Shown here in pieces: positions 1-64,000 of a stretch of DNA of 64,000 bases. This stretch comes from Macrostomum lignano (lineage: Eukaryota). The translations under genes and the position numbers were made by a program. The stretch spans positions 124,001 to 188,000 of the forward strand of contig NIVC01000566.1 of NCBI GenBank assembly GCA_002269645.1, given 5' to 3'. Each line of letters starts with the position of its first letter. The stretch's first letter is position 1. Below the pieces are notes generated by a model. The model ran no database searches. It saw only the letters and a list, made by a program, of their open reading frames with translations, and had not been told where the DNA came from.

Positions 1-589
1 TGAAGGTGTACAGCTCAGCCATGATGCAGCCCATGGCGAACACGTCAATAGGCGAGTTGTAGGAGGTGGAGCGGAGCAGGATCTCCGGCGCGCGGTACCA
101 GCGGGTGGCCACATAGTCAGTGTAGGGCGGCTTGGACCGGATCTCCCTGGCCAGGCCGAAGTCCGCCAGCTTGATGTGATGGTCCGGATTGCACAGGATG
201 TTCTCCGGCTTCAAGTCGCGGTGGAAGAAGCCCATCCGGTGCATGTAGGCCAGGCCGTCCGTGCACTGCCAGACGATGTTGCGCACCACTTCCTCTGGGA
301 ACAGCTTGGTCCGCTTCTTCATCACCTCGTACAGATTCTCCTGCATGTACTCGAATATCAGGTACAGGTAGTCGTTCTCGCGGACCACCTCCTTGAGGCG
401 GACAATGTTGGGGTGGTTCAGCCGGCGAAGGGACTTCACTTCGCGAAGATTCAGGCACTCGTCCCAGTTGTAGAACTTCTTCTTCATCTTTTTGATGGCC
501 ACCTTCTCGCTGGTCTCGGTGAGGGTGCCGAGCAGCACAGAGCCGTAGGTGCCATCGCCCAGCTGCTTGAGGGTCTGGTAGCGATTCAT
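1..589 (-). CDS. MAK: MAK/ICK (CILK1)-family ciliary Ser/Thr kinase, N-terminal ~196 codons of the kinase domain; gene continues beyond the window start
   Basis: Minus-strand translation from ATG at 589-587: [21 protein letters not shown]...[39 protein letters not shown]...HRDLKPEN...[27 protein letters not shown]. The TDY activation-loop motif (121-113) and the MNRY start are typical of MAK/ICK. The ORF track misses it because the stop lies outside the window. Confidence 0.95.
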
Positions 590-2143
590 GCTACTGCGCT
601 GCAGCACTGTTGTCTTCTGCTTCTGCTGTTGCTGCCGCGGCGGTCGGCTTAAGGTGACAGATAATAGTTATATCAATATTGAATTATATTTTAATAATAT
701 GTAAGTACCTTAAAGTTACACTGCAGATTAGTGATAAAGTAAAAATTCAAACAATTCCAATTTAAACTTGATTTATTGACACCTTTATTAGTGGTGCTAT
801 TATTTTTAATTATATTAGTCACTTTAAAACTTATGTCTGGAGATTTGACTTGAAATGATTTCCTTGAGCTTTATCTAAATCTATATAGTAATAGTAGAAT
901 ATATTAATAGTAATAATATTAATACAAAAAGCTAACATGCTCTTAAAAAACTAAAAAATCTATACATGTTATCATTGCATATTTTTTGCATATAGGGCTT
1001 TTTAAACTGATTCTAGTTGTTATCTTAGCTATATTATATGTCAATTAAATAGACAGTTTTGAAGTCATTTTCCTTCATTTGAGAATCTATATAACATTCT
1101 TCTTTATTACTCTTAAGTATCTACATCAATTTCTAGTGATTTTGCCAATCAATGTGTTATTATCATTATGAATAAAGACATAGTATGCATGATAGCAAAG
1201 GAAATCAATGCCTATTTGCATGAGTAACAATGAAGATTTGTACAATCACATCAAACTATTATCTACTAGATTTTTAATTTTATAAGAGGCAAACATAACT
1301 TTAAATAACATTGCAGTAGAACCTCTATTAGCCAAAATGTTATTGGCAATATCCACCACCTTAATAATAATAGATAAATAACTACTGCTAAGATAATGGA
1401 CCCAATCATATTATTTCTTTGGTTTTGTCTATACACTTTTTAAGCTTTTATATTTACTTTTAATACTATTTTAATTTAATAACATTACTTTATTACTTTT
1501 TAATATGAACCTTTACCAAAAGGGTGCCTCTTTTAATGGAAAATTCAATTTATTATAATGTAATATATTATAGCTTGTAAAATGTATATAGAAATAAAAC
1601 ATTTGAAAATAAAAGATATGTCATATACATTCAAGACTTTAATCAAAATAACCATGATTAGTAGCCAATTGCATTCAAGACCCTTCCTTTGGCCTTGCAT
1701 GTACCATGATCATATACCAAATATAGTAGACTAAGGACCCCTTGTATTGTATATATGCTATAATTATATATCAAATGCTTTGTAGGTGGAGTTTGCCAAC
1801 CCCTGCTTCAGAGTTTAAGAAATCAATGGGATACTGTTGGCACTGGCTATTTATATCTGGGTTTTTTGTGTCATATATGCCATGACATATCGAAATTAAA
1901 AGTGGCATAATGATTTTGATACCATTATGCCAAAATGGTATAACCATTTTTGCCATTATGCCATTGCCAAATTGCCAATACTGAATCCCCAATTCCAAAT
2001 TTCAGTTTTGCTTTGAAATTTGTTCAAATATTATCTTGTTTGTTGTGATAGTTGTATGACTTACAAGTGTATTTTACATTTTATGCGAATGGCTTATTGA
2101 AATTAAAAATGGCATAACAATTTTGATGATCTTGTCTGTGGTT

Positions 2144-2312
2144 CATACATGTGCAACCTTGGGAATCTCCTGGCCATTTCTATTGGCAATATACATATGT
2201 AAACTATTGGCTGAGAGTAGTCATATGACTACTATTCTGCCTAATAATAACTTACCTATGTGTGTTGCAAATAGAAATGGCTAGGTGATTCCCTAGATTG
2301 TGCCCATGTATG
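2144..2312. mobile_element. hAT-type palindromic MITE, family B, copy 1 (169 bp)
   Basis: Ends CATACATGTGCAACC...GCCCATGTATG, largely self-complementary. Perfect 8-bp TSD CTGTGGTT at 2136-2143 and 2313-2320. Homologous to 6009-6180. Confidence 0.85.
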
Positions 2313-2861
2313 CTGTGGTTAAAGGATTCTATTCTGGGTTTGCTTTTTTTGCCATAATTGCACTTAATCTGCAGGCCTTTGCAAGGTTACTGTTATATCA
2401 TAATAGATAAACAATCATTTTTATTAGTGAGCGTAGCTCAGCTCAGCCATGTCTTGAGTGTTGATGCCGGGACTAAGTCTCTGTCTTTATTGCAAATTAT
2501 TGCAACAAGGTTCAGTTCATAGATATAAGTTTATAGTTTATATATTGTCTCAGAAACAAAAGTACTTAAATATTAAATCAGGACACAATAGTTACCTATA
2601 CTTGTACTATAGAATTAGGTATCTAGGCCCATGTCAAATGAAATTTTCGCAATATATGACATAAGTGACAGCCCATAGGCCTATTGAGGATTTTCTACTA
2701 TGGTATTACCTCTATTTACATAATAGGGTTCAACATTAAAGGACTCTTTATTATCAACTTTGCTAATTGTTTTTTTACTTTGACTGACAAGTACTATTTA
2801 ATTATTATTGATCTAGTTTATAGTTTATACTTCTTTAATTGCAGTGCTTATCTTTAGTATT

Positions 2862-3220
2862 ATTTTTTATTATTATAGGCAGCGGGTTGTATGCACCATG
2901 GCGCACTTCAAGTGACATCAACACACAACTAGCAAGAGGCATTGCTGCCCATTCCACCAACTCCCCTGAGCAGGCATATAAGCGCAGATACATACGCAGG
3001 CACACACTCATACAGAAATATACAGTGGCCCTAACTTTATTTTATCGTTAGGCATGTACACTTTACTGCACCTTAGGGGTGCTTTCAAGGCCATTAATTG
3101 CACAAGCAGAGCCAAGCCAAGATTCCAATTGAGCCCCAAATTAATGTGACTGCACTTGGAATCGAGCCTAGGTCGCTGGCATACCAGAGCCTGCGCTAGA
3201 CTGCTGGGCTATGGCCCCCC
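2862..3220 (-). mobile_element. tRNA-derived SINE, family 1, copy 1
   Basis: Reverse complement begins GGGGCCATAGCCCAGCAGTCTAGCGC...GGCTCGATTCC (Pol III A- and B-box-like) and ends in an A-rich tail. Flanked by TTTAGTATT at 2853-2861 and 3221-3229. Homologous to 6256-6611 and 59968-60325. Confidence 0.8.
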
Positions 3221-3295
3221 TTTAGTATTTTATTATAAGAATAAATTTTGTCTTATTTATACAGTACTAAGGGAATAATTTTTGCTTATCCACAT

Positions 3296-3592
3296 CATAC
3301 ATGCGCAACCTCCAAAATTCGGTCGGCCGTGCGACTTAGTTTTAACAAAAATGCGACGTAGTTTTTGGCTAAAAATGCGACTTACATGTAAAAAACCCTA
3401 AAGCAAAATTACCGCAACTTTGGGTAAACGGCAGAAGTAACTGTCACTGTCTTATTAAGCCAAAATGCCTCGTCAGCTACTTAGTACTACTACTTGGGTG
3501 TTTTTTCGGGTGGGCATTTTTGCGACTTCCTTGGTTGGCCGCCAAATCGGTCGGCCGGATCGGCCGACTCGGCCGACTGTTGCGCATGTATG
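3296..3592. mobile_element. hAT-type MITE, family A, copy 1 (297 bp)
   Basis: 14-bp TIR CATACATGCGCAAC / GTTGCGCATGTATG. Perfect 8-bp TSD ATCCACAT at 3288-3295 and 3593-3600. Second copy at 60342-60649. Confidence 0.9.
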
Positions 3593-4079
3593 ATCCACAT
3601 GGCACACTAATATGGCAGACTAATATATTACCATAGTACTACAAGAATAGAAAAGAAATTATTCCTACTAAAGGATAAGCACTACCTTTTTACTCTCTAT
3701 ACTCCTAAAGATACTGTTTTTAGCAGAAATTCTCACATGCAACAAGGTCCTAAGCAGTCTAATACTACATGCATAGTGTGCATCAAGGAGTTTGCAACAT
3801 TTTTTGGCATGCTTACGCAATAGCACTACATATAAAAAGGTAAAAATGCATGGCACCATAGTCAGAGCTTTGCAGTAGGCCTAGCTATGCCACATAGAGA
3901 ATTTTTAATAGTTTAAAACATGATATGATAGTTGTTATTTTTGAAGTGAGTATTGTATTTAAACTGTAAAAGACATATAGATAATGTGTTATTACTAAAA
4001 TGCACTCATTGGATTTGATCCAACCTTCCTATGTGCCATAGTTTAGAAGGCAAAATATATACTGGGATTTCCTCATATA

Positions 4080-5098
4080 CGAGGGTGTCCGGAAAGTAGT
4101 GTTACTTTTGCTTGGTGTGGACATATGAACAGTCACACTTGCATGTGCTTGGTGTCATTTGAAAGCGGCAGGTCTCTTCTTTAAAATGACACCAATTGCA
4201 AGAGATTTGGATCTGTGCTTCAAGAGATATGGACGATTAAGTAGAGAAAGGTCAGTCATAGACTTACAGAACCTCAAAAATGTCAACAGAAAACTTTTAC
4301 GAGTTTATCGATTTTTTTGTAATCATGGGCTGTCTATGCCCAAATGTGATGCAGTGAACGAGAGGGGCTGTCTCTTAAAACTACGAGACATGTAAAACTG
4401 CTTCTGCTGCACCTGCAAAGTTTATTGACATTCAATTTTCAATTGTGAACTGCAAATGGATGTGCATTCAAAGACTGGGCAGCGACATGCCATCTTTACA
4501 CTTTGGAGCTCCGGAACCAAATTGGCTGACATCCACAGGCAACTTTGCACAGCTCATGGCAACCTTGTTCCCTGAGTTAAAGCGACAGCTTTGAGGGCGA
4601 GTTCACAACAGTCGTGATTACTTGGAGAGTGAGGTCAGGAGGATCTTGCTGCACCAGATCCCAAGAAATGTGTATGCAAACGCCATCGACAAGATGCAAG
4701 ACCGATGGGAGAAGTGCATCATGTCTCATGGTGACTACGTTGAGAAGGCAAGTCTGCCAACCGATGAATGATTTTAATGTTGTTCGCTTGTATGATAATT
4801 TGCTTGTTATCTGTTTCACCTGCTTCTGTACTCTACTGTTGTGTTTTTTGTTTCTTCTGGAGTAATTATGCTTGTGATAAAAGTTTTCTGTTGACATTTT
4901 TGAGGTTCTGTAAGTCTATGACTGACCTTTCTCTACTTAATCGTCCATATCTCTTGAAGCACAAATTCAAATCTCTTGCAATTGGTGTCATTTTAAAGAA
5001 GAGACTTGCTGCTTTCAAATGACACCAAGCACATGCAAGTGTGACTGTCCATACGTCCACACCAAGCAAAAGTAACACTACTTTCTGGACGCCCCTTG
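4080..5098 (+). mobile_element. Internally deleted mariner-family element with long (~220 bp) TIRs
   Basis: TA dinucleotides at 4078-4079 and 5099-5100; inverted arms 4080-4299 and 4878-5098. The interior keeps the transposase N-terminus (ATG 4456: MDVHSKTGQRHAIFTLWSSGTKLADIHRQL) joined to the C-terminus (LFPELKRQL*G...AIDKMQDRWEKCIMSHGDYVEK, a typical mariner ending). The catalytic core is deleted. Confidence 0.85.
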
Positions 5099-6008
5099 TA
5101 CAACAAGGGTCTTACCATTTTTAGCATATGATATCCTGGCATATATGACATAGTAGATACATTGTGTCAAATGAGAATTTTTTGTATTGGTACACAAACC
5201 TGGTATACAAATGAGGTCTCATCATTTTTTCTGGCATTAAACCTGGCATACACTAATATATGATTTGAACTATGGCCTGCATGCAACATATAGAGCAAAA
5301 AAATCTCATATGCATGGTGCATACTTGGGACTATGGCTTACTCTATTTCAGCATGTGGCTTAGGTGCACAAGATACCTACCCTAACTATATTGCAGTGGC
5401 ACCTAAGAAAGGATGATATGTACCAGGCTATGCAAAAAATATAATGTTAGAAAATGTTTGTTAATATGAAGGGTATTTCTCAGAACTATTAGAATCTGAC
5501 ATTGCCTAAAAGAATGCCATATAAGCTCTCAATTGATACCACTCTTGACTCAATTCACTTCCAGCTTTATGAAATGTCTAAGAAAAAAACAGATTAAATT
5601 CTTAGTTGGCACCAGAAAGCATAATAAAGAAATCTCCAAGCTTGTTGGATGTTCAACTATGACTGTCTAGTGAGTAAAATAACTGATTTCTAATAGAGAA
5701 AGCTTGGAAAAGTATGCAGGATTTGGCTGGCCAGCAAAACTTGACCTGAATACTATCAAGGATCAATTTGAGGATAATCTAACTGCCTCTATAAGCAGTG
5801 TGGCCAAGCAGAACAGTGTCAGTCAGTCAACAATGTCACAAGCAGTGAAGAGCTGGTGGAATTTTTCTACAACAATGTGAGTAGTTTGTCCTAAACTTAG
5901 CAGGATATATGATGAGTAAGCGAGAGCATTCCTGAACTCATTGAAGCATGCTCCAGCTAGTCAAGTCACCATTTTCTCAGATGAGAAAAATTTCATAGTC
6001 AATCCTAT

Positions 6009-6180
6009 CATGCTTGGGTGCAACCTTGGGATTCACTCGGCCATTTCTATTGGCAACACACACAAGTAAGTCGCTATTGGACAGAATAGTAGTCACGTGA
6101 TTGCTCTCAGCCAATAGTGACTTACATGTGTGTGTTGCCAATAGAAATGGCCAAGTGAATCCCAAGGTTGAGCATGTATG
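6009..6180. mobile_element. hAT-type palindromic MITE, family B, copy 2
   Basis: Homologous to 2144-2312. Perfect 8-bp TSD AATCCTAT at 6001-6008 and 6181-6188. Confidence 0.85.
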
Positions 6181-6255
6181 AATCCTATGTACAACAGGCA
6201 AAATGATCACTGTGTCTTTTAATATTGATGATAGAGCCAGCTAGACTATTACCAT

Positions 6256-6611
6256 TTTTTATTAGAGGCAGGGGGTTGTGTGCACCTTGGTGCACTTTAA
6301 GCGACATAGGCACACAACCAAGAAAAGGCATTACTACACATTTGCCAACTCCCCTGAGCAGGCATACAAGCGCGTAGATATGTATGCAGGCATACATTCA
6401 CATAGGAGTATACAGTGGCCCTAACTTTATTTTATTGTTAGGCATGTACACTTCACTGTGCCTTGGGAAGTTGGCTCTTAAGGCCGTTAATTGCACGAGC
6501 AGAGCCAAGCCAAGATTCCAATTCAGCCCCAAATTAATGTGACTGCACTTGGAATCGAGCCTGGGTCGCTGGAACAATAGAGCCTGCGCTAGACCGCTGG
6601 GCTATGGCCCT
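6256..6611 (-). mobile_element. tRNA-derived SINE, family 1, copy 2
   Basis: Reverse-complement head AGGGCCATAGCCCAGCGGTCTAGCGC...GGCTCGATTCC. Body aligns with copies 1 and 3. Near-perfect flanking duplication GACTAT(T/C)ACCAT. Confidence 0.8.
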
Positions 6612-8892
6612 CTTGACTATCACCATTACCAAGCATCTAGTATCAGTCATGAATCATGATGCTTGACATTGTTGCTTCAAATGGCACTAAGATACCACCA
6701 GTGTAGTTGACCAAGGCAATAGACTTAGACTAGATGTAGCACGTTACAAGCAAATCCTAATCAGGAAAGTGCTATCTTAGAATATGAGATAGGGTACCTT
6801 TCCTTTATAATATGAAGTATTTTTCTTAATATATATGCTATGATTGTGATTTATTTTCTTAAAAATTCAATATTCAAATTCCCATCAACAGTAATAATTT
6901 TTATTTAAATTTTGTGAATTCAAATAATATTGCATGATATATTATATATCTTTTGAACAATACAAATAGAAGCCCAGAGCAGGCCAAGTAGAATCATCTC
7001 ATTGTGAGCTAGCAAATTTGCTTAGTATAATTAATATAATGGTTTTTATAGTAAAACCACTAATATTCAAGACTTATTCTTTTTCTTAGAAGTATCAAGT
7101 CCCATATTGGGAATATCAGAGATCCACTAGAAGTGAGAATCACCTCAGGGCAAGAAATTGCTAAAAGAATAAAATTGCCTTAGGGCAAGGAAAAGCACAT
7201 AAAGGCTATGACCTTCTAATCTTCAGAATGCCCAGGACTGAGAGAAAACTTCTATAAGACTCAAAAGTGAATAATAATAATAGACAGTGCCATTAGACTG
7301 CTTAGACCAAAAGTACAATACATATATATACATAATATGTATTGTGTATACATACATATTAGTATGTATGGTAGCATACATATATGTATATATGTATGCT
7401 ACCAATAGATAAATATATGCTACCTATACAAAAGTAGATAGGGAAGTAGTCATGCTATTAATAAAAATAAGTATATATGTAAAAGTACATTAATTAATAT
7501 CAATAGGAGAACATAGCAAATTAACCCTATAACAACTTAGTGACATTGCTAAGATTATTTTAAGGGATAGGAATAACCCCTACATCAACTTGGTATCAGC
7601 AATTGGGATTTTTTATAGAACCAAAAGGCCTGTTACAAATAGATATAGAGAATCTACCTAGATGAAAACTATGTTTCAACAAGATAGGGCACCTACATAC
7701 ATGGCAAATGTTGTGCAAAACTGGATGGAAGGCCACATGAAATTCTGGCCAAAAAAATTCTGGCTGCCACAAAGTTTAGATATCAATCCATTGGACTATA
7801 ATATCTGGTAGCATATCTCTAGCTAGGCCTGTACTATATGCCACCCAAATATAGTATGTAGACATTCTAAAGGCTGTTATTAATATAGCCTAAGCCACAA
7901 TAGACAAATAGTATATCATCAAGGTATGCTCTAGCTTCAAAGGTCATGTAGAGCAGGTCCTTAATGCTAAAGGCGGCTATATTGATTGAACACACTTGTT
8001 AAATATTATGTTAGGCCAATATTTGTATTGTTTTAGAAAGTTAGAAACTGAACAAATGAAGATATAATTATATTTCATAAAAAACTGCTTGACATTTTTT
8101 GCACAACCCAGTAGACTAAGGGGATGGGGAGCTCTTTGCTTTGCTATGTTAAATTACTTACTAGTATTGCATCTCTTGTTGCCTTCCATTAATTTATCAT
8201 ATAATATTATACCTCCTACCATTTCTTGCCTTTTGCCAAAATGCCTAGGCCTATGCGCTGCAATTAGGTCTCCTTAATTAGGTAATAATTTATTATTTCA
8301 AAATGTATTTTGGGAATTCTTAAAATTGGTTGCTAAGCTAAGTACAAATTTTAAGCCAAAAAAATATTGAACAAAAATGTAGGATTCTCACTCATAGTCA
8401 CTATGACTATGGCATATAGTATGCCATTTTTTAGATTTAAAAAATCTAACACTAAACTAGGCCTAAGGCTAGGCCTAACTTCTTGCATTTTTTGCATTAG
8501 GCCTGGGCCTTATGTCATCAAAATGACACATTTATTTGGAAGGAAAATAAGCCTGATTAAAAAATCAATTAAAAATTATCAATTACACAGTTCTTGTCAG
8601 AAACATTCAATTTAAACTTTTTATAGTATTTTCATTTTTAGTATATTCTGATACAGTACACTACAGCACAGGAATAATCATCTGATCTGAAATTTTGAAT
8701 AGTCAAAAAAGTAAAATATGAAATAGGCAAATAGCAAATTTTTTAAATGCAAATAAGACATTTGGGAAATACAATACAATAAATACAATTAATTATGCAA
8801 TACTTTTAGAGATTGTATAGAGATTGTAACATTTAAGGCTAGACTTATTAACTGGTTACGAATCTCTTTTTTGTTTGCTGCACAATTGATGA

Positions 8893-11800
8893 ACTAACTA
8901 CTGAATTCACCGGCTGTTGGGTTCACCGGATTTTTAACTTTATTTTTAAGGGTTGGAAATATATATAATCGATAGCGCAAGTAAAACTAGAGATGCGCCT
9001 AGATTTTTGGCTCTGCGCGTTGCCCCTGGACATCAGGAGGGCGATTTTTGTTATTTTTTGGGGGGTGAAACCGGCGGTGAACCCAATAAATCCTTCCAGA
9101 GAGCTGAAAACCTATCATGCAATATTTCAAAGCAAAATATAGGCAGATTTCGACGTGCGCATAAAATTTCAGCGTTGCGCGTTGCTCCTGAACTGCAGGA
9201 GAACGGTTTTTGTTAAATTCCGGTGGTGAATGACTGCCGCTGAACTCCGCGGTGAAGGAAATTAAGTGCGTTTCCCGAGTCGAAAAATAGTAAATTTTAC
9301 TTCTACAAAAGCTATCAAAGTAAAATTTTATCACTTTTATCAGCATTTTTGCATTCCCTTTTGTGTTGATTCTTAAGCTATTTATTTTAATGCAAAGCGA
9401 AAAAAGTTTTAAAAAAATTCGAACTACGAGTATTGAGTACTGCGTGCACGCGCAGGCGGCGGCAGATGGCTAGCACGTTGCAGGGCACTTGCTCACATCA
9501 AAGACAAAGCCAAAGTGTTGTGGTATTTTTGTGCACATACTTTTTAAAGCCTGTATTAATATAATATATTAAAGTAAAAACTTCTATTTCGATACATCTA
9601 TTTGGTCAAATTATATAGACATACAATATTTAAGATTCTATAGTTTCCATTAAATTTTATAATTGAATTAAGGGAGGCACCTATAGGCTATAGTATATTT
9701 ACTTTTATGCAAAATAGCAATTACCATGTAATAATATTGACCCTACACTGGCCATGTCAATATAATTACTTATAATTACCAATACTAGTCAATAAATATT
9801 TTTATATTTGATTTTATTGTAAATATATTTCTATAATAATAATCCATCCATATATAATAAATTTTACTCTTAAAATTCTTTTTCTTCTTTCTAACTGTAA
9901 TTGCTAATTGAAAATTAGAATATACCAAGAATTAGTATGGCTTAGTTTTGTAAATTAAAAAAAATTCTGTGCTTTCTAATATTGTGCATTCTTTATCATA
10001 ACACAAAATAATTTAAAATTGAAATTGCTAAATAGATAAGTAACATTTTGAAATTTGTATATATTAAAATTAGAGACTAATTTCAGGGGCATAGCTAGGA
10101 ATTTCCTATGGGAGGATACACCAAGGTGAAAGTGCTATGACAGAGTCACATGGTAGCATGTATAGCAACAAAGGGCAACAAAAAAGTTTTTGTCAGGCTC
10201 TTTAGGGGGTATATGGTATAGGACCAAGACCGCCATACTTGGGGGAGCTAAGGGGGAGGAATTTGGCTTGCCATGTTATTAGATGGTACTGAGAAGGGGT
10301 AAGATGGGGAGAGCTAGCAGGACAAGGCCGCAAGAGAAGAACTGGTGAGCAGGCCAGGTGGGTGAGTGAGCCAGGCTCCTCATTTTTTTTCATTCAATTT
10401 GAATTGTAAAGTAACAATGAGATATTGTTACAATTGCCCTGGTTGACTTGCAATCATTTTGGGCCACTTATTTGTCTTATTAGTGACTAATCTTGGGATG
10501 TTTCCTCCTTATCTAACTCCACAACCCATCACAACCAATAGCAATGCTGGAAGATTGGTAGCTCCCCCTCAATTCCAGTAGGCCTAGCCAATGAGAACTT
10601 ATTTTGCATTATAATATAGGAATGGCATAACTTATAAACTAGAATTACCAATGCAACAAAGGATCACTAAGACTAGACAAGTTGGTATGGCAATAGTGTC
10701 ACATTGAAGACTTATTGGTTGCCAATCTTGAATGCTCATTAGGAATTATATTTGTACCCAGAAACGCAATAGACACAATAAATTGTGTTTTTTGTGTTTC
10801 ATCAGTCTAGCCTGCTATTGAGCTATCTAGAAGCTGCACACTGATAGAATGCAATTTTTCTCAGGGATATTACTTCTTTCTAAGTTACAGGGACCAATAT
10901 GCTCATTAGGAATTATATTTGTACCCAGAAACACAATACACACAATAAACTGTGTTTTTTGTGTTTACATCAGTCTAGCCTGCTATTGAGCTATCTAGAA
11001 GCTGCACACTGATAGAATGCAATTTTTCTCAGGGATATTACTTCTTTCTAAGTTACAGGGACCAATATGCTCATTAGGAATTATATTTGTACCCAGAAAC
11101 ACAATACACACAATAAACTGTGTTTTTTGTGTTTACATCAGTCTAGCCTGCTATTGAGCTATCTAGAAGCTGCACACTGATAGAATGCAATTTTTCTCAG
11201 GGATATTACTTCTTTCTAAGTTACAGGGACCAATATGCTCATTAGGAATTATATTTGTACCCAGAAACACAATACACACAATAAATTGCGTTTTTTGTGT
11301 TTACATCAGTCTAGCCTGCTATTGAGCTATCTAGAAGCTGCACACTGATAGAATGCAATTTTTCTCAGGGATATTACTTCTTTCTAAGTTACAGGGACCA
11401 ATATGCTCATTAGGAATTATATTTGTACCCAGAAACACAATACACACAATAAATTGTGTTTTTTGTGTTTACATCAGTCTAGCCTGCTATTGAGCTATCT
11501 AGAAGCTGCACACTGATAGAATGCAATTTTTCTCAGGGATATTACTTCTTTCTAAGTTACAGGGACCAATATGCTCATTAGGAATTATATTTGTACCCAG
11601 AAACACAATACACACAATAAACTGTGTTTTTTGTGTTTACATCAGTCTAGCCTGCTATTGAGCTATCTAGAAGCTGCACACTGATAGAATGCAATTTTTC
11701 TCAGGGATATTACTTCTTTCTAAGTTACAGGGACCAATATGCTCATTAGGAATTATATTTGTACCCAGAAACACAATACACACAATAAATTGTGTTTTTT

Positions 11801-12810
11801 GTGTTTACATCAGTCTAGCCTGCTATTGAGCTATCTAGAAGCTGCACACTGATAGAATGCAATTTTTCTCAGGGATATTACTTCTTTCTAAGTTACAGGG
11901 ACCAATATGCTCATTAGGAATTATATTTGTACCCAGAAACACAATACACACAATAAATTGTGTTTTTTGTGTTTACATCAGTCTAGCCTGCTATTGAGCT
12001 ATCTAGAAGCTGCACACTGATAGAATGCAATTTTTCTCAGGGATATTACTTCTTTCTAAGTTACAGGGACCAATATGCTCATTAGGAATTATATTTGTAC
12101 CCAGAAACACAATACACACAATAAACTGTGTTTTTTGTGTTTACATCAGTCTAGCCTGCTATTGAGCTATCTAGAAGCTGCACACTGATAGAATGCAATT
12201 TTTCTCAGGGATATTACTTCTTTCTAAGTTACAGGGACCAATATGCTCATTAGGAATTATATTTGTACCCAGAAACACAATACACACAATAAATTGTGTT
12301 TTTTGTGTTTACATCAGTCTAGCCTGCTATTGAGCTATCTAGAAGCTGCACACTGATAGAATGCAATTTTTCTCAGGGATATTACTTCTTTCTAAGTTAC
12401 AGGGACCAATATGCTCATTAGGAATTATATTTGTACCCAGAAACACAATACACACAATAAACTGTGTTTTTTGTGTTTACATCAGTCTAGCCTGCTATTG
12501 AGCTATCTAGAAGCTGCACACTGATAGAATGCAATTTTTCTCAGGGATATTACTTCTTTCTAAGTTACAGGGACCAATATGCTCATTAGGAATTATATTT
12601 GTACCAGAAACACAATACACACAATAAATTGTGTTTTTTGTGTTTACATCAGTCTAGCCTGCTATTGAGCTATCTAGAAGCTGCACACTGATAGAATGCA
12701 ATTTTTCTCAGGGATATTACTTCTTTCTAAGTTACAGGGACCAATATACTCATTAGGAATTATATTTGTACCCAGAAACACAATACACACAATAAATTGT
12801 GTTTTTTGTG
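8893..12810 (+). repeat. Left terminal inverted repeat arm (~3.9 kb, including the satellite array)
   Basis: Reverse complement of 20831-24250. The identical spurious ORFs at 8953-9216/23927-24190, 8999-9346/23797-24144 and 10202-10393/22750-22941 confirm arm identity. Confidence 0.93.
10731..12810 (+). repeat. 168-bp tandem satellite array, ~12.4 units, in the left TIR
   Basis: The GCTCATTAGG marker recurs at 10734, 10901, 11069, 11237, 11405...12581 and 12748 (period 168; two units are 167). Units are near-identical, with AAATTG/AAACTG variants. Confidence 0.97.
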
Positions 12811-12957
12811 CTTTTTAAAGTGATTGGAAACTATTGAAAACTACTTAATTGCAGAATTCAAAACTAGGAAACATTGTCTATAGGTATATTTGTAATGATA
12901 TGGCCTCATTTCAATTAAAAGCACCGATTAACCTTTGAATATTATTTTTACATCGCT

Positions 12958-14919
12958 TTGCAATGCAATTTTCTTGCCTTTCAGCCATCTGCTAGTGACC
13001 GCGATCAGCATGTGCTTAAGGCACTGCAGGTTTTGTCTGAGTCGGTTTCTGTTTCTGATTTCTGCTCCGGCACTTCAAATTCAGTTTACTCTGCTCTGTT
13101 AAGCCAGTTAAATATACTTTATCCAGGCAATTATGGTGAAAAAGACTTAAAAACCGTTTGCTGTGATATTCAGCAAAACAGACGACAGTTGAAGAACAAA
13201 ATTTCACTGGTGTTAAATAAATCAACTAACGTGGTGCTGGAGACAGAAAAAAATTCTGATTCTGATTCAAGTCATGACAGTATTGTAATTTATGAATTGG
13301 ATGGCGTGTGGACTGCTCTTGAACAGGCTAGAAATGATAGCGATCGCTGTAAGGCCCAGGAAGACATGCGTTGCATGCTTTTAGCAAAAATCGAACTGGA
13401 TATCGTACAAAAGTGCAGTTTGAGTGTTCAGCGCAGTGATTTTTCAAATGATAGCGCTCGAACCGTCATTTACGTACTGAAATGCTCTGCGCCATTGTCC
13501 GAAGAACGCGGCGTTTGCCCAGGACGATGGAAAGTGCGAGTCAAAGGCTCCACTGTCAGCATAAAGTCTATCGAGACTCCTCAAGAACATCCTCTTAAGG
13601 CCGGAAGAGTTCGCGATAAAAGTCTAAAGCGTAAATTGCAGACCGGATCGATCGCCTCCTTACAGTCGTCTGTCGCTGCACATGCTTATGATGCTCGTGG
13701 CATGCCTTCTAGCAAAACATTGACAAACATTAGGCAGTACGAGAAAACAAAAGAGAGGATTTGCAAAGACAATGCTGCTCATGATCTGCTTCTTCGCATT
13801 GAACACTCCGAGACTCTATCCAAGTACGTTCAGTACTCACAATTTTCCGGCAATTCGTCGCTTCTCGTCATTTCGTTGTCTCATCCTCACTTGGTGGCGG
13901 ATGTTTTGTACTCTATGAAGAAGTCGAAAGTACCAATAAACCTAATAATCGACTCTACCGGTGCATCTGTGACTACAAGCAGCTGGCCTGGGATTCTTCC
14001 CAAAAAATTGTATCATTACGCACTGGTTCTGCCGTCAAGAGGCCAGCTTAATCAGGTTTCTTTGTTAGACGTGCTGTCATGCCTTCATGACAAAGTACAG
14101 CTGTCAATCATGTTGGCAAAGTGGTGGCGAGAAATACTGGGGGTACCAGGTTACGGCTGCTTTAGAATCGCTAAAATCGTGACAGACTTTAATTGGCCAA
14201 CTTTGCACGCTCTACTGCAAGTTTTTAACGGTTTAAACATCGAAGACTACATAAATTGGTGTTATCTTGTTGGCCTGCAAGATGACAATGGACAAAGAGG
14301 TATGCCAGGCTGGCTGCGCGCTACGTTGAAGCAGGCCCGTGAGCGAGTGGCTATCACACTCGGACGCAGCCATATAATGAACGAGGTCCGTCATTGGCCA
14401 GAAGTGCGAAACGCTAATCGACAAGTTCAGGCGGTGTATCTGCAGGGCTTCGCTAAAATCGTCGCAAGCACCTCTGCCCATGAAGGACGCATCTGGCTGC
14501 AAAATCTGCTGCACATCCTGCTGGAACGGGATGCTATGAAAGCCCTTGCATATGTTGAAAGAATACGGAGCGAGCAAGCAGCCGACTTAATGGATGCAGC
14601 ACTTTTGGATCGTTCCGACGAAGAGGATGATGAGAAATCAAGATCTACGATTCGTGCTTCCTCGCGTTTTTACCACGAAGCACGCGAATTCCTTCAAAGA
14701 ATATCCGTCGCTTGCCGTCAAGTTGCGCTGAATAGCGTGTTGATGCCTAATGCTTATTTGAACGAAGCGCTAGCTGCAAGATTTGTGGACTTGTATGCCT
14801 TTTTTCCGTTGTTTAGTAGCATGATGGAAAATGCAGAGCGACACTTTACCCGGAAAGCATCAGCTGTCGACTTCCGCAATACCGAAGGCAGCGTTGAAGT
14901 TTATCACCGGACTGTTTAG
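12958..14919 (+). CDS. MULE-family DDE transposase (NOF/Rehavkus-like), 5' ORF; true start uncertain
   Basis: C-x10-C...H zinc-finger-like segment (KCSAPLSEERGVCPGRW...QEHP). D1 in LIIDSTG (13951), D2 in IVTDFNWPTLHALLQVFN (14185), GRSH at the usual C/DxxH position (H 14371), catalytic E in TEGSVEVYH (14896). The stop TAG at 14917 falls 7 codons after E. The ORF call starts at a TTG. Confidence 0.85.
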   Translation: MQCNFLAFQPSASDRDQHVLKALQVLSESVSVSDFCSGTSNSVYSALLSQLNILYPGNYGEKDLKTVCCDIQQNRRQLKNKISLVLNKSTNVVLETEKNSDSDSSHDSIVIYELDGVWTALEQARNDSDRCKAQEDMRCMLLAKIELDIVQKCSLSVQRSDFSNDSARTVIYVLKCSAPLSEERGVCPGRWKVRVKGSTVSIKSIETPQEHPLKAGRVRDKSLKRKLQTGSIASLQSSVAAHAYDARGMPSSKTLTNIRQYEKTKERICKDNAAHDLLLRIEHSETLSKYVQYSQFSGNSSLLVISLSHPHLVADVLYSMKKSKVPINLIIDSTGASVTTSSWPGILPKKLYHYALVLPSRGQLNQVSLLDVLSCLHDKVQLSIMLAKWWREILGVPGYGCFRIAKIVTDFNWPTLHALLQVFNGLNIEDYINWCYLVGLQDDNGQRGMPGWLRATLKQARERVAITLGRSHIMNEVRHWPEVRNANRQVQAVYLQGFAKIVASTSAHEGRIWLQNLLHILLERDAMKALAYVERIRSEQAADLMDAALLDRSDEEDDEKSRSTIRASSRFYHEAREFLQRISVACRQVALNSVLMPNAYLNEALAARFVDLYAFFPLFSSMMENAERHFTRKASAVDFRNTEGSVEVYHRTV

Positions 14920-16903
14920 ACGGGATGTGCTTGGTGGCAGGTCACAAACTCTCATTGGATTTTTAACCTTAATGGAGGAATTTACGCGAGGGCGTCTTCG
15001 CTATCGATTAGCTAGAAACGATGTCAATTTACCTGCTGCTCAAGATATCGACTTAGATGCGTCCTCAACATCCGGCTCCGGCTCCGAGCACCTGTTGGGG
15101 ATGCAAGACGGTAACGCTGACGAAACTACTGACTGTTGCACGGATCGCTGTACTGGCTCTGTCAACGACCGTGATGGCGTGTCAGGTTCTTGCAGCCCCG
15201 TTAAACCTGATGCTGGTAGCAGCGCTAGTGAAGCTAATTATCGTCCTGAAGCCAGTTTTGAAGCTGATCGCAGCGTTGGTAGCGGAACTGATCGCCGAGC
15301 TGGTCGCGGCGCTGGTCGCGGCGCTGGTCGCGGCTCTGATAGCGGCGCTAGTTGCGAAACTGCTACCGGAATTGATTGCGGCTCTGGTCGCGGCACTGAT
15401 CGCCAAGCTGGTCGCGGCTTTGGTCGCGGCTCTGGTCGCGGCACTGATCGCCAAGCTGGTCGCGGCACTGATCACCAAACTGGTCGCGGCACTGATCACC
15501 AAACTGGTCGCGGCACTGATCACCGAGCTGGTCGCGGTTCTGATAGCGGCGCTAGTTGCGAAACTGCTACCAGCATTGATTGCGGCTCTGGTCGCGGCAC
15601 TGATCGCCAAGCTGGTCGCGGCTCTGGTCGCGGCACTGATCGCCAAGCTGGTCGCGGCACTGATCGCCAAGCTGGTCGCGGCACTGATCATCGAGCTGGT
15701 CGCGGCACTAATCACCAAGCTGGTCGCGGCACTGATCGCCAAGCTGGTCGCGGCGCTGGTAGCGGCGCTGGTCGCAGCGCAAACATTAGCATTAAACGTT
15801 GCTCCAAAACCGACGCTGATCGTGTCGACACTGCTAGAAATTCAAGTACCTCTAAGAGTGGGTCAGTTTTGACTCCAACCCGAAATGCATTTAATGATGA
15901 TTCTATCCAGGCATCTAGCAGCTCCGTGGAAAATAAGCGTCGGTCAAATTGCACAGCTCCAAAGTATTTTCCAGTCGGTAAATATTTTAGAAGTAGTCGA
16001 CCTGATGAAGAGCTTATTCGGAAACACCTACCAGGTGTACTGCTGGTAAACACGATTGTTGTGAAAGGTTACAGGGATTGGCCAGGACGTAATGAGCCCA
16101 TTGATGTTTATCTAAATGGTATGTGTGCTGTAAATCACGTCGTAATGGCAGTTGTTTTATTTCTGCGTCAGAATAATGCCGTAAGGGAGATGTTTAGGCT
16201 TCGATTCGGTGGCATTAGAATCGGCACATGCATTCTCCGATTGGTCGATGCTGCATCATTGCCAGAAGCTGAGACTGTTTTGCTCGATGCCATTTTAGGC
16301 TCTAACTACAGACTGCAATTTTTAAACAAGTGTGTCTTCATGGACTCGCATTCTGTACATGTTGACCACTCTCAAGGTGATGAACGTGAAGTAATTGAGC
16401 TAATGCTCTCGCCTATTCTCCAAAGCACTTTGCGAATGGCAGAGTGCTCCAACGGACACCGACACGAATTCGACTCGTTCAGATACGCGAAAGAATCACT
16501 GACGTTTCAAACAGAAGTCGAAAAGCGCACAATTGCAGACGTTATAGAGGCAGAATTTGTAAGACCGGAAGTTAAATTGTGCCCCTCCATCACTGAGCAG
16601 GGCACAGCGTGTCAAGAAGTTATGACAGTCGCTCCAAGACGGCCTTTTCCGTTGATTCTAATTTGGCCAGCGGTGGTTGGCACCGTAGATCACCTTCAAC
16701 CTGAAGTCCATGCCGGCGAAGTGCAATTCGTTCTGGCGGGAATAACGTATTATGCAAACGACCACTATCAACTACGACTACCGTTCAAGCATCACAACCA
16801 AGAAGTAGTCTACGACGACCGCATCAATGACAAAAATTGCCTTGGTCGAATTCCTGCAGGCGCAATTCCACATAGCGCTGTTTATTTTTCTAGCGCCACG
16901 TAA
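14918..16903 (+). CDS. C-terminal continuation of the transposase in the +1 frame: RG-rich repeat linker plus USP-like (peptidase C19-order Cys-His-Asp) domain
   Basis: Frame of ORF 14831-16903. RRDVLGGRSQTLIGFLTLMEEFTRGRL continues naturally from EVYHRTV. Then (AGRGTDRQ)n, followed by LNGMCAVN (Cys 16124), the Cys/His pairs ECSNGH and CPSITEQGTAC, and FVLAGITYYANDHY (His 16763)...VVYDD (Asp 16814). Confidence 0.7.
   Translation, partial: RRDVLGGRSQTLIGFLTLMEEFTRGRLRYRLARNDVNLPAAQDIDLDASSTSGSGSEHLLGMQDGNADETTDCCTDRCTGSVNDRDGVSGSCSPVKPDAGSSASEANYRPEASFEADRSVGSGTDRRAGRGAGRGAGRGSDSGASCETATGIDCGSGRGTDRQAGRGFGRGSGRGTDRQAGRGTDHQTGRGTDHQTGRGTDHRAGRGSDSGASCETATSIDCGSGRGTDRQAGRGSGRGTDRQAGRGTDRQAGRGTDHRAGRGTNHQAGRGTDRQAGRGAGSGAGRSANISIKRCSKTDADRVDTARNSSTSKSGSVLTPTRNAFNDDSIQASSSSVENKRRSNCTAPKYFPVGKYFRSSRPDEELIRKHLPGVLLVNTIVVKGYRDWPGRNEPIDVYLNGMCAVNHVVMAVVLFLRQNNAVREMFRLRFGGIRIGTCILRLVDAASLPEAETVLLDAILGSNYRLQFLNKCVFMDSHSVHVDHSQGDEREVIELMLSPILQSTLRMAECSNGHRHEFDSFRYAKESLTFQTEVEKRTIADVIEAEFVRPEVKLCPSITEQGTACQEVMTVAPRRPFPLILIWPAVVGTVDHLQPEVHAGEVQFVLAGITYYANDHYQLRLPFKHHNQEVVYDDRINDKNCLGRIPAGAIPHSAVYFSSAT
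15290..15780 (+). repeat. Coding 12/24-bp minisatellite (GCTGGTCGCGGC ACTGATCGCCAA) with a higher-order duplicated block
   Basis: Encodes AGRG/TDRQ repeats. The block SDSGASCETAT(G/S)IDCGSGRGTDRQ occurs twice. Confidence 0.9.
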
Positions 16904-17220
16904 AACTTTAGCTTGTACTCGTATTAGCGCTATTTTGATACTTAGTCCGGTTTACACATTCTTGGACATAACCTTGATTTGGACACGGAGTTTAAAAAAA
17001 TCAGGAGCAGTTTTAATCGATTTACAAGTCTAGTAAAAAAAGTACCGTTTCTTAGTTGTCAAGTTATGTTATGCTCTCAGATTATTTTAATATGCTCGAG
17101 GAGTCGTCAATTGACAATTAGTGCGTATTATTATTGTTAGTCTTGATCTTATCCTTTTATTTCCTTTAGCTCTCACAGTGGGCTTTAAACCCAAGCGTGT
17201 CTTGCGGCTTCATTTAATTA

Positions 17221-18240
17221 TCTACCATATATTATAGTCAAGTCATATCACACATGCAGTGCGCTGTGCTCTTTTTTACCTTTGGACTAATTGCTCATGT
17301 TGGATCGTGTTTTGAAAACTTTCTTGACGCGTTGTCTTGCCTAACACACAGAAGTACATGTACATACGTACGAGCACTACCTACCTACCGTAATACAATT
17401 CCCATAGCTACATGCAAAAGTCTTAGTGTTAGGCAAGTACGAGCCTTTTGAATTTGTTTTGCAACCCGCAGTTTGTTTGCGTTGCTAACTGCCTTTCTAC
17501 CATATATCCTATCAGACGCCAAATTAGTCAATCTTTTTTCTCGCCGTTATCCTTTGCAAGTAGTTCGTTTTTTCTTTTCTTTTAATTTTGAGACCTTTGT
17601 ACTGTTCAGAAGCTTGAGTTTTACAGATGTACGTGTAAATTGAAAGGGTAATTATCACCACGTTTTTTAGTATATAAGACAGACAAATCTTAGACATTTA
17701 GTATAGTTTGATATTTTCAACTTTTGTATATTAGAAGATTGTGACTAGCCATCCGAGCCCTAAATAAAACAAATTGAAAAAAAAATGAATGAGTACCTTT
17801 AGGTTTTGCATCCACTATGAAAGGCAGCTATTTAGCTAGCAGAATATATCAATCAGATCCCTATGATCCCTATTTTGGCTCAAACGTCTGAGAAACCTAA
17901 ATTAGCCACAGAAGTTAGTAACTCCCTCTAGGATGGTTACAACAATTTTTTATATATCCAGATATACGTCGTACTCTTATATTCAGTTGCCAATATCGAG
18001 GGCTCAGACTTTGTTTTTTTAAAATATACGTAAAATACGAGCGTATCTTCGACAATTTTTAATGTTCGTTTTAGTTACATGCCTAAAATTTCTTGTCTCC
18101 ATTTTCTTTTCTTAGGACAAAGCCCTCAACAAAAGCAAAAATCACTTTGGCTTGAAGGCTTTATTTGGCCGTCTTTTTGATCTTGTAGGGAGCCAGAGAT
18201 TCTATCTAGATGCCCCCCATCGGGGGGCGAAAATTGCTAG
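17221..18240 (+). mobile_element. Probable non-autonomous Helitron (~1.0 kb) nested in the transposon spacer
   Basis: 3' end: hairpin GCCCCCC-ATC-GGGGGGC (18212-18228), 8 nt, then CTAG (18237-18240) followed by T. Candidate 5' end A|TCTACCATATATTATA at 17220/17221. The 5' boundary is inferred. Confidence 0.55.
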
Positions 18241-19170
18241 TTTCTCTTCTAAATAAATAATGTCAAATTAGCCAGCGACCCAGAGGTCTGTTTTCGCATT
18301 CTCTCAACAAGAGAAAATCAATTGGGTCGTAACAATTCAATTACATGAGTTATCATAGCTATCATATTATCATAATATCATAATAGTATTATCATATACT
18401 GTAGAATTCAGTAATAAAAAGTAGATTATTAATAGCCGCTTTGCAAAATGTTAAAACATAACAAAATTAAAGAGCAACCCACCATGAAAATACGGCTCGT
18501 AATAATTGTGTTCATACATGTACATATTTATTACATTTGTCTACGTATACATTATCAACGGCAAAAAACTATAAGATTGAAAAAAGTAACGCTTATCCAT
18601 TACACAAAAATACAGATAAAACAGCCAGCCAGGGATAAAACAAACAGCAGATTAAATATACAGATACGGATAGATGAGTAATAGATCAGGATGACAAAAT
18701 TTATCGCACATATAACTTTGTTTATAATTAAGCCAGAAACACATGTAGCGCAACACTGCTACATGTATTGCTGGCATGAGAGAGCCATTTTTCGTGTATA
18801 GATGATAGCTACTAGGCCTCACGAGTGGGTCACGGCTGCATAAAATCCGTAAAAATACTTCAACTTACTGATTTTCAATTTGCACTGTAAACTTTTCGGA
18901 ACAAAATCCATCTAAGCTTAAGATTCTTTGGTGCATAAAGAATCAAATATTAAAAGGTCCTGCTAATATTTCTGGTCCGGTTCTGGTCCTGCTGCTAATA
19001 TTTCTGGTCCGGTGATTACAAGCAGACGAGAAAGCAATGAGATATAAATTAGTCTTTAATAATGGAATTTAAATAAAGAAAATTATAAAGCAAAAATCAA
19101 CTTGCACAACTTGTAAACTCAAGCATTCGACTTCAGTTCAGTTAAAAAGAAGCGTTAGCTAGTCCGAAAA

Positions 19171-20571
19171 TCATTTTTTCTCTATTAATTTACATTCAGT
19201 TCTGCGAAGTTTCGTATTATTGGAACTTCTCAGAACTATGGCACTTTTTTCACGGAATTTATTAGAATTTTCTCCTCGTCGTCTTTTCATCGGAGCTATT
19301 TCAATATCAGTCTCGGCCTCCCTTCGAGCAGTCTCCTCGGCCTGCCTTCGAGCCGTCTCCTCGGCCTGCCTTTGAGCCGTCTCCTCGGCCTGCCTTCGAG
19401 CCGTCTCCTCGGCCTTCCTTCGAGCCGTCTCCTCGGCCTGCCTTCGAGCCGTCTCCTCGGCCTGCCTTCGAGCCGTCTCCTCGGCCTGCCTTCGAGCCGT
19501 CTCCTCGGCCTGCCTTCGAGCCGTCTCCTCGGCCTGCCTTCGAGCCGTCTCCTCGGCCTCTTTTCGAGCCGTCTCCTCGGCCTGCCTTCGAGCCGTCTCC
19601 TCGGCCTGCCTTTGAGCCGTCTCCTCGGCCTGCCTTCGAGCCGTCTCCTCGGCCTGCCTTCGAGCCGTCTCCTCGGCCTGCCTTCGAGCCGTCTCCTCAG
19701 CCTGCCTTCGAGCCGTCTCCTCGGCCTGCCTTCGAGCCGTCTCTTCGGCCTCTTTTCGAGCCGTCTCCTTGGCCTTCCTTCGAGCCGTCTCCTCGGCCTG
19801 CCTTCGAGCCGTCTCCTCGGCCTGCCTTCGAGCCGTCTCCTCGGCCTGCCTTCGAGCCGTCTCCTCGGCCTGCCTTCGAGCCGTCTCCTCGGCCTCTTTT
19901 CGAGCCGTCTCCTCGGCCTGCCTTCGAGCCGTCTCCTCGGCCTGCCTTCGAACCGTCTCCTCAGCTTCCATTCTACTTGACTCCTCTTCGATTGAAGCAT
20001 CAGAAAAAACTTCATCATCCACGATATCCAGATCATTTTCAGATCGACACATTCGTTCTAACTCGCTCTTAAGGTGGCGTAGAGAAGGAAGCAATATTTC
20101 TATTGATAGCCGCCACTTGGCTGATGCCAACGAAGCTGCACTCTCTACATGCTCTAATGCAAAACTTAAGTGCTTGGCTGCCGTTACGTTGCTCCGATAA
20201 TTAAATTGCTTAGAACGCTGCCAATTGTGGCCTTCAAGCCAGGCGCGGCCAGCTTCAGCAGCACTTGAACGTTTTGAAGAATCCAGCCGCAACTCGGCGC
20301 GTTTTCTTTTACGAAAAATTGCAATGCCATTAACATAAGCTAAAGATATACCACCTTCAGATATGTACTTCACGTTCGAACCTCGCGCAGTTCGAATCGC
20401 AGATTTAAGCTTTAAATCAAGAAGGTTTGCCGCATCACGAACATCCAGAGCTTTTACTTTGATACCGACCACAACATCAGTGTCCGGATAGTCATCAGGC
20501 AATGAACCTTGAGCTTCAAAAACCACGAAAGGATCGTTGATAAACGCCAGAAAAGACAAAGTTAGGGCCAT
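19171..20571 (-). CDS. Second transposon-borne protein (466 aa): ~200-aa unknown N-terminal domain, ~27x RRQAEETA charged helical repeat, basic C-terminal tail
   Basis: Uninterrupted ATG-to-stop ORF inside the TIRs, convergent with the transposase. Non-repetitive coding-like flanks on both sides of the repeat; NLS-like KRRR near the C-terminus. Confidence 0.75.
   Translation of the reverse strand: MALTLSFLAFINDPFVVFEAQGSLPDDYPDTDVVVGIKVKALDVRDAANLLDLKLKSAIRTARGSNVKYISEGGISLAYVNGIAIFRKRKRAELRLDSSKRSSAAEAGRAWLEGHNWQRSKQFNYRSNVTAAKHLSFALEHVESAASLASAKWRLSIEILLPSLRHLKSELERMCRSENDLDIVDDEVFSDASIEEESSRMEAEETVRRQAEETARRQAEETARKEAEETARRQAEETARRQAEETARRQAEETARRQAEETARRKAKETARKEAEETARRQAEETARRQAEETARRQAEETARRQAEETARRQAEETAQRQAEETARRQAEETARKEAEETARRQAEETARRQAEETARRQAEETARRQAEETARRQAEETARRKAEETARRQAEETAQRQAEETARRQAEETARREAETDIEIAPMKRRRGENSNKFREKSAIVLRSSNNTKLRRTECKLIEKK
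19320..19966 (-). repeat. Coding 24-bp minisatellite (~27 units)
   Basis: Plus-strand unit CCTGCCTTCGAGCCGTCTCCTCGG repeated with few variants. Confidence 0.97.
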
Positions 20572-20830
20572 TCAAGTAAGGCCATAATCTGGTAAATTAA
20601 ATATAACATTTTTCCTAGTTTCTCATGGTGTAATTGAGCAAGTTACATTGTAGAACAAAAAGAACAATCTAATATGTGCACCGTGTTTTGTTACTTTGCA
20701 GCTAATTTTATAAGAGTTCATTGGCCTGATTAAAATGAGGCCTTACTAATAGGCACACTGCATATAAAACTTCCTTCCTCGTCTTCATTTCTGTAATTAA
20801 GCATGTTACAATCTAGAAGACACAGTTTTT

Positions 20831-22412
20831 TGTAAACACAAAAACACAATTTATTGTGTGTATTGTGTTTCTGGGTACAAATATAATTCCTAATGAGCAT
20901 ATTGGTCCCTGTAACTTAGAAAGAAGTAATATCCCTGAGAAAAATTGCATTCTATCAGTGTGCAGCTTCTAGATAGCTCAATAGCAGGCTAGACTGATGT
21001 AAACACAAAAAACACAATTTATTGTGTGTATTGTGTTTCTGGGTACAAATATAATTCCTAATGAGCATATTGGTCCCTGTAACTTAGAAAGAAGTAATAT
21101 CCCTGAGAAAAATTGCATTCTATCAGTGTGCAGCTTCTAGATAGCTCAATAGCAGGCTAGACTGATGTAAACACAAAAAACACAATTTATTGTGTGTATT
21201 GTGTTTCTGGGTACAAATATAATTCCTAATGAGCATATTGGTCCCTGTAACTTAGAAAGAAGTAATATCCCTGAGAAAAATTGCATTCTATCAGTGTGCA
21301 GCTTCTAGATAGCTCAATAGCAGGCTAGACTGATGTAAACACAAAAAACACAATTTATTGTGTCTATTGTGTTTCTGGGTACAAATATAATTCCTAATGA
21401 GCATATTGGTCCCTGTAACTTAGAAAGAAGTAATATCCCTGAGAAAAATTGCATTCTATCAGTGTGCAGCTTCTAGATAGCTCAATAGCAGGCTAGACTG
21501 ATGTAAACACAAAAAACACAATTTATTGTGTGTATTGTGTTTCTGGGTACAAATATAATTCCTAATGAGCATATTGGTCCCTGTAACTTAGAAAGAAGTA
21601 ATATCCCTGAGAAAAATTGCATTCTATCAGTGTGCAGCTTCTAGATAGCTCAATAGCAGGCTAGACTGATGTAAACACAAAAAACACAGTTTATTGTGTG
21701 TATTGTGTTTCTGGGTACAAATATAATTCCTAATGAGCATATTGGTCCCTGTAACTTAGAAAGAAGTAATATCCCTGAGAAAAATTGCATTCTATCAGTG
21801 TGCAGCTTCTAGATAGCTCAATAGCAGGCTAGACTGATGTAAACACAAAAAACACAATTTATTGTGTGTATTGTGTTTCTGGGTACAAATATAATTCCTA
21901 ATGAGCATATTGGTCCCTGTAACTTAGAAAGAAGTAATATCCCTGAGAAAAATTGCATTCTATCAGTGTGCAGCTTCTAGATAGCTCAATAGCAGGCTAG
22001 ACTGATGTAAACACAAAAAACACAATTTATTGTGTGTATTGTGTTTCTGGGTACAAATATAATTCCTAATGAGCATATTGGTCCCTGTAACTTAGAAAGA
22101 AGTAATATCCCTGAGAAAAATTGCATTCTATCAGTGTGCAGCTTCTAGATAGCTCAATAGCAGGCTAGACTGATGTAAACACAAAAAACACAGTTTATTG
22201 TGTGTATTGTGTTTCTGGGTACAAATATAATTCCTAATGAGCATATTGGTCCCTGTAACTTAGAAAGAAGTAATATCCCTGAGAAAAATTGCATTCTATC
22301 AGTGTGCAGCTTCTAGATAGCTCAATAGCAGGCTAGACTGATGAAACACAAAAAACACAATTTATTGTGTCTATTGCGTTTCTGGGTACAAATATAATTC
22401 CTAATGAGCATT
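20831..22412 (-). repeat. 168-bp tandem satellite array, ~9.4 units, in the right TIR (inverted)
   Basis: Reverse-complement marker recurs at 20898, 21066...22242 and 22409. Confidence 0.97.
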
Positions 22413-24250
22413 CAAGATTGGCAACCAATAAGTCTTCAATGTGACACTATTGCCATACCAACTTGTCTAGTCTTAGTGATCCTTTGTTGCATTGGTAATT
22501 CTAGTTTATAAGTTATGCCATTCCTATATTATAATGCAAAATAAGTTCTCATTGGCTAGGCCTACTGGAATTGAGGGGGAGCTACCAATCTTCCAGCATT
22601 GCTATTGGTTGTGATGGGTTGTGGAGTTAGATAAGGAGGAAACATCCCAAGATTAGTCACTAATAAGACAAATAAGTGGCCCAAAATGATTGCAAGTCAA
22701 CCAGGGCAATTGTAACAATATCTCATTGTTACTTTACAATTCAAATTGAATGAAAAAAAATGAGGAGCCTGGCTCACTCACCCACCTGGCCTGCTCACCA
22801 GTTCTTCTCTTGCGGCCTTGTCCTGCTAGCTCTCCCCATCTTACCCCTTCTCAGTACCATCTAATAACATGGCAAGCCAAATTCCTCCCCCTTAGCTCCC
22901 CCAAGTATGGCGGTCTTGGTCCTATACCATATACCCCCTAAAGAGCCTGACAAAAACTTTTTTGTTGCCCTTTGTTGCTATACATGCTACCATGTGACTC
23001 TGTCATAGCACTTTCACCTTGGTGTATCCTCCCATAGGAAATTCCTAGCTATGCCCCTGAAATTAGTCTCTAATTTTAATATATACAAATTTCAAAATGT
23101 TACTTATCTATTTAGCAATTTCAATTTTAAATTATTTTGTGTTATGATAAAGAATGCACAATATTAGAAAGCACAGAATTTTTTTTAATTTACAAAACTA
23201 AGCCATACTAATTCTTGGTATATTCTAATTTTCAATTAGCAATTACAGTTAGAAAGAAGAAAAAGAATTTTAAGAGTAAAATTTATTATATATGGATGGA
23301 TTATTATTATAGAAATATATTTACAATAAAATCAAATATAAAAATATTTATTGACTAGTATTGGTAATTATAAGTAATTATATTGACATGGCCAGTGTAG
23401 GGTCAATATTATTACATGGTAATTGCTATTTTGCATAAAAGTAAATATACTATAGCCTATAGGTGCCTCCCTTAATTCAATTATAAAATTTAATGGAAAC
23501 TATAGAATCTTAAATATTGTATGTCTATATAATTTGACCAAATAGATGTATCGAAATAGAAGTTTTTACTTTAATATATTATATTAATACAGGCTTTAAA
23601 AAGTATGTGCACAAAAATACCACAACACTTTGGCTTTGTCTTTGATGTGAGCAAGTGCCCTGCAACGTGCTAGCCATCTGCCGCCGCCTGCGCGTGCACG
23701 CAGTACTCAATACTCGTAGTTCGAATTTTTTTAAAACTTTTTTCGCTTTGCATTAAAATAAATAGCTTAAGAATCAACACAAAAGGGAATGCAAAAATGC
23801 TGATAAAAGTGATAAAATTTTACTTTGATAGCTTTTGTAGAAGTAAAATTTACTATTTTTCGACTCGGGAAACGCACTTAATTTCCTTCACCGCGGAGTT
23901 CAGCGGCAGTCATTCACCACCGGAATTTAACAAAAACCGTTCTCCTGCAGTTCAGGAGCAACGCGCAACGCTGAAATTTTATGCGCACGTCGAAATCTGC
24001 CTATATTTTGCTTTGAAATATTGCATGATAGGTTTTCAGCTCTCTGGAAGGATTTATTGGGTTCACCGCCGGTTTCACCCCCCAAAAAATAACAAAAATC
24101 GCCCTCCTGATGTCCAGGGGCAACGCGCAGAGCCAAAAATCTAGGCGCATCTCTAGTTTTACTTGCGCTATCGATTATATATATTTCCAACCCTTAAAAA
24201 TAAAGTTAAAAATCCGGTGAACCCAACAGCCGGTGAATTCAGTAGTTAGT
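20831..24250 (-). repeat. Right terminal inverted repeat arm (~3.4 kb)
   Basis: Reverse complement of the left arm. About 500 bp shorter, which is accounted for by three fewer 168-bp units. Confidence 0.93.
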
Positions 24251-25462
24251 AATTGATGATAAGTATTAAGTTTGCATTTTTCTTGTTTAAAATTTGAATT
24301 TAGTTAGCTATGTTTTAGCCAAAAACAATCCTGCGATTGTTTTGATATCTGAAGACAAAAATTTGGTACAGGAATTTTATATTTAAGTATAGCAATCTAA
24401 ACATTTTAGTTGCTTAGGTCGAAAAGTAGAAACTTTTGTTTTTGTTATCATATTTTATTATCCGAAAATCCGATACGGCGCCGATGTCCAACTCTTGTTC
24501 TATGTGTTTGAATGCCGTATGTACATCTACGGGTCCAACACTTGTAAAATTAATATCCACGCTTACAACGTAATTTTGAAAAATTAAATAGGCCTTGTAG
24601 GCTTCTACGCTTACATAATTAAAGGCTACACTCCTATACACCTCAGACGCCAAGTCATCAGTAAAAAAAATAATAAAGAAAACTTAAGTCTAAACCCACC
24701 CACACAGGTGACACAGCAAACAAACGATCAATATAATCCGTGAGAACCATAGCATATTCTCATCATGGGCATGGCCATAGGAAATAAGTCGTAGATAAAA
24801 AATTATCTAATATTAAACTAATAATTATCATATTAGGTGTTATTTAGTTATGTTTTATTAAGTTTTTTATCCTCATATATTTGTAAAGGCTTTTTTAGAG
24901 TTTTAGATGCCCTAATATTATTTACAGTTAAGCCTACTAAATGTCGTAAATGACCAACTCCTAGCTAAGTTAAGTCTAGGGCAAAGCCTAAATTTTATAT
25001 TTAATCTAATTACAATAGGCCTCAGTTAGATTTAATTAACATAAAAGCTAGGCCTAATCTAATCTATTTTTATTTTAATACCTAACACTTCTAAAATGTT
25101 GGCATAACCATAATGAAAGTATTCATTGTTGGCAAGTTTCATGTTAACAGCTAAAAATGTGCATAGGCCTACAATGAATTTAACAAACAATTCTGCAGGA
25201 TAGCCATATATATTATTGAACATATCTATATTCTAACATTATATCTTAAGACTTGACTAATAATATAAATAAAGTCTATTTTATTGCTTTATAGGCCTTA
25301 TTCTAATCTAGTTATTTATTTATATATATAGCAATTCCAAATAAATACAATGCTTGCAAATAAGTTATAGACCAAGCAACAAGCAAGAAATCAAATCCAT
25401 GACCATATACTAAATGTGATCTAAGTTTTAAAAATAGGTTTTTGTTCTTTGACTGTCTTATC

Positions 25463-25920
25463 TAATGATGGCAAAATACTGTTTTTTGCAATCTTGGGAT
25501 TTAATCCCAGAATTTGGCCAGAATTTTGAGTTAAAAAATATAGATTTTTAAGCTTCTGGGTTAAAATTTCAAGGCAAAATAACATATTTTTGCTTTTAGA
25601 AATAGAAAGATCTTTTTGTAGATGAAAAACAACATTATCTTGTGGCATATTTAAGGAAGTAGTATAAAAGTACTTATTAATAATAAAAAAGCTAATCATA
25701 TATCAAAATTTATATAGGAATAAGTTTCATATTTCAATCTATGATGTGGGGTTCAAAAAGGCGCCATGCAACATGAGGGACTACAACACTTAATAACAAA
25801 AAAGTCATTTTTGACTGTTCAAAATAGTCCCAAGACCCCAAATCCTGGGACCAGAAATCCTGGGATTTAGGCCCAATCTTAGGATTTTGGGATCCCAGAA
25901 TCCTAGGATTGCAATCCCTA
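25463..25920. mobile_element. Possible degenerate hAT-like MITE
   Basis: Right end GGATTGCAATCCCTA with clustered ATCCTGGGA/ATCCCAG subterminal motifs. The left end TAATGATGGCAA is a 9/12 match to its reverse complement. No TSD found. Confidence 0.3.
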
Positions 25921-28739
25921 TGTAAGACTTCTCTCTTGGGCTTCAGTTATGTTCCTCTCTCGTAGTCGTCTAGCAGTCTTGTTGGATTACTCTGCGTCTT
26001 CGAAGCCTAAGAGAGCTTACAACAAGGAGATTGCTACTTGGCTGATTATGACTTGTGCCTGTGGCACAAATAACCAATATGAGTCTCTTTAGATTTATTG
26101 GCAAAGTGCACAAGACTTCTAGTTCTGAAGCTTAAATCTTTCCAAAGAGGTGCCCATTTCGGGGCCGAGTCCATGTCTATTTTATAGATCATTTGATACA
26201 CGTCATCCCCCGCCACTGATTAGCAATGGTGGGGTGCCAAAACAGACGCAGCAACATTAGATTTGTGCATTGCTACGGGGCGAGAGAGATAATTTGATAT
26301 CTATTGGTTTGTCACATCAGGCGATGGTTAAAGGTCAGTTTGGGTTTTATTCGCACGTCAGACCCTTGTGTGCCCCTTGGTGAGTCGTCCTTTTGCTCCC
26401 TGGCCGTACGTCACTGCTGACCTTGGCCTGTTGACCATTGCTCTATCTCGCCTGCCAGTCGAGATATCATGTCGTATTGATTCTCCTGGCACCGCGCCGA
26501 CTGGCTCTGCCTGGTACCTTGGCCAACTGAATGTCGTCTGGTTTGGTCTGAAATCTTGGGGAAAGCAAAAGTTAAGTTCTTATATATTATTTCTTTCGCT
26601 TCTTGATGTTCTTTAATTTCTCTCACTTAGGTGTCTTATCTTTAAATTGAACTTTCGCCCCCTGCTTTTAGCTTCTTATTTTGCCCTTTAGTGAACCTTT
26701 ATTTTGTCCCAATTTTTCTGATTTCTAATCCCTATACCCTAGTCTTAGCCTTTTGTTAGACCTAAGTTAAAGGTGTAAGGCCAAGTATAAATTATAAATC
26801 CAATTCATTTTACAAAATTCATTGTTTTTAATATAATAGAAATTTTGTATAGTTTTTTAAAGATCCCTTTTTAAAGATATTTTACCTTATCTTATGTTTT
26901 CATCTATAAAAGTCTATAAAAAACTTATTTATTAAAAGATCTTTAACCTTTTATAGCATAGGGCCTTATGCTGGTACAAGAACAAGATACCCATCTTTTT
27001 TCTTTTCATTATTCATTTGCAACTTATAGCTATTGTTATATTATTATTAATTTTTATATTTAATCAATCATATTCATAAAATATTAATACAGTAATAGAT
27101 CTAAGATTTGAAACTAATTATTATCCATAAGATAAAAACTTTTTCAATGTTCATGCCATTTTTCCTTAGGCCCATCATTATATCTGTCAAATCTATTATT
27201 ATCAATTTATCAAGAAATTGTTGATAATAGTAATACTATATTTATTTTATATTAGACTATTTATATTATTTAGTAAATAAATATCTATAGGTCAGGCTAC
27301 AATTGAAGCCAAAGCTGAAGGGAATGTTTATCATATAATATCATTCCAATATAATAGCATCTATCTCTCCCTAAGACTTGAAGATCTATGCCTAATAAAA
27401 ATTGCCACCAATAGGAAATAAATTAAATGTATAAATCAAGGTTTATTATTATCTATTTAGACATTTAGAGCTGTGGCTATCTTAGTATATGGCCATCTTG
27501 GTCATATGCCCTTATACTATATGCCCTTAGCCAGGAAAAGAATTAGCAAAGACCAAATTAGCAATTATCAAGTTTTATTTGTTAAATTATTTTGACTTCA
27601 GAAAAGTAATCTATGAACTATTTTAAGTGAAAATAAATACTTTTAAGATACTTAAGCCTGATTAAGCACTAATTCTATGTTTCAAAACTTGTTAATGTTT
27701 TGGCCATAGACTATTGCAGCTTTCTGGTGTCAGATGCATCATAACAAGTTTTGAAGTATAGCATTAGTGCCTGATTAAGATTAGGTCTCTTAAAAGTAGT
27801 TATTTATACTTAAAATAGTTTGTACAATATTTTTCTAGAGTCAAAATAATTTTACAAATGGAACTTGACAATTGCCACCAAATCCTATTGCTAATCACAA
27901 CACAAGGCCTTTATAAATACCAATTGAAATATTTAATCAAGGTTTTCTAATTAGATAAACATTTGAATTTTTATCAAAATATGTTTAGACATAATTAAAG
28001 AAGATAAAATAATATTAAACATTAAAAATAATATTAAAGTTAGCATTATCATTTTATAATATTAGGGAATTTTGGTCTATTAGCAGTTATTAAGGTGCTA
28101 TCTATTACAGTACTATAGAAATGGATTTATAGATACTTTATTCTATGGCCTAGGCCAAAATAGACACTTGACTAACTTAAATGCCAAAAATAGCTTTTCA
28201 AAGAAGATAATAAGATTATTGAAAAAAAATTGAAAAAAATATATTATAAATATAGAAAGCCTTTTTTGTTGAAATAGATCAGTTTACTTTTAAACTTTCT
28301 TAAATTTTATTTAAAACTTCAAAATCAATTTTATATAAAAGCTAAGGCCAATAAGCACCTTCTATTTTTTATTGACTAACCTTTTGATATAACTAATCAT
28401 TAGGATCTACAAGAAGGCCTATAGACTTGGAAAAAATGTCTCACAAATATTAGATTTTATTGGAATAACCTAGATCTACTTATTGTATACTGAAAATAAC
28501 CTCTTCTTGATTATGATCTTTAATATAGATTCAAGGTAGGGGTTATTAATATAATTCAGGATCCTAATTTTATGTTTGTGTCTGCACAATTTTAAATTTT
28601 TTATTTATTTTTCTTTGTTCTTTAAATATTGGTAGACAATGTTTTCATCACAATGGTCTCTTCATTTTGTGTAGCAATGCTGATGCTTATTATTCTTGCT
28701 TCTACCCTTCAATTTCTGGATTGGCGACCTCCCTTACAG

Positions 28740-31700
28740 CCTGGATTTCCTGCTGCCATTGGCTCTGCGCAGGGAGTTGGCATTGGCGCTTTTGCTAATG
28801 CTGCAAGGCCAGCCAACTCAGGCCAACAGATTGTTCCTCCTCTTATGCCCAATCGGAAACGGCAGTGGGATGGCCCCCAAGTGCAGCCAAATCCTCCTGT
28901 GGGAATTGCTGGAGGCGCCAGCGGAAATGCATCTGGCATTGGTGCGGTGCCTAAGCGAGGCTTATTTGAAACGCAGCAGAATCCTGCAGCCCAGTTAAGG
29001 CCTATAGGTAGTGCTCAGTTTGCTGCTAGGCCATCACCTGCATCACTGCAGCAGCTGCAGCAGAGGCAGCAGCCTGTTCCACTGATGGAACTTCGGCTTC
29101 CAGCCCCTGCAGCTGCTTTTGGCACGCAACAGCAACAACTATCTATGTCAAATCCATTGAGCAAGCAGAGTGAACAAGAGTTTCTTAGTGCAGAGCAAAA
29201 TTCGCAACAGCAAGACTTCTATGCACATCAAGATCAAGAGTTTCAGCAAAAAAATCTGCAAAATCAACAGGGTTTCCTGCAAAGGCAGCAAGGTTTCCAG
29301 CAGAAGCATCAGAGTTTCCAGCAAGATCAGCAAGGTTTCCAGCAGAAGAATCAGAGTTTTCAGCAAGATCAGCAAGGTTTCCAGCAGAAGCATCAGGGTT
29401 TCCAGCAAGATCAGCAAGGTTTCCAGCAGAAGCATCAGGGTTTCCAGCAAGATCAGCAAGGTTTCCAGCAGAAGCATCAGGGTTTCCAGCAAGATCAGCA
29501 AGGTTTCCAGCAGAAGCATCAAGGCTTCCAGCAAAGGCAGCAAGGTTTCCAGCAGAAGCATCAGGGTTTCCAGCAAGATCAGCAAGGTTTCCAGCAGAAG
29601 CATCAGGGTTTCCAGCAAGATCAGCAAGGTTTCCAGCAGAAGCATCAGGGTTTCCAGCAAGATCAGCAAGGTTTCCAGCAAGATCAGCAAGGTTTCCGGC
29701 AGAAGCATCAAGGCTTCCAGCAAAAGCAGCAAGGCTTCCAGCAGAATCAGCAAAGCATCGGGCAACGTCAGCAGCAGTTTCATAGAGATCAGGAACAACA
29801 ACAGCGTAGTGTTCCAGAACAGAAGTATCAGCAACGCCAGTCACAAAAAGATCAATACTATGAACGCCAGGTACAGTCAGATCAGTACCAGCAGATTGCA
29901 CAGCAAGCGCAGAATTACCAACACCACCAGATTCAGAACAAGCCTTACCAGCAGCACTATGAACAGCAAGAGCGTTATGCACAGCATCGTCCGCAGCAGC
30001 ATGCACAGTATGAGCAATATCAGCAGCACTATGAACACCATGATCGTTACCCGCAAGGTAATTCGGAACATGAGCTGCAAGAGCAATACGATCAACAATA
30101 TCAGCATTATGATGATCAGTACCGACAGCATCAAACGGGACAACAGCAGTTCCAACAGCATCATGCAGGACAACATCAGTTCCAACAACAGCATCCAGGA
30201 CAACCGCGGTTCCAACAACAGCATGCAGAGCAGCAGTTCCAGCAGCATGGTTTAGGACAACAGCATCATGTAGATCAGCAGCATTACCAGAAGCGTCCAA
30301 CACCACAGGGGTCATTCCAGCTAAGCCAGCAACAGCAAGAACACCTGTACCAACGCCATCAGGAAGAGAATAAAAGCAGTGTAGAGCATTCCGATAATCA
30401 ATACCAAAATCTTGATCAGCCACAGGAGCATAACCAGCAACAATCTGAATTATGGAATCCTAGACAGGAAGAGAGGCAAATTCCATATGGAATTCAGCCG
30501 GTACCGAAGCAGCAAGGCTTGCCATATGGGATTGTTCAGCTTGAGCGTGAAAAACGTGAAGAACCGCACAGAGGTTACCAGAATTTTCAACAAGCTCAAG
30601 TAACTCAGCAGCAGCGCAGTTTCTCAAACTTCCAGCCTCCACAGCAAGATGAGCGACATCAGTCTTACCACCAACCAAATCAAAGTAGGCAGCCTCCCCA
30701 GCGCCAGGATTGGCAATCCCAAGGTCGTCCTTACCAGGCGCAAGGCTTTGCCGGCCCTTCCCGGCAGTCGCAACCAGTGCCTTTGATGCAGCACCAGATC
30801 TCAAAGCCTGATCAGCAGCCAGCTGTGCAGCCTCTGATGCAGATCCAGCAGTTGCAGTCTCCGCAGCAGCAGCATCCTCCGCCGTCGCAGCAACAGTCAA
30901 AACCGAAGCCGCTATTCGCTTCAGCTGCGGCTCGTTCGTTGAAATTGAAAGAAGCGTCGCAGCCGGCTCTGGAGCCACCAGTGGACCTGTTAAGCTTGCT
31001 GTGCCAGCCCGGTAGGCAGAGCCGGCCGCACAATCTGTGCATTTTGCTGCGCGGACTGCCTGGCGCAGGGAAAAGCAGATTGGCTCGCCTCATCAAAGAG
31101 AAAGAGATGCAACAGGTTTGTTTTTCTTTTAAATAATTTCAGACCTTTCTACTTCAAGTGATCAACTTGGTGGAAAACTAATTTCAGCAAAGTGAGAGTA
31201 GAGTTTATAGTTCATAGAGTTTACGACCCTATGGATGATGACAAAAGCCTTTTCTTGACCAAACTCCCTCCATCGGGAAAAATAGGAGCTCCCTATGGCT
31301 CAAGGTTCTCAAATAGAAGCGGTGATCCATAGCGAGTTTTAAGCACCGGTTTGTTGCTTGGCTTATGATTTCTAAAGTGCACCACAGGTGTAACTGTATG
31401 CCGGGTGTCGGCAAACTTTTTTACCCCCGGGGCCAGATTGCGAATCTATTGCATAACTGCGGACCAGAGTAGTGAAGAGAGAAAATCATAGAGAGGAGAG
31501 AAGAGAAAAATAGTGAAGAGAATGGAGAGGAGATAGAATAGAAAGAATAGAGATTGGAGAGGAGATAAGAGAATGGAAGAGGAGTGAGAAAATGGAGAGG
31601 AGATGAGAGAATGGAGAGAAGATAAGAGAATTGAAGAGGACATTAGAGAATTGAATAGGAGACGAGAGAATGGAAAAGGAGATGAGAGAATGGAGAGGAG

Positions 31701-32784
31701 AGAAGAGAAGGGAGTGAAGTGGATAGGAAGACGCAAACCTTGAGCGGGCCGGATTGCTACTTCGTATTATGAAGTGTCAAAGGTCCCGAGGGCCGGATAG
31801 GAGGTTTCGCGGGCCGAAGTTTGCTGACCCCTTCATAAGGTGAAGGCGCATAAAAGGCACAGCTTTGAACTTACTAGTGCAAACGCGTCAACACCCAACA
31901 TCTAACAGGGCGGTCAGCCTCCTCGAATCCTCAGCATCGATGACTATTTCACCATGGACGGTCGCTACGAATACGACGCCGAAGCAGAGCCAATGTACAG
32001 GGCCAGCCTGCTGAAAGCGTTCAGCAAGCAGCTGGAGACTGGCCTGTTCCCCTTCATCATTGTGGATTGCCCGCTGGAGACGCTGGACCAGCTGACGCCA
32101 TTCATCAGCGCTGCCAGTCGCTGCGGCTACTCGCCATTCGCTCTGGACGTTTCCGGCGCCTCGCCGGCTGTCTGCGCCCAGCGCGGCATCCACGGCCGCA
32201 GTCTGGCCGAAGTAGAGGCCGTCGCCCAGTTCTGGCAACCGTTGCCAATGACAACATCAGTTGGCGGGTGCGGCTATCGCCGGCTAGACGCCAGCTCGCT
32301 GCTGCAGGAGTCGGACATCACCCTGGTTGAAATGGACGAAGCCGATGCCAGCGACGCGGAGGCTGGGGACAGCGGCAAGGCGGGGAACGCTGAGGTCAAC
32401 AATGAGGAGGACGCTGAGCCAGATGCGGTGGCCGGAGACGGCCGGCTGTTCGTGCCCAGCAAGTGGGAGTCCGAGGCCGATCGGGACGCTCAGCTGGAAA
32501 GACTGGACGGCCTGCGGCATCAGCAGGGTGCGCAGTCGCAGCAGCAGAAGGCTACATCGGCGCGCGAGTTACTGATGGAATACATGAGCATGCCAGCTGC
32601 CGGCGAGGACTCCGGTGCGGCCGCCGGTAGGAAGCGAGTTCGCTGGGCAGATCTGGAGGAGCTGCGCGAACAGGCCAAGCGGAAACGGCTGGGTTTTGTG
32701 GCCTGCGGCACCGACTGGGACAAGCTGATGTCTGACGACAGCGTTGTGGCAGAGCAGGCGCTGAATAGGACAAAGTTCTTCTGA
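28740..32784 (+). CDS. YLPM1: YLP motif-containing protein 1 (nuclear PP1-binding, P-loop NTPase-like); exons 28740-31115 and 31909-32784, 5' end unresolved
   Basis: P-loop LLRGLPGAGKS. Phase-0 intron CAG|GTTTG (31115/31116) to TAACAG|GGC (31908/31909) joins KEMQQ to GGQPPRILSIDDYF. Then YEYDAEAEPMYRASLLKAFSKQLETGLFPFIIVD, SKWE, the PP1-docking KRVRWADLEE, GFV..TDW.K and the LNRTKF C-terminus, all matching YLPM1 as I recall it. Confidence 0.93.
29266..29750 (+). repeat. Coding 21/42-bp minisatellite encoding alternating QQDQQGF/QQKHQGF heptads (~23)
   Basis: Read directly from the 835-aa ORF translation and the DNA repeat. Confidence 0.95.
31402..31833. mobile_element. hAT (Charlie/Buster-like) MITE, family C, with an internal GA-rich tract, in the YLPM1 intron
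   Basis: Ends CGGGTGTCGGCAAACT / AGTTTGCTGACCCCTT are each a 14/16 match to CAGGGGTCGGCAAACT. The right arm is homologous (inverted) to 50961-51070. TSD not preserved. Confidence 0.7.
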
Positions 32785-33470
32785 TTTGACTGGCGTAGAC
32801 ATTCATTCTCCAAGCCTGTGTCCGAGTCGCTGCAGTGCCGGTTACATTTCTGTTAAGGAAGAACATCGAACAACATTGGAGAAGCTGTCTTCTTCTCGAA
32901 GCTGGTGCTGTCCAAGCTGCCTGTAACCCCCTGTTTGCTTGACGCCATATTGTGTTCAGTATCCGGCTTTGATTTGTTTTAATCTTTCATTAAAACTGTT
33001 TAATTTTGCATGGTTTAGTATAGGCTTGGTCGGTTTGACCCGCTTTTAAATATATTTATTATAAATGTGTTGTGAACGTATCGATGTCGTGCATATTTTC
33101 TGATTGTAAATGTTCAACTGATTGCTTTGGGAGATGCGCTTTTTTGTTTCTTTTTCATTTTGTTTGACACTGCAGCAAGTTGACTGACTTTAAAAACCCT
33201 AGAAGCCGATAAATCTTCGACTGTCAAATATCTGGCACTCAAAGGTATCCTAACTTTTATGACTAACAGGGCCATACTGCATGACTGGGGATCCTTTAAG
33301 CTGAGGGAGTTGACTTATAGAAAGGGGCATCTTCTTGCCGTTGTACTCAAGTTGTAGCTGTGTTACATAACAGTCAGAACGGCTTACGAATAATTGTCAC
33401 TTGTCATTGTGCACTGTCTTTATGCTGCTAACAAGTGGCAGATGATACAGCAAAGGCTGCGTGATGCGGG

Positions 33471-34145
33471 ATGACACCGATCTACTACCGCCAATCTACC
33501 ACCCTCCATCTACCACCGCCAATCTACCACCCTCCATCTACCACCGCCAATCTACCACCCTCCATCTACCACCGCCAATCTACCACCCTCCATCTACCAC
33601 CGCCAATCTACCACCCTCCATCTACCACCGTCGATAGCCAACGTACCACCGTCAATCTACCACCGTCAATCATCAAACTACCACCGCCAATCTTCCATCG
33701 CCAGTCTACCACCGCCAATCTACCACCATCAATCTACCACCATCAATCTACCATCGTCAATCATCAAACTACCACCGCCAATCTACCATCGCCAGTCTAC
33801 CACCGCCAATCTACCACCGCCAATCTACCATCGCCAGTCTACCACCTCCAATCTACCACCATCAATCTACCACTGTCAATCTACCACCATCAATCTCCCA
33901 TCGTCAATCAACCTACCACCGCCAATCTACCACCATCAATCTCCCATCGTCAATCAACCTACCACCTCCAATCTACCACCATCAATCTCCCATCGTCAAT
34001 CAACCTACCACCGCCAATTTACCACCATCAATCTACCACCGCCAATCTACCCCGTCAATCTACCACCGTCAATAGTCAACCTACCACCATCAGTCGCGAA
34101 TCTATCACCAGTTATCTAACCACCGTTAATTAATCACCTACCAAC
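33471..34145. repeat. Degenerate C/A-rich minisatellite (ATCTACCACCGCCA-like, 14-16-bp units)
   Basis: Repeated CAATCTACCACC / CCATCTACCACC motifs over ~670 bp. Confidence 0.9.
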
Positions 34146-34628
34146 ATTCTACCACGTTCGTCTATTTTGAAGCCACGACTAACCACTGCCAAAATGTGCA
34201 AAACAGTGTTTGCGTCGGGACATGGCTCGTAGTTTTTTGCTTATGTACATTTAAAATCCTTTCAATGCTACTTAAATGGCAATTGGCTAAGTAGTAAATG
34301 TTTAGATAGTCCTGATTAGGAAAAATTACATGTCAATCCTTGAGTTCAATTTTGATTGTCTTGAGTCTTCATATAAAATCATAAAGCCGGTGCAGATTAC
34401 CGCGAGTGCATGTCATGTACATGTAACTCCGCTTGTCAAGGATTGCTCAAATCAATGTACACTGTACAGTAAGTTCAGATCCAAATTAAAATTGACTAAC
34501 TGATATTGCGATGTTCAATTATCTGCAGGGTCGCGATAAAATCATGGTAAACTGTATACGGCACGCATGTTACATGTGCTTCACCCGCCTGCCACGCAGT
34601 GACCAGAAGGGGGGAGAAGTCAGAGAGC

Positions 34629-35957
34629 GAGTCTCTGTATAGGGCCATGGCCCTAAAAAATTCACACCCCAAGCTTGGTCCGGGGCCATAGCCAGTCGAA
34701 TCGCCGCCCGCGCAGCAGGTCAGAAGGCCGCATCAGCGGGCGCGCCCTTTGCGTACATTTCATAAACTACTATAAGCCGGTAGCTGTACCCTCATATGAT
34801 TGAAAATTAAGTGGCCATATTGCACGAGTTGATCTATACAACAAAGCAAAACTACAATATAATCCCAATTTTAACTGCACTGCAGTCGTAATATTGGGCA
34901 GAGAAGAGCTGTCCTCTGCATGAATATCACACAGCTGTTTTACCGGACAATTGGCTGCTGACTCTGTCAGCCTCCTCGAATCCTCAGCATCGATGACTAT
35001 TTCACCATGGACGGTCGCTACGAATACGACGCCGAAGCAGAGCCAATGTACAGGGCCAGCCTGCTGAAAGCGTTCAGCAAGCAGCTGGAGACTGGCCTGT
35101 TCCCCTTCATCATTGTGGATTGCCCGCTGGAGACGCTGGACCAGCTGACGCCATTCATCAGCGCTGCCAGTCGCTGCGGCTACTCGCCATTCGCTCTGGA
35201 CGTTTCCGGCGCCTCGCCGGCTGTCTGCGCCCAGCGCGGCATCCACGGCCGCAGTCTGGCCGAAGTAGAGGCCGTCGCCCAGTTCTGGCAACCGTTGCCA
35301 ATGACAACATCAGTTGGCGGGTGCGGCTATCGCCGGCTAGACGCCAGCTCGCTGCTGCAGGAGTCGGACATCACCCTGGTTGAAATGGACGAAGCCGATG
35401 CCAGCGACGCGGAGGCTGGGGACAGCGGCAAGGCGGGGAACGCTGAGGTCAACAATGAGGAGGACGCTGAGCCAGATGCGGTGGCCGGAGACTGCAGAGT
35501 CTCTGCAGGGTCATGGCCCTAAAAAATTCACACCCCTAGCTTGGTCCGGGGCGCCAGCATTGGTCAATAGCCCTGTCAGGATTTCTCGCCTGCGCGGTCC
35601 CTGCAGCTTGAGCAGCAGCACTTCGTGTAGCGGCTCAAGGCAGCGAGCCGGCCTCCGACCTGATGACGTGGCCAGAGCCAGTCGAATCGACCGCCGCCCG
35701 CGCAGCAGGTCAGAAGGCCGCATCAGCGGGCGCGCCCTTTGCGTACATTTCATAAACTACTATAAGCCGGTAGCTGTACCCTCATATGATTGAAAATTAA
35801 GTGGCCATATTGCACGAGTTGATCTATACAACAAAGCAAAACTACAATATAATCCCAATTTTAACTGCACTGCAGTCGTAATATTGGGCAGAGAAGAGCT
35901 GTCCTCTGCATGAATATCACACAGCTGTTTTACCGGACAATTGGCTGCTGACTCTGT
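34629..35957 (+). repeat. Direct repeats 34629-34967 and 35497-35957 flanking a duplicated YLPM1 exon-2 segment
   Basis: Both copies start GAGTCTCTG..AGGG(C/T)CATGGCCCTAAAAAATTCACACCCC and end TTGGCTGCTGACTCTGT. The 3' ~270 bp look identical; the second copy carries ~120 extra bp. Confidence 0.9.
34966..35492 (+). pseudogene. 527-bp partial copy of YLPM1 exon 2 (31913-32439)
   Basis: Sequence and ORF translations (31954/35007, 32067/35120) are identical up to AVAGD. Offset 3053 bp. Lacks the native splice acceptor and the C-terminus. Confidence 0.92.
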
Positions 35958-37442
35958 AATACAACTTACAAGCATACCGGAAATGCAGGCAAAAGTTCCA
36001 GTTTATCCCTTAACCAAATATGGTTGGTTTCGTGCAGCTTAAGAAACTGCATAGGCTCAAGCCATTCAGCTGCTCCCTTTTCATAATCGATTCTGCAGCT
36101 TGTTCTTGGTACAATAATTCCAAATTCATTGTGCGCTACCAATGCCGCTTGCTGTTGTGGATGCGGGTGAGGAGCGGAAGATGCGCAGCCGAGCAAGAGG
36201 CATTGAGAGGCTCCCAAAATGGGTTGAGGTGTATAGGAAATCTTCTGTCGTCTGGCTTTTTAAGCAACTTAATTCTTTTCCTCACCTCTCAGCTACCATG
36301 CAGGAGCTTGGCGGGTTGCATGCATGGTGCTTCATCGATTGTATGCAGTATACACTCCTGTTAAAGTACAGCATTCTGAAATATTGTTACTCCATTTAAT
36401 ACAGCCACAGGGCGCGGCTCTCTGCATTTTGTCCAATATTTAACATGTAGTGATGACATGCATTCACCTTTTTATTATTGGTATCAAAAATTAACTATAT
36501 TGCAATTTGCTTTGCCACTCCATTTCCCTCAGTGGTAATGATGATGTGCAGAACTACTAGCAGCCGTGTTCGCCAAATTATTGTCTGGTCCCCTCTTCTT
36601 AGCCTCCAGCTCCCTCTCCCCTCAGCTGTGGGATTTTTATGGACGGGCAACTGCTGTATAGAGCAGTGAGACTGCAGTCAGGTCTAAGGCTGGGCAAGAA
36701 GCCGCTTGCCAACCAACACCCGCGCCGGGCCATGCAGGACATCCCTGGCCTGGTGGCGCTTGGGAATGAAATTTCACCCAATGTTTTCCCAGCCCCGCTT
36801 GCTTGCTTTGGCTGCAGCTGCTTCTATAGGCCGGAGTGTAAACTCAACTGGCGAGCGGGGCTGGCAATGGAAGACTTAATGCCTGCGCAGTGCTATCTGC
36901 CTGGGCGTCTGATGGCCATCTCAGACTTTATAAGAAATCCTTCGTCGATTGCAGGAATTTCGAGACAGAGAGTCCAAGTTGTGCTGGCAACCTACATAAA
37001 GCAGTCAGCAGTCGCTCTTCACACCGCGTAAGTTGAAGTGTGATCTGCTGGGTAAATGTACAGGCAGTCTTCCTGAAGTTAGTATCATTAAGAGCCAAGG
37101 GGCTAGCTAATCTTTCCCGGCCTCAGGTTCGTCTGTTATGCGATAATACCCTACAGCGTAGCTTTTGTGTGCTATATGCTATGGGACAATCTCTTCAAGC
37201 TCTGCGTGTTTGGCGGTTGTTTGGCTGCAGAGCCCGCGGGTGCAAAAAAGCGTAAAAACTGCACTTGCTTATCTTCTTTTAGTCTGTCTGAAGGTACAAC
37301 TTTTACTGCTTCTGTGCCAGCTACGCCTATAATACTTTTACTTTATGCACTCAAAACGATTTTCGTTATTTCTTCAATCTGATTCCAAATTTTTCTGCAA
37401 ACCAAAAAGGACTGCAGTTTTGACGTTCAACATCGACTTGAT

Positions 37443-39277
37443 ATGGACTCCAGTGGTTTGGAAGTGAGCTCTGAGTCCCTTGACCGAGCTTATCCGCCAT
37501 TCGACATGAAAGAAGCCGAGTCCAGCTTCCTGGCGAACCGGTCCTGCGTGGACAAACTCTGCCGTGAGCTGCACGCCCGGCTGCACAAGAACCCCTACCA
37601 GATCTGCTTTGAGCAGCCGTTCGTGTCCTCCAGCGCCAGCAATCTGGTGTGGGGAGAAGCAGAGTGCTGCGAAATCTTCCTGCCAGTCAAGCAGCCGATC
37701 GGCCCCCGTGGAGCGGTGCCTGCTGATCTCCAGTTCTCCATCGAGGACCCGGGCTTCGTGATCATCCGGGTTCTGGAGAGCCAGGCAGCGGCGGTGCCGA
37801 AGCTGCGATCTCGAAGGACCGGCAAAGAAGCTCCGAAGCCTAAGAAGTCCGTTGGCAGAAAAGAAAATAAAGCAAAACAGAGCAAAGAAAAGAAGCACAA
37901 AAGAGGAGCTTCCGACAAGAACCCGCTGGACCATCTGAAGCCGCCCGATAGTCAGTTTCTGACGCCTGGCTGCGCTCTCAAGGCGACCCTGAGGCTGGTG
38001 AGACAGGCGCTCCAGCAGGTCGCGTCCGAGCACGCAGACTCACTAGTGTTGCACAATGTCCGGCTGGACAGGGAGTACAGCACAGTCCGCGCGGCAATCG
38101 AGGCTTGGCCGGGATTTTCTCAGGCCGAGGATGAGCTGAAATTGCGAAGCATTAACGAGGCCGGGGGCTCTGCCGAGCCGCAGACAGACGCATGCGAACG
38201 GCTCCTGTTGTTCTCATTTCCTTTGCAGGCAGCTGAAGATGAAGACTCTGTCAATGACGAGGTAAGAATTAATGCCCTTCTTGAATATCATTTCTGATGT
38301 ACTATTTATTATCTTCACGGACGACTTTAGAAGCATAAAAAGTTAGTTTCTTAGAAGTTCAATCAATAGCCGCAATGAATAGAAAACCATGCTGGGTCAT
38401 TGTCAGTATATCTCGACTTTGGACCTGAAAAAATGGTACCAACCTTTATATCAATCAAAGGATCAAAAGCCAGGGATGTCAAATTAAAAACGAGTACTTG
38501 ATTCCTATCTCGGCACTGTATATTAATCGCGTGAAATTTTGTTAAAGTAGTTTCTCTGGTTGCTTTGCTGCTGCACTTCAGCAGCCGCAGTCCCCGACAG
38601 TGGACGAAGCCGACAGTCCTTGCAAAATCAACCTGCGCTTCACTCCGGCTCTGCGGCTGCCGTTCGACAGTTGCAGCGGCATGAGTAGCGAAGGCAGCAA
38701 CGGGGACAATGTGGACGACTCCGCCTATGCCGCGCCGCCAGGGACATCCAGCGGCATGCCAATTGCTGCAGCATCAACGCCGGACGCCGAGGATCCCCTG
38801 AAAGCTTGTCGCTGGGCGCTGCGCTACCCGAAGCAAGAGGTGGCCGTGCTGGCCTCCCTAGCCCGGGCCGACCGAGGCCTGCGAATGCGAGTCTGCCGCG
38901 GCGTCTTCGAGCTGTGCCGACGCGAACTCGGCGGCAGGCGCGCTTTAGTCGAGCACTGCCTGCTGGAGCTGGCCGACGCTGAGGTCGACAGCGGCTTGTC
39001 GCATGGCCGGCCTGCCTGGCAGCTGGCGGACTCTGCCGAGTGCACCGGCAGGCTGCTGGCGCGACTGCGCAACCGCGTGACCGAGGGCCAACTGTCGCAC
39101 TACTTCAACGTGCGCATCAACTTGCTGGCAGGCCTGACCAGACGCGAGCGTCTGGCCGCAGCGGCCCGGCTTGAGTTGTTCATCCGAAGGCCGGAAGCAC
39201 TTCTGCGAGCGTCGACAGCCTCCGCGACTGCAGAGAGTGGAAGTCGAATTGAAGAAAGAACCGTCCCTGTTTTTTAA
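37443..39277 (+). CDS. Mab-21/cGAS-like nucleotidyltransferase-fold protein (~504 aa), probably catalytically degenerate; exons 37443-38261 and 38582-39277
   Basis: Phase-0 intron GAG|GTAAG (38261/38262) to TTCAG|CAG (38581/38582). The C-terminal helical lobe RWALRYPKQEVAVLASLARADRGLRMRVCR...W...LLARL...GQLSHYFNVRINLL...RRPEALL fits the Mab-21 C-terminal pattern (W.ls...E..ll...D.g.R..cl...LphyF.p.iNLl). The N-lobe has PGFVIIRV and QFLTPG.ALKATLRLVRQAL. Confidence 0.72.
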
Positions 39278-39899
39278 CTCTCATTTCAAAGCTATCCGAG
39301 CTGAAGTGTTCGAAATCAATTAATTAGTTATTAAAAAAGAGCTAAAAATCTAAAGGGTGTCGTCCCGCCCTGTTTTGTTAATCTGAAGGTTATCTGAAAC
39401 GATTTTTTAACCCTCAGACAGAAACAGCCTCAGCCTTTACTGTGTGATGGCATGTTATACACATGTACGATCCAAGGACTACTCAATTAAAATGACGGGA
39501 AAGTACATTTTGTGAAAAATTTTAGAACGCAGATTGAAAAATCGTACATTACGGCCAGAATGAAGGTTTAAGGCAACATGCAAGAAGACACATAAAGATA
39601 TGAAGATTGGGTCCTCCCTTCTGCCGAAAGCAATAACAATTTCTGTGCTGAAAAAGCGAAAACCTCCATTTCACCGTACTGCAATGGTAAAACCGGCCTC
39701 CTAAAATTTTCAAACAAGTTTCCAGTCCTTCCTACATACCTAAGCACCGATGTATATATGACTAAAGTCTAAAACAAACATAATACTCGTAGGTATAGTA
39801 ACAAAGGGAGCACTACCTGGAACCACTCAATCTTATAAATCTTTTATACTTCTTATTGTATATGTAAGATTATACATTTTAATCATCATTCATCATATT

Positions 39900-40230
39900 T
39901 ACGTTCAATTTTTCCATTTAATTTTTTGTGTCGCGTGGATCGACGCCCACTGGAAAGACAACAGCGATCAGCGCACTTGACGCCCCTGCACCGACAGCTG
40001 GCCTGGACAGACTGGTTGTTGTTGCGACAGTTTGTGCCGGCTTGATTGTCAAAGCGCGGAAGACTGTAATTGTGTTTTACGTGATGGATGACATCGAGGC
40101 TATTATATACTGACGGAAAATAATTAGTACAGATCGAAGGTCGCGTTGGCAGTAGTTCGTCCTCGGTCTGGTTCAACGCCCCGCCCACGAAGGACCTGTG
40201 GCGTCCGCCGGAGAGGGGCTTACTTATACA
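39900..40230 (+). mobile_element. Small RTE-type LINE reverse transcriptase fragment
   Basis: LDRLVVVATVCAGLIVKARKTVIVFYVMDDIEAIIY resembles LDRLVSIAASVG...VVLCVPDDIEAAIF in the RT remnant at 56489-57043. Confidence 0.55.
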
Positions 40231-41517
40231 TGTACATGTACCTGGGCTGCTTTTATTTCTGTGACGGTCAGTCCTGACTGCAGTCCGAGGCCCTACAAAC
40301 ATCCAATATAGAGTACAGCTGTACTAGGACTGCGTTTGTTCCATGCAGCTACATGTAACTACATGTACGCGATCGAGATCATCTTACCCTATTATAACGA
40401 CCTGACCCAAGAGCACAGAGACTTGACGCTGGAACAACTCAAACAGCATGATGTTGACATGGCGCACGCTGGCCCTGCTGCGTGCTGCGTTCCAAGACCT
40501 ACATGTAGATCTAAAATGTACATGCAGTAGATCGGTGGAGCGAGTTTTACTATGCAAATACCATAACGGCCACTCTATCGCCACTCACACCTGCCTGATC
40601 CATCCAAGCAACCTGTTGCGTCGTTATGGAGAATTTAAATAATTCCATTTGGCTGGTCAAGTATATGCAATTGCTACATATTGTACAGATTCTCATTGAA
40701 AAAGCTCTTTATACAAGTTATTAGAGTTTTAAAATATCTCGCTAGCTAGACTTCCATTAATTACAATCCCTTCTTTACGATGAACTAAAAATAAAAACTA
40801 CAAAGCTAAGCAACACCATCTATTTCGTCGCATTAAATGGTTTAAAATCTGTAGATCACACAAAAATCATCAACAAAAGAGCAAATACCAGTAAAAACTT
40901 TCTATTTTGTTAAGTGCAATAGTTAAGCTGCAAGTGGTAAAAAATTGTACATGTGTACAAGATTGTCTTATGTGAAAGTCCAGAGTGGTCTTTTTTGTTA
41001 CGCCAAGTTTGAACCCCACGACTTTCGTAGGACTAATGAGGACCTTAAGCTGCTTAATGACTGCAAGCAGCTTAAGGTTAGAATGGTCATAAATGTGAAA
41101 AAAGTATAGAAAAACAAAGCATAACGTTATTATTATTTTCTTTGCAAAAACATTTATTTCTCATTTCTATGCTTTCAGCAATTGTACTAAAAGTACTCCA
41201 ATACTTCTAAAAAGTTACACATTTTATTTTATGTTACCTAAATATGTGTTATTTTAAAATCACTCCACCACTACGTTTCGCAAATATTTTAGATAAACGA
41301 GTAACGTGGGGTGTTATTGAAAAAAAATAAAGTATTCCATTCCACTTATTATAATCGGGTGTATTTTTAATACAGTATTATTGCATTTGCCACTGTACTT
41401 TGTAAGAGAAATACTTACTTTTTCCTGCAACCTTAATTCTAGCTAGTGTACAGCATTTCTGTAGGCTAAAGCTAACTAATATTATAAGCTAACCTTACTT
41501 CTATTGTTTTGCAAAAA

Positions 41518-44182
41518 ATGACCATCTTGCGCCAGATATCCAAAAAAGAAGTTGAGGAACACAAAACACCAGAGAGCTGTTGGATCATAATACATGACAA
41601 AGTCTATGATGTTACAAAATTTCTGACAGAGGTAAGACCATTTTTTGGAAATTATTCATGAGTAAGACTAGATGATATGATACTAGGCCTATCAAAATTC
41701 AAATGATAAATCTAAATGTCACAGTCACATTCAGGAGTAGGCCTAAGATTAAAAATAAGAACAGAAATTATCATTGCTTATATTAATTTTAGCCAACAAT
41801 AAATGTCATATCAAAAACTAGACTTTATTCTAAAAACACTTTAAGTGTAAGTTGACCTAATTGAAAGAGCTAGGCCCTAGCTCTTGAAAAAATACAGGGG
41901 CCTAAAAATTATTTTAAATCAAGAAATAGATTTCACCTAGGTTTATCTATTATCTCTAGCTATTATGAAATCCTTATTATTAAATATTAAAATCACAAAC
42001 AAAATTATAATTTCTTTGTTAGGTTTAGTTTGAAATTTTTTATTAAACACTAGGCACCATAGTCCAGATCATGGCAAGTGTACACTGGAATGAAATTTCA
42101 TGTTTTTTCAATTTTATGCCAATGTAAAATTAAAAAAAACTTTTACACCAAGATTAAAATTGTTTATATGCCATTTTTTAAAAAATATATATTTTTTGGA
42201 ATTCTAAACTTTTAATAAACTTTAAAACAGCTGTTTTTTGTTAAAAAATGATACTCTTTGTTTTAATTTTGATTTTTTCATGATTTCTTTAATATTTTCT
42301 ATTTTAGTTTATAATTATTTTTAAAGAGCTTTTGATATTAGTTGATATTTAATTATATAATTACATTTTAGCCTTGAACTTGGCAATTTTTTGTATGCCA
42401 ACTATGTACACTTTATGTTGAATCTGAAAATTCTATATGCTAAGTGTATGCCAAGATTCTCAGTGAGGGCAAAAATATACTAGAAAATTCTAGCATAAAG
42501 GCCACTTTCTAGACTATAGACTGGGCATCTAATATAAAAATATAATGCAAGAAATGCAAAAAAATTTTGCTGCTACTTTTTGTTGAACTCTATAGACTTT
42601 TTGAACTTAATTATATATATTTAATATCTACAATTAGTTTGTTATTTTTATGGACACTAATTAATATAAATACCTAATCTTGAGTAGGTCTCTATGTTTC
42701 TATTCAAGTTTAGGTTGACAAAATCAATCCCTATGAAAATCTCCTTATCTTAGAACCTGGAACTCTCCATTTCCTATGCCCTAATAGTTGGCTTTGAGCT
42801 CATAAACTCTTGTGCCCTATGTATAACTTGTTTGGCTTTTTGATATGAGGTCTAGTATGGTTGCAGTCTAGGTGCACTATCGAGATTATAACTATATATC
42901 CTACTATTCGACTAGCTATGCATGAGTGAGATGGCTAGTCTCAAGTAAATCTGAGCCACTAGAGTTAAGTCAAATGAGTTGTTTAATACGAAATATTGGT
43001 TAATAGATTCTATTACATCAAAGTAAGCCTCGAGCCTAGTAGGAGGGAAAGAAGTGGTGCAAAATTATGCTCCACTCCTTTTATTTAGTCAAAAGTGGGG
43101 ACACAACCCCAATATATTCTATCCCAGTCCCCATTATTATTCCCTTCTGCACATTAGGTCTAGTGTTACTTTTCTGTATCAGCCTCTCCTGGCCATCTTC
43201 GTGTAGGGTCTGGGACTCTGGGCCTTCCTCAATCTGTCCAGGCCATCCCCAGGTCCCTCTTGCCTTCCTGCTATTGTTATAAACTAGGGGTTGTTGCCAA
43301 CCAAGACTTTTGTCCCTCTGGACCAGTTCTGGGCTAGTTCTTGCTTGTCTAGGTCAGATTTCTCACTGCAATGGGTGACTTGGTAGGGCTTTCCTCATCA
43401 CTCCTGCTAGTGCCAGTTGAACTTCTATGTCTAGTTTTAGCTCTGGCTCCTTTGTTGTTCTTTTATCTATCTTTCAGATTTCTATCTCTTATAGAGCTAT
43501 ATATAGGCCTATTTAGTTAGAAACTATGTCAAAATAAAGCCTAAATTTTTTAAAAACAAGCACTATCAATGTTTTTTATAAGGCAACTAGCATGTGCATA
43601 TATTTGCACATCATAATTTTCTAGTTTATTGTGTAAATGCAAAAATGAATTGCAATTTCTGTACAAAGCTATATATATAGCCATTGTATAGAATACTCTC
43701 GTATAGACTGAGAAATCTCATATCCATATTTGTCTCTCAGGCCTTAGCTTTTTAGTTAGTTGAAAATACCTTTGTTGAATAGACAGTTTGCTAGATTGTA
43801 CAGTCAGTTACTCTGAGAGAATAGGCTGTAGCACTAGCCTGAGCAGACAGCAAAGGTATCAATTTACAGTTCTAGTTTTTATATATTATCTCCATCAACC
43901 CATTCCAAGCATCCTGGCGGCGAGGAGGTGATTCTCGAACAAGGTGGCGGCTATTCCACCGAGGCATTCGAAGATGTCGGCCATTCCACTGATGCGCGCG
44001 AGATGATGGAAAAGTACCTCATTGGCGAGGTGCTCGAGAAGGAAAAGAAAAGCAGCCTGACAGCTGTTGGTCCCGAGTCCAAGGGTGCCGGAGCCGGCGA
44101 CAACGGCGGCTCTTGGACTGGCTTCATCATCCCGATTGGCGTACTTCTGGCAGCCTATCTGATCTACAAGTATGTGCTGTGA
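41518..44182 (+). CDS. CYB5: Cytochrome b5, tail-anchored (128 aa); exons 41518-41631 and 43910-44182
   Basis: Exon 1 [38 protein letters not shown]|GTAAG. Exon 2 AAG|[13 protein letters not shown]...[17 protein letters not shown], with both heme-ligand His motifs (HPGG, VGHS) and a C-terminal TM helix [22 protein letters not shown]. Phase 0. Confidence 0.95.
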
Positions 44183-44756
44183 ACTGTGACAGTGTTGCGC
44201 TAATATTTTATTGAACACGAGTTCAATGTCATGTCTTGAATACTACTATTTAATTAGTAATAGTGTGTGCTTATTAGTGCTCTAATTAAGTGCGAGTTCA
44301 TTGACTTAGGTTTTTGAATCCAGTCGGTGCTCCAACATTCGCTTTAGTGCCTGGTTTCAGTCTTATTCTCTCTCTGACACGTGCTTGATTCTCCCAGTGT
44401 AGTACATAATTGCAGAATTTTAGCTCATGCGATTGTTCTCTTCAATTCAGATTTATTGTCCTGTTAAGTTTGAATTCATCAAATACATGACTCGGTACAT
44501 TCTTAAATCTACAGTGTGTGTTTCAATTGCATTAGTGAATTTTTAATTTCAGAGTCAAATTTAAACATTAAATGCTTCATTTCATTTTTGTTATTTCGTC
44601 TCTGTTATTTGCAAAATATTTGCCAAATAAGAGTCCCTTGGCTGGTCTGTGTCCTGATATACCGGCAATGGTTGATCTCTGTATTTTGTTACAATGGTTA
44701 GTCTGAGTCTGATATATTGGACGAACTGTGTCTTGATATAAAGGGAAAAGCCGGTA

Positions 44757-45105
44757 ATGGTTGATCTATGTCCTGATATAATGGTCGGTCTGTGTCCTGA
44801 TATAATGGTCGGTCTGTGTCCTGATATAGTGGTCGGTCTGTGTCCTGATATAGTGGTCGGTCTGTGTCCTGATATAATGGTCGGTCTGTGTCCTGATATA
44901 ATGGTCGGTCTGTGTCCTGATATAGTGGTCGGTCTGTGTCCTGATATAGTGGTCGGTCTGTGTCCTGATATAATGGTCGGTCTGTGTCCTGATATAATGG
45001 TCGGTCTGTGTCCTGATATAATGGTCGGCCTACGTCCTGATATAATGGTCGGCCTACGTCCTGATATAATGGTCGGCCTACGTCCTGATATAATGGTCGG
45101 TCGGT
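44757..45105. repeat. 24-bp minisatellite (ATGGTCGGTCTGTGTCCTGATATA), ~14 units plus degenerate upstream copies
   Basis: Direct reading. Variants are clustered (ATAGTG pairs; three CTACGT units at the 3' end). Confidence 0.97.
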
Positions 45106-46457
45106 CTGTATCCTAAGAAGGGTTGCTTTTGTGCAGCCTACTTTCGTGTGTCCTTTCGCTTGCCTTAACTGTGACTTGATTTTGATTTCTATACGCGTAA
45201 ACTAAAAACGCGTCAAGTCTCGCGCACTCTTGGTTGACTAGTAAAAGAATGCGTTAGAACCACGCAAGGTGCTGCTCTGAAAGAAGACTGTTGGGTAAGA
45301 AAAAGGGGTTAAAAAGCAGATGCCGAACGATTTTGCGAGTCAATTTTCTGGTCGTATCCTTCAAACTCTCGCTTCCGCATAAAATTTGTACCCTGGAGGA
45401 ATTCACCGACTCACCGTGCCGCGAGGGCAGTGGATGTCGCTTTACTAACGCCACGGGTGCGGATCTTCATGGACTCACCTTTACCTGACTGGAGTTTATT
45501 CCACTGTATTGCATGCATTGTCGCATTGCGCATTGTTACGCACCTTTTCACTCATCAGTCATCATGTGAGTTCTTTGTGCAACTTGAAGACTTTTTCCTG
45601 TTCTGTGTTGTAAATTAATTCACTAGAAGGCTGCGCCGTATGTGGCTGCACTTAAACAGCTAGACAGGGCTTCTTTGTCCTCCTGTCAGGACTGTCTGAA
45701 TAGAGTGCCTAATGCAGGATGCATGTTAACTGCAATTCGCCACAGTGATTGTTGCCCATGGCAACGCAAGGCGCGCACAATGAATTTGCTTTGCGCTCTT
45801 AAAAAGGGCCTTACTCGAAGATGATAGGCACCAAGAATAGGAAGTTTGAACTGTATTGTGGCAATCTACATTGTTGAGGAAATTCATCACTTCGAGTAAC
45901 TTATACGCTCGTATCTGTAAGTTGTACGTCTGGTACGCTTGTACGTGCTGTTATTCTGTGTACTCGTATATGGGCGAAATGACCCACGCAGTCCTCCAAA
46001 ATTTTTGGCTGCTTTATAGAGTGCTGCTTCGAAGTATTGTTTGCCTGCTTTTGGTGCATGCGCCTTTCAAGCAGTCACAGATTGGCGACTTGAGTTGATC
46101 AGAGTAAAAGGAAATTCCTCTCGGTATGATTGTAAGCGATCGCCAGCTTTGATCGCGTAAATTTGCGAGCGAAATACATGTATAGTTTCAGCTAGCTACT
46201 TTCAAATGCATTTGAACTGAACCGGAAACTAAGCATTAAGGTATTTTCAAGTGTATACCTCGTTGTCTTCATTGATCCTTGATTGAGATTTCTCAGTGTG
46301 TTTTACGAGCTTACGTGTGCATGAGTATTTAACACTGCATGTACCTGTCAGTGACTTAATGAAGAATAAAGATGTGCAATCGGTTTCCAAAAATCACAGT
46401 TCGTCGCAGCTCACGCCCTAATTCACCATCTACATAAAATAGCTAAGGGTAGCCGGC

Positions 46458-48119
46458 ATGCTGAGCGAGCCCAGATTTTCTCGACCAACTGGTGGCCAGG
46501 CCCGGTCGTACTTCTGTCCCTGGCACGCGCACTGGATTAGCAGCTTCAGCTTGGCCGACGGCCAACCGCTGGACAGCCAACGGAATTTTTCAACGATCAG
46601 GCAGCACCGGAAACGACCTAAATCGAAGCAGAAACAGAAGCAGCAGCAGCAAGTCAGTGTGAAGCCATTGCCTCAACTGTTGTCGCCGGCACCCGTGTCT
46701 CTGTCAAAGCCGATAGCTCCTAAGCTACCACCTGGTCGGTCATTGCGACCTGTGTGGCTGGTAAGCTGTAGGGATAGCTGTAAATCTTTGAAAGGACCAT
46801 GAAGTTCTTGGCTTTTTATGCGCGCACATGTACGTATAGGCTGGGCACTCGTACGTTTGCGGTCAAAGCGACGCATGTTTGTCACGTATGAACAGGAGGC
46901 AAACTTGCGCTTTGCATTGCATTGCATTAGTTTGTTTCCATGCACAGCTGCTGGGCTGTCCTAATTAGTATTCAAACCGAAGCTGCCTGCAACGAGCTGC
47001 TCGAGTTAATAAGCTTCTTTTGATGAGGGGGTCGGAGACTATTAGTTAGAGCATCGGGCTCACGACTGGAAGTTTGGGGGTTCGATTCCCGATCCCAGTG
47101 GAACAATTTGTGACAACTTTGGAACAAATTTGTACTGTTTCAGTTCACCCAGCTGTAAAATGGGTACCAGCATTAGCTGGAGTAACTGAAGGTGTGTGTG
47201 GCGACCCCTCAGTCCTTGGACTGAACAGCCGTACGCAGCCTTCAGATGCGCCTGAGCAATAGCTGCGGCTGAGCTGTTGGTTGTACGAGCTACATCTGCC
47301 TATTAGGGCAGGTGTAATAAATTATAAATTACGAGCTATTATTATTTGATGAAACTACGAACTTTTCTAACAGCAGAGTGACGACCGAGCTGCCGATCTC
47401 AGCGTCTACCGCCGCGACTATCGGCCGGAGAAGTACGGCCGGCCGTTTGTTTATCCGCCAATGCGCGACACGTCGCGGCTGCTCATGGACGCCAGCTGGA
47501 GTTCGTCGATCGACCAGACCGACGGCGGCAGTGTCAGCCAGACTTCTTATGCGGCCTACGACAGAGGACTGGTGCAAAACCAGGTGTGACAGCTGTGAAA
47601 GCACATTAAAACTATAACCTGTTAACCTGTTAACCTGTTATGTAGTCAGGGGCTGAGGGCGTCACAGCCTTTCATTCATACATGTATGTTCCTTCATCCG
47701 TAATGGGCTTTAGAAGTACAGCCACGTACAGGTAATAGGATAGGCGGCAGTGACGGCTTGATAGCTCACAATTGTGAAGATCTATCAACCATCTGGTGCT
47801 TGTGTTAATTCTCTCGATTTAAAATTTCACCACACCCGAACTCATCCACCTGAAGAAGCTGGCTAACGACGCAGTGGCCAGACTCACATCGCGGAGCATG
47901 CAAAACGGCAGCGGCAATGGCGGCGGTGGCAGCTGGCTGCAGCATCATGACCTGCCCGTGCTGCGTATGCAGCATCAGGCAGTCGGACATCTCAGAGTCG
48001 GACATCCCAGCAGGCTGCCTCCGCTTCTCAACAGCTCGACTGTGCCGCGAACTGTTAACGAAACCGGCGGTTGCAACAAGCCACCGGCAGTGGGCGTCCG
48101 GTTTCAGCTGCTTGACTGA
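46458..48119 (+). CDS. Uncharacterised three-exon protein (~258 aa); exons 46458-46760, 47374-47583 and 47856-48119
   Basis: Three GC-rich open segments joined by canonical phase-0 splice sites (CTG|GTAAG, AACAG|CAG, CAG|GTGTG, TGAAG|AAG). No family recognised with confidence. Confidence 0.55.
47027..47344 (+). mobile_element. tRNA-derived CORE-type SINE, family 2, copy 1 (in intron 1 of the orphan gene)
   Basis: GTTAGAGC...GGTTCGATTCCC Pol III boxes, TTCAGTTCACCCAGCTGTAAAATGGG core, ATT-repeat tail, and 8-bp TSD TTTGATGA (47019-47026, 47345-47352). Homologous to 63692-63985. Confidence 0.8.
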
Positions 48120-49044
48120 GCGGTTTCAACTTGAGGAGCCGCACAATGGATTGAAGCCATCGAGAAGCTGTTACACCCAGTAACAGCTAAACCCCTTCTA
48201 ACTCGAGCTGTCACGTGGCGCAGAAGTGAAGCAGCATGATTTATGAGTCACGTGTGAAGGAACTGCAAAAGTACCGCCACTCGTCGTGGCATCATGATCA
48301 CCAACCGCTTGATGAACTTTTGGGGCAGCTGACCACGTGAAAGCGTGAATCTGGGGTCTTTGCTGCTAAGTGTTAATGCAATATTAAGGCAATATTTTGA
48401 ATAAAGGGACAGACCTTGCCCGAAATTGAAAATTACTCATAGTAGTTCGAGCAAGAATTTCTTTCTATCTCTTAATGGCGTAATAAAAATTTAAATACAA
48501 ACTCATTTTTGTGAAGTTTTTGTTCACGCTGCTTGAATTTTGCTCTTCAAATTATTTTGATGGGCTTTTTAGCATCTACCCTAAACAAGAGGACTTGACG
48601 TTCAGTTCAGGCACTTCTGATCACAAAAAAGCGGCTCTCCTGCCGCATGAAATCACCATTACTGTGGAGCTGTTATGGGTTACATTATAGCGTATACGTT
48701 TAGTGGGACCCCAAGAACAAGTTGAATTCCGGCGAGAAATTTGCTACTGGGGTAAGAAAGTAGCAAAACGAAAGTTGCATTATCGTGCCCTCAGTTGGAG
48801 CAAATAGTTTTCATGGCATGGGCATCATCGAAGAGTAACTTTGCTACTTTTTACCTGTTAACACGCGTGTTTGATGATTAGATATAGCCAGTTGATGTTT
48901 TAGTAAGCATTGGCCAATGTCTGTCCTCAAAAAGCTATATAGATACCTCATTTATCACTGATAAAAAGTATTCTGACCAGTTCATAGCTTATCACCTTCA
49001 GCAACAGAGTATTGATATCGGCGATACGCAACCACACAGACAGC

Positions 49045-51860
49045 ATGCTGACCTTCATCAACATCCTCCTAAAGCAGCTGAAGTCATTCGACATTATTGA
49101 CGCCACAGGGGTGCTGGACTTTGCCGACAAAGTCAGCTACCTGCTCACTCCTGTAGTGCTGCTCACCTGCTCACTGTGCATCGGCCTGCGTGAACTGTTC
49201 TCAAAGCCTCTGGCCTGCATGACGCCGCACAAGACTTTTCACATAGATTACCAGGACGAGAGCATGCTCGAGGGATTCTGCTGGGTGCGGGGACTGCGGC
49301 TGCTCCATCCGGAGAAGCCAGTTCCGGACGACGAGCAGGAGTGGCGCGATTTTCCCCAGATAAGTGCGTGCCTAGCGGGGCTCAGGGTGCTTTGCGAATT
49401 GGACTGCCGAAAATATAGGATAGGGTGGGTTGGCTGGCAGTCAACTATGGTAGACCAGTAGGTATCTCCAGTTTTACCATTGGCTACTACAATTACCCAA
49501 ACCGCACTCAGACTACTACATGTGGGTGCCTCTACTGCTGGCCGCGCTGGCAATCCTGGCCCACCTGCCCAAGCTGCTGTGGGACCTCGCCAGCTTCGGC
49601 GGACTCGGCGTCGACCCGGCCGAGCTGCTCCGTATGGCGCGCGGCTCCGCCCATCGAGACAGAGCTCGGCGGCGCGACGAGGTGACCACGGTAGCCGACG
49701 TGATGCGGCGAACGCTCAACGGCGGCTGCTCCTACTGCTTCTGCTGCGGTAGATGTCGCTGCATGCAGTGCGAGCAGAAGCGCGCGGACTGGCGCTGGTC
49801 AATCACTTTGCTACCTTCCTACCTGCTGGTGAAACTGATCGGAATGGCCAATGTTGTACTCCAGGTGAGCTCGAAAGGTCTATAGATTTGAGTACTGTTG
49901 TGATAGGCCGGATCGTAACTCTAGTTCCGACGAGCACGGAGGTGGTGTCGGTCAGCTGACCGGCCTGACTTCTGACTCCGAGCGTGGGATCACGTCAAGA
50001 GACTTGGTCAGCCCGCCCCTATGGCGCAATTCAAACCCAGCCAGACCCGCAAATAAATAAGAGACGCGACTCACTCTGAACTTCAATACAGCAGTGACAG
50101 TGGCGGCGTTAGGGGAGGTCTCTCCGCTCTGGTAGAGAGCGTCGTGAAGTCCAGACTGATTTTTAATGAGACGATAGTACGCTGAGCCTAGGTCGGCACG
50201 GAGGTGGCCTCCCATACTGTCGCACACGCCAAAATATATATCTGTTCTAGCCGGCTAAGCTCTGGGTAAGCAGGCAGATTCACCCCGGCACAACAGTACA
50301 GATCTGATTTCAAGATGGTACTTGAAGGAAATACTAACAAGGCTGGTGACTGAAGTCATTCAAAACCTACTATTTCATTGTATTAGTTAACTTCACTGTT
50401 TCACTTCGCACTTTCAGCTCATAATTCTACGTCAATTTTTTGGGCTCGACCTGACCGCGTGGTCGCATTGGGAAGAAACAGCTTTTCCAAGGTGAGACTT
50501 GAGACTACTTTATCTACCGCGCAGTCTGTAATTGGTGGCATGACATGAGCATTACACACCAAATAAGAGATTATCTGTGCTGCTTGGTTTTAAACATGGA
50601 ATTCCGTTCGAATTAAAATCAGATTATCTTTAATTCCCTGCTTCAAGTGTCGGCATCTGCAAGCTGCAGTACCAGGCGCTCACTCACTTGCAGTCGATTG
50701 TCGCATTCTGCACCATATCAACCAACGTGCTAACGGAAAAGGTGGCCCTGCTGCTTAGCATCTACCTGCCCATTGTGCTGGCGATCTGCACTCTCAGCCT
50801 GTTGTTGTGGATCTACCGCTTGACGGTTTGTCGTTACCGATTTTTGGCCAAGTTCGCTTCAATTGACAAGTGTTGCGTCGCTGGCAATATCAATAGCGAT
50901 TATAAAAAGCATGTAAGCTGTCTGGAAATATCTGCTTGAGGTGATTGTGTGGTGTTAAACCAGGGGTCGGCAAACTGCGGCTAGCGGGCCACCTGCAGCC
51001 CGTGTAGCCTCTCTATCCGGCCCTCGGGTCCTTTGAAACTTCACGATAGCAATCCGGCCCGCTCAAGGTTTCTGTCTCTTCTCTTCCCTCTCCTCTTCGC
51101 CTTTCTCCCCTCTTCTCTCTCATCACCCCTCTTCTCTTCTCTTACCTGTCTCTCCTCTTCTCTCCTCTTACCTCTTCTCTCAACCCATCTCTCGCCCCTC
51201 CTCTTCTCTCATCTCCCATTTTCCATTCCTTCTCCTTTCCTCTCTCAGCTGTCCCACAGCCATGATTTTGATGTAAAAGAGCCAGCCGACCCTGTCTTAG
51301 ACAAATCAAGCCGGTTTTCTTTATCAATACAATAAAAAGGTAAAACCATTAGGTCAGTAAGTCATTCATTTGTCTAACAGTCCCCGACACAGCAAAATCA
51401 TTCATTTACAGTCCTCAGACACAGCGCAATCATCAAAGTGCAGTCCTCAGATGCAGCACAAGCACTACCAACACAGGAACACTGTCTTCAGACTCCAGAA
51501 ACAGTTTGAGAGCAATTTGAGAATTTGACAACTGAAGCACCGGGAAAGCCCGCAGGCACTTCTCCTACACTTGTAGAAGAAATGTAATGCAAGTTGCTTT
51601 GCCGAATTTTCCAGAAGCACCGCACTCTGCGCAGCCTTGACAGCAACTTTCTTGGTACAAACGGACTGTTCTTGCTGCACATGATACTGATCAATGCTGG
51701 CGAACTGTTCACCTCTGAGCTGATTGGCGATCTCTACCGTGGTTTTGTTCAACGACAGGGCCCTAAGGTTCATGACCGGAATGTACCTTCTGATACTTGT
51801 CCTGAAACTTCTGCTATTTCTTTAGCTGTAACTGAAACGAGTCGTTCAGCCATGGTGTGA
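49045..51860 (+). CDS. Innexin (divergent, 425 aa); exons 49045-49363, 49512-49864, 50418-50491, 50648-50912 and 51594-51860
   Basis: DFADKVSYLLT, PLAC.TP, FCWV, spliced I|NYYMWVPLLL (YYQWVP-like), YLLVKL, spliced FP|SVGIC, FC..STNVLTEKV, and FLGTNGLFLLHMILINAGEL. Exon lengths sum to 1278 nt, in frame, with GT-AG introns. Confidence 0.9.
50961..51294. mobile_element. hAT (Charlie/Buster-like) MITE, family C, with an internal CT-rich tract, in innexin intron 4
   Basis: Left TIR CAGGGGTCGGCAAACT, degenerate right end GCCGACCCTG. Flanks TGTTAAAC / TCTTAGAC (6/8 match, central TA). Confidence 0.75.
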
Positions 51861-52614
51861 TTCTTTCTGACAAAGCTTGCTTGCTGTTGTTGAGCACCGT
51901 CAATGTGTGTCATCAATTTTTGTATCATAGTCGCATTTGATTCAAGAATACCTCGTTTGAGTTATAGGACACGTCAAGATTTAATCATTGAAACAACAAT
52001 TTGCTTGTTCCAAACTTCCTTAACACTGGACTTAAAGTCGTTCTAACAGATATCATGTGACTGATTTCTTTTTATCAATAAACTATTGGTCTAAATATAT
52101 TCAGTACACACGCAGTGTCTCACTGCGTGTGAGACATTCAGTAGATGATTGTGAGCAAAGCTAGCGTTCCCAATCCCTCTAATCCACTGGCATGTCACGT
52201 GCAGACAAATTGCCCGTCCAGATTTGCCCGCTGAGATTTTCCCGCCATGGTTTTCTTCTTCAATGAATTTAGCCTCCAATACGAGCGTACTTAGTAAATT
52301 TTAATAAATCGATTAACCTAATCAAAACGTTCCGGTACGCTAGTAAATAACGGCTTATCAAAGCATTTTTCTTGTGGGAGAGGTTTTCATTTCTATGTAT
52401 ATATACTCGTAGAAGCCGAGTGGTTCATGTACATCGGTGAGTTATAAATACGAGCTACATACAAATGTAACGTCGCTATGTCCCCCTAAGTCTCCTTACT
52501 AAGACTTTATAAGCATTAGGGGCATCTCTCAAGTGGCAATTCGTCTGCGGTCGATTCTCGTGCTCCCTTTATTTAATCGATGCGATCAATCGGATGCCAC
52601 GAACGCGATCCGGT

Positions 52615-53780
52615 TCAAGGCATCAGCAGCATTAGACGAATACTCTTCAGCGCATTGTTGCCGTCCGTGTGTGGCCAGCACATGCGCCCGCGGCTGGTTA
52701 CTGCCGACGTGTAGTAGACGCCACTGGGGTTGCTCATAGAACAGCTATTGAACCACCAGCCGCCGTTGCCGCCGCTACTTTGTGAGCAGGATGAGCCAGA
52801 CAGGTCGTTATCTCGATCCATGGTGGAGAACTTCATACCCTTATGATAGGTCAGCGAGTCGCCACTGGTGTTGGAGCTGGCTGCAAGATACGAGCTCAGA
52901 GTCATGGTGTAGCTGGTGCTGGCGTTTGCCACCGAGAAGCCAGAGAATTCAGAGGCGTAAAAAACGTTCGACCAAGAGACAGCTTCCATCCTGAGTAGTC
53001 TTGGCGTGCTGCCGCACAGTTCATTGATAGTCCGAAGACCTGAAGGAGTGTGCCAGTTTTACACATGCATACTTCTTGGGTTATATGGTGGTTCGATAGC
53101 GTCAGCACAATGCGTCCAGCTTACCGATCCAAAAGTCCGTTCCGTCACCAAATCCGGTCTCGTATTCCGACCAGCTTCGGGCGAAGCTGAGACTGCCGTT
53201 CGAGCGATTCATAATTACGCGATACGGTCCGAGGAGTTGTACCGGTGGAGAGCTTGCGTCAGCTGAAATTGAAAAATATAATGCTCATTTGACTCCAGCT
53301 CGCATGGAAAACTCCAAGCCGAAGTTGTGCTTACCATCGCTTCCAGCTTCCGGCTGCCTGCGGTACACACTGCTGACCGGACCAGTTGACTTGAAGTGGG
53401 AATTTCGTTCAGCAGAGAACCGACAGAGTTTCTCATTGGGCAGGAACGAAGCCGCTGAGCAAGCGGAGGCTCCAGCATTATAGCACTGAATGACGCAGTG
53501 CACGGGGCTATGACCTGGGGCCTCAGTCAGCGCAGAAGAGACTGTACCGGCGGAAGTCAACCATTTCGAAGTGAACACTGTAGGAATTGTGTGCGTGATA
53601 TAACGCTGTATACCTAAATACCTCTGAATTAAATAGTTGCACGTAGAATTTTTACATTTGCAGATTATAAAAGTATGTAAAAAACTTTATAGCAGTATAC
53701 ATACGCGAACTTTCCGACAGGGCAGTAGTGCACACAGAAGCCAAGAGAACGTATGCTTGCAGGCCTATGATAGCCGACAT
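52615..53780 (-). CDS. Secreted PAN/apple + fibrinogen C-terminal (FReD) domain protein, 293 aa; exons 53780-53705, 53577-53335, 53262-53125 and 53039-52615
   Basis: Signal-like MSAIIGLQAYVLLASVCTTALS. PAN-like Cys pattern CVIQC...CSAASF...LCRFS. FReD motifs VIMNRSNGSLSFARSWSEYETGFG...FWIG, GDSLTYHKGMKFSTMDRDND and GGWWFNSC. All three introns are GT-AG, phase 1; total 882 nt. Confidence 0.9.
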
Positions 53781-54809
53781 TTTTACATTCAAAATTTCCG
53801 TGTTAAACCGAGAAACAAGAGACAGAAGCACAATTAAGCACCTTCAAAGCTTTTATAAGCAATCTCATTTTGTTTGCATTGTGTCCAATGCTCCCGACTT
53901 GTTGCCAACAACTGCCACGCGCTTGTTTAATTGAGTCCTCGTGGCAAGCCACGCCACGCACACTGAGACAACAAAAACCCTTGTTGATGCATCTGCCATG
54001 GTAACCAGTTCGCTTAATCCAGCATTTTGCTAATCAAATAATTGTTCCGCGCACGAACTCGGTGCGCAAACAAAGCGGCCGTGAGAATGTTAATAAAATA
54101 AGCAATGCCGATCGATCGATGCAGTAAAGAGATGCAGAATCAATACGCCATCTGCAGTTTTTCATTCCTTTCCAATGCTGTGAAGCGGTACATGTATATA
54201 CATGCATGCAGTAGTATAGAAGCGTGCCATTGTTTGCCAAGCCCACTGACTATAGGCCGTGCAGCTTTGTTTGCACTTGAAAAAAAACATTTATTCCATG
54301 GCGAAATCATCGGCTTTTGGCTTTCAAATGAAATCAAACTTCCTGTATTCTCCTCCGAGCAGGACCCATCGAATGTACAGTAGGGGGTTGGGAGAAGTAA
54401 CGAAGACAGAAACAGCAGAACTTGGAGGACAGCAGACAGGAACGAGCAGCAGAGCAACTCATTGAATGACGAATTGGATCGTATGGCATTAAGGTAAAAC
54501 CTCCGATGCACACAAACTCTTTGAGTTTTAAAAGCTAAGCAGCCACACGACAACCTCCAACCTGTTATTTTATTATGCTTATGTTATTACAATATCTTCA
54601 ATCTTAGCAAAGGCGATCTAAGCTAAGCTTAGTAAAGTTAAATACTGACTACTTCGAATGCTCGACTGAAGCAAATGAGAAAGAAATGATCTCAAATAAT
54701 TTTTCTAAGAGTCGTAAAATAATTGTTTTAGGCGAAGGTTGTAGATTTTGTTACGGATTTTGTAATTTTTTATGAGCAATATGCTAATTTTGATTGGTCA
54801 GAACGAGGC

Positions 54810-57300
54810 TGCAACAGAGCTGTCGCTGCGTCTCTCTGTCCCCTCGGCTGCTTCGGGTCGACGTCCGGCTTCGCGGCCGGAACGCTGGCCTGTTCTGCAC
54901 GTACGCGCCCCCTGCCACACCACCCCCTGCCACCGTCCTGATGAGGCTCAAGATTTCTTCGAGCAGCTCTCGGTTCGGGTAGAGGCAACGGTGCAGGGCG
55001 ACACAGGGATTATCCTTGTAGACTGAACGCGGTTCTGCGTAGGTCCGGGGTCCGAGCGGCCACTGTTCGTGACAACGCGTGAGAGCGGCACCACCGGAGC
55101 GCTAGGACTTCCTAGAGAGGCAGGACATGGTGTCGACATCCGCTTCTGCAAGCCACGGGGCGGGCTCGTAACCTTTGTGGGCTGCAAGCGGAGGCGGCGG
55201 AACGCGCGTGGCCGGGACGCAACACGGAGGCAGGCACAGCTCGATCAGGTGCTGTTGCGCTTCAACGAGCGCCATCAACGTCATCAATTGCCGCGCCATC
55301 ACGCCACTGGCTCTGCGGTCCGATCATCGACTCCTCGTCTGCGACCTTCGTCTTTGCAATCCGCTCTACCGTCCTCCAAAGCGGCCACCGCGGTGCTTAC
55401 TACCGCGCGCTCAAGGACGCCGACACGCACAAGCGCTTTCATCGCTGTGCTCAGCGGCAAGCCAGTTTCGAACCGCCGCGGAACGAGCAGTCCCGCTGAT
55501 GCGACCGCGGCTAAGAGCAAGCGGGAGCAAGCGAGGGAAGAGCTGGAGAGGCTTAGTTTGAACAGACGACCAACACGCGAGGCAGAGGAGGCCTTGGCGG
55601 CTCTGTCTATCTGCAGCGCCACCAGGCTGCTGTTGATGACGCCATTCAAGCCGTCTCTACCGCTGGGCCCGATGCCAGAGTTTGCTTGGCCTGGTCGGCT
55701 ATCAACGCTCTGACGGTGCGGGGGGCGAAAGCGGCGCATTCGGCTAAACCTGACAGGTGGCTCTGCGGACGAGCGCTGGAACGAGCTGTGTGAGTTCTTT
55801 GCCGCCGTTGTCATCGCGCCGCCACCCCTGCTGCCAGACAGTCTGACGCTGCCGCCGGTAATGCCGTTTCCGGCAGAGGAGAGCTTCAGCCTAGCACCAG
55901 TCAGTACAGCCGACGTTGTGATTCTCGCCCAACAGTCACCAGGCGAGAAAGCGCTGGGGGTCCGGACTAGGTGCCCATCGAGGCACTGCGCATCCAGTGG
56001 CTAGTGAGGTCACCAGAGTGATGAATCGCGTGCTCTTCGGTGAGGAGGCACCCAACGAATGGACCACTGCGCCCATCGTACCTTCACCACTGACACAGAT
56101 CCTATACCTCCTAGAGTCATTGAGGAGGCGCGGACCTGTCACCTGCCAATCGATCCTGCGAATTGTTATCTTCATAGACTTCAATAAGGCATTCGACCCG
56201 GTCGTCAGGTCTGTGCTCCCAAAGGTGCTCCGTGCGTACAACGTGCCAGAGCAGCTTTGCTCCGCCATCATGGCGATGTACTGCGATACGAAAACTGCTG
56301 TTTCAACACCGGACGGTCTATTAGACTTCTTTGAGACATCCTCCGGGGTGCTTCTGGGAGATACACTAGCGCCGTTCAGGTTTTGTCTGGTGATTGACTG
56401 GGTGCTGCGAACCACTCTTCCTACCAATGACGACGGCTTTCTGTTGCAACGACGAGCGAGTCAACGCCATCTTTAGAGGTGACTCAGTGTGCTTGGCTAC
56501 GCCGACGGTCTCGCCCTCCTGTCCTCGACCTTCGAGGGCGCCCAGCGCCAGCTGGACCGGCTAGTGAGCATTGCAGCGAGTGTCGGCCCTGGTTGTCAAC
56601 ATGCAGAAGCCGTCGTGCTCTGCGTGCCGGACGACATTGAGGCTGCTATTTTCTGCCGAGGCGCTGACAGGCAAGTGACGAGGCTTCTGCGCTATCAGCA
56701 GTTTGTCTACCTCTGGTGCCTGACGTTCGCGAGGACCTGCGACGTCGCCGTGGATTTCCTGGGCTGCCTTCCGTTCTGTGAGGGCTGTCCTGCAGTCCGC
56801 GAGGCCCTGCCTGACCGCCAGAGAGCGGCGTTGTTCCAGGCGGTGATCGAGCCCGTCTTGTTGTACAACGGCGAGACGGGGATGCTGACGGAATCACTTG
56901 AACAGCAGGTCGATGCGGCACACGCTGGCCTGCTGCGCGCCGCCTTCAAGATCGGCTACATGCATGTCACCCAATCCGGCACTCTATCGCCGCGCCGGCC
57001 TGTCCCGTCCCAGCGAACTGTTGCGCCATCGGCGACTCCCTAGCTGGCAGGTCATGCATGATCATCCGAGACGAGTCCTACTGCCCACAACCGATGCAGG
57101 AGTTGCTGATGCTGACGCTGCAGGCACCCTACCGGCAAGGACAGGCGCGCACTTGGAATTTCGTCGACTGTCTGTTGGCTGATGCCGGCGTCCCGGACAC
57201 TGCCGGCGGTGCTGCCTACGTTCGCCCCCAGGCTCTTAGCGCGCCCTATGACATTGTCTCACGCCTGACTGGCTGGCAATGCATTTTGGTGTGTATTGTC
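54810..57300 (+). mobile_element. Decayed RTE-type non-LTR retrotransposon (APE endonuclease + RT), multiple frameshifts and stops
   Basis: APE remnants CTYAPP and the (R)SDHRLLVCDLRL region. RT motifs FIDFNKAFDPV, GVLLGDTLAP and LGYADG (YADD position), plus AALFQAVIEPVLLYNGET, spread across several frames. Boundaries approximate. Confidence 0.88.
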
Positions 57301-57674
57301 TGCTAATTTTACTGTAGGTATTCAACAACAAAAAACGCAGTCCTCCAAACTCAGTGGAGCAGCGAACGAACCAAGTCAGGCCCATTGACGGATCAAGAAA
57401 GTCAAGTAGTATCAGGAAATGCTACATTTAAACTGTATTTGTGCCTAAAATTATCGATTCTGCCAGTGCATGTACATCAAGGCGACCCATGCAGCCGAAC
57501 AGGTATACACATGTACACTGAAATACAAATATACTGGAGCGGTATTTGCTCGTCAAGTTTTTTTACCAATAAGCCGATGGTCTTCTTTACTCAACACGAA
57601 TGGCAACAATAATGGCAGTCAAATTTAGGGCTTGGAGCGCCAGCTTCCAATTGGCGAAGTTTGTCCGGTCAGCT

Positions 57675-58545
57675 GTAAACAAATTACATTTATTTATTGT
57701 TATCACAGAGCCTACGAGGTGAGCAGTTCTTGGAGTTTATTCCACCATGAGGTTCGTGCCCTGACTAAAATCCTCAGATCCAACGGTTACCCTCTCAGCA
57801 GTTTTGTCAGCCACATTATCAATGCGTTTGTCACCAAGAAAGTTTCCAGCGATGTGAGATCCAGGCAACCGGAGATGATTCGATCTTGGGACGCTCTGTT
57901 GGTTCTCCCATTTTTTGGTAACGTTTCGCTTGACTTCAGGAAAAAACTTGAAAACATTTAACAAATGGCTTAAGTGCACCGTTAGGATTGTTTTTCGCAC
58001 TGAAAATATTGGTCGCTATGCTAGCAGGCTCAAGTCAGCTGTTCCACCTGCTCTAAGGGCTGGTGCTGTTTACCAATTTCGCTGCTCTGAGGATCAGAGC
58101 GTTTCCTACATTGGAAAAACGAAGCGACACCTGCACACTAGAGCTAGGGAACATTGGCTAAAAAGCTCTGCGATTAATGACCATCTGCTTGTTTGTAAAA
58201 AATGTTGTGACAGTGAACCGATTCAGCTCTTTAAAGTGCTAGATGGGTGCAAATTTGACCATAAGCTTAAGATTGAAGCTTCTTATATCAGAATGCACAA
58301 ACCCAACTTGAATGTGCAGCTTGCTGGCAATGGGGTGGAGCGTGAGCTACTGTGAGCAGAGCCATGCCTATTTTTCTCTCTCTCTCCCTTCGTTGTGTAC
58401 TTGGCACTTTTGAAATTCTACCGGACTGTTTTGACCCGCCTTTGGACTGTACAGTTTGTTTTGCTTGAATTTATTGGTGCTGAAAATTAAGGTTGGTTGA
58501 ATTTGCCCTGACGACGTCTTGTGTTTGACGAAACGCGTTGGCTAG
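57675..58545 (+). mobile_element. 5'-truncated Penelope-like element: RT C-terminal extension and GIY-YIG endonuclease, one frameshift
   Basis: HRAYEVSSSWSLFHHEV..LTKILRSNGYP, then AVYQFRCS...SYIGKTKRHLHTRAREH...KLKIEASYIR..KPNLNVQ. Frame change near 57950. Hammerhead motif at the 3' end. Confidence 0.9.
58505..58542 (+). ncRNA. Minimal type I hammerhead ribozyme motif in the Penelope 3' region
   Basis: GCC-CTGACGA-C-GTC(ttgtgttt)GAC-GAAA-CGCG-TT-GGC: core CUGANGA and GAAA, 3-bp stems I and II, palindromic ACGCGT stem III, predicted cleavage after U58539. Confidence 0.75.
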
Positions 58546-59597
58546 AAAGAAAAATTTAATTTTTATGTTTTTGTTGACGTTCATTTTCCTACTAAATTAC
58601 ATTTACATGTAATATGACAATTTGTCCAAGCCTGTCCACGGCATTTGTTATATTTTCATACTCTGCCTTTTTGCCCCATTGCCCGGCTGCAATTTTTGTT
58701 AGAACAGACGCCGTAAATATGTACTACTAACTTTTGTGCGTATTTATACATGCATGAAGTATTCCAACCTTCTTCCGTCCTCGACAACTTAAAAAAATCT
58801 CCCTCTTCAAAAAGGAATCAATTTGAATTATTTAGCTTCGACCTCTTCGACCACAACTACCTTCTTAGCTCGAAGAAGTCAGCAGGCGAATACTTCCCAT
58901 CTGCATTATAACTTAATTCTTTTACAGCGACGCAATCTGATCTATAAATTCTGATTAACTGATGTGATCATCCTCTCTGAGAGTTCGGTATAGTCATGAT
59001 GGCTGATAAGTGATAAATGGTTAAATATTATAAATAATACATTTAAGATGCAAAGGCAGAGATAATAGCTACCGACACCTACATGAAAACCGGAAAACAG
59101 GGTCTAGTCAGTAAATTAGCGATTGTTATTTATAAGTACGCCATTTCTAAGAAACGTTCGGTAAAACAAAATTTCTAAGTAGATTAGAGCTGAGGTTATT
59201 TTCAGTTTTCATAAGACTTAAAAAATTAACTAATACAACAATTAAAAAGCATCAAAGCAATAATCTTATGACATATTAGTATCAACATCGTTACACGGCG
59301 AAAAAACAACCGCGTATTATAAATTATTTCATAACTTAATGGGCGCATGCATTGAGAGCGCGAGCAATTGACTTAGGAGACTCTCTCACTGAGCACCTAA
59401 TTCATACTATTCTGTCTCTAAAGTCATTAACCTAAACTATCAAACTAAAACTTTTTTTGCAGCTGCTATACTGTGCCCCATTATAAAGTGAACCATTTCT
59501 ATAACTTACACTTCTTACGAAACTGTCGACTGACTGACTGTACTGTAGTTAGATTAAACAGTAGACTTAGCTAATCACATTTTGCTTTAAAAAAGGA

Positions 59598-59636
59598 ATG
59601 AGTGTCGTTCAAAAGATAGCAGAAATTGAAGCCGAG
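59598..59636 (+). CDS. DRG1: Developmentally regulated GTP-binding protein 1, first coding exon; remaining exons not found in the window
   Basis: ATG...MSVVQKIAEIEAE|GTGAGT matches the DRG1 N-terminus (KIAEIEAE) followed by a consensus donor. Only 13 codons are visible. Confidence 0.75.
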
Positions 59637-59967
59637 GTGAGTAATAATTTTGATGAATCAAAGACATTTTGTGAATATATATATGAGCTAGTGTCTTAGA
59701 AGTGATCAAAATTGTGTTTCACTTTTTACTAGGCCTAAGGCTGTCTCTAAGACAAGACCAATTCATAGGAGCTTAGGGCCTATTCTAAATAGCAAAGGCG
59801 GCAGCTGTTGTAAATTGAGTATATCATCAAAATGCTATTATTATTAAATTATAGGTTGATAGTCATTTAGTCTACTGCCAGTTTGTCTGCCATTCTTTTA
59901 TCTGCAAAAATACAATGCAATAATTTCGTCTACCATAGAATTTTAAGATGAAGGTATGACACCAGTA

Positions 59968-60325
59968 TAAGGGGGCTGTAGCCCAGCAGTTTAGCAAGGC
60001 TCTGGTATGCTAGCAACCCAGGCTCAATTCCAAGTGCAGTCATTAATTGGGGCTGAATTGGAATCTTGGCTTGGCTCTGCTTGTGCAATTAATGGCCTTG
60101 AGAGCCAACCCCCCAAGGCGCAGTGAATTGTACATGCCTAACGATAAAATAAAGTTAGGGCTGCTGTACACCTATATGAGTGTGTGCCTGCGTATATATA
60201 CAAGTGCTTGTATGCCTGCTCAGGGGAGTCAGCAGAATAGGCAATAATGCCTTTCGCCGGTTGTATGCCTATGTTGCTTAAAGTGTGCCAAGGTGCACAC
60301 AACCCCCTGCAGCTGCTTATAAAAA
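59968..60325 (+). mobile_element. tRNA-derived SINE, family 1, copy 3
   Basis: GGGGGCTGTAGCCCAGCAGTTTAGC...GGCTCAATTCC head, ATAAAAAA tail, and 12-bp TSD ATGACACCAGTA (59956-59967, 60326-60337). Confidence 0.85.
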
Positions 60326-60341
60326 ATGACACCAGTACATA

Positions 60342-60649
60342 CATACATGCGCAACTTCCAAAATTCGGTTGGCTATGTGACTTAGTTTTAACAAAATGCG
60401 ACGTAGTTTTTGGCCAAAAATGCGACTTACATGTAAAAACCCTAGCGTAATTAGCGTAAAGCAAAATTAACACTACTTTGGGTAAATGGCAGGAGTAACT
60501 ATGACTGTCTTATTAATTCAAAATGCCTCATCAGCTACTTAGTAATATTACTTGGGTATTTTTTGAGTGGGCATTTTTGTGACTTCTTTGTTTGGCCACC
60601 AAATCGGTCGGCCACATTGGCCAACTCGGCCGACTGTTGCGCATGTATG
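60342..60649. mobile_element. hAT-type MITE, family A, copy 2 (308 bp)
   Basis: TIR CATACATGCGCAAC; perfect 8-bp TSD AGTACATA (60334-60341, 60650-60657). Confidence 0.9.
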
Positions 60650-61235
60650 AGTACATATAATATTGAAAACAAAATATGTATATCTTAAAAAGTACTTACA
60701 CTTATAGTGGTAGTGAAGATAAAGAACTCATTATGTTAGAAGCACAAGCATACATGTATCTAAAAATATTGATTCTTCTTAAGTGACCCAAACATCAACT
60801 TACAGGCTATACTCAATTGTGAACTAACTTTTTGTTTATGAGTAAGCATTGCAATATGGATAGCCAGGGGTGCGTCTAGAGGTTTCAAGATGGGGGGCCT
60901 AGTTAGGGCCCAGTAAAAACTGAAAGGGCAATGCCAATATCTTGAATTAAGTTTTTTAATTATTTTAAAAGCTAATTTTTACCAAAAAGTAAAAATGATA
61001 TCCAAAAAAGATCTTGCAAAGAATAATGCAATAGCTAAGTTGATTTATTATAACTAACATTCTAAATTTTTTGCCCAAAAACACTTTAGGATTTGCAATT
61101 GGAAATTTTTTGAATGAAAAGCTAAACACAATTTCATTCAACTTCATAATTTACTTTTCCTAGTAGATTCTTATAAAAAAACTGTAGATTCATTTAATTA
61201 TTGGCTAATCTCTGCAAAGTATATATTTTTACTGC

Positions 61236-62590
61236 AAGAGGAAAGGAGAAATAAGAGGAGATTGCAGGGAAGAAAGGGAAAGAGTAGGAAGGGAGAAATG
61301 GGAGGAGAAAGTAGAGGTGAGAAGAGGGAGAGATGAGAGAAGAGGGAGTAGATAGGATAAAGTAGAGAGGAGATGGAAGAGAGTAGAGATGAGAGAGGAG
61401 AGAATAGATAAGAGAAAGTAGAGAGCAGATAGAAGAGAGGAGAGAGTAGAGAGATGAGAGTAGAGAAAGGAGAGATTATAGGGTGGAGATAAGCAAGCAG
61501 AAAGAAGAGATGAGAGATGTTAAAAAGGATAGTACAGTACATATTAGAGATGAGGGAGAGAGGAGATAGATAGAAGAGAAGATTGAGACAAAAAAGGAGA
61601 GAGAATAGAGATCATAGGAGAGATGAGAAATGAGAGCATAGAAGTAGAAAGAAGAGAGGAGAGAGAGAAGAGGAGGGAAGTTTTGAGAGAAGGGAGAGGT
61701 AAGAGTAAGAAGAAAGGAGAGTAGAGAGCAAAGAGAAATGAGAAGAGATAAGAGAGCAAGCAGAGATAAAAGAAGAAAATTGAGAGACAAGAGATTAAAG
61801 GTAAGGGAAAAGAGATAAGGTGGTAGAGATGACAGGAGAAATGAGAGATGAAAGATGAAAGAGAAGAGAGAAGAGAAAAGAGGAGTCAAAGATGGGAAAT
61901 AAAAGAGTACAGGGGAAGACATGACAGAACATAAGAGATTAAAGTTGTCAGAAGAGAAAGGGAAGAAGAGAGAACAGAGACGAGAGTAAACAGACAAGAG
62001 ATGGGGGAGAGTAGAGAGAACAGAGGAGAGAGAAAAGATTATGGAGACGAGAGGAAAGAGTAGGGAGAAGAAAATGTGTGAGAGTAGAGAAGAGAGATAA
62101 AGGGAGAAAGAAGTGGAGTAAAGAAAGAAGAAGGGAGAGAATTAACAACAGGGGGAGAGAGGGGAGAGGAAAGAGGAGAATGGAGAGGGGAGAAAGTAAA
62201 GAGAAGGGAGATGGGGAGTGGAGAGCAGAGAGTAAGAGGAGAGAGGAAATAAGAGAGAGGATATGAGATAAGAGGGAAGGGAAGAGACAAGAGTAGGAGA
62301 GACAGAAGACAGGAGAGCAGAAAGGAAAGAGTGAGGAGAGAGGAGAGAGGAAAGAACAGGGAAGAGATCAGATGAGAGAAGAGAGAGGTAAGAAAAAAGA
62401 GAAATGTGAAGAGATAAAAGAGCAGAGATAAAAGAAGAGAAAGGAGAGATAAGAGAAAAGACATGAGGGAAGAGAGGTGGGGGAAGAGACAAAAGAAGAG
62501 GGGAAGGAGAAGAGAGGAAAAAGGAAATAAGAGATGACAGGAGAGACAAAAGATGAGAGAGAAAAGAGGAAACAGAAGCAAAGATAGAAG
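61236..62590 (+). repeat. ~1.35-kb purine-rich (GA) low-complexity tract
   Basis: The plus strand is overwhelmingly A/G (AGAG, GGAGA, AAGAG words) with no fixed period. Confidence 0.95.
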
Positions 62591-63691
62591 TTTCAAAGGA
62601 TCCGAGGAATGTACATGTAGAGAGAGGCAGAGGTCAGAGTTTTCCTGACTTTTCCAATACATGTTTTAGATTGACATTGCCTGATATTCTACACAGCACC
62701 CTAGCCAACAAGATCAATGCTTGCCTCAAATCTTAATTTTAACCGAATTTACTCCATTTTATGTTCATCTCTATCCTAACTATTAACAAGTTTTTGTTTG
62801 AGTATAACTTTAAATTTTAGAATACGTGCAAAAATAATTTTGGGGATTGGAATTCCATGGGTTCAAGATCCGCAGGTTTCAACAGCTTACAAGTGCTCAT
62901 ATAAAAAATATAGTTTCTAAAGTTAAAATTGTAAAAATATATAAGGTTTTTTAAACTATTTTTTATGAAAATCCAAAGTAATTAAACTGAAAGTGGGGGC
63001 CACAGGGGGGCCTGGCCCTCCCTTGGATGCATCAATTTTAGAATATGTGCAAATTTAGATGCAAATATGCCAATTTTAGAACACTATTACACTATTGACA
63101 TTGGATAGGGCTCATAACAGCCAGCCTTCAAACTCAAACTGCAAACTCTGCCTTCAATATTTGTAACCATAGCTAATTGTAACTCTTATTTTCTCAACAG
63201 AAATTAAAATTTTAGATTTTTTTCTTAGAAAGATTGCAATAAACAAAATTATGCTTGCAAAAAATTACATTGTATTACAAATCATTTTGGTTTTGCATGA
63301 CTTGTAATATCTGCTATAAACTTTCATTTTTCTTTTTAAAAAGTCATTTTGTTTGCTGGCAGAGGAAAAGGTGGCAGATGAAATGACTGCGCACCAAATT
63401 ATGACAAGAATAATTTGTATATTGTTGCCATGCCTACTATGTTGCTTTTAATTTTTACATTTAAATAAAATAACTAAGCTTTCCGCTTATTAACTTTTTG
63501 ATATTTTCATTTCTAGTATAAACCAAGCATGAAGCATGATTAAATTTGATCTATATTTAAAATTATATTGCAATTAAAGTTTCTATTATACAAAGAAAAA
63601 ATAGAGACTACAAACACATTGTGATCGAATGGATGTTTCTGCAGATGAAAATCTAGTACAAATTCAATATTTGCTTGACACAATGTGCTTT

Positions 63692-63985
63692 GGAGGGTTT
63701 GAAGCCTAGTGGTTAGAGTATCACAACTTGAAGGTTGGGGGTTCGATTCCTTTAGAACAATTTCTATTTTTGAGAAAGACACTTAACTTGGTATTGCTTC
63801 AGTTCACCCAGCTGTAAAATGGATGCTAGCATTAGCTATGGTAATTAAGGGTGTGTGGCAACCCCCTAGTCCTTGGACTAAACAGCCGTATGCATCCTTC
63901 AGATGTGCTATATAATAGCTGTGGCTAAGCTTTTGGTTGCACATCTGCCTATTAAGGCATATGTAATCAAACTTTATTATTATTT
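63692..63985 (+). mobile_element. tRNA-derived CORE-type SINE, family 2, copy 2
   Basis: TAGTGGTTAGAG...GGTTCGATTCC boxes and GACACTTAACTTGGTATTGCTTCAGTTCACCCAGCTGTAAAATGG core. The 3' body aligns with 47027-47344. Confidence 0.8.
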
Positions 63986-64000
63986 GGCACATTAGCATGT

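Follow-up and report, generated by a model that had tools for sequence, protein, structure and literature searches.

The segment at positions 8893-24250 of the window (the whole 64-kb stretch of Macrostomum lignano DNA that was analysed) is very probably a cut-and-paste DNA transposon of the Rehavkus group, within the Mutator/MULE superfamily in the broad sense, and belongs to a family that has moved recently. The element, 15.4 kb in length, holds two convergent genes between long inverted arms that end inwardly in satellite arrays. Its nature as a genuine mobile element is confirmed by its presence at several loci, by an internal-deletion derivative and by the target-site duplications (TSDs) that are proper to each copy.

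Structure of the element

The termini are exact and a perfect 9-bp duplication, AATTGATGA, lies on both flanks (Table 1), as a sequence-only reading of this DNA had already stated. The inverted arms (8893-12303 against 20840-24250) pair along 3,411 nt; an exact count finds 6 mismatches, all of which fall within the arrays, while the outer unique part is identical and free of indels over 1,839 nt, in agreement with the earlier figure of ~1.85 kb. The 168-bp arrays at the inner ends of both arms were likewise recovered, and inverted matching of the left array reaches 12813. The description of this satellite as nucleosome-length is not general, the unit of the sister family L003 being 89 bp. The left terminus begins with ACTAACTACTG..., similar to the ACTGACATG... 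of L003, and contains TTCACCGG twice (8906-8913 and 8922-8929), a motif that is confined to the two element termini within the window. It had been claimed that two convergent ORF units start inside the arrays, and the positions hold: the plus-strand frame is open from 12919 with a TTG at 12958, ~105-145 bp inside the left array, and the ATG of gene B at 20571 is 260 bp inside the right one. The plus unit of the window copy, however, is two overlapping ORFs (12958-14919 and 14831-16903), being frameshifted. In the spacer between the convergent stop codons, no ORF of at least 100 aa and no Rfam family was found.

Table 1. Features of the element and its flanks, in positions of the window.
Feature	Position	Strand	Details
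Left target-site duplication	8884-8892	.	AATTGATGA; identical to 24251-24259, read from letters
Left arm, unique outer part	8893-10731	+	1,839 nt, exact reverse complement of 22412-24250
Left subterminal array	10732-12813	+	168-bp unit, 12.4 copies; TRF (10732-12810) score 4081, 99% matches; units aligned
Gene A 5' part (ORF1), Rehavkus-type DDE transposase	12919-14916	+	Rehavkus-only HMM and hhalign
Candidate SL trans-splice acceptor	12984/12985	+	TTTCAG/CCA; inferred via PMC8629364
Possible zinc finger of ORF1		+	C176/C187/H211; C-X3-10-C ... H pattern
Catalytic residues of ORF1	13951-13953; 14185-14187; 14371-14373; 14896-14898	+	D332; D410; H472 (GxxH); E647
T run (TTT) with 1-bp insertion	14914-14916	+	divides gene A between ORF1 and ORF2, within the catalytic-E helix
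Gene A 3' part (ORF2 frame)	14918-16903	+	
Linker repeat	15264-15780	+	24 bp (GRGTDRQA); TRF
USP-like cysteine-protease domain, C-terminal (probable)	~16028-16900	+	C432 16124-16126; H645 16763-16765; D662 16814-16816
AT-rich spacer between convergent stop codons	16904-19170	.	99.8% identical in copy L002
Gene B (partner)	19171-20571	-	466 aa; ORF list
Right subterminal array	20831-22411	-	168-bp unit, 9.4 copies; TRF score 3113, 99% matches
Right arm, unique outer part	22412-24250	-	exact reverse complement of 8893-10731; end ...CAGTAGTTAGT
Right target-site duplication	24251-24259	.	AATTGATGA

Coding capacity of the two convergent genes

All four positions of the catalytic motif are present in ORF1. 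Its residues 155-204 form four beta strands in the AF2 model, at a pLDDT below 50, and its first ATG does not occur before residue ~147; a spliced-leader account of the start codon does not fit the sister family L003. At the frameshift site the window reads GTTTAG and the paralog L001 reads GTTAG, and the frame is uninterrupted in P0001 and in all distant relatives. On comparison of these copies, ORF1 and ORF2 are one gene, split in the window copy by a 1-bp T insertion, and the ancestral gene A is a single ORF of ~1,314 aa comprising a transposase, a linker with repeats and, at its C-terminus, a Cys/His/Asp-box domain. The transposase-protease fusion that had been proposed is thus a single gene in relatives, interrupted by the 1-bp frameshift in the window copy. 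As assembled, the window copy is not autonomous: since the frameshift lies in the catalytic-E helix and an ATG is missing, either the copy is truly non-autonomous or the T run contains a homopolymer sequencing error, and its autonomy is unproven.

The C-terminus of gene A is probably, on moderate evidence from profile and fold comparisons, a USP-like, not a Ulp1-like, cysteine protease throughout the family. The domain, which also bears zinc-ribbon cysteines, is kept in P0016, P0041, P0011, P0013, P0021, L006 and L008, and its Cys, His and Asp show little or no variation among relatives that are only 14-20% identical to the window domain. It was seen too in environmental sequences and in relatives nearer to canonical Rehavkus. 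A PDB profile search with the domain returned USPs in 12 of 12 matches (best E=0.0095), Pfam UCH matched P0016 under its cut-off (E=0.0085), and the best Foldseek matches were USP folds, with an AF2 query model of pLDDT 48. These E-values are marginal (0.0085-0.1), and a richer profile gave no better PDB matches. No Pfam family reached threshold for ORF1 or ORF2, where no match to a PHD finger, nor any other, was obtained at E<=1, and no PHD finger was found in 25 relatives.

Gene B consists of a conserved N-terminal domain of ~170 aa, charged repeats and a basic tail (KRRRG...). The repeats comprise 27 units of the 8-aa AEETARRQ (aa 202-418, nt 19318-19968) and are composed of E (27%), A (24%) and R (23%). 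By sequence comparison it is a conserved convergent second gene, for which no prior description was found in the literature. Its N-terminus is 46% identical to the convergent partner ORF of L003 (E=2e-43), and it had no Pfam or PDB match. Since it has no recognisable domain and was absent beside the environmental relatives examined, having been detected in M. lignano elements alone, a role for its product can purely be inferred.

Gene B could alternatively be a captured or exchanged host-derived module in the style of Pack-MULEs, and the "USP" domain an inactive structural or zinc-binding module, such as the PHD finger of others, a combination that we regard as unlikely. The restriction of gene B to M. 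lignano would fit such an origin, and its higher identity between families than that of the transposase (~25%) could mean recent inter-family exchange; the marginal scores and poor model of the USP domain leave room for the second part, and Rehavkus has been tabulated with one ORF and a PHD finger (PMC6446971). This is opposed by the position, orientation, domain order and open frame of gene B, which are common to two divergent families and the deletion derivative, by a near-invariant Cys/His/Asp despite the low domain identity, and by three independent searches that yielded USPs almost exclusively.

Other copies and the evolution of the arms

The search for more copies in the host assembly (GCA_002269645.1), as recommended in the sequence-only reading, returned L001, which is an old, degraded left half, together with two elements, located on contigs of M. 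lignano other than that of the window, that share the layout and are each flanked by a perfect 9-bp duplication, GTGTGCATG for L002 and CAATCTTCA for L003. Because these two elements share the layout with TSDs of their own, the arrangement is neither due to chance nor an assembly artefact. L002 is 99.4-99.8% identical to the window copy and lacks 13016-15548, with 2-bp microhomology at the deletion junction. L003 represents a sister family, whose transposase is only ~25% identical to that of the window family; its arms measure 2,164 nt, its 89-bp arrays hold 14.7 and 8.2 units, and of its two convergent genes the transposase-USP gene contains a repeat in the linker and the partner gene another repeat of its own. 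An exhaustive protein search added ~30 relatives in environmental assemblies. No empty sites, transcripts or excision events were observed.

Over the unique arm (1,839 nt), the window copy and L002 show 6 differences that are all mirrored in both arms, and 1 difference that is found on a single arm. A mutation originates in a single arm, so that mirrored states require arm-to-arm homogenisation; evolution of the arms is concerted, and their identity consequently overstates the youth of the insertion. That arm identity results from a very recent insertion only, without concerted evolution, is quite improbable: the near-identity of the copies does indicate that the family is young, but it is the mirroring of the 6 differences in each copy, with 1 that is arm-specific, that speaks for homogenisation. 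Of the earlier view of a young, near-autonomous element, the recent activity of the family is therefore retained, while the copy is frameshifted as assembled and its arm identity is partly a matter of concerted evolution.

Classification of the transposase

A Rehavkus-only HMM built from six published Rehavkus DDE domains matched ORF1 with E=6.2e-21 (Z=1e6), and the HMM of the window family in turn matched 6/6 Rehavkus domains (E=4e-30 to 2.5e-60). Comparison of both by hhalign gave a probability of 100% and E=3.7e-49 across an alignment of 296 columns, in which the D/D/xxH/E positions coincide. The locus had been described as a foldback two-gene Mutator-superfamily element, with Rehavkus as a comparator, and these profile tests carry that description into the Rehavkus group itself. 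DDE homology, the 9-bp TSD and inverted termini with unequal subterminal arrays were all found, while the PHD finger and the single ORF were not, a second conserved gene being present in two M. lignano families. At the fold level, the AF2 core model of the transposase matches RAG1, Hermes, a bracovirus protein (E=2e-8) and ISCth4 of the IS256 family (E=0.021, probability 0.80, a similarity of fold alone), and the modelled likeness to Hermes and RAG1 is one shared in general by DDE enzymes that carry a helical insertion domain. No NCBIfam transposase match, IS256/Transposase_mut included, was obtained in 25 members. The TSDs of hAT, P and Transib elements measure 8, 7-8 and 5 bp, respectively; foldback elements of these superfamilies (e.g. 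Galileo) were ruled out by the 9-bp TSD and by the absence of such Pfam matches in any member.

It is very unlikely that the element is a canonical Mutator/Phantom MULE, or an FB element of the Drosophila type, instead of a Rehavkus one. The 9-bp TSD and long TIRs would suit either, sub-threshold matches to Pfam MULE PF10551 (cut-off 27.6 bits) occur in 2/25 relatives, with E=0.0021 and 0.033, Phantom elements may carry FB-like TIRs, as Tm1 does (PMC3169594), and the closest viral protein by fold comes from a polydnavirus, Phantom having been reported from insect viruses, with the identification of O92526 as Phantom being putative. PF10551 nevertheless stays under its cut-off in all 25 members and does not match the window protein or the family consensus, whereas the Rehavkus-only profile aligns end to end with ORF1, and Pfam gave no match to a WRKY-GCM1-type zinc finger (FLYWCH, SWIM, FAR1). 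In ORF1 the second D and the E lie ~237 aa apart, on either side of a large helical insert, a greater distance than in canonical MULEs. The rule that a 9-bp TSD and a C/DxxH motif define MULEs was too loose, as the window copy has GxxH and PF10551 is at best sub-threshold. Finally, two further readings are effectively refuted, namely that a chimeric, palindromic long read produced the structure during assembly, or that the host duplicated a segment in inverted orientation on both sides of a pair of ordinary genes. In their favour, the arms match almost perfectly for several kb, inverted chimeras are possible in long-read assemblies and M. lignano is a duplication-rich hidden polyploid (PMC10468722). 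Against them, three elements at unrelated loci have precise termini and each a different perfect 9-bp duplication, the array copy numbers are unequal between arms, the 8.5-kb centre is non-palindromic and the transposase is homologous to Rehavkus.

Comparison with known systems

The Rehavkus examples in Repbase include Rehavkus-1_TC and -3_TC (Tribolium) and Rehavkus-1_HR (Helobdella), in a group classed either within the MULE superfamily or as its sister. To our knowledge, it is among the least studied Mutator branches, represented almost only by Repbase consensus sequences and mainly used as an outgroup. Its termini are defined as a TIR plus variable subterminal tandem repeats (PMC12581902), with a 9-bp TSD and, in Rehavkus-1_TC, a 164-bp satellite (PMC6446971; PMC12581902; PMC10218199). 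Rehavkus elements thus resemble the window element in TSD, homologous DDE domain, unequal subterminal repeat numbers and large size (5-18.5 kb), the arrays of Rehavkus-1_TC having 5 and 8 units of 164 bp compared with 12.4 and 9.4 of 168 bp here. Since satellite-bearing termini and a 9-bp TSD are already Rehavkus traits, the architecture is not new. The reported hosts are Arthropoda and Annelida, in contrast to a flatworm here; the motif is CxxH, in contrast to GxxH in the window subfamily; and one ORF with a reported PHD finger is replaced by a convergent second gene, with PHD undetected. The USP-like C-terminal domain is unmentioned in the Rehavkus literature examined, a comparison made by DDE domains and published descriptions. 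The suggested novelty of the family accordingly narrows to the flatworm host, the USP-like domain and the partner gene, none of which was found described.

Maize MuDR has convergent genes between long TIRs, a 9-bp TSD and deletion derivatives, to which the window element appears analogous, including gene starts just inside the TIR. MuDR differs in its TIRs of ~215 bp, without satellite arrays, in having no known protease domain, and in that MURA matches Pfam MULE, unlike the window transposase. Ulp1 is found in plant KI-MULEs. VTD and OTU domains occur in Helitrons/Helentrons (PMC9741609) and OTU in MuDR-6_HM (Dupeyron Table 1). These transposons likewise encode a protease domain of papain fold directed at ubiquitin or ubiquitin-like proteins, but the USP-like domain would be of another DUB class (Cys box ... 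His box ... Asp, zinc-ribbon cysteines), here fused to a Rehavkus-type DDE transposase. Tm1 of root-knot nematodes, with a Phantom transposase and FB-like TIRs, and Tetris of Drosophila virilis, with ~220-bp repeats within its TIRs, share composite TIRs, repeat numbers unequal between ends and TSDs of 8-10 bp, mostly 9 (PMC3169594; PMC4079207). Tm1 differs by its 14-bp repeats, Phantom/FLYWCH-type transposase and TIRs averaging 93% identity, Tetris by having no known autonomous copy, and no protease domain or partner gene is reported for either.

Proposed mechanism and significance

We propose that the transposase would bind the terminal TTCACCGG pair, and probably the 168-bp repeats too, via its N-terminal C..C..H region. 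Excision would proceed by DDE chemistry, with Muta1 as a model, a MULE for which it has reportedly been shown, and reinsertion would involve a 9-bp staggered cut. The arrays may add transposase-binding sites and thereby raise the frequency of excision. The identical arms may also act as inward promoters for both convergent genes, in the manner of the MuDR TIRs, which are the promoters of mudrA and mudrB. It can be envisaged that the USP-like domain frees the transposase, or host factors present where excision occurs, of ubiquitin or a ubiquitin-like modifier, and that the gene B product is a nuclear accessory protein forming a long charged helical spacer. A wider proposal, which we put forward tentatively and consider rather doubtful, is that the USP-like domain is an active, integral DUB/Ubl protease of Rehavkus-type transposases generally and gene B a rod-like ER/K-helix cofactor of multi-kb repeat arms, which would jointly constitute an unrecognised three-component system (DDE, DUB and spacer protein) in which homogenisation linked to transposition keeps the arms identical.

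M. lignano is a laboratory model in which transgenesis is established. The element at this locus is almost intact and has very recent relatives in such a model, which makes Rehavkus biochemistry, satellite-bearing termini and the birth of satellites from transposon arms experimentally approachable, and it widens the host range of Rehavkus to Platyhelminthes. The mirrored arm substitutions offer a clean, small case of concerted evolution within a transposon and call for caution in dating by TIR identity. If true, the fusion of USP and DDE would be a new class beside the Ulp1, OTU and VTD ubiquitin-pathway enzymes borne by transposons, and the conserved gene B would be the first accessory factor of the Rehavkus group.

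Structure and mobility of the element

The structure described by the sequence-only reading, with its termini, 9-bp target-site duplication (TSD), indel-free arms, 168-bp arrays and convergent coding units, was reproduced in full, except that the plus-strand unit consists of two overlapping frames and not of one. By exact count the arms differ at six positions, every one within the tandem arrays, and their unique outer 1,839 nt are identical and indel-free; unit alignment placed the same private variants in the outermost 168-bp unit of both arrays. The TTCACCGG pair is found at each element end and nowhere else in the 64-kb window, and an Rfam search of the element gave no match.

Features of the window element and in-frame repeats of the related L003 element (window positions unless a contig is named)
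Feature	Position	Strand	Details
Inverted arms	8893-12303 and 20840-24250		3,411 nt, rounded to 100% complementary; inverted-repeat search
TSD AATTGATGA	8884-8892 and 24251-24259		flanks the element
Left 168-bp array	10732-12810		12.4 copies, 99% matches; Tandem Repeats Finder
Right 168-bp array	20831-22411		9.4 copies, 99% matches; Tandem Repeats Finder
ORF1 open frame	12919-14916	+	TTG at 12958
ORF2 frame	14831-16903	+	overlaps ORF1
GRGTDRQA repeat, 24-bp	15264-15780		in frame, transposase-protease linker
Gene B ORF	20571-19171	-	ATG-initiated
AEETARRQ repeat, 24-bp	19312-19962		in frame, gene B after N-terminal domain
L003 63-bp and 18-bp repeats	L003:12070-12329 and 15117-15404		in frame, transposase linker and partner gene

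Close protein homologues obtained by word-seeded searches were M. lignano hypothetical proteins only, and the profile version of the homology search returned the same M. lignano paralogue only. A plaice protein was rejected as a homologue, having matched the low-complexity GRGTDRQ repeat only. An exact-protein look-up with the flanking ORF and gene B, seeking an empty site or other copies, found no identical protein on record. The contigs of the homologues, fetched from assembly GCA_002269645.1, provided three informative loci (L001, L002 and L003). A second copy with both arms lies at L002:6724-18360; its identity to the window copy is 99.4-99.8%, a perfect 9-bp TSD of its own (GTGTGCATG) flanks it, and the segment corresponding to window 13016-15548 is cleanly missing, with 2-bp microhomology at the deletion junction. 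This copy is a deletion derivative, and its junction is as expected of abortive gap repair. L001 carries an old, degraded left half of the element (94-97% identical). The L003 element belongs to a different family, whose transposase is only ~25% identical but whose plan is the same: termini ACTGACATG... (against ACTAACTAC... in the window), a 9-bp TSD (CAATCTTCA), arms of 2,164 nt with three mismatches, 89-bp arrays at the inner arm ends (14.7 and 8.2 copies), a plus-strand transposase gene with a 63-bp repeat in the linker, and a convergent minus-strand gene with an 18-bp coding repeat. The perfect 9-bp TSDs, different at each of three unrelated loci, rule out a chance structure, a chimeric assembly and a segmental duplication of the host; the window element is a mobile element and not an artefact, and its outline as a foldback-type transposon had been correctly interpreted. 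At L002:19949-21359 on the minus strand, 1.6 kb beyond the right end of the L002 element, lies a transposase of yet another Rehavkus-like family, the third, which shares 49% identity with ORF1, so that M. lignano harbours at least three diverged Rehavkus-like lineages.

Assignment of the transposase

Pfam searches with ORF1, ORF2 and ORF3 gave nothing or repeat-driven matches only (Cornifin, MAP7), the family consensus matched no transposon family in Pfam, no IS256-type match was found in NCBIfam, and the Pfam MULE domain (PF10551) was matched in only two of 25 family members, both below threshold. V-ATPase matches, the sole output of a PDB sequence search with the transposase profile, were spurious. 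The family alignment displays the motifs xDATG, IVTDFNWPxxHA, G/C-x-x-H and TE..VE.W...K. The AlphaFold model built from it has a confident core (residues ~290-650; mean pLDDT 64.7), the best PDB matches of which are RAG1, Hermes and the IS256-family ISCth4, all DDE enzymes carrying an inserted helical domain; the best viral match of the model is an uncharacterised bracovirus protein (O92526, E=2e-8).

On the basis of sequence comparison, the window transposase belongs to the Rehavkus group, a branch of the Mutator/MULE superfamily, and the decisive evidence is its relationship to the six Rehavkus DDE domains in the supplement of Dupeyron et al. 2019 (PMC6446971). An HMM built from these six domains alone matched window ORF1 at E=6.2e-21 (81 bits, Z=1e6), the family HMM covered all six end to end (E=4e-30 to 2.5e-60), and hhalign of the family against Rehavkus gave 100% probability (E=3.7e-49, 296 columns). 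Residues D332, D410, H472 and E647 align with the Rehavkus D, D, (C)xxH and E columns; CxxH is kept in more distant members, as in Rehavkus, and reads GRSH in the Macrostomum subfamily.

One transposase relative, P0045 (MES9881301.1), has a database entry as a MAG protein of 'Sedimenticola sp.', and others, on the environmental contigs L004-L008, adjoin genes for reverse transcriptase and DDE_3. Metagenomic contigs of eukaryotic origin, one of which was assigned to the wrong bin, are the probable source. Neither long inverted repeats nor a partner gene were seen on L004-L008, which may be too short to show the architecture.

Gene A and its C-terminal domain

The proposed fusion of the transposase with a putative protease domain is a single gene in L001 and the relatives, but the window copy is split by an extra T. 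The ORF1/ORF2 junction reads GTTTAG in the window against GTTAG in L001, whose product is uninterrupted there (...EVYHRTVRRDVLGG...). An exhaustive HMMER search yielded 34 proteins at E<=1e-3, the distant relatives being continuous across the junction; all are built alike, an N-terminal region being followed by the DDE core, by a linker of low complexity or of repeats, and finally by a C-terminal domain in which Cys and His boxes are present. The read-through in L001 and the continuity of the relatives together indicate an ancestral gene A product of ~1,314 aa. The extra T lies in a homopolymer, inside the helix bearing the catalytic E, and the transposase of the window copy is broken as assembled. 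It could also be a homopolymer sequencing error, since a separate T5/T6 difference occurs in L001, 40 bp downstream. The first ~147 residues of ORF1 include no ATG; TTTCAG/CCA at 12984/12985 matches the acceptor motif for trans-splicing in M. lignano, [T/C]TNCAG, and the 35-nt spliced leader of this species ends in ATG (PMC8629364). We tentatively suggest that a spliced-leader ATG might provide, in frame, the ORF1 start codon; the same logic fails for L003, where the corresponding acceptor and the annotated ATG would lie in different frames.

A fold of the ubiquitin-specific-protease (USP) class is likely for the C-terminal domain of gene A. Relatives 14-20% identical to the window domain conserve a Cys in an N-T-C-x-[VL]-D-type box, mid-domain paired cysteines (zinc-ribbon-like) and Y-x-L-x(2)-T-Y...G-H-Y...Y-D-[DG]. 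The relative P0016 has a Pfam UCH match (E=0.0085), and all 12 PDB matches of a five-sequence profile are USPs (best E=0.0095), with the His box aligned. The AlphaFold model of the domain is poor (pLDDT 48); its Foldseek matches are nevertheless almost all USP folds, namely USP15 (probability 0.96), USP54, USP12, USPL1, Sad1 and PAN2, together with USP4, USP8, USP2, USP7 and CYLD. The PDB E-values were no better with a richer USP alignment, which let in spurious lectin and antibody matches. The N-terminal half of the domain is also present in P0019, P0045 and P0046, relatives nearer to canonical Rehavkus, and the domain lies 3' of the transposase ORF on the environmental contigs L004-L006 and L008.

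The convergent partner gene

In the 466-aa product of gene B, a ~170-aa N-terminal domain precedes a 217-residue stretch of AEETARRQ repeats (E 27%, A 24%, R 23%), and the tail is basic; the ER/K-type composition of the repeat can reasonably be read as that of a single-alpha-helix or coiled-coil "rod". The N-terminal domain has no Pfam or PDB match, and no gene B homologue was found beside the environmental transposase relatives. The L003 partner is 46% identical to gene B over 166 aa (E=2e-43), its conserved domain being followed by a different charged repeat (ELEKQR) and then by a basic tail. The maintenance of position, orientation and domain order between elements whose transposases are ~25% identical argues for a function, and the higher conservation of gene B could equally reflect exchange between families. 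The coding repeats are unrelated in sequence between the window and L003 families, their positions being conserved in both genes.

Homogenisation of the arms and subterminal repeats

Comparison of the window and L002 copies over the 1,839 nt of unique arm sequence gave six differences, five of them substitutions and the other an indel; at all six, the two arms of each copy carry the same state, and one further site differs in a single arm only. Since mutations arise on one arm and the differences are mirrored, the arms have been homogenised, whether through arm-to-arm conversion or in the course of transposition or repair. The age of the insertion therefore cannot be read from arm identity, but a divergence of 0.2-0.6% from copy to copy still points to recent activity. 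The 168-bp unit and the otherwise unrelated L003 89-bp unit have a 31-nt stretch in common (window 10768-10798; ATACACACAATAAATTGTGTTTTTTGTGTTT versus ATAAACATGATAATTCATGTTTTTCATGTTT), 22/31 identical, in the same orientation and with an imperfect palindrome inside. At p ~0.04 by shuffling this is only a lead, and the stretch may be a conserved protein-binding module.

Genomic neighbourhood

An unrelated dispersed repeat lies 2.3 kb left of the insertion site (6258-6576; 89.7% identical over 320 nt to L001:17340-17659). A Q-rich ORF of 835 aa (28629-31136, plus strand) contains a 42-bp in-frame tandem repeat at 29268-29753 (QGFQQDQQGFQQKH), and its end weakly matches a P-loop domain (AAA_16, E=0.007). 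It probably represents a host-gene exon, ~4.4 kb away from the insertion. Perfect local direct duplications (31913-32212 and 34966-35265, 300 nt; 34702-34967 and 35692-35957, 266 nt) repeat at 35007 the start of an ORF at 31954-32784 (MDGRYEYDAE...), and represent a recent tandem segmental duplication of ~3 kb in a gene-rich, 50%-GC stretch. Further tandem or low-complexity arrays occupy 33480-34073, 44755-45102, 51075-51217 and 61300-62516, their types being a 14-bp unit x42 (STTANLPPSIYH-like reading), a 24-bp unit x14.5 (96% identity), and CT-rich and GA-rich microsatellite tracts; the L003 element, too, directly adjoins a GA-rich tract of this kind (L003:18447-19146). A perfect 322-nt inverted repeat (L003:1515-1836 and 5082-5403) surrounds a 679-aa ORF (2404-4443) with no Pfam match and no similarity to the Rehavkus-like profile, and this is probably another uncharacterised M. 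lignano TIR transposon.

Proposed mechanism and relation to known systems

We propose that the transposase would recognise the element termini and probably the subterminal repeats too; in foldback-type elements, more repeats are reported to raise transposase binding and excision (Liu & Wessler 2017, as cited in PMC12581902). DDE catalysis would excise the element, the MULE Muta1 being reported to excise via hairpins on flanking DNA (PMC5499845), and reinsertion would proceed with a 9-bp stagger. The USP-like domain may oppose the attachment of ubiquitin or a ubiquitin-like modifier to the transposase or to factors of chromatin and repair, and gene B may encode a nuclear accessory factor. The TIRs of MuDR act as promoters and, by analogy, the identical arms, which face inward to both genes, could plausibly do so.

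Rehavkus elements are listed as single-ORF elements of arthropod and annelid hosts that have 9-bp TSDs, a minisatellite and a PHD finger (PMC6446971); their termini sometimes exceed 11 kb, and the 164-bp satellite of Rehavkus-1_TC forms one array of five monomers and another of eight (PMC12581902, PMC10218199). With multi-kb arms that bear satellites, arrays of unequal length, a 9-bp TSD and a large size, the window element is thus textbook Rehavkus in these respects. Membership of this group means that the headline architecture is already known, and the novelty is narrower than the suggestion of an undescribed family implied; Tm1, a Phantom transposase within FB-like TIRs (PMC3169594), and Tetris (PMC4079207) are precedents. 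Nor is the 'nucleosome-length' satellite unit special, since the sister family in L003 uses 89 bp. In the research articles consulted, as distinct from Repbase and Dfam entries, no mention was found of Rehavkus elements in flatworms, or of any with a protease domain or a second gene. Its host among the flatworms, its USP-like module and a partner gene conserved between families set the element apart and make it worth a specialist's attention, but not as a new kind of element.
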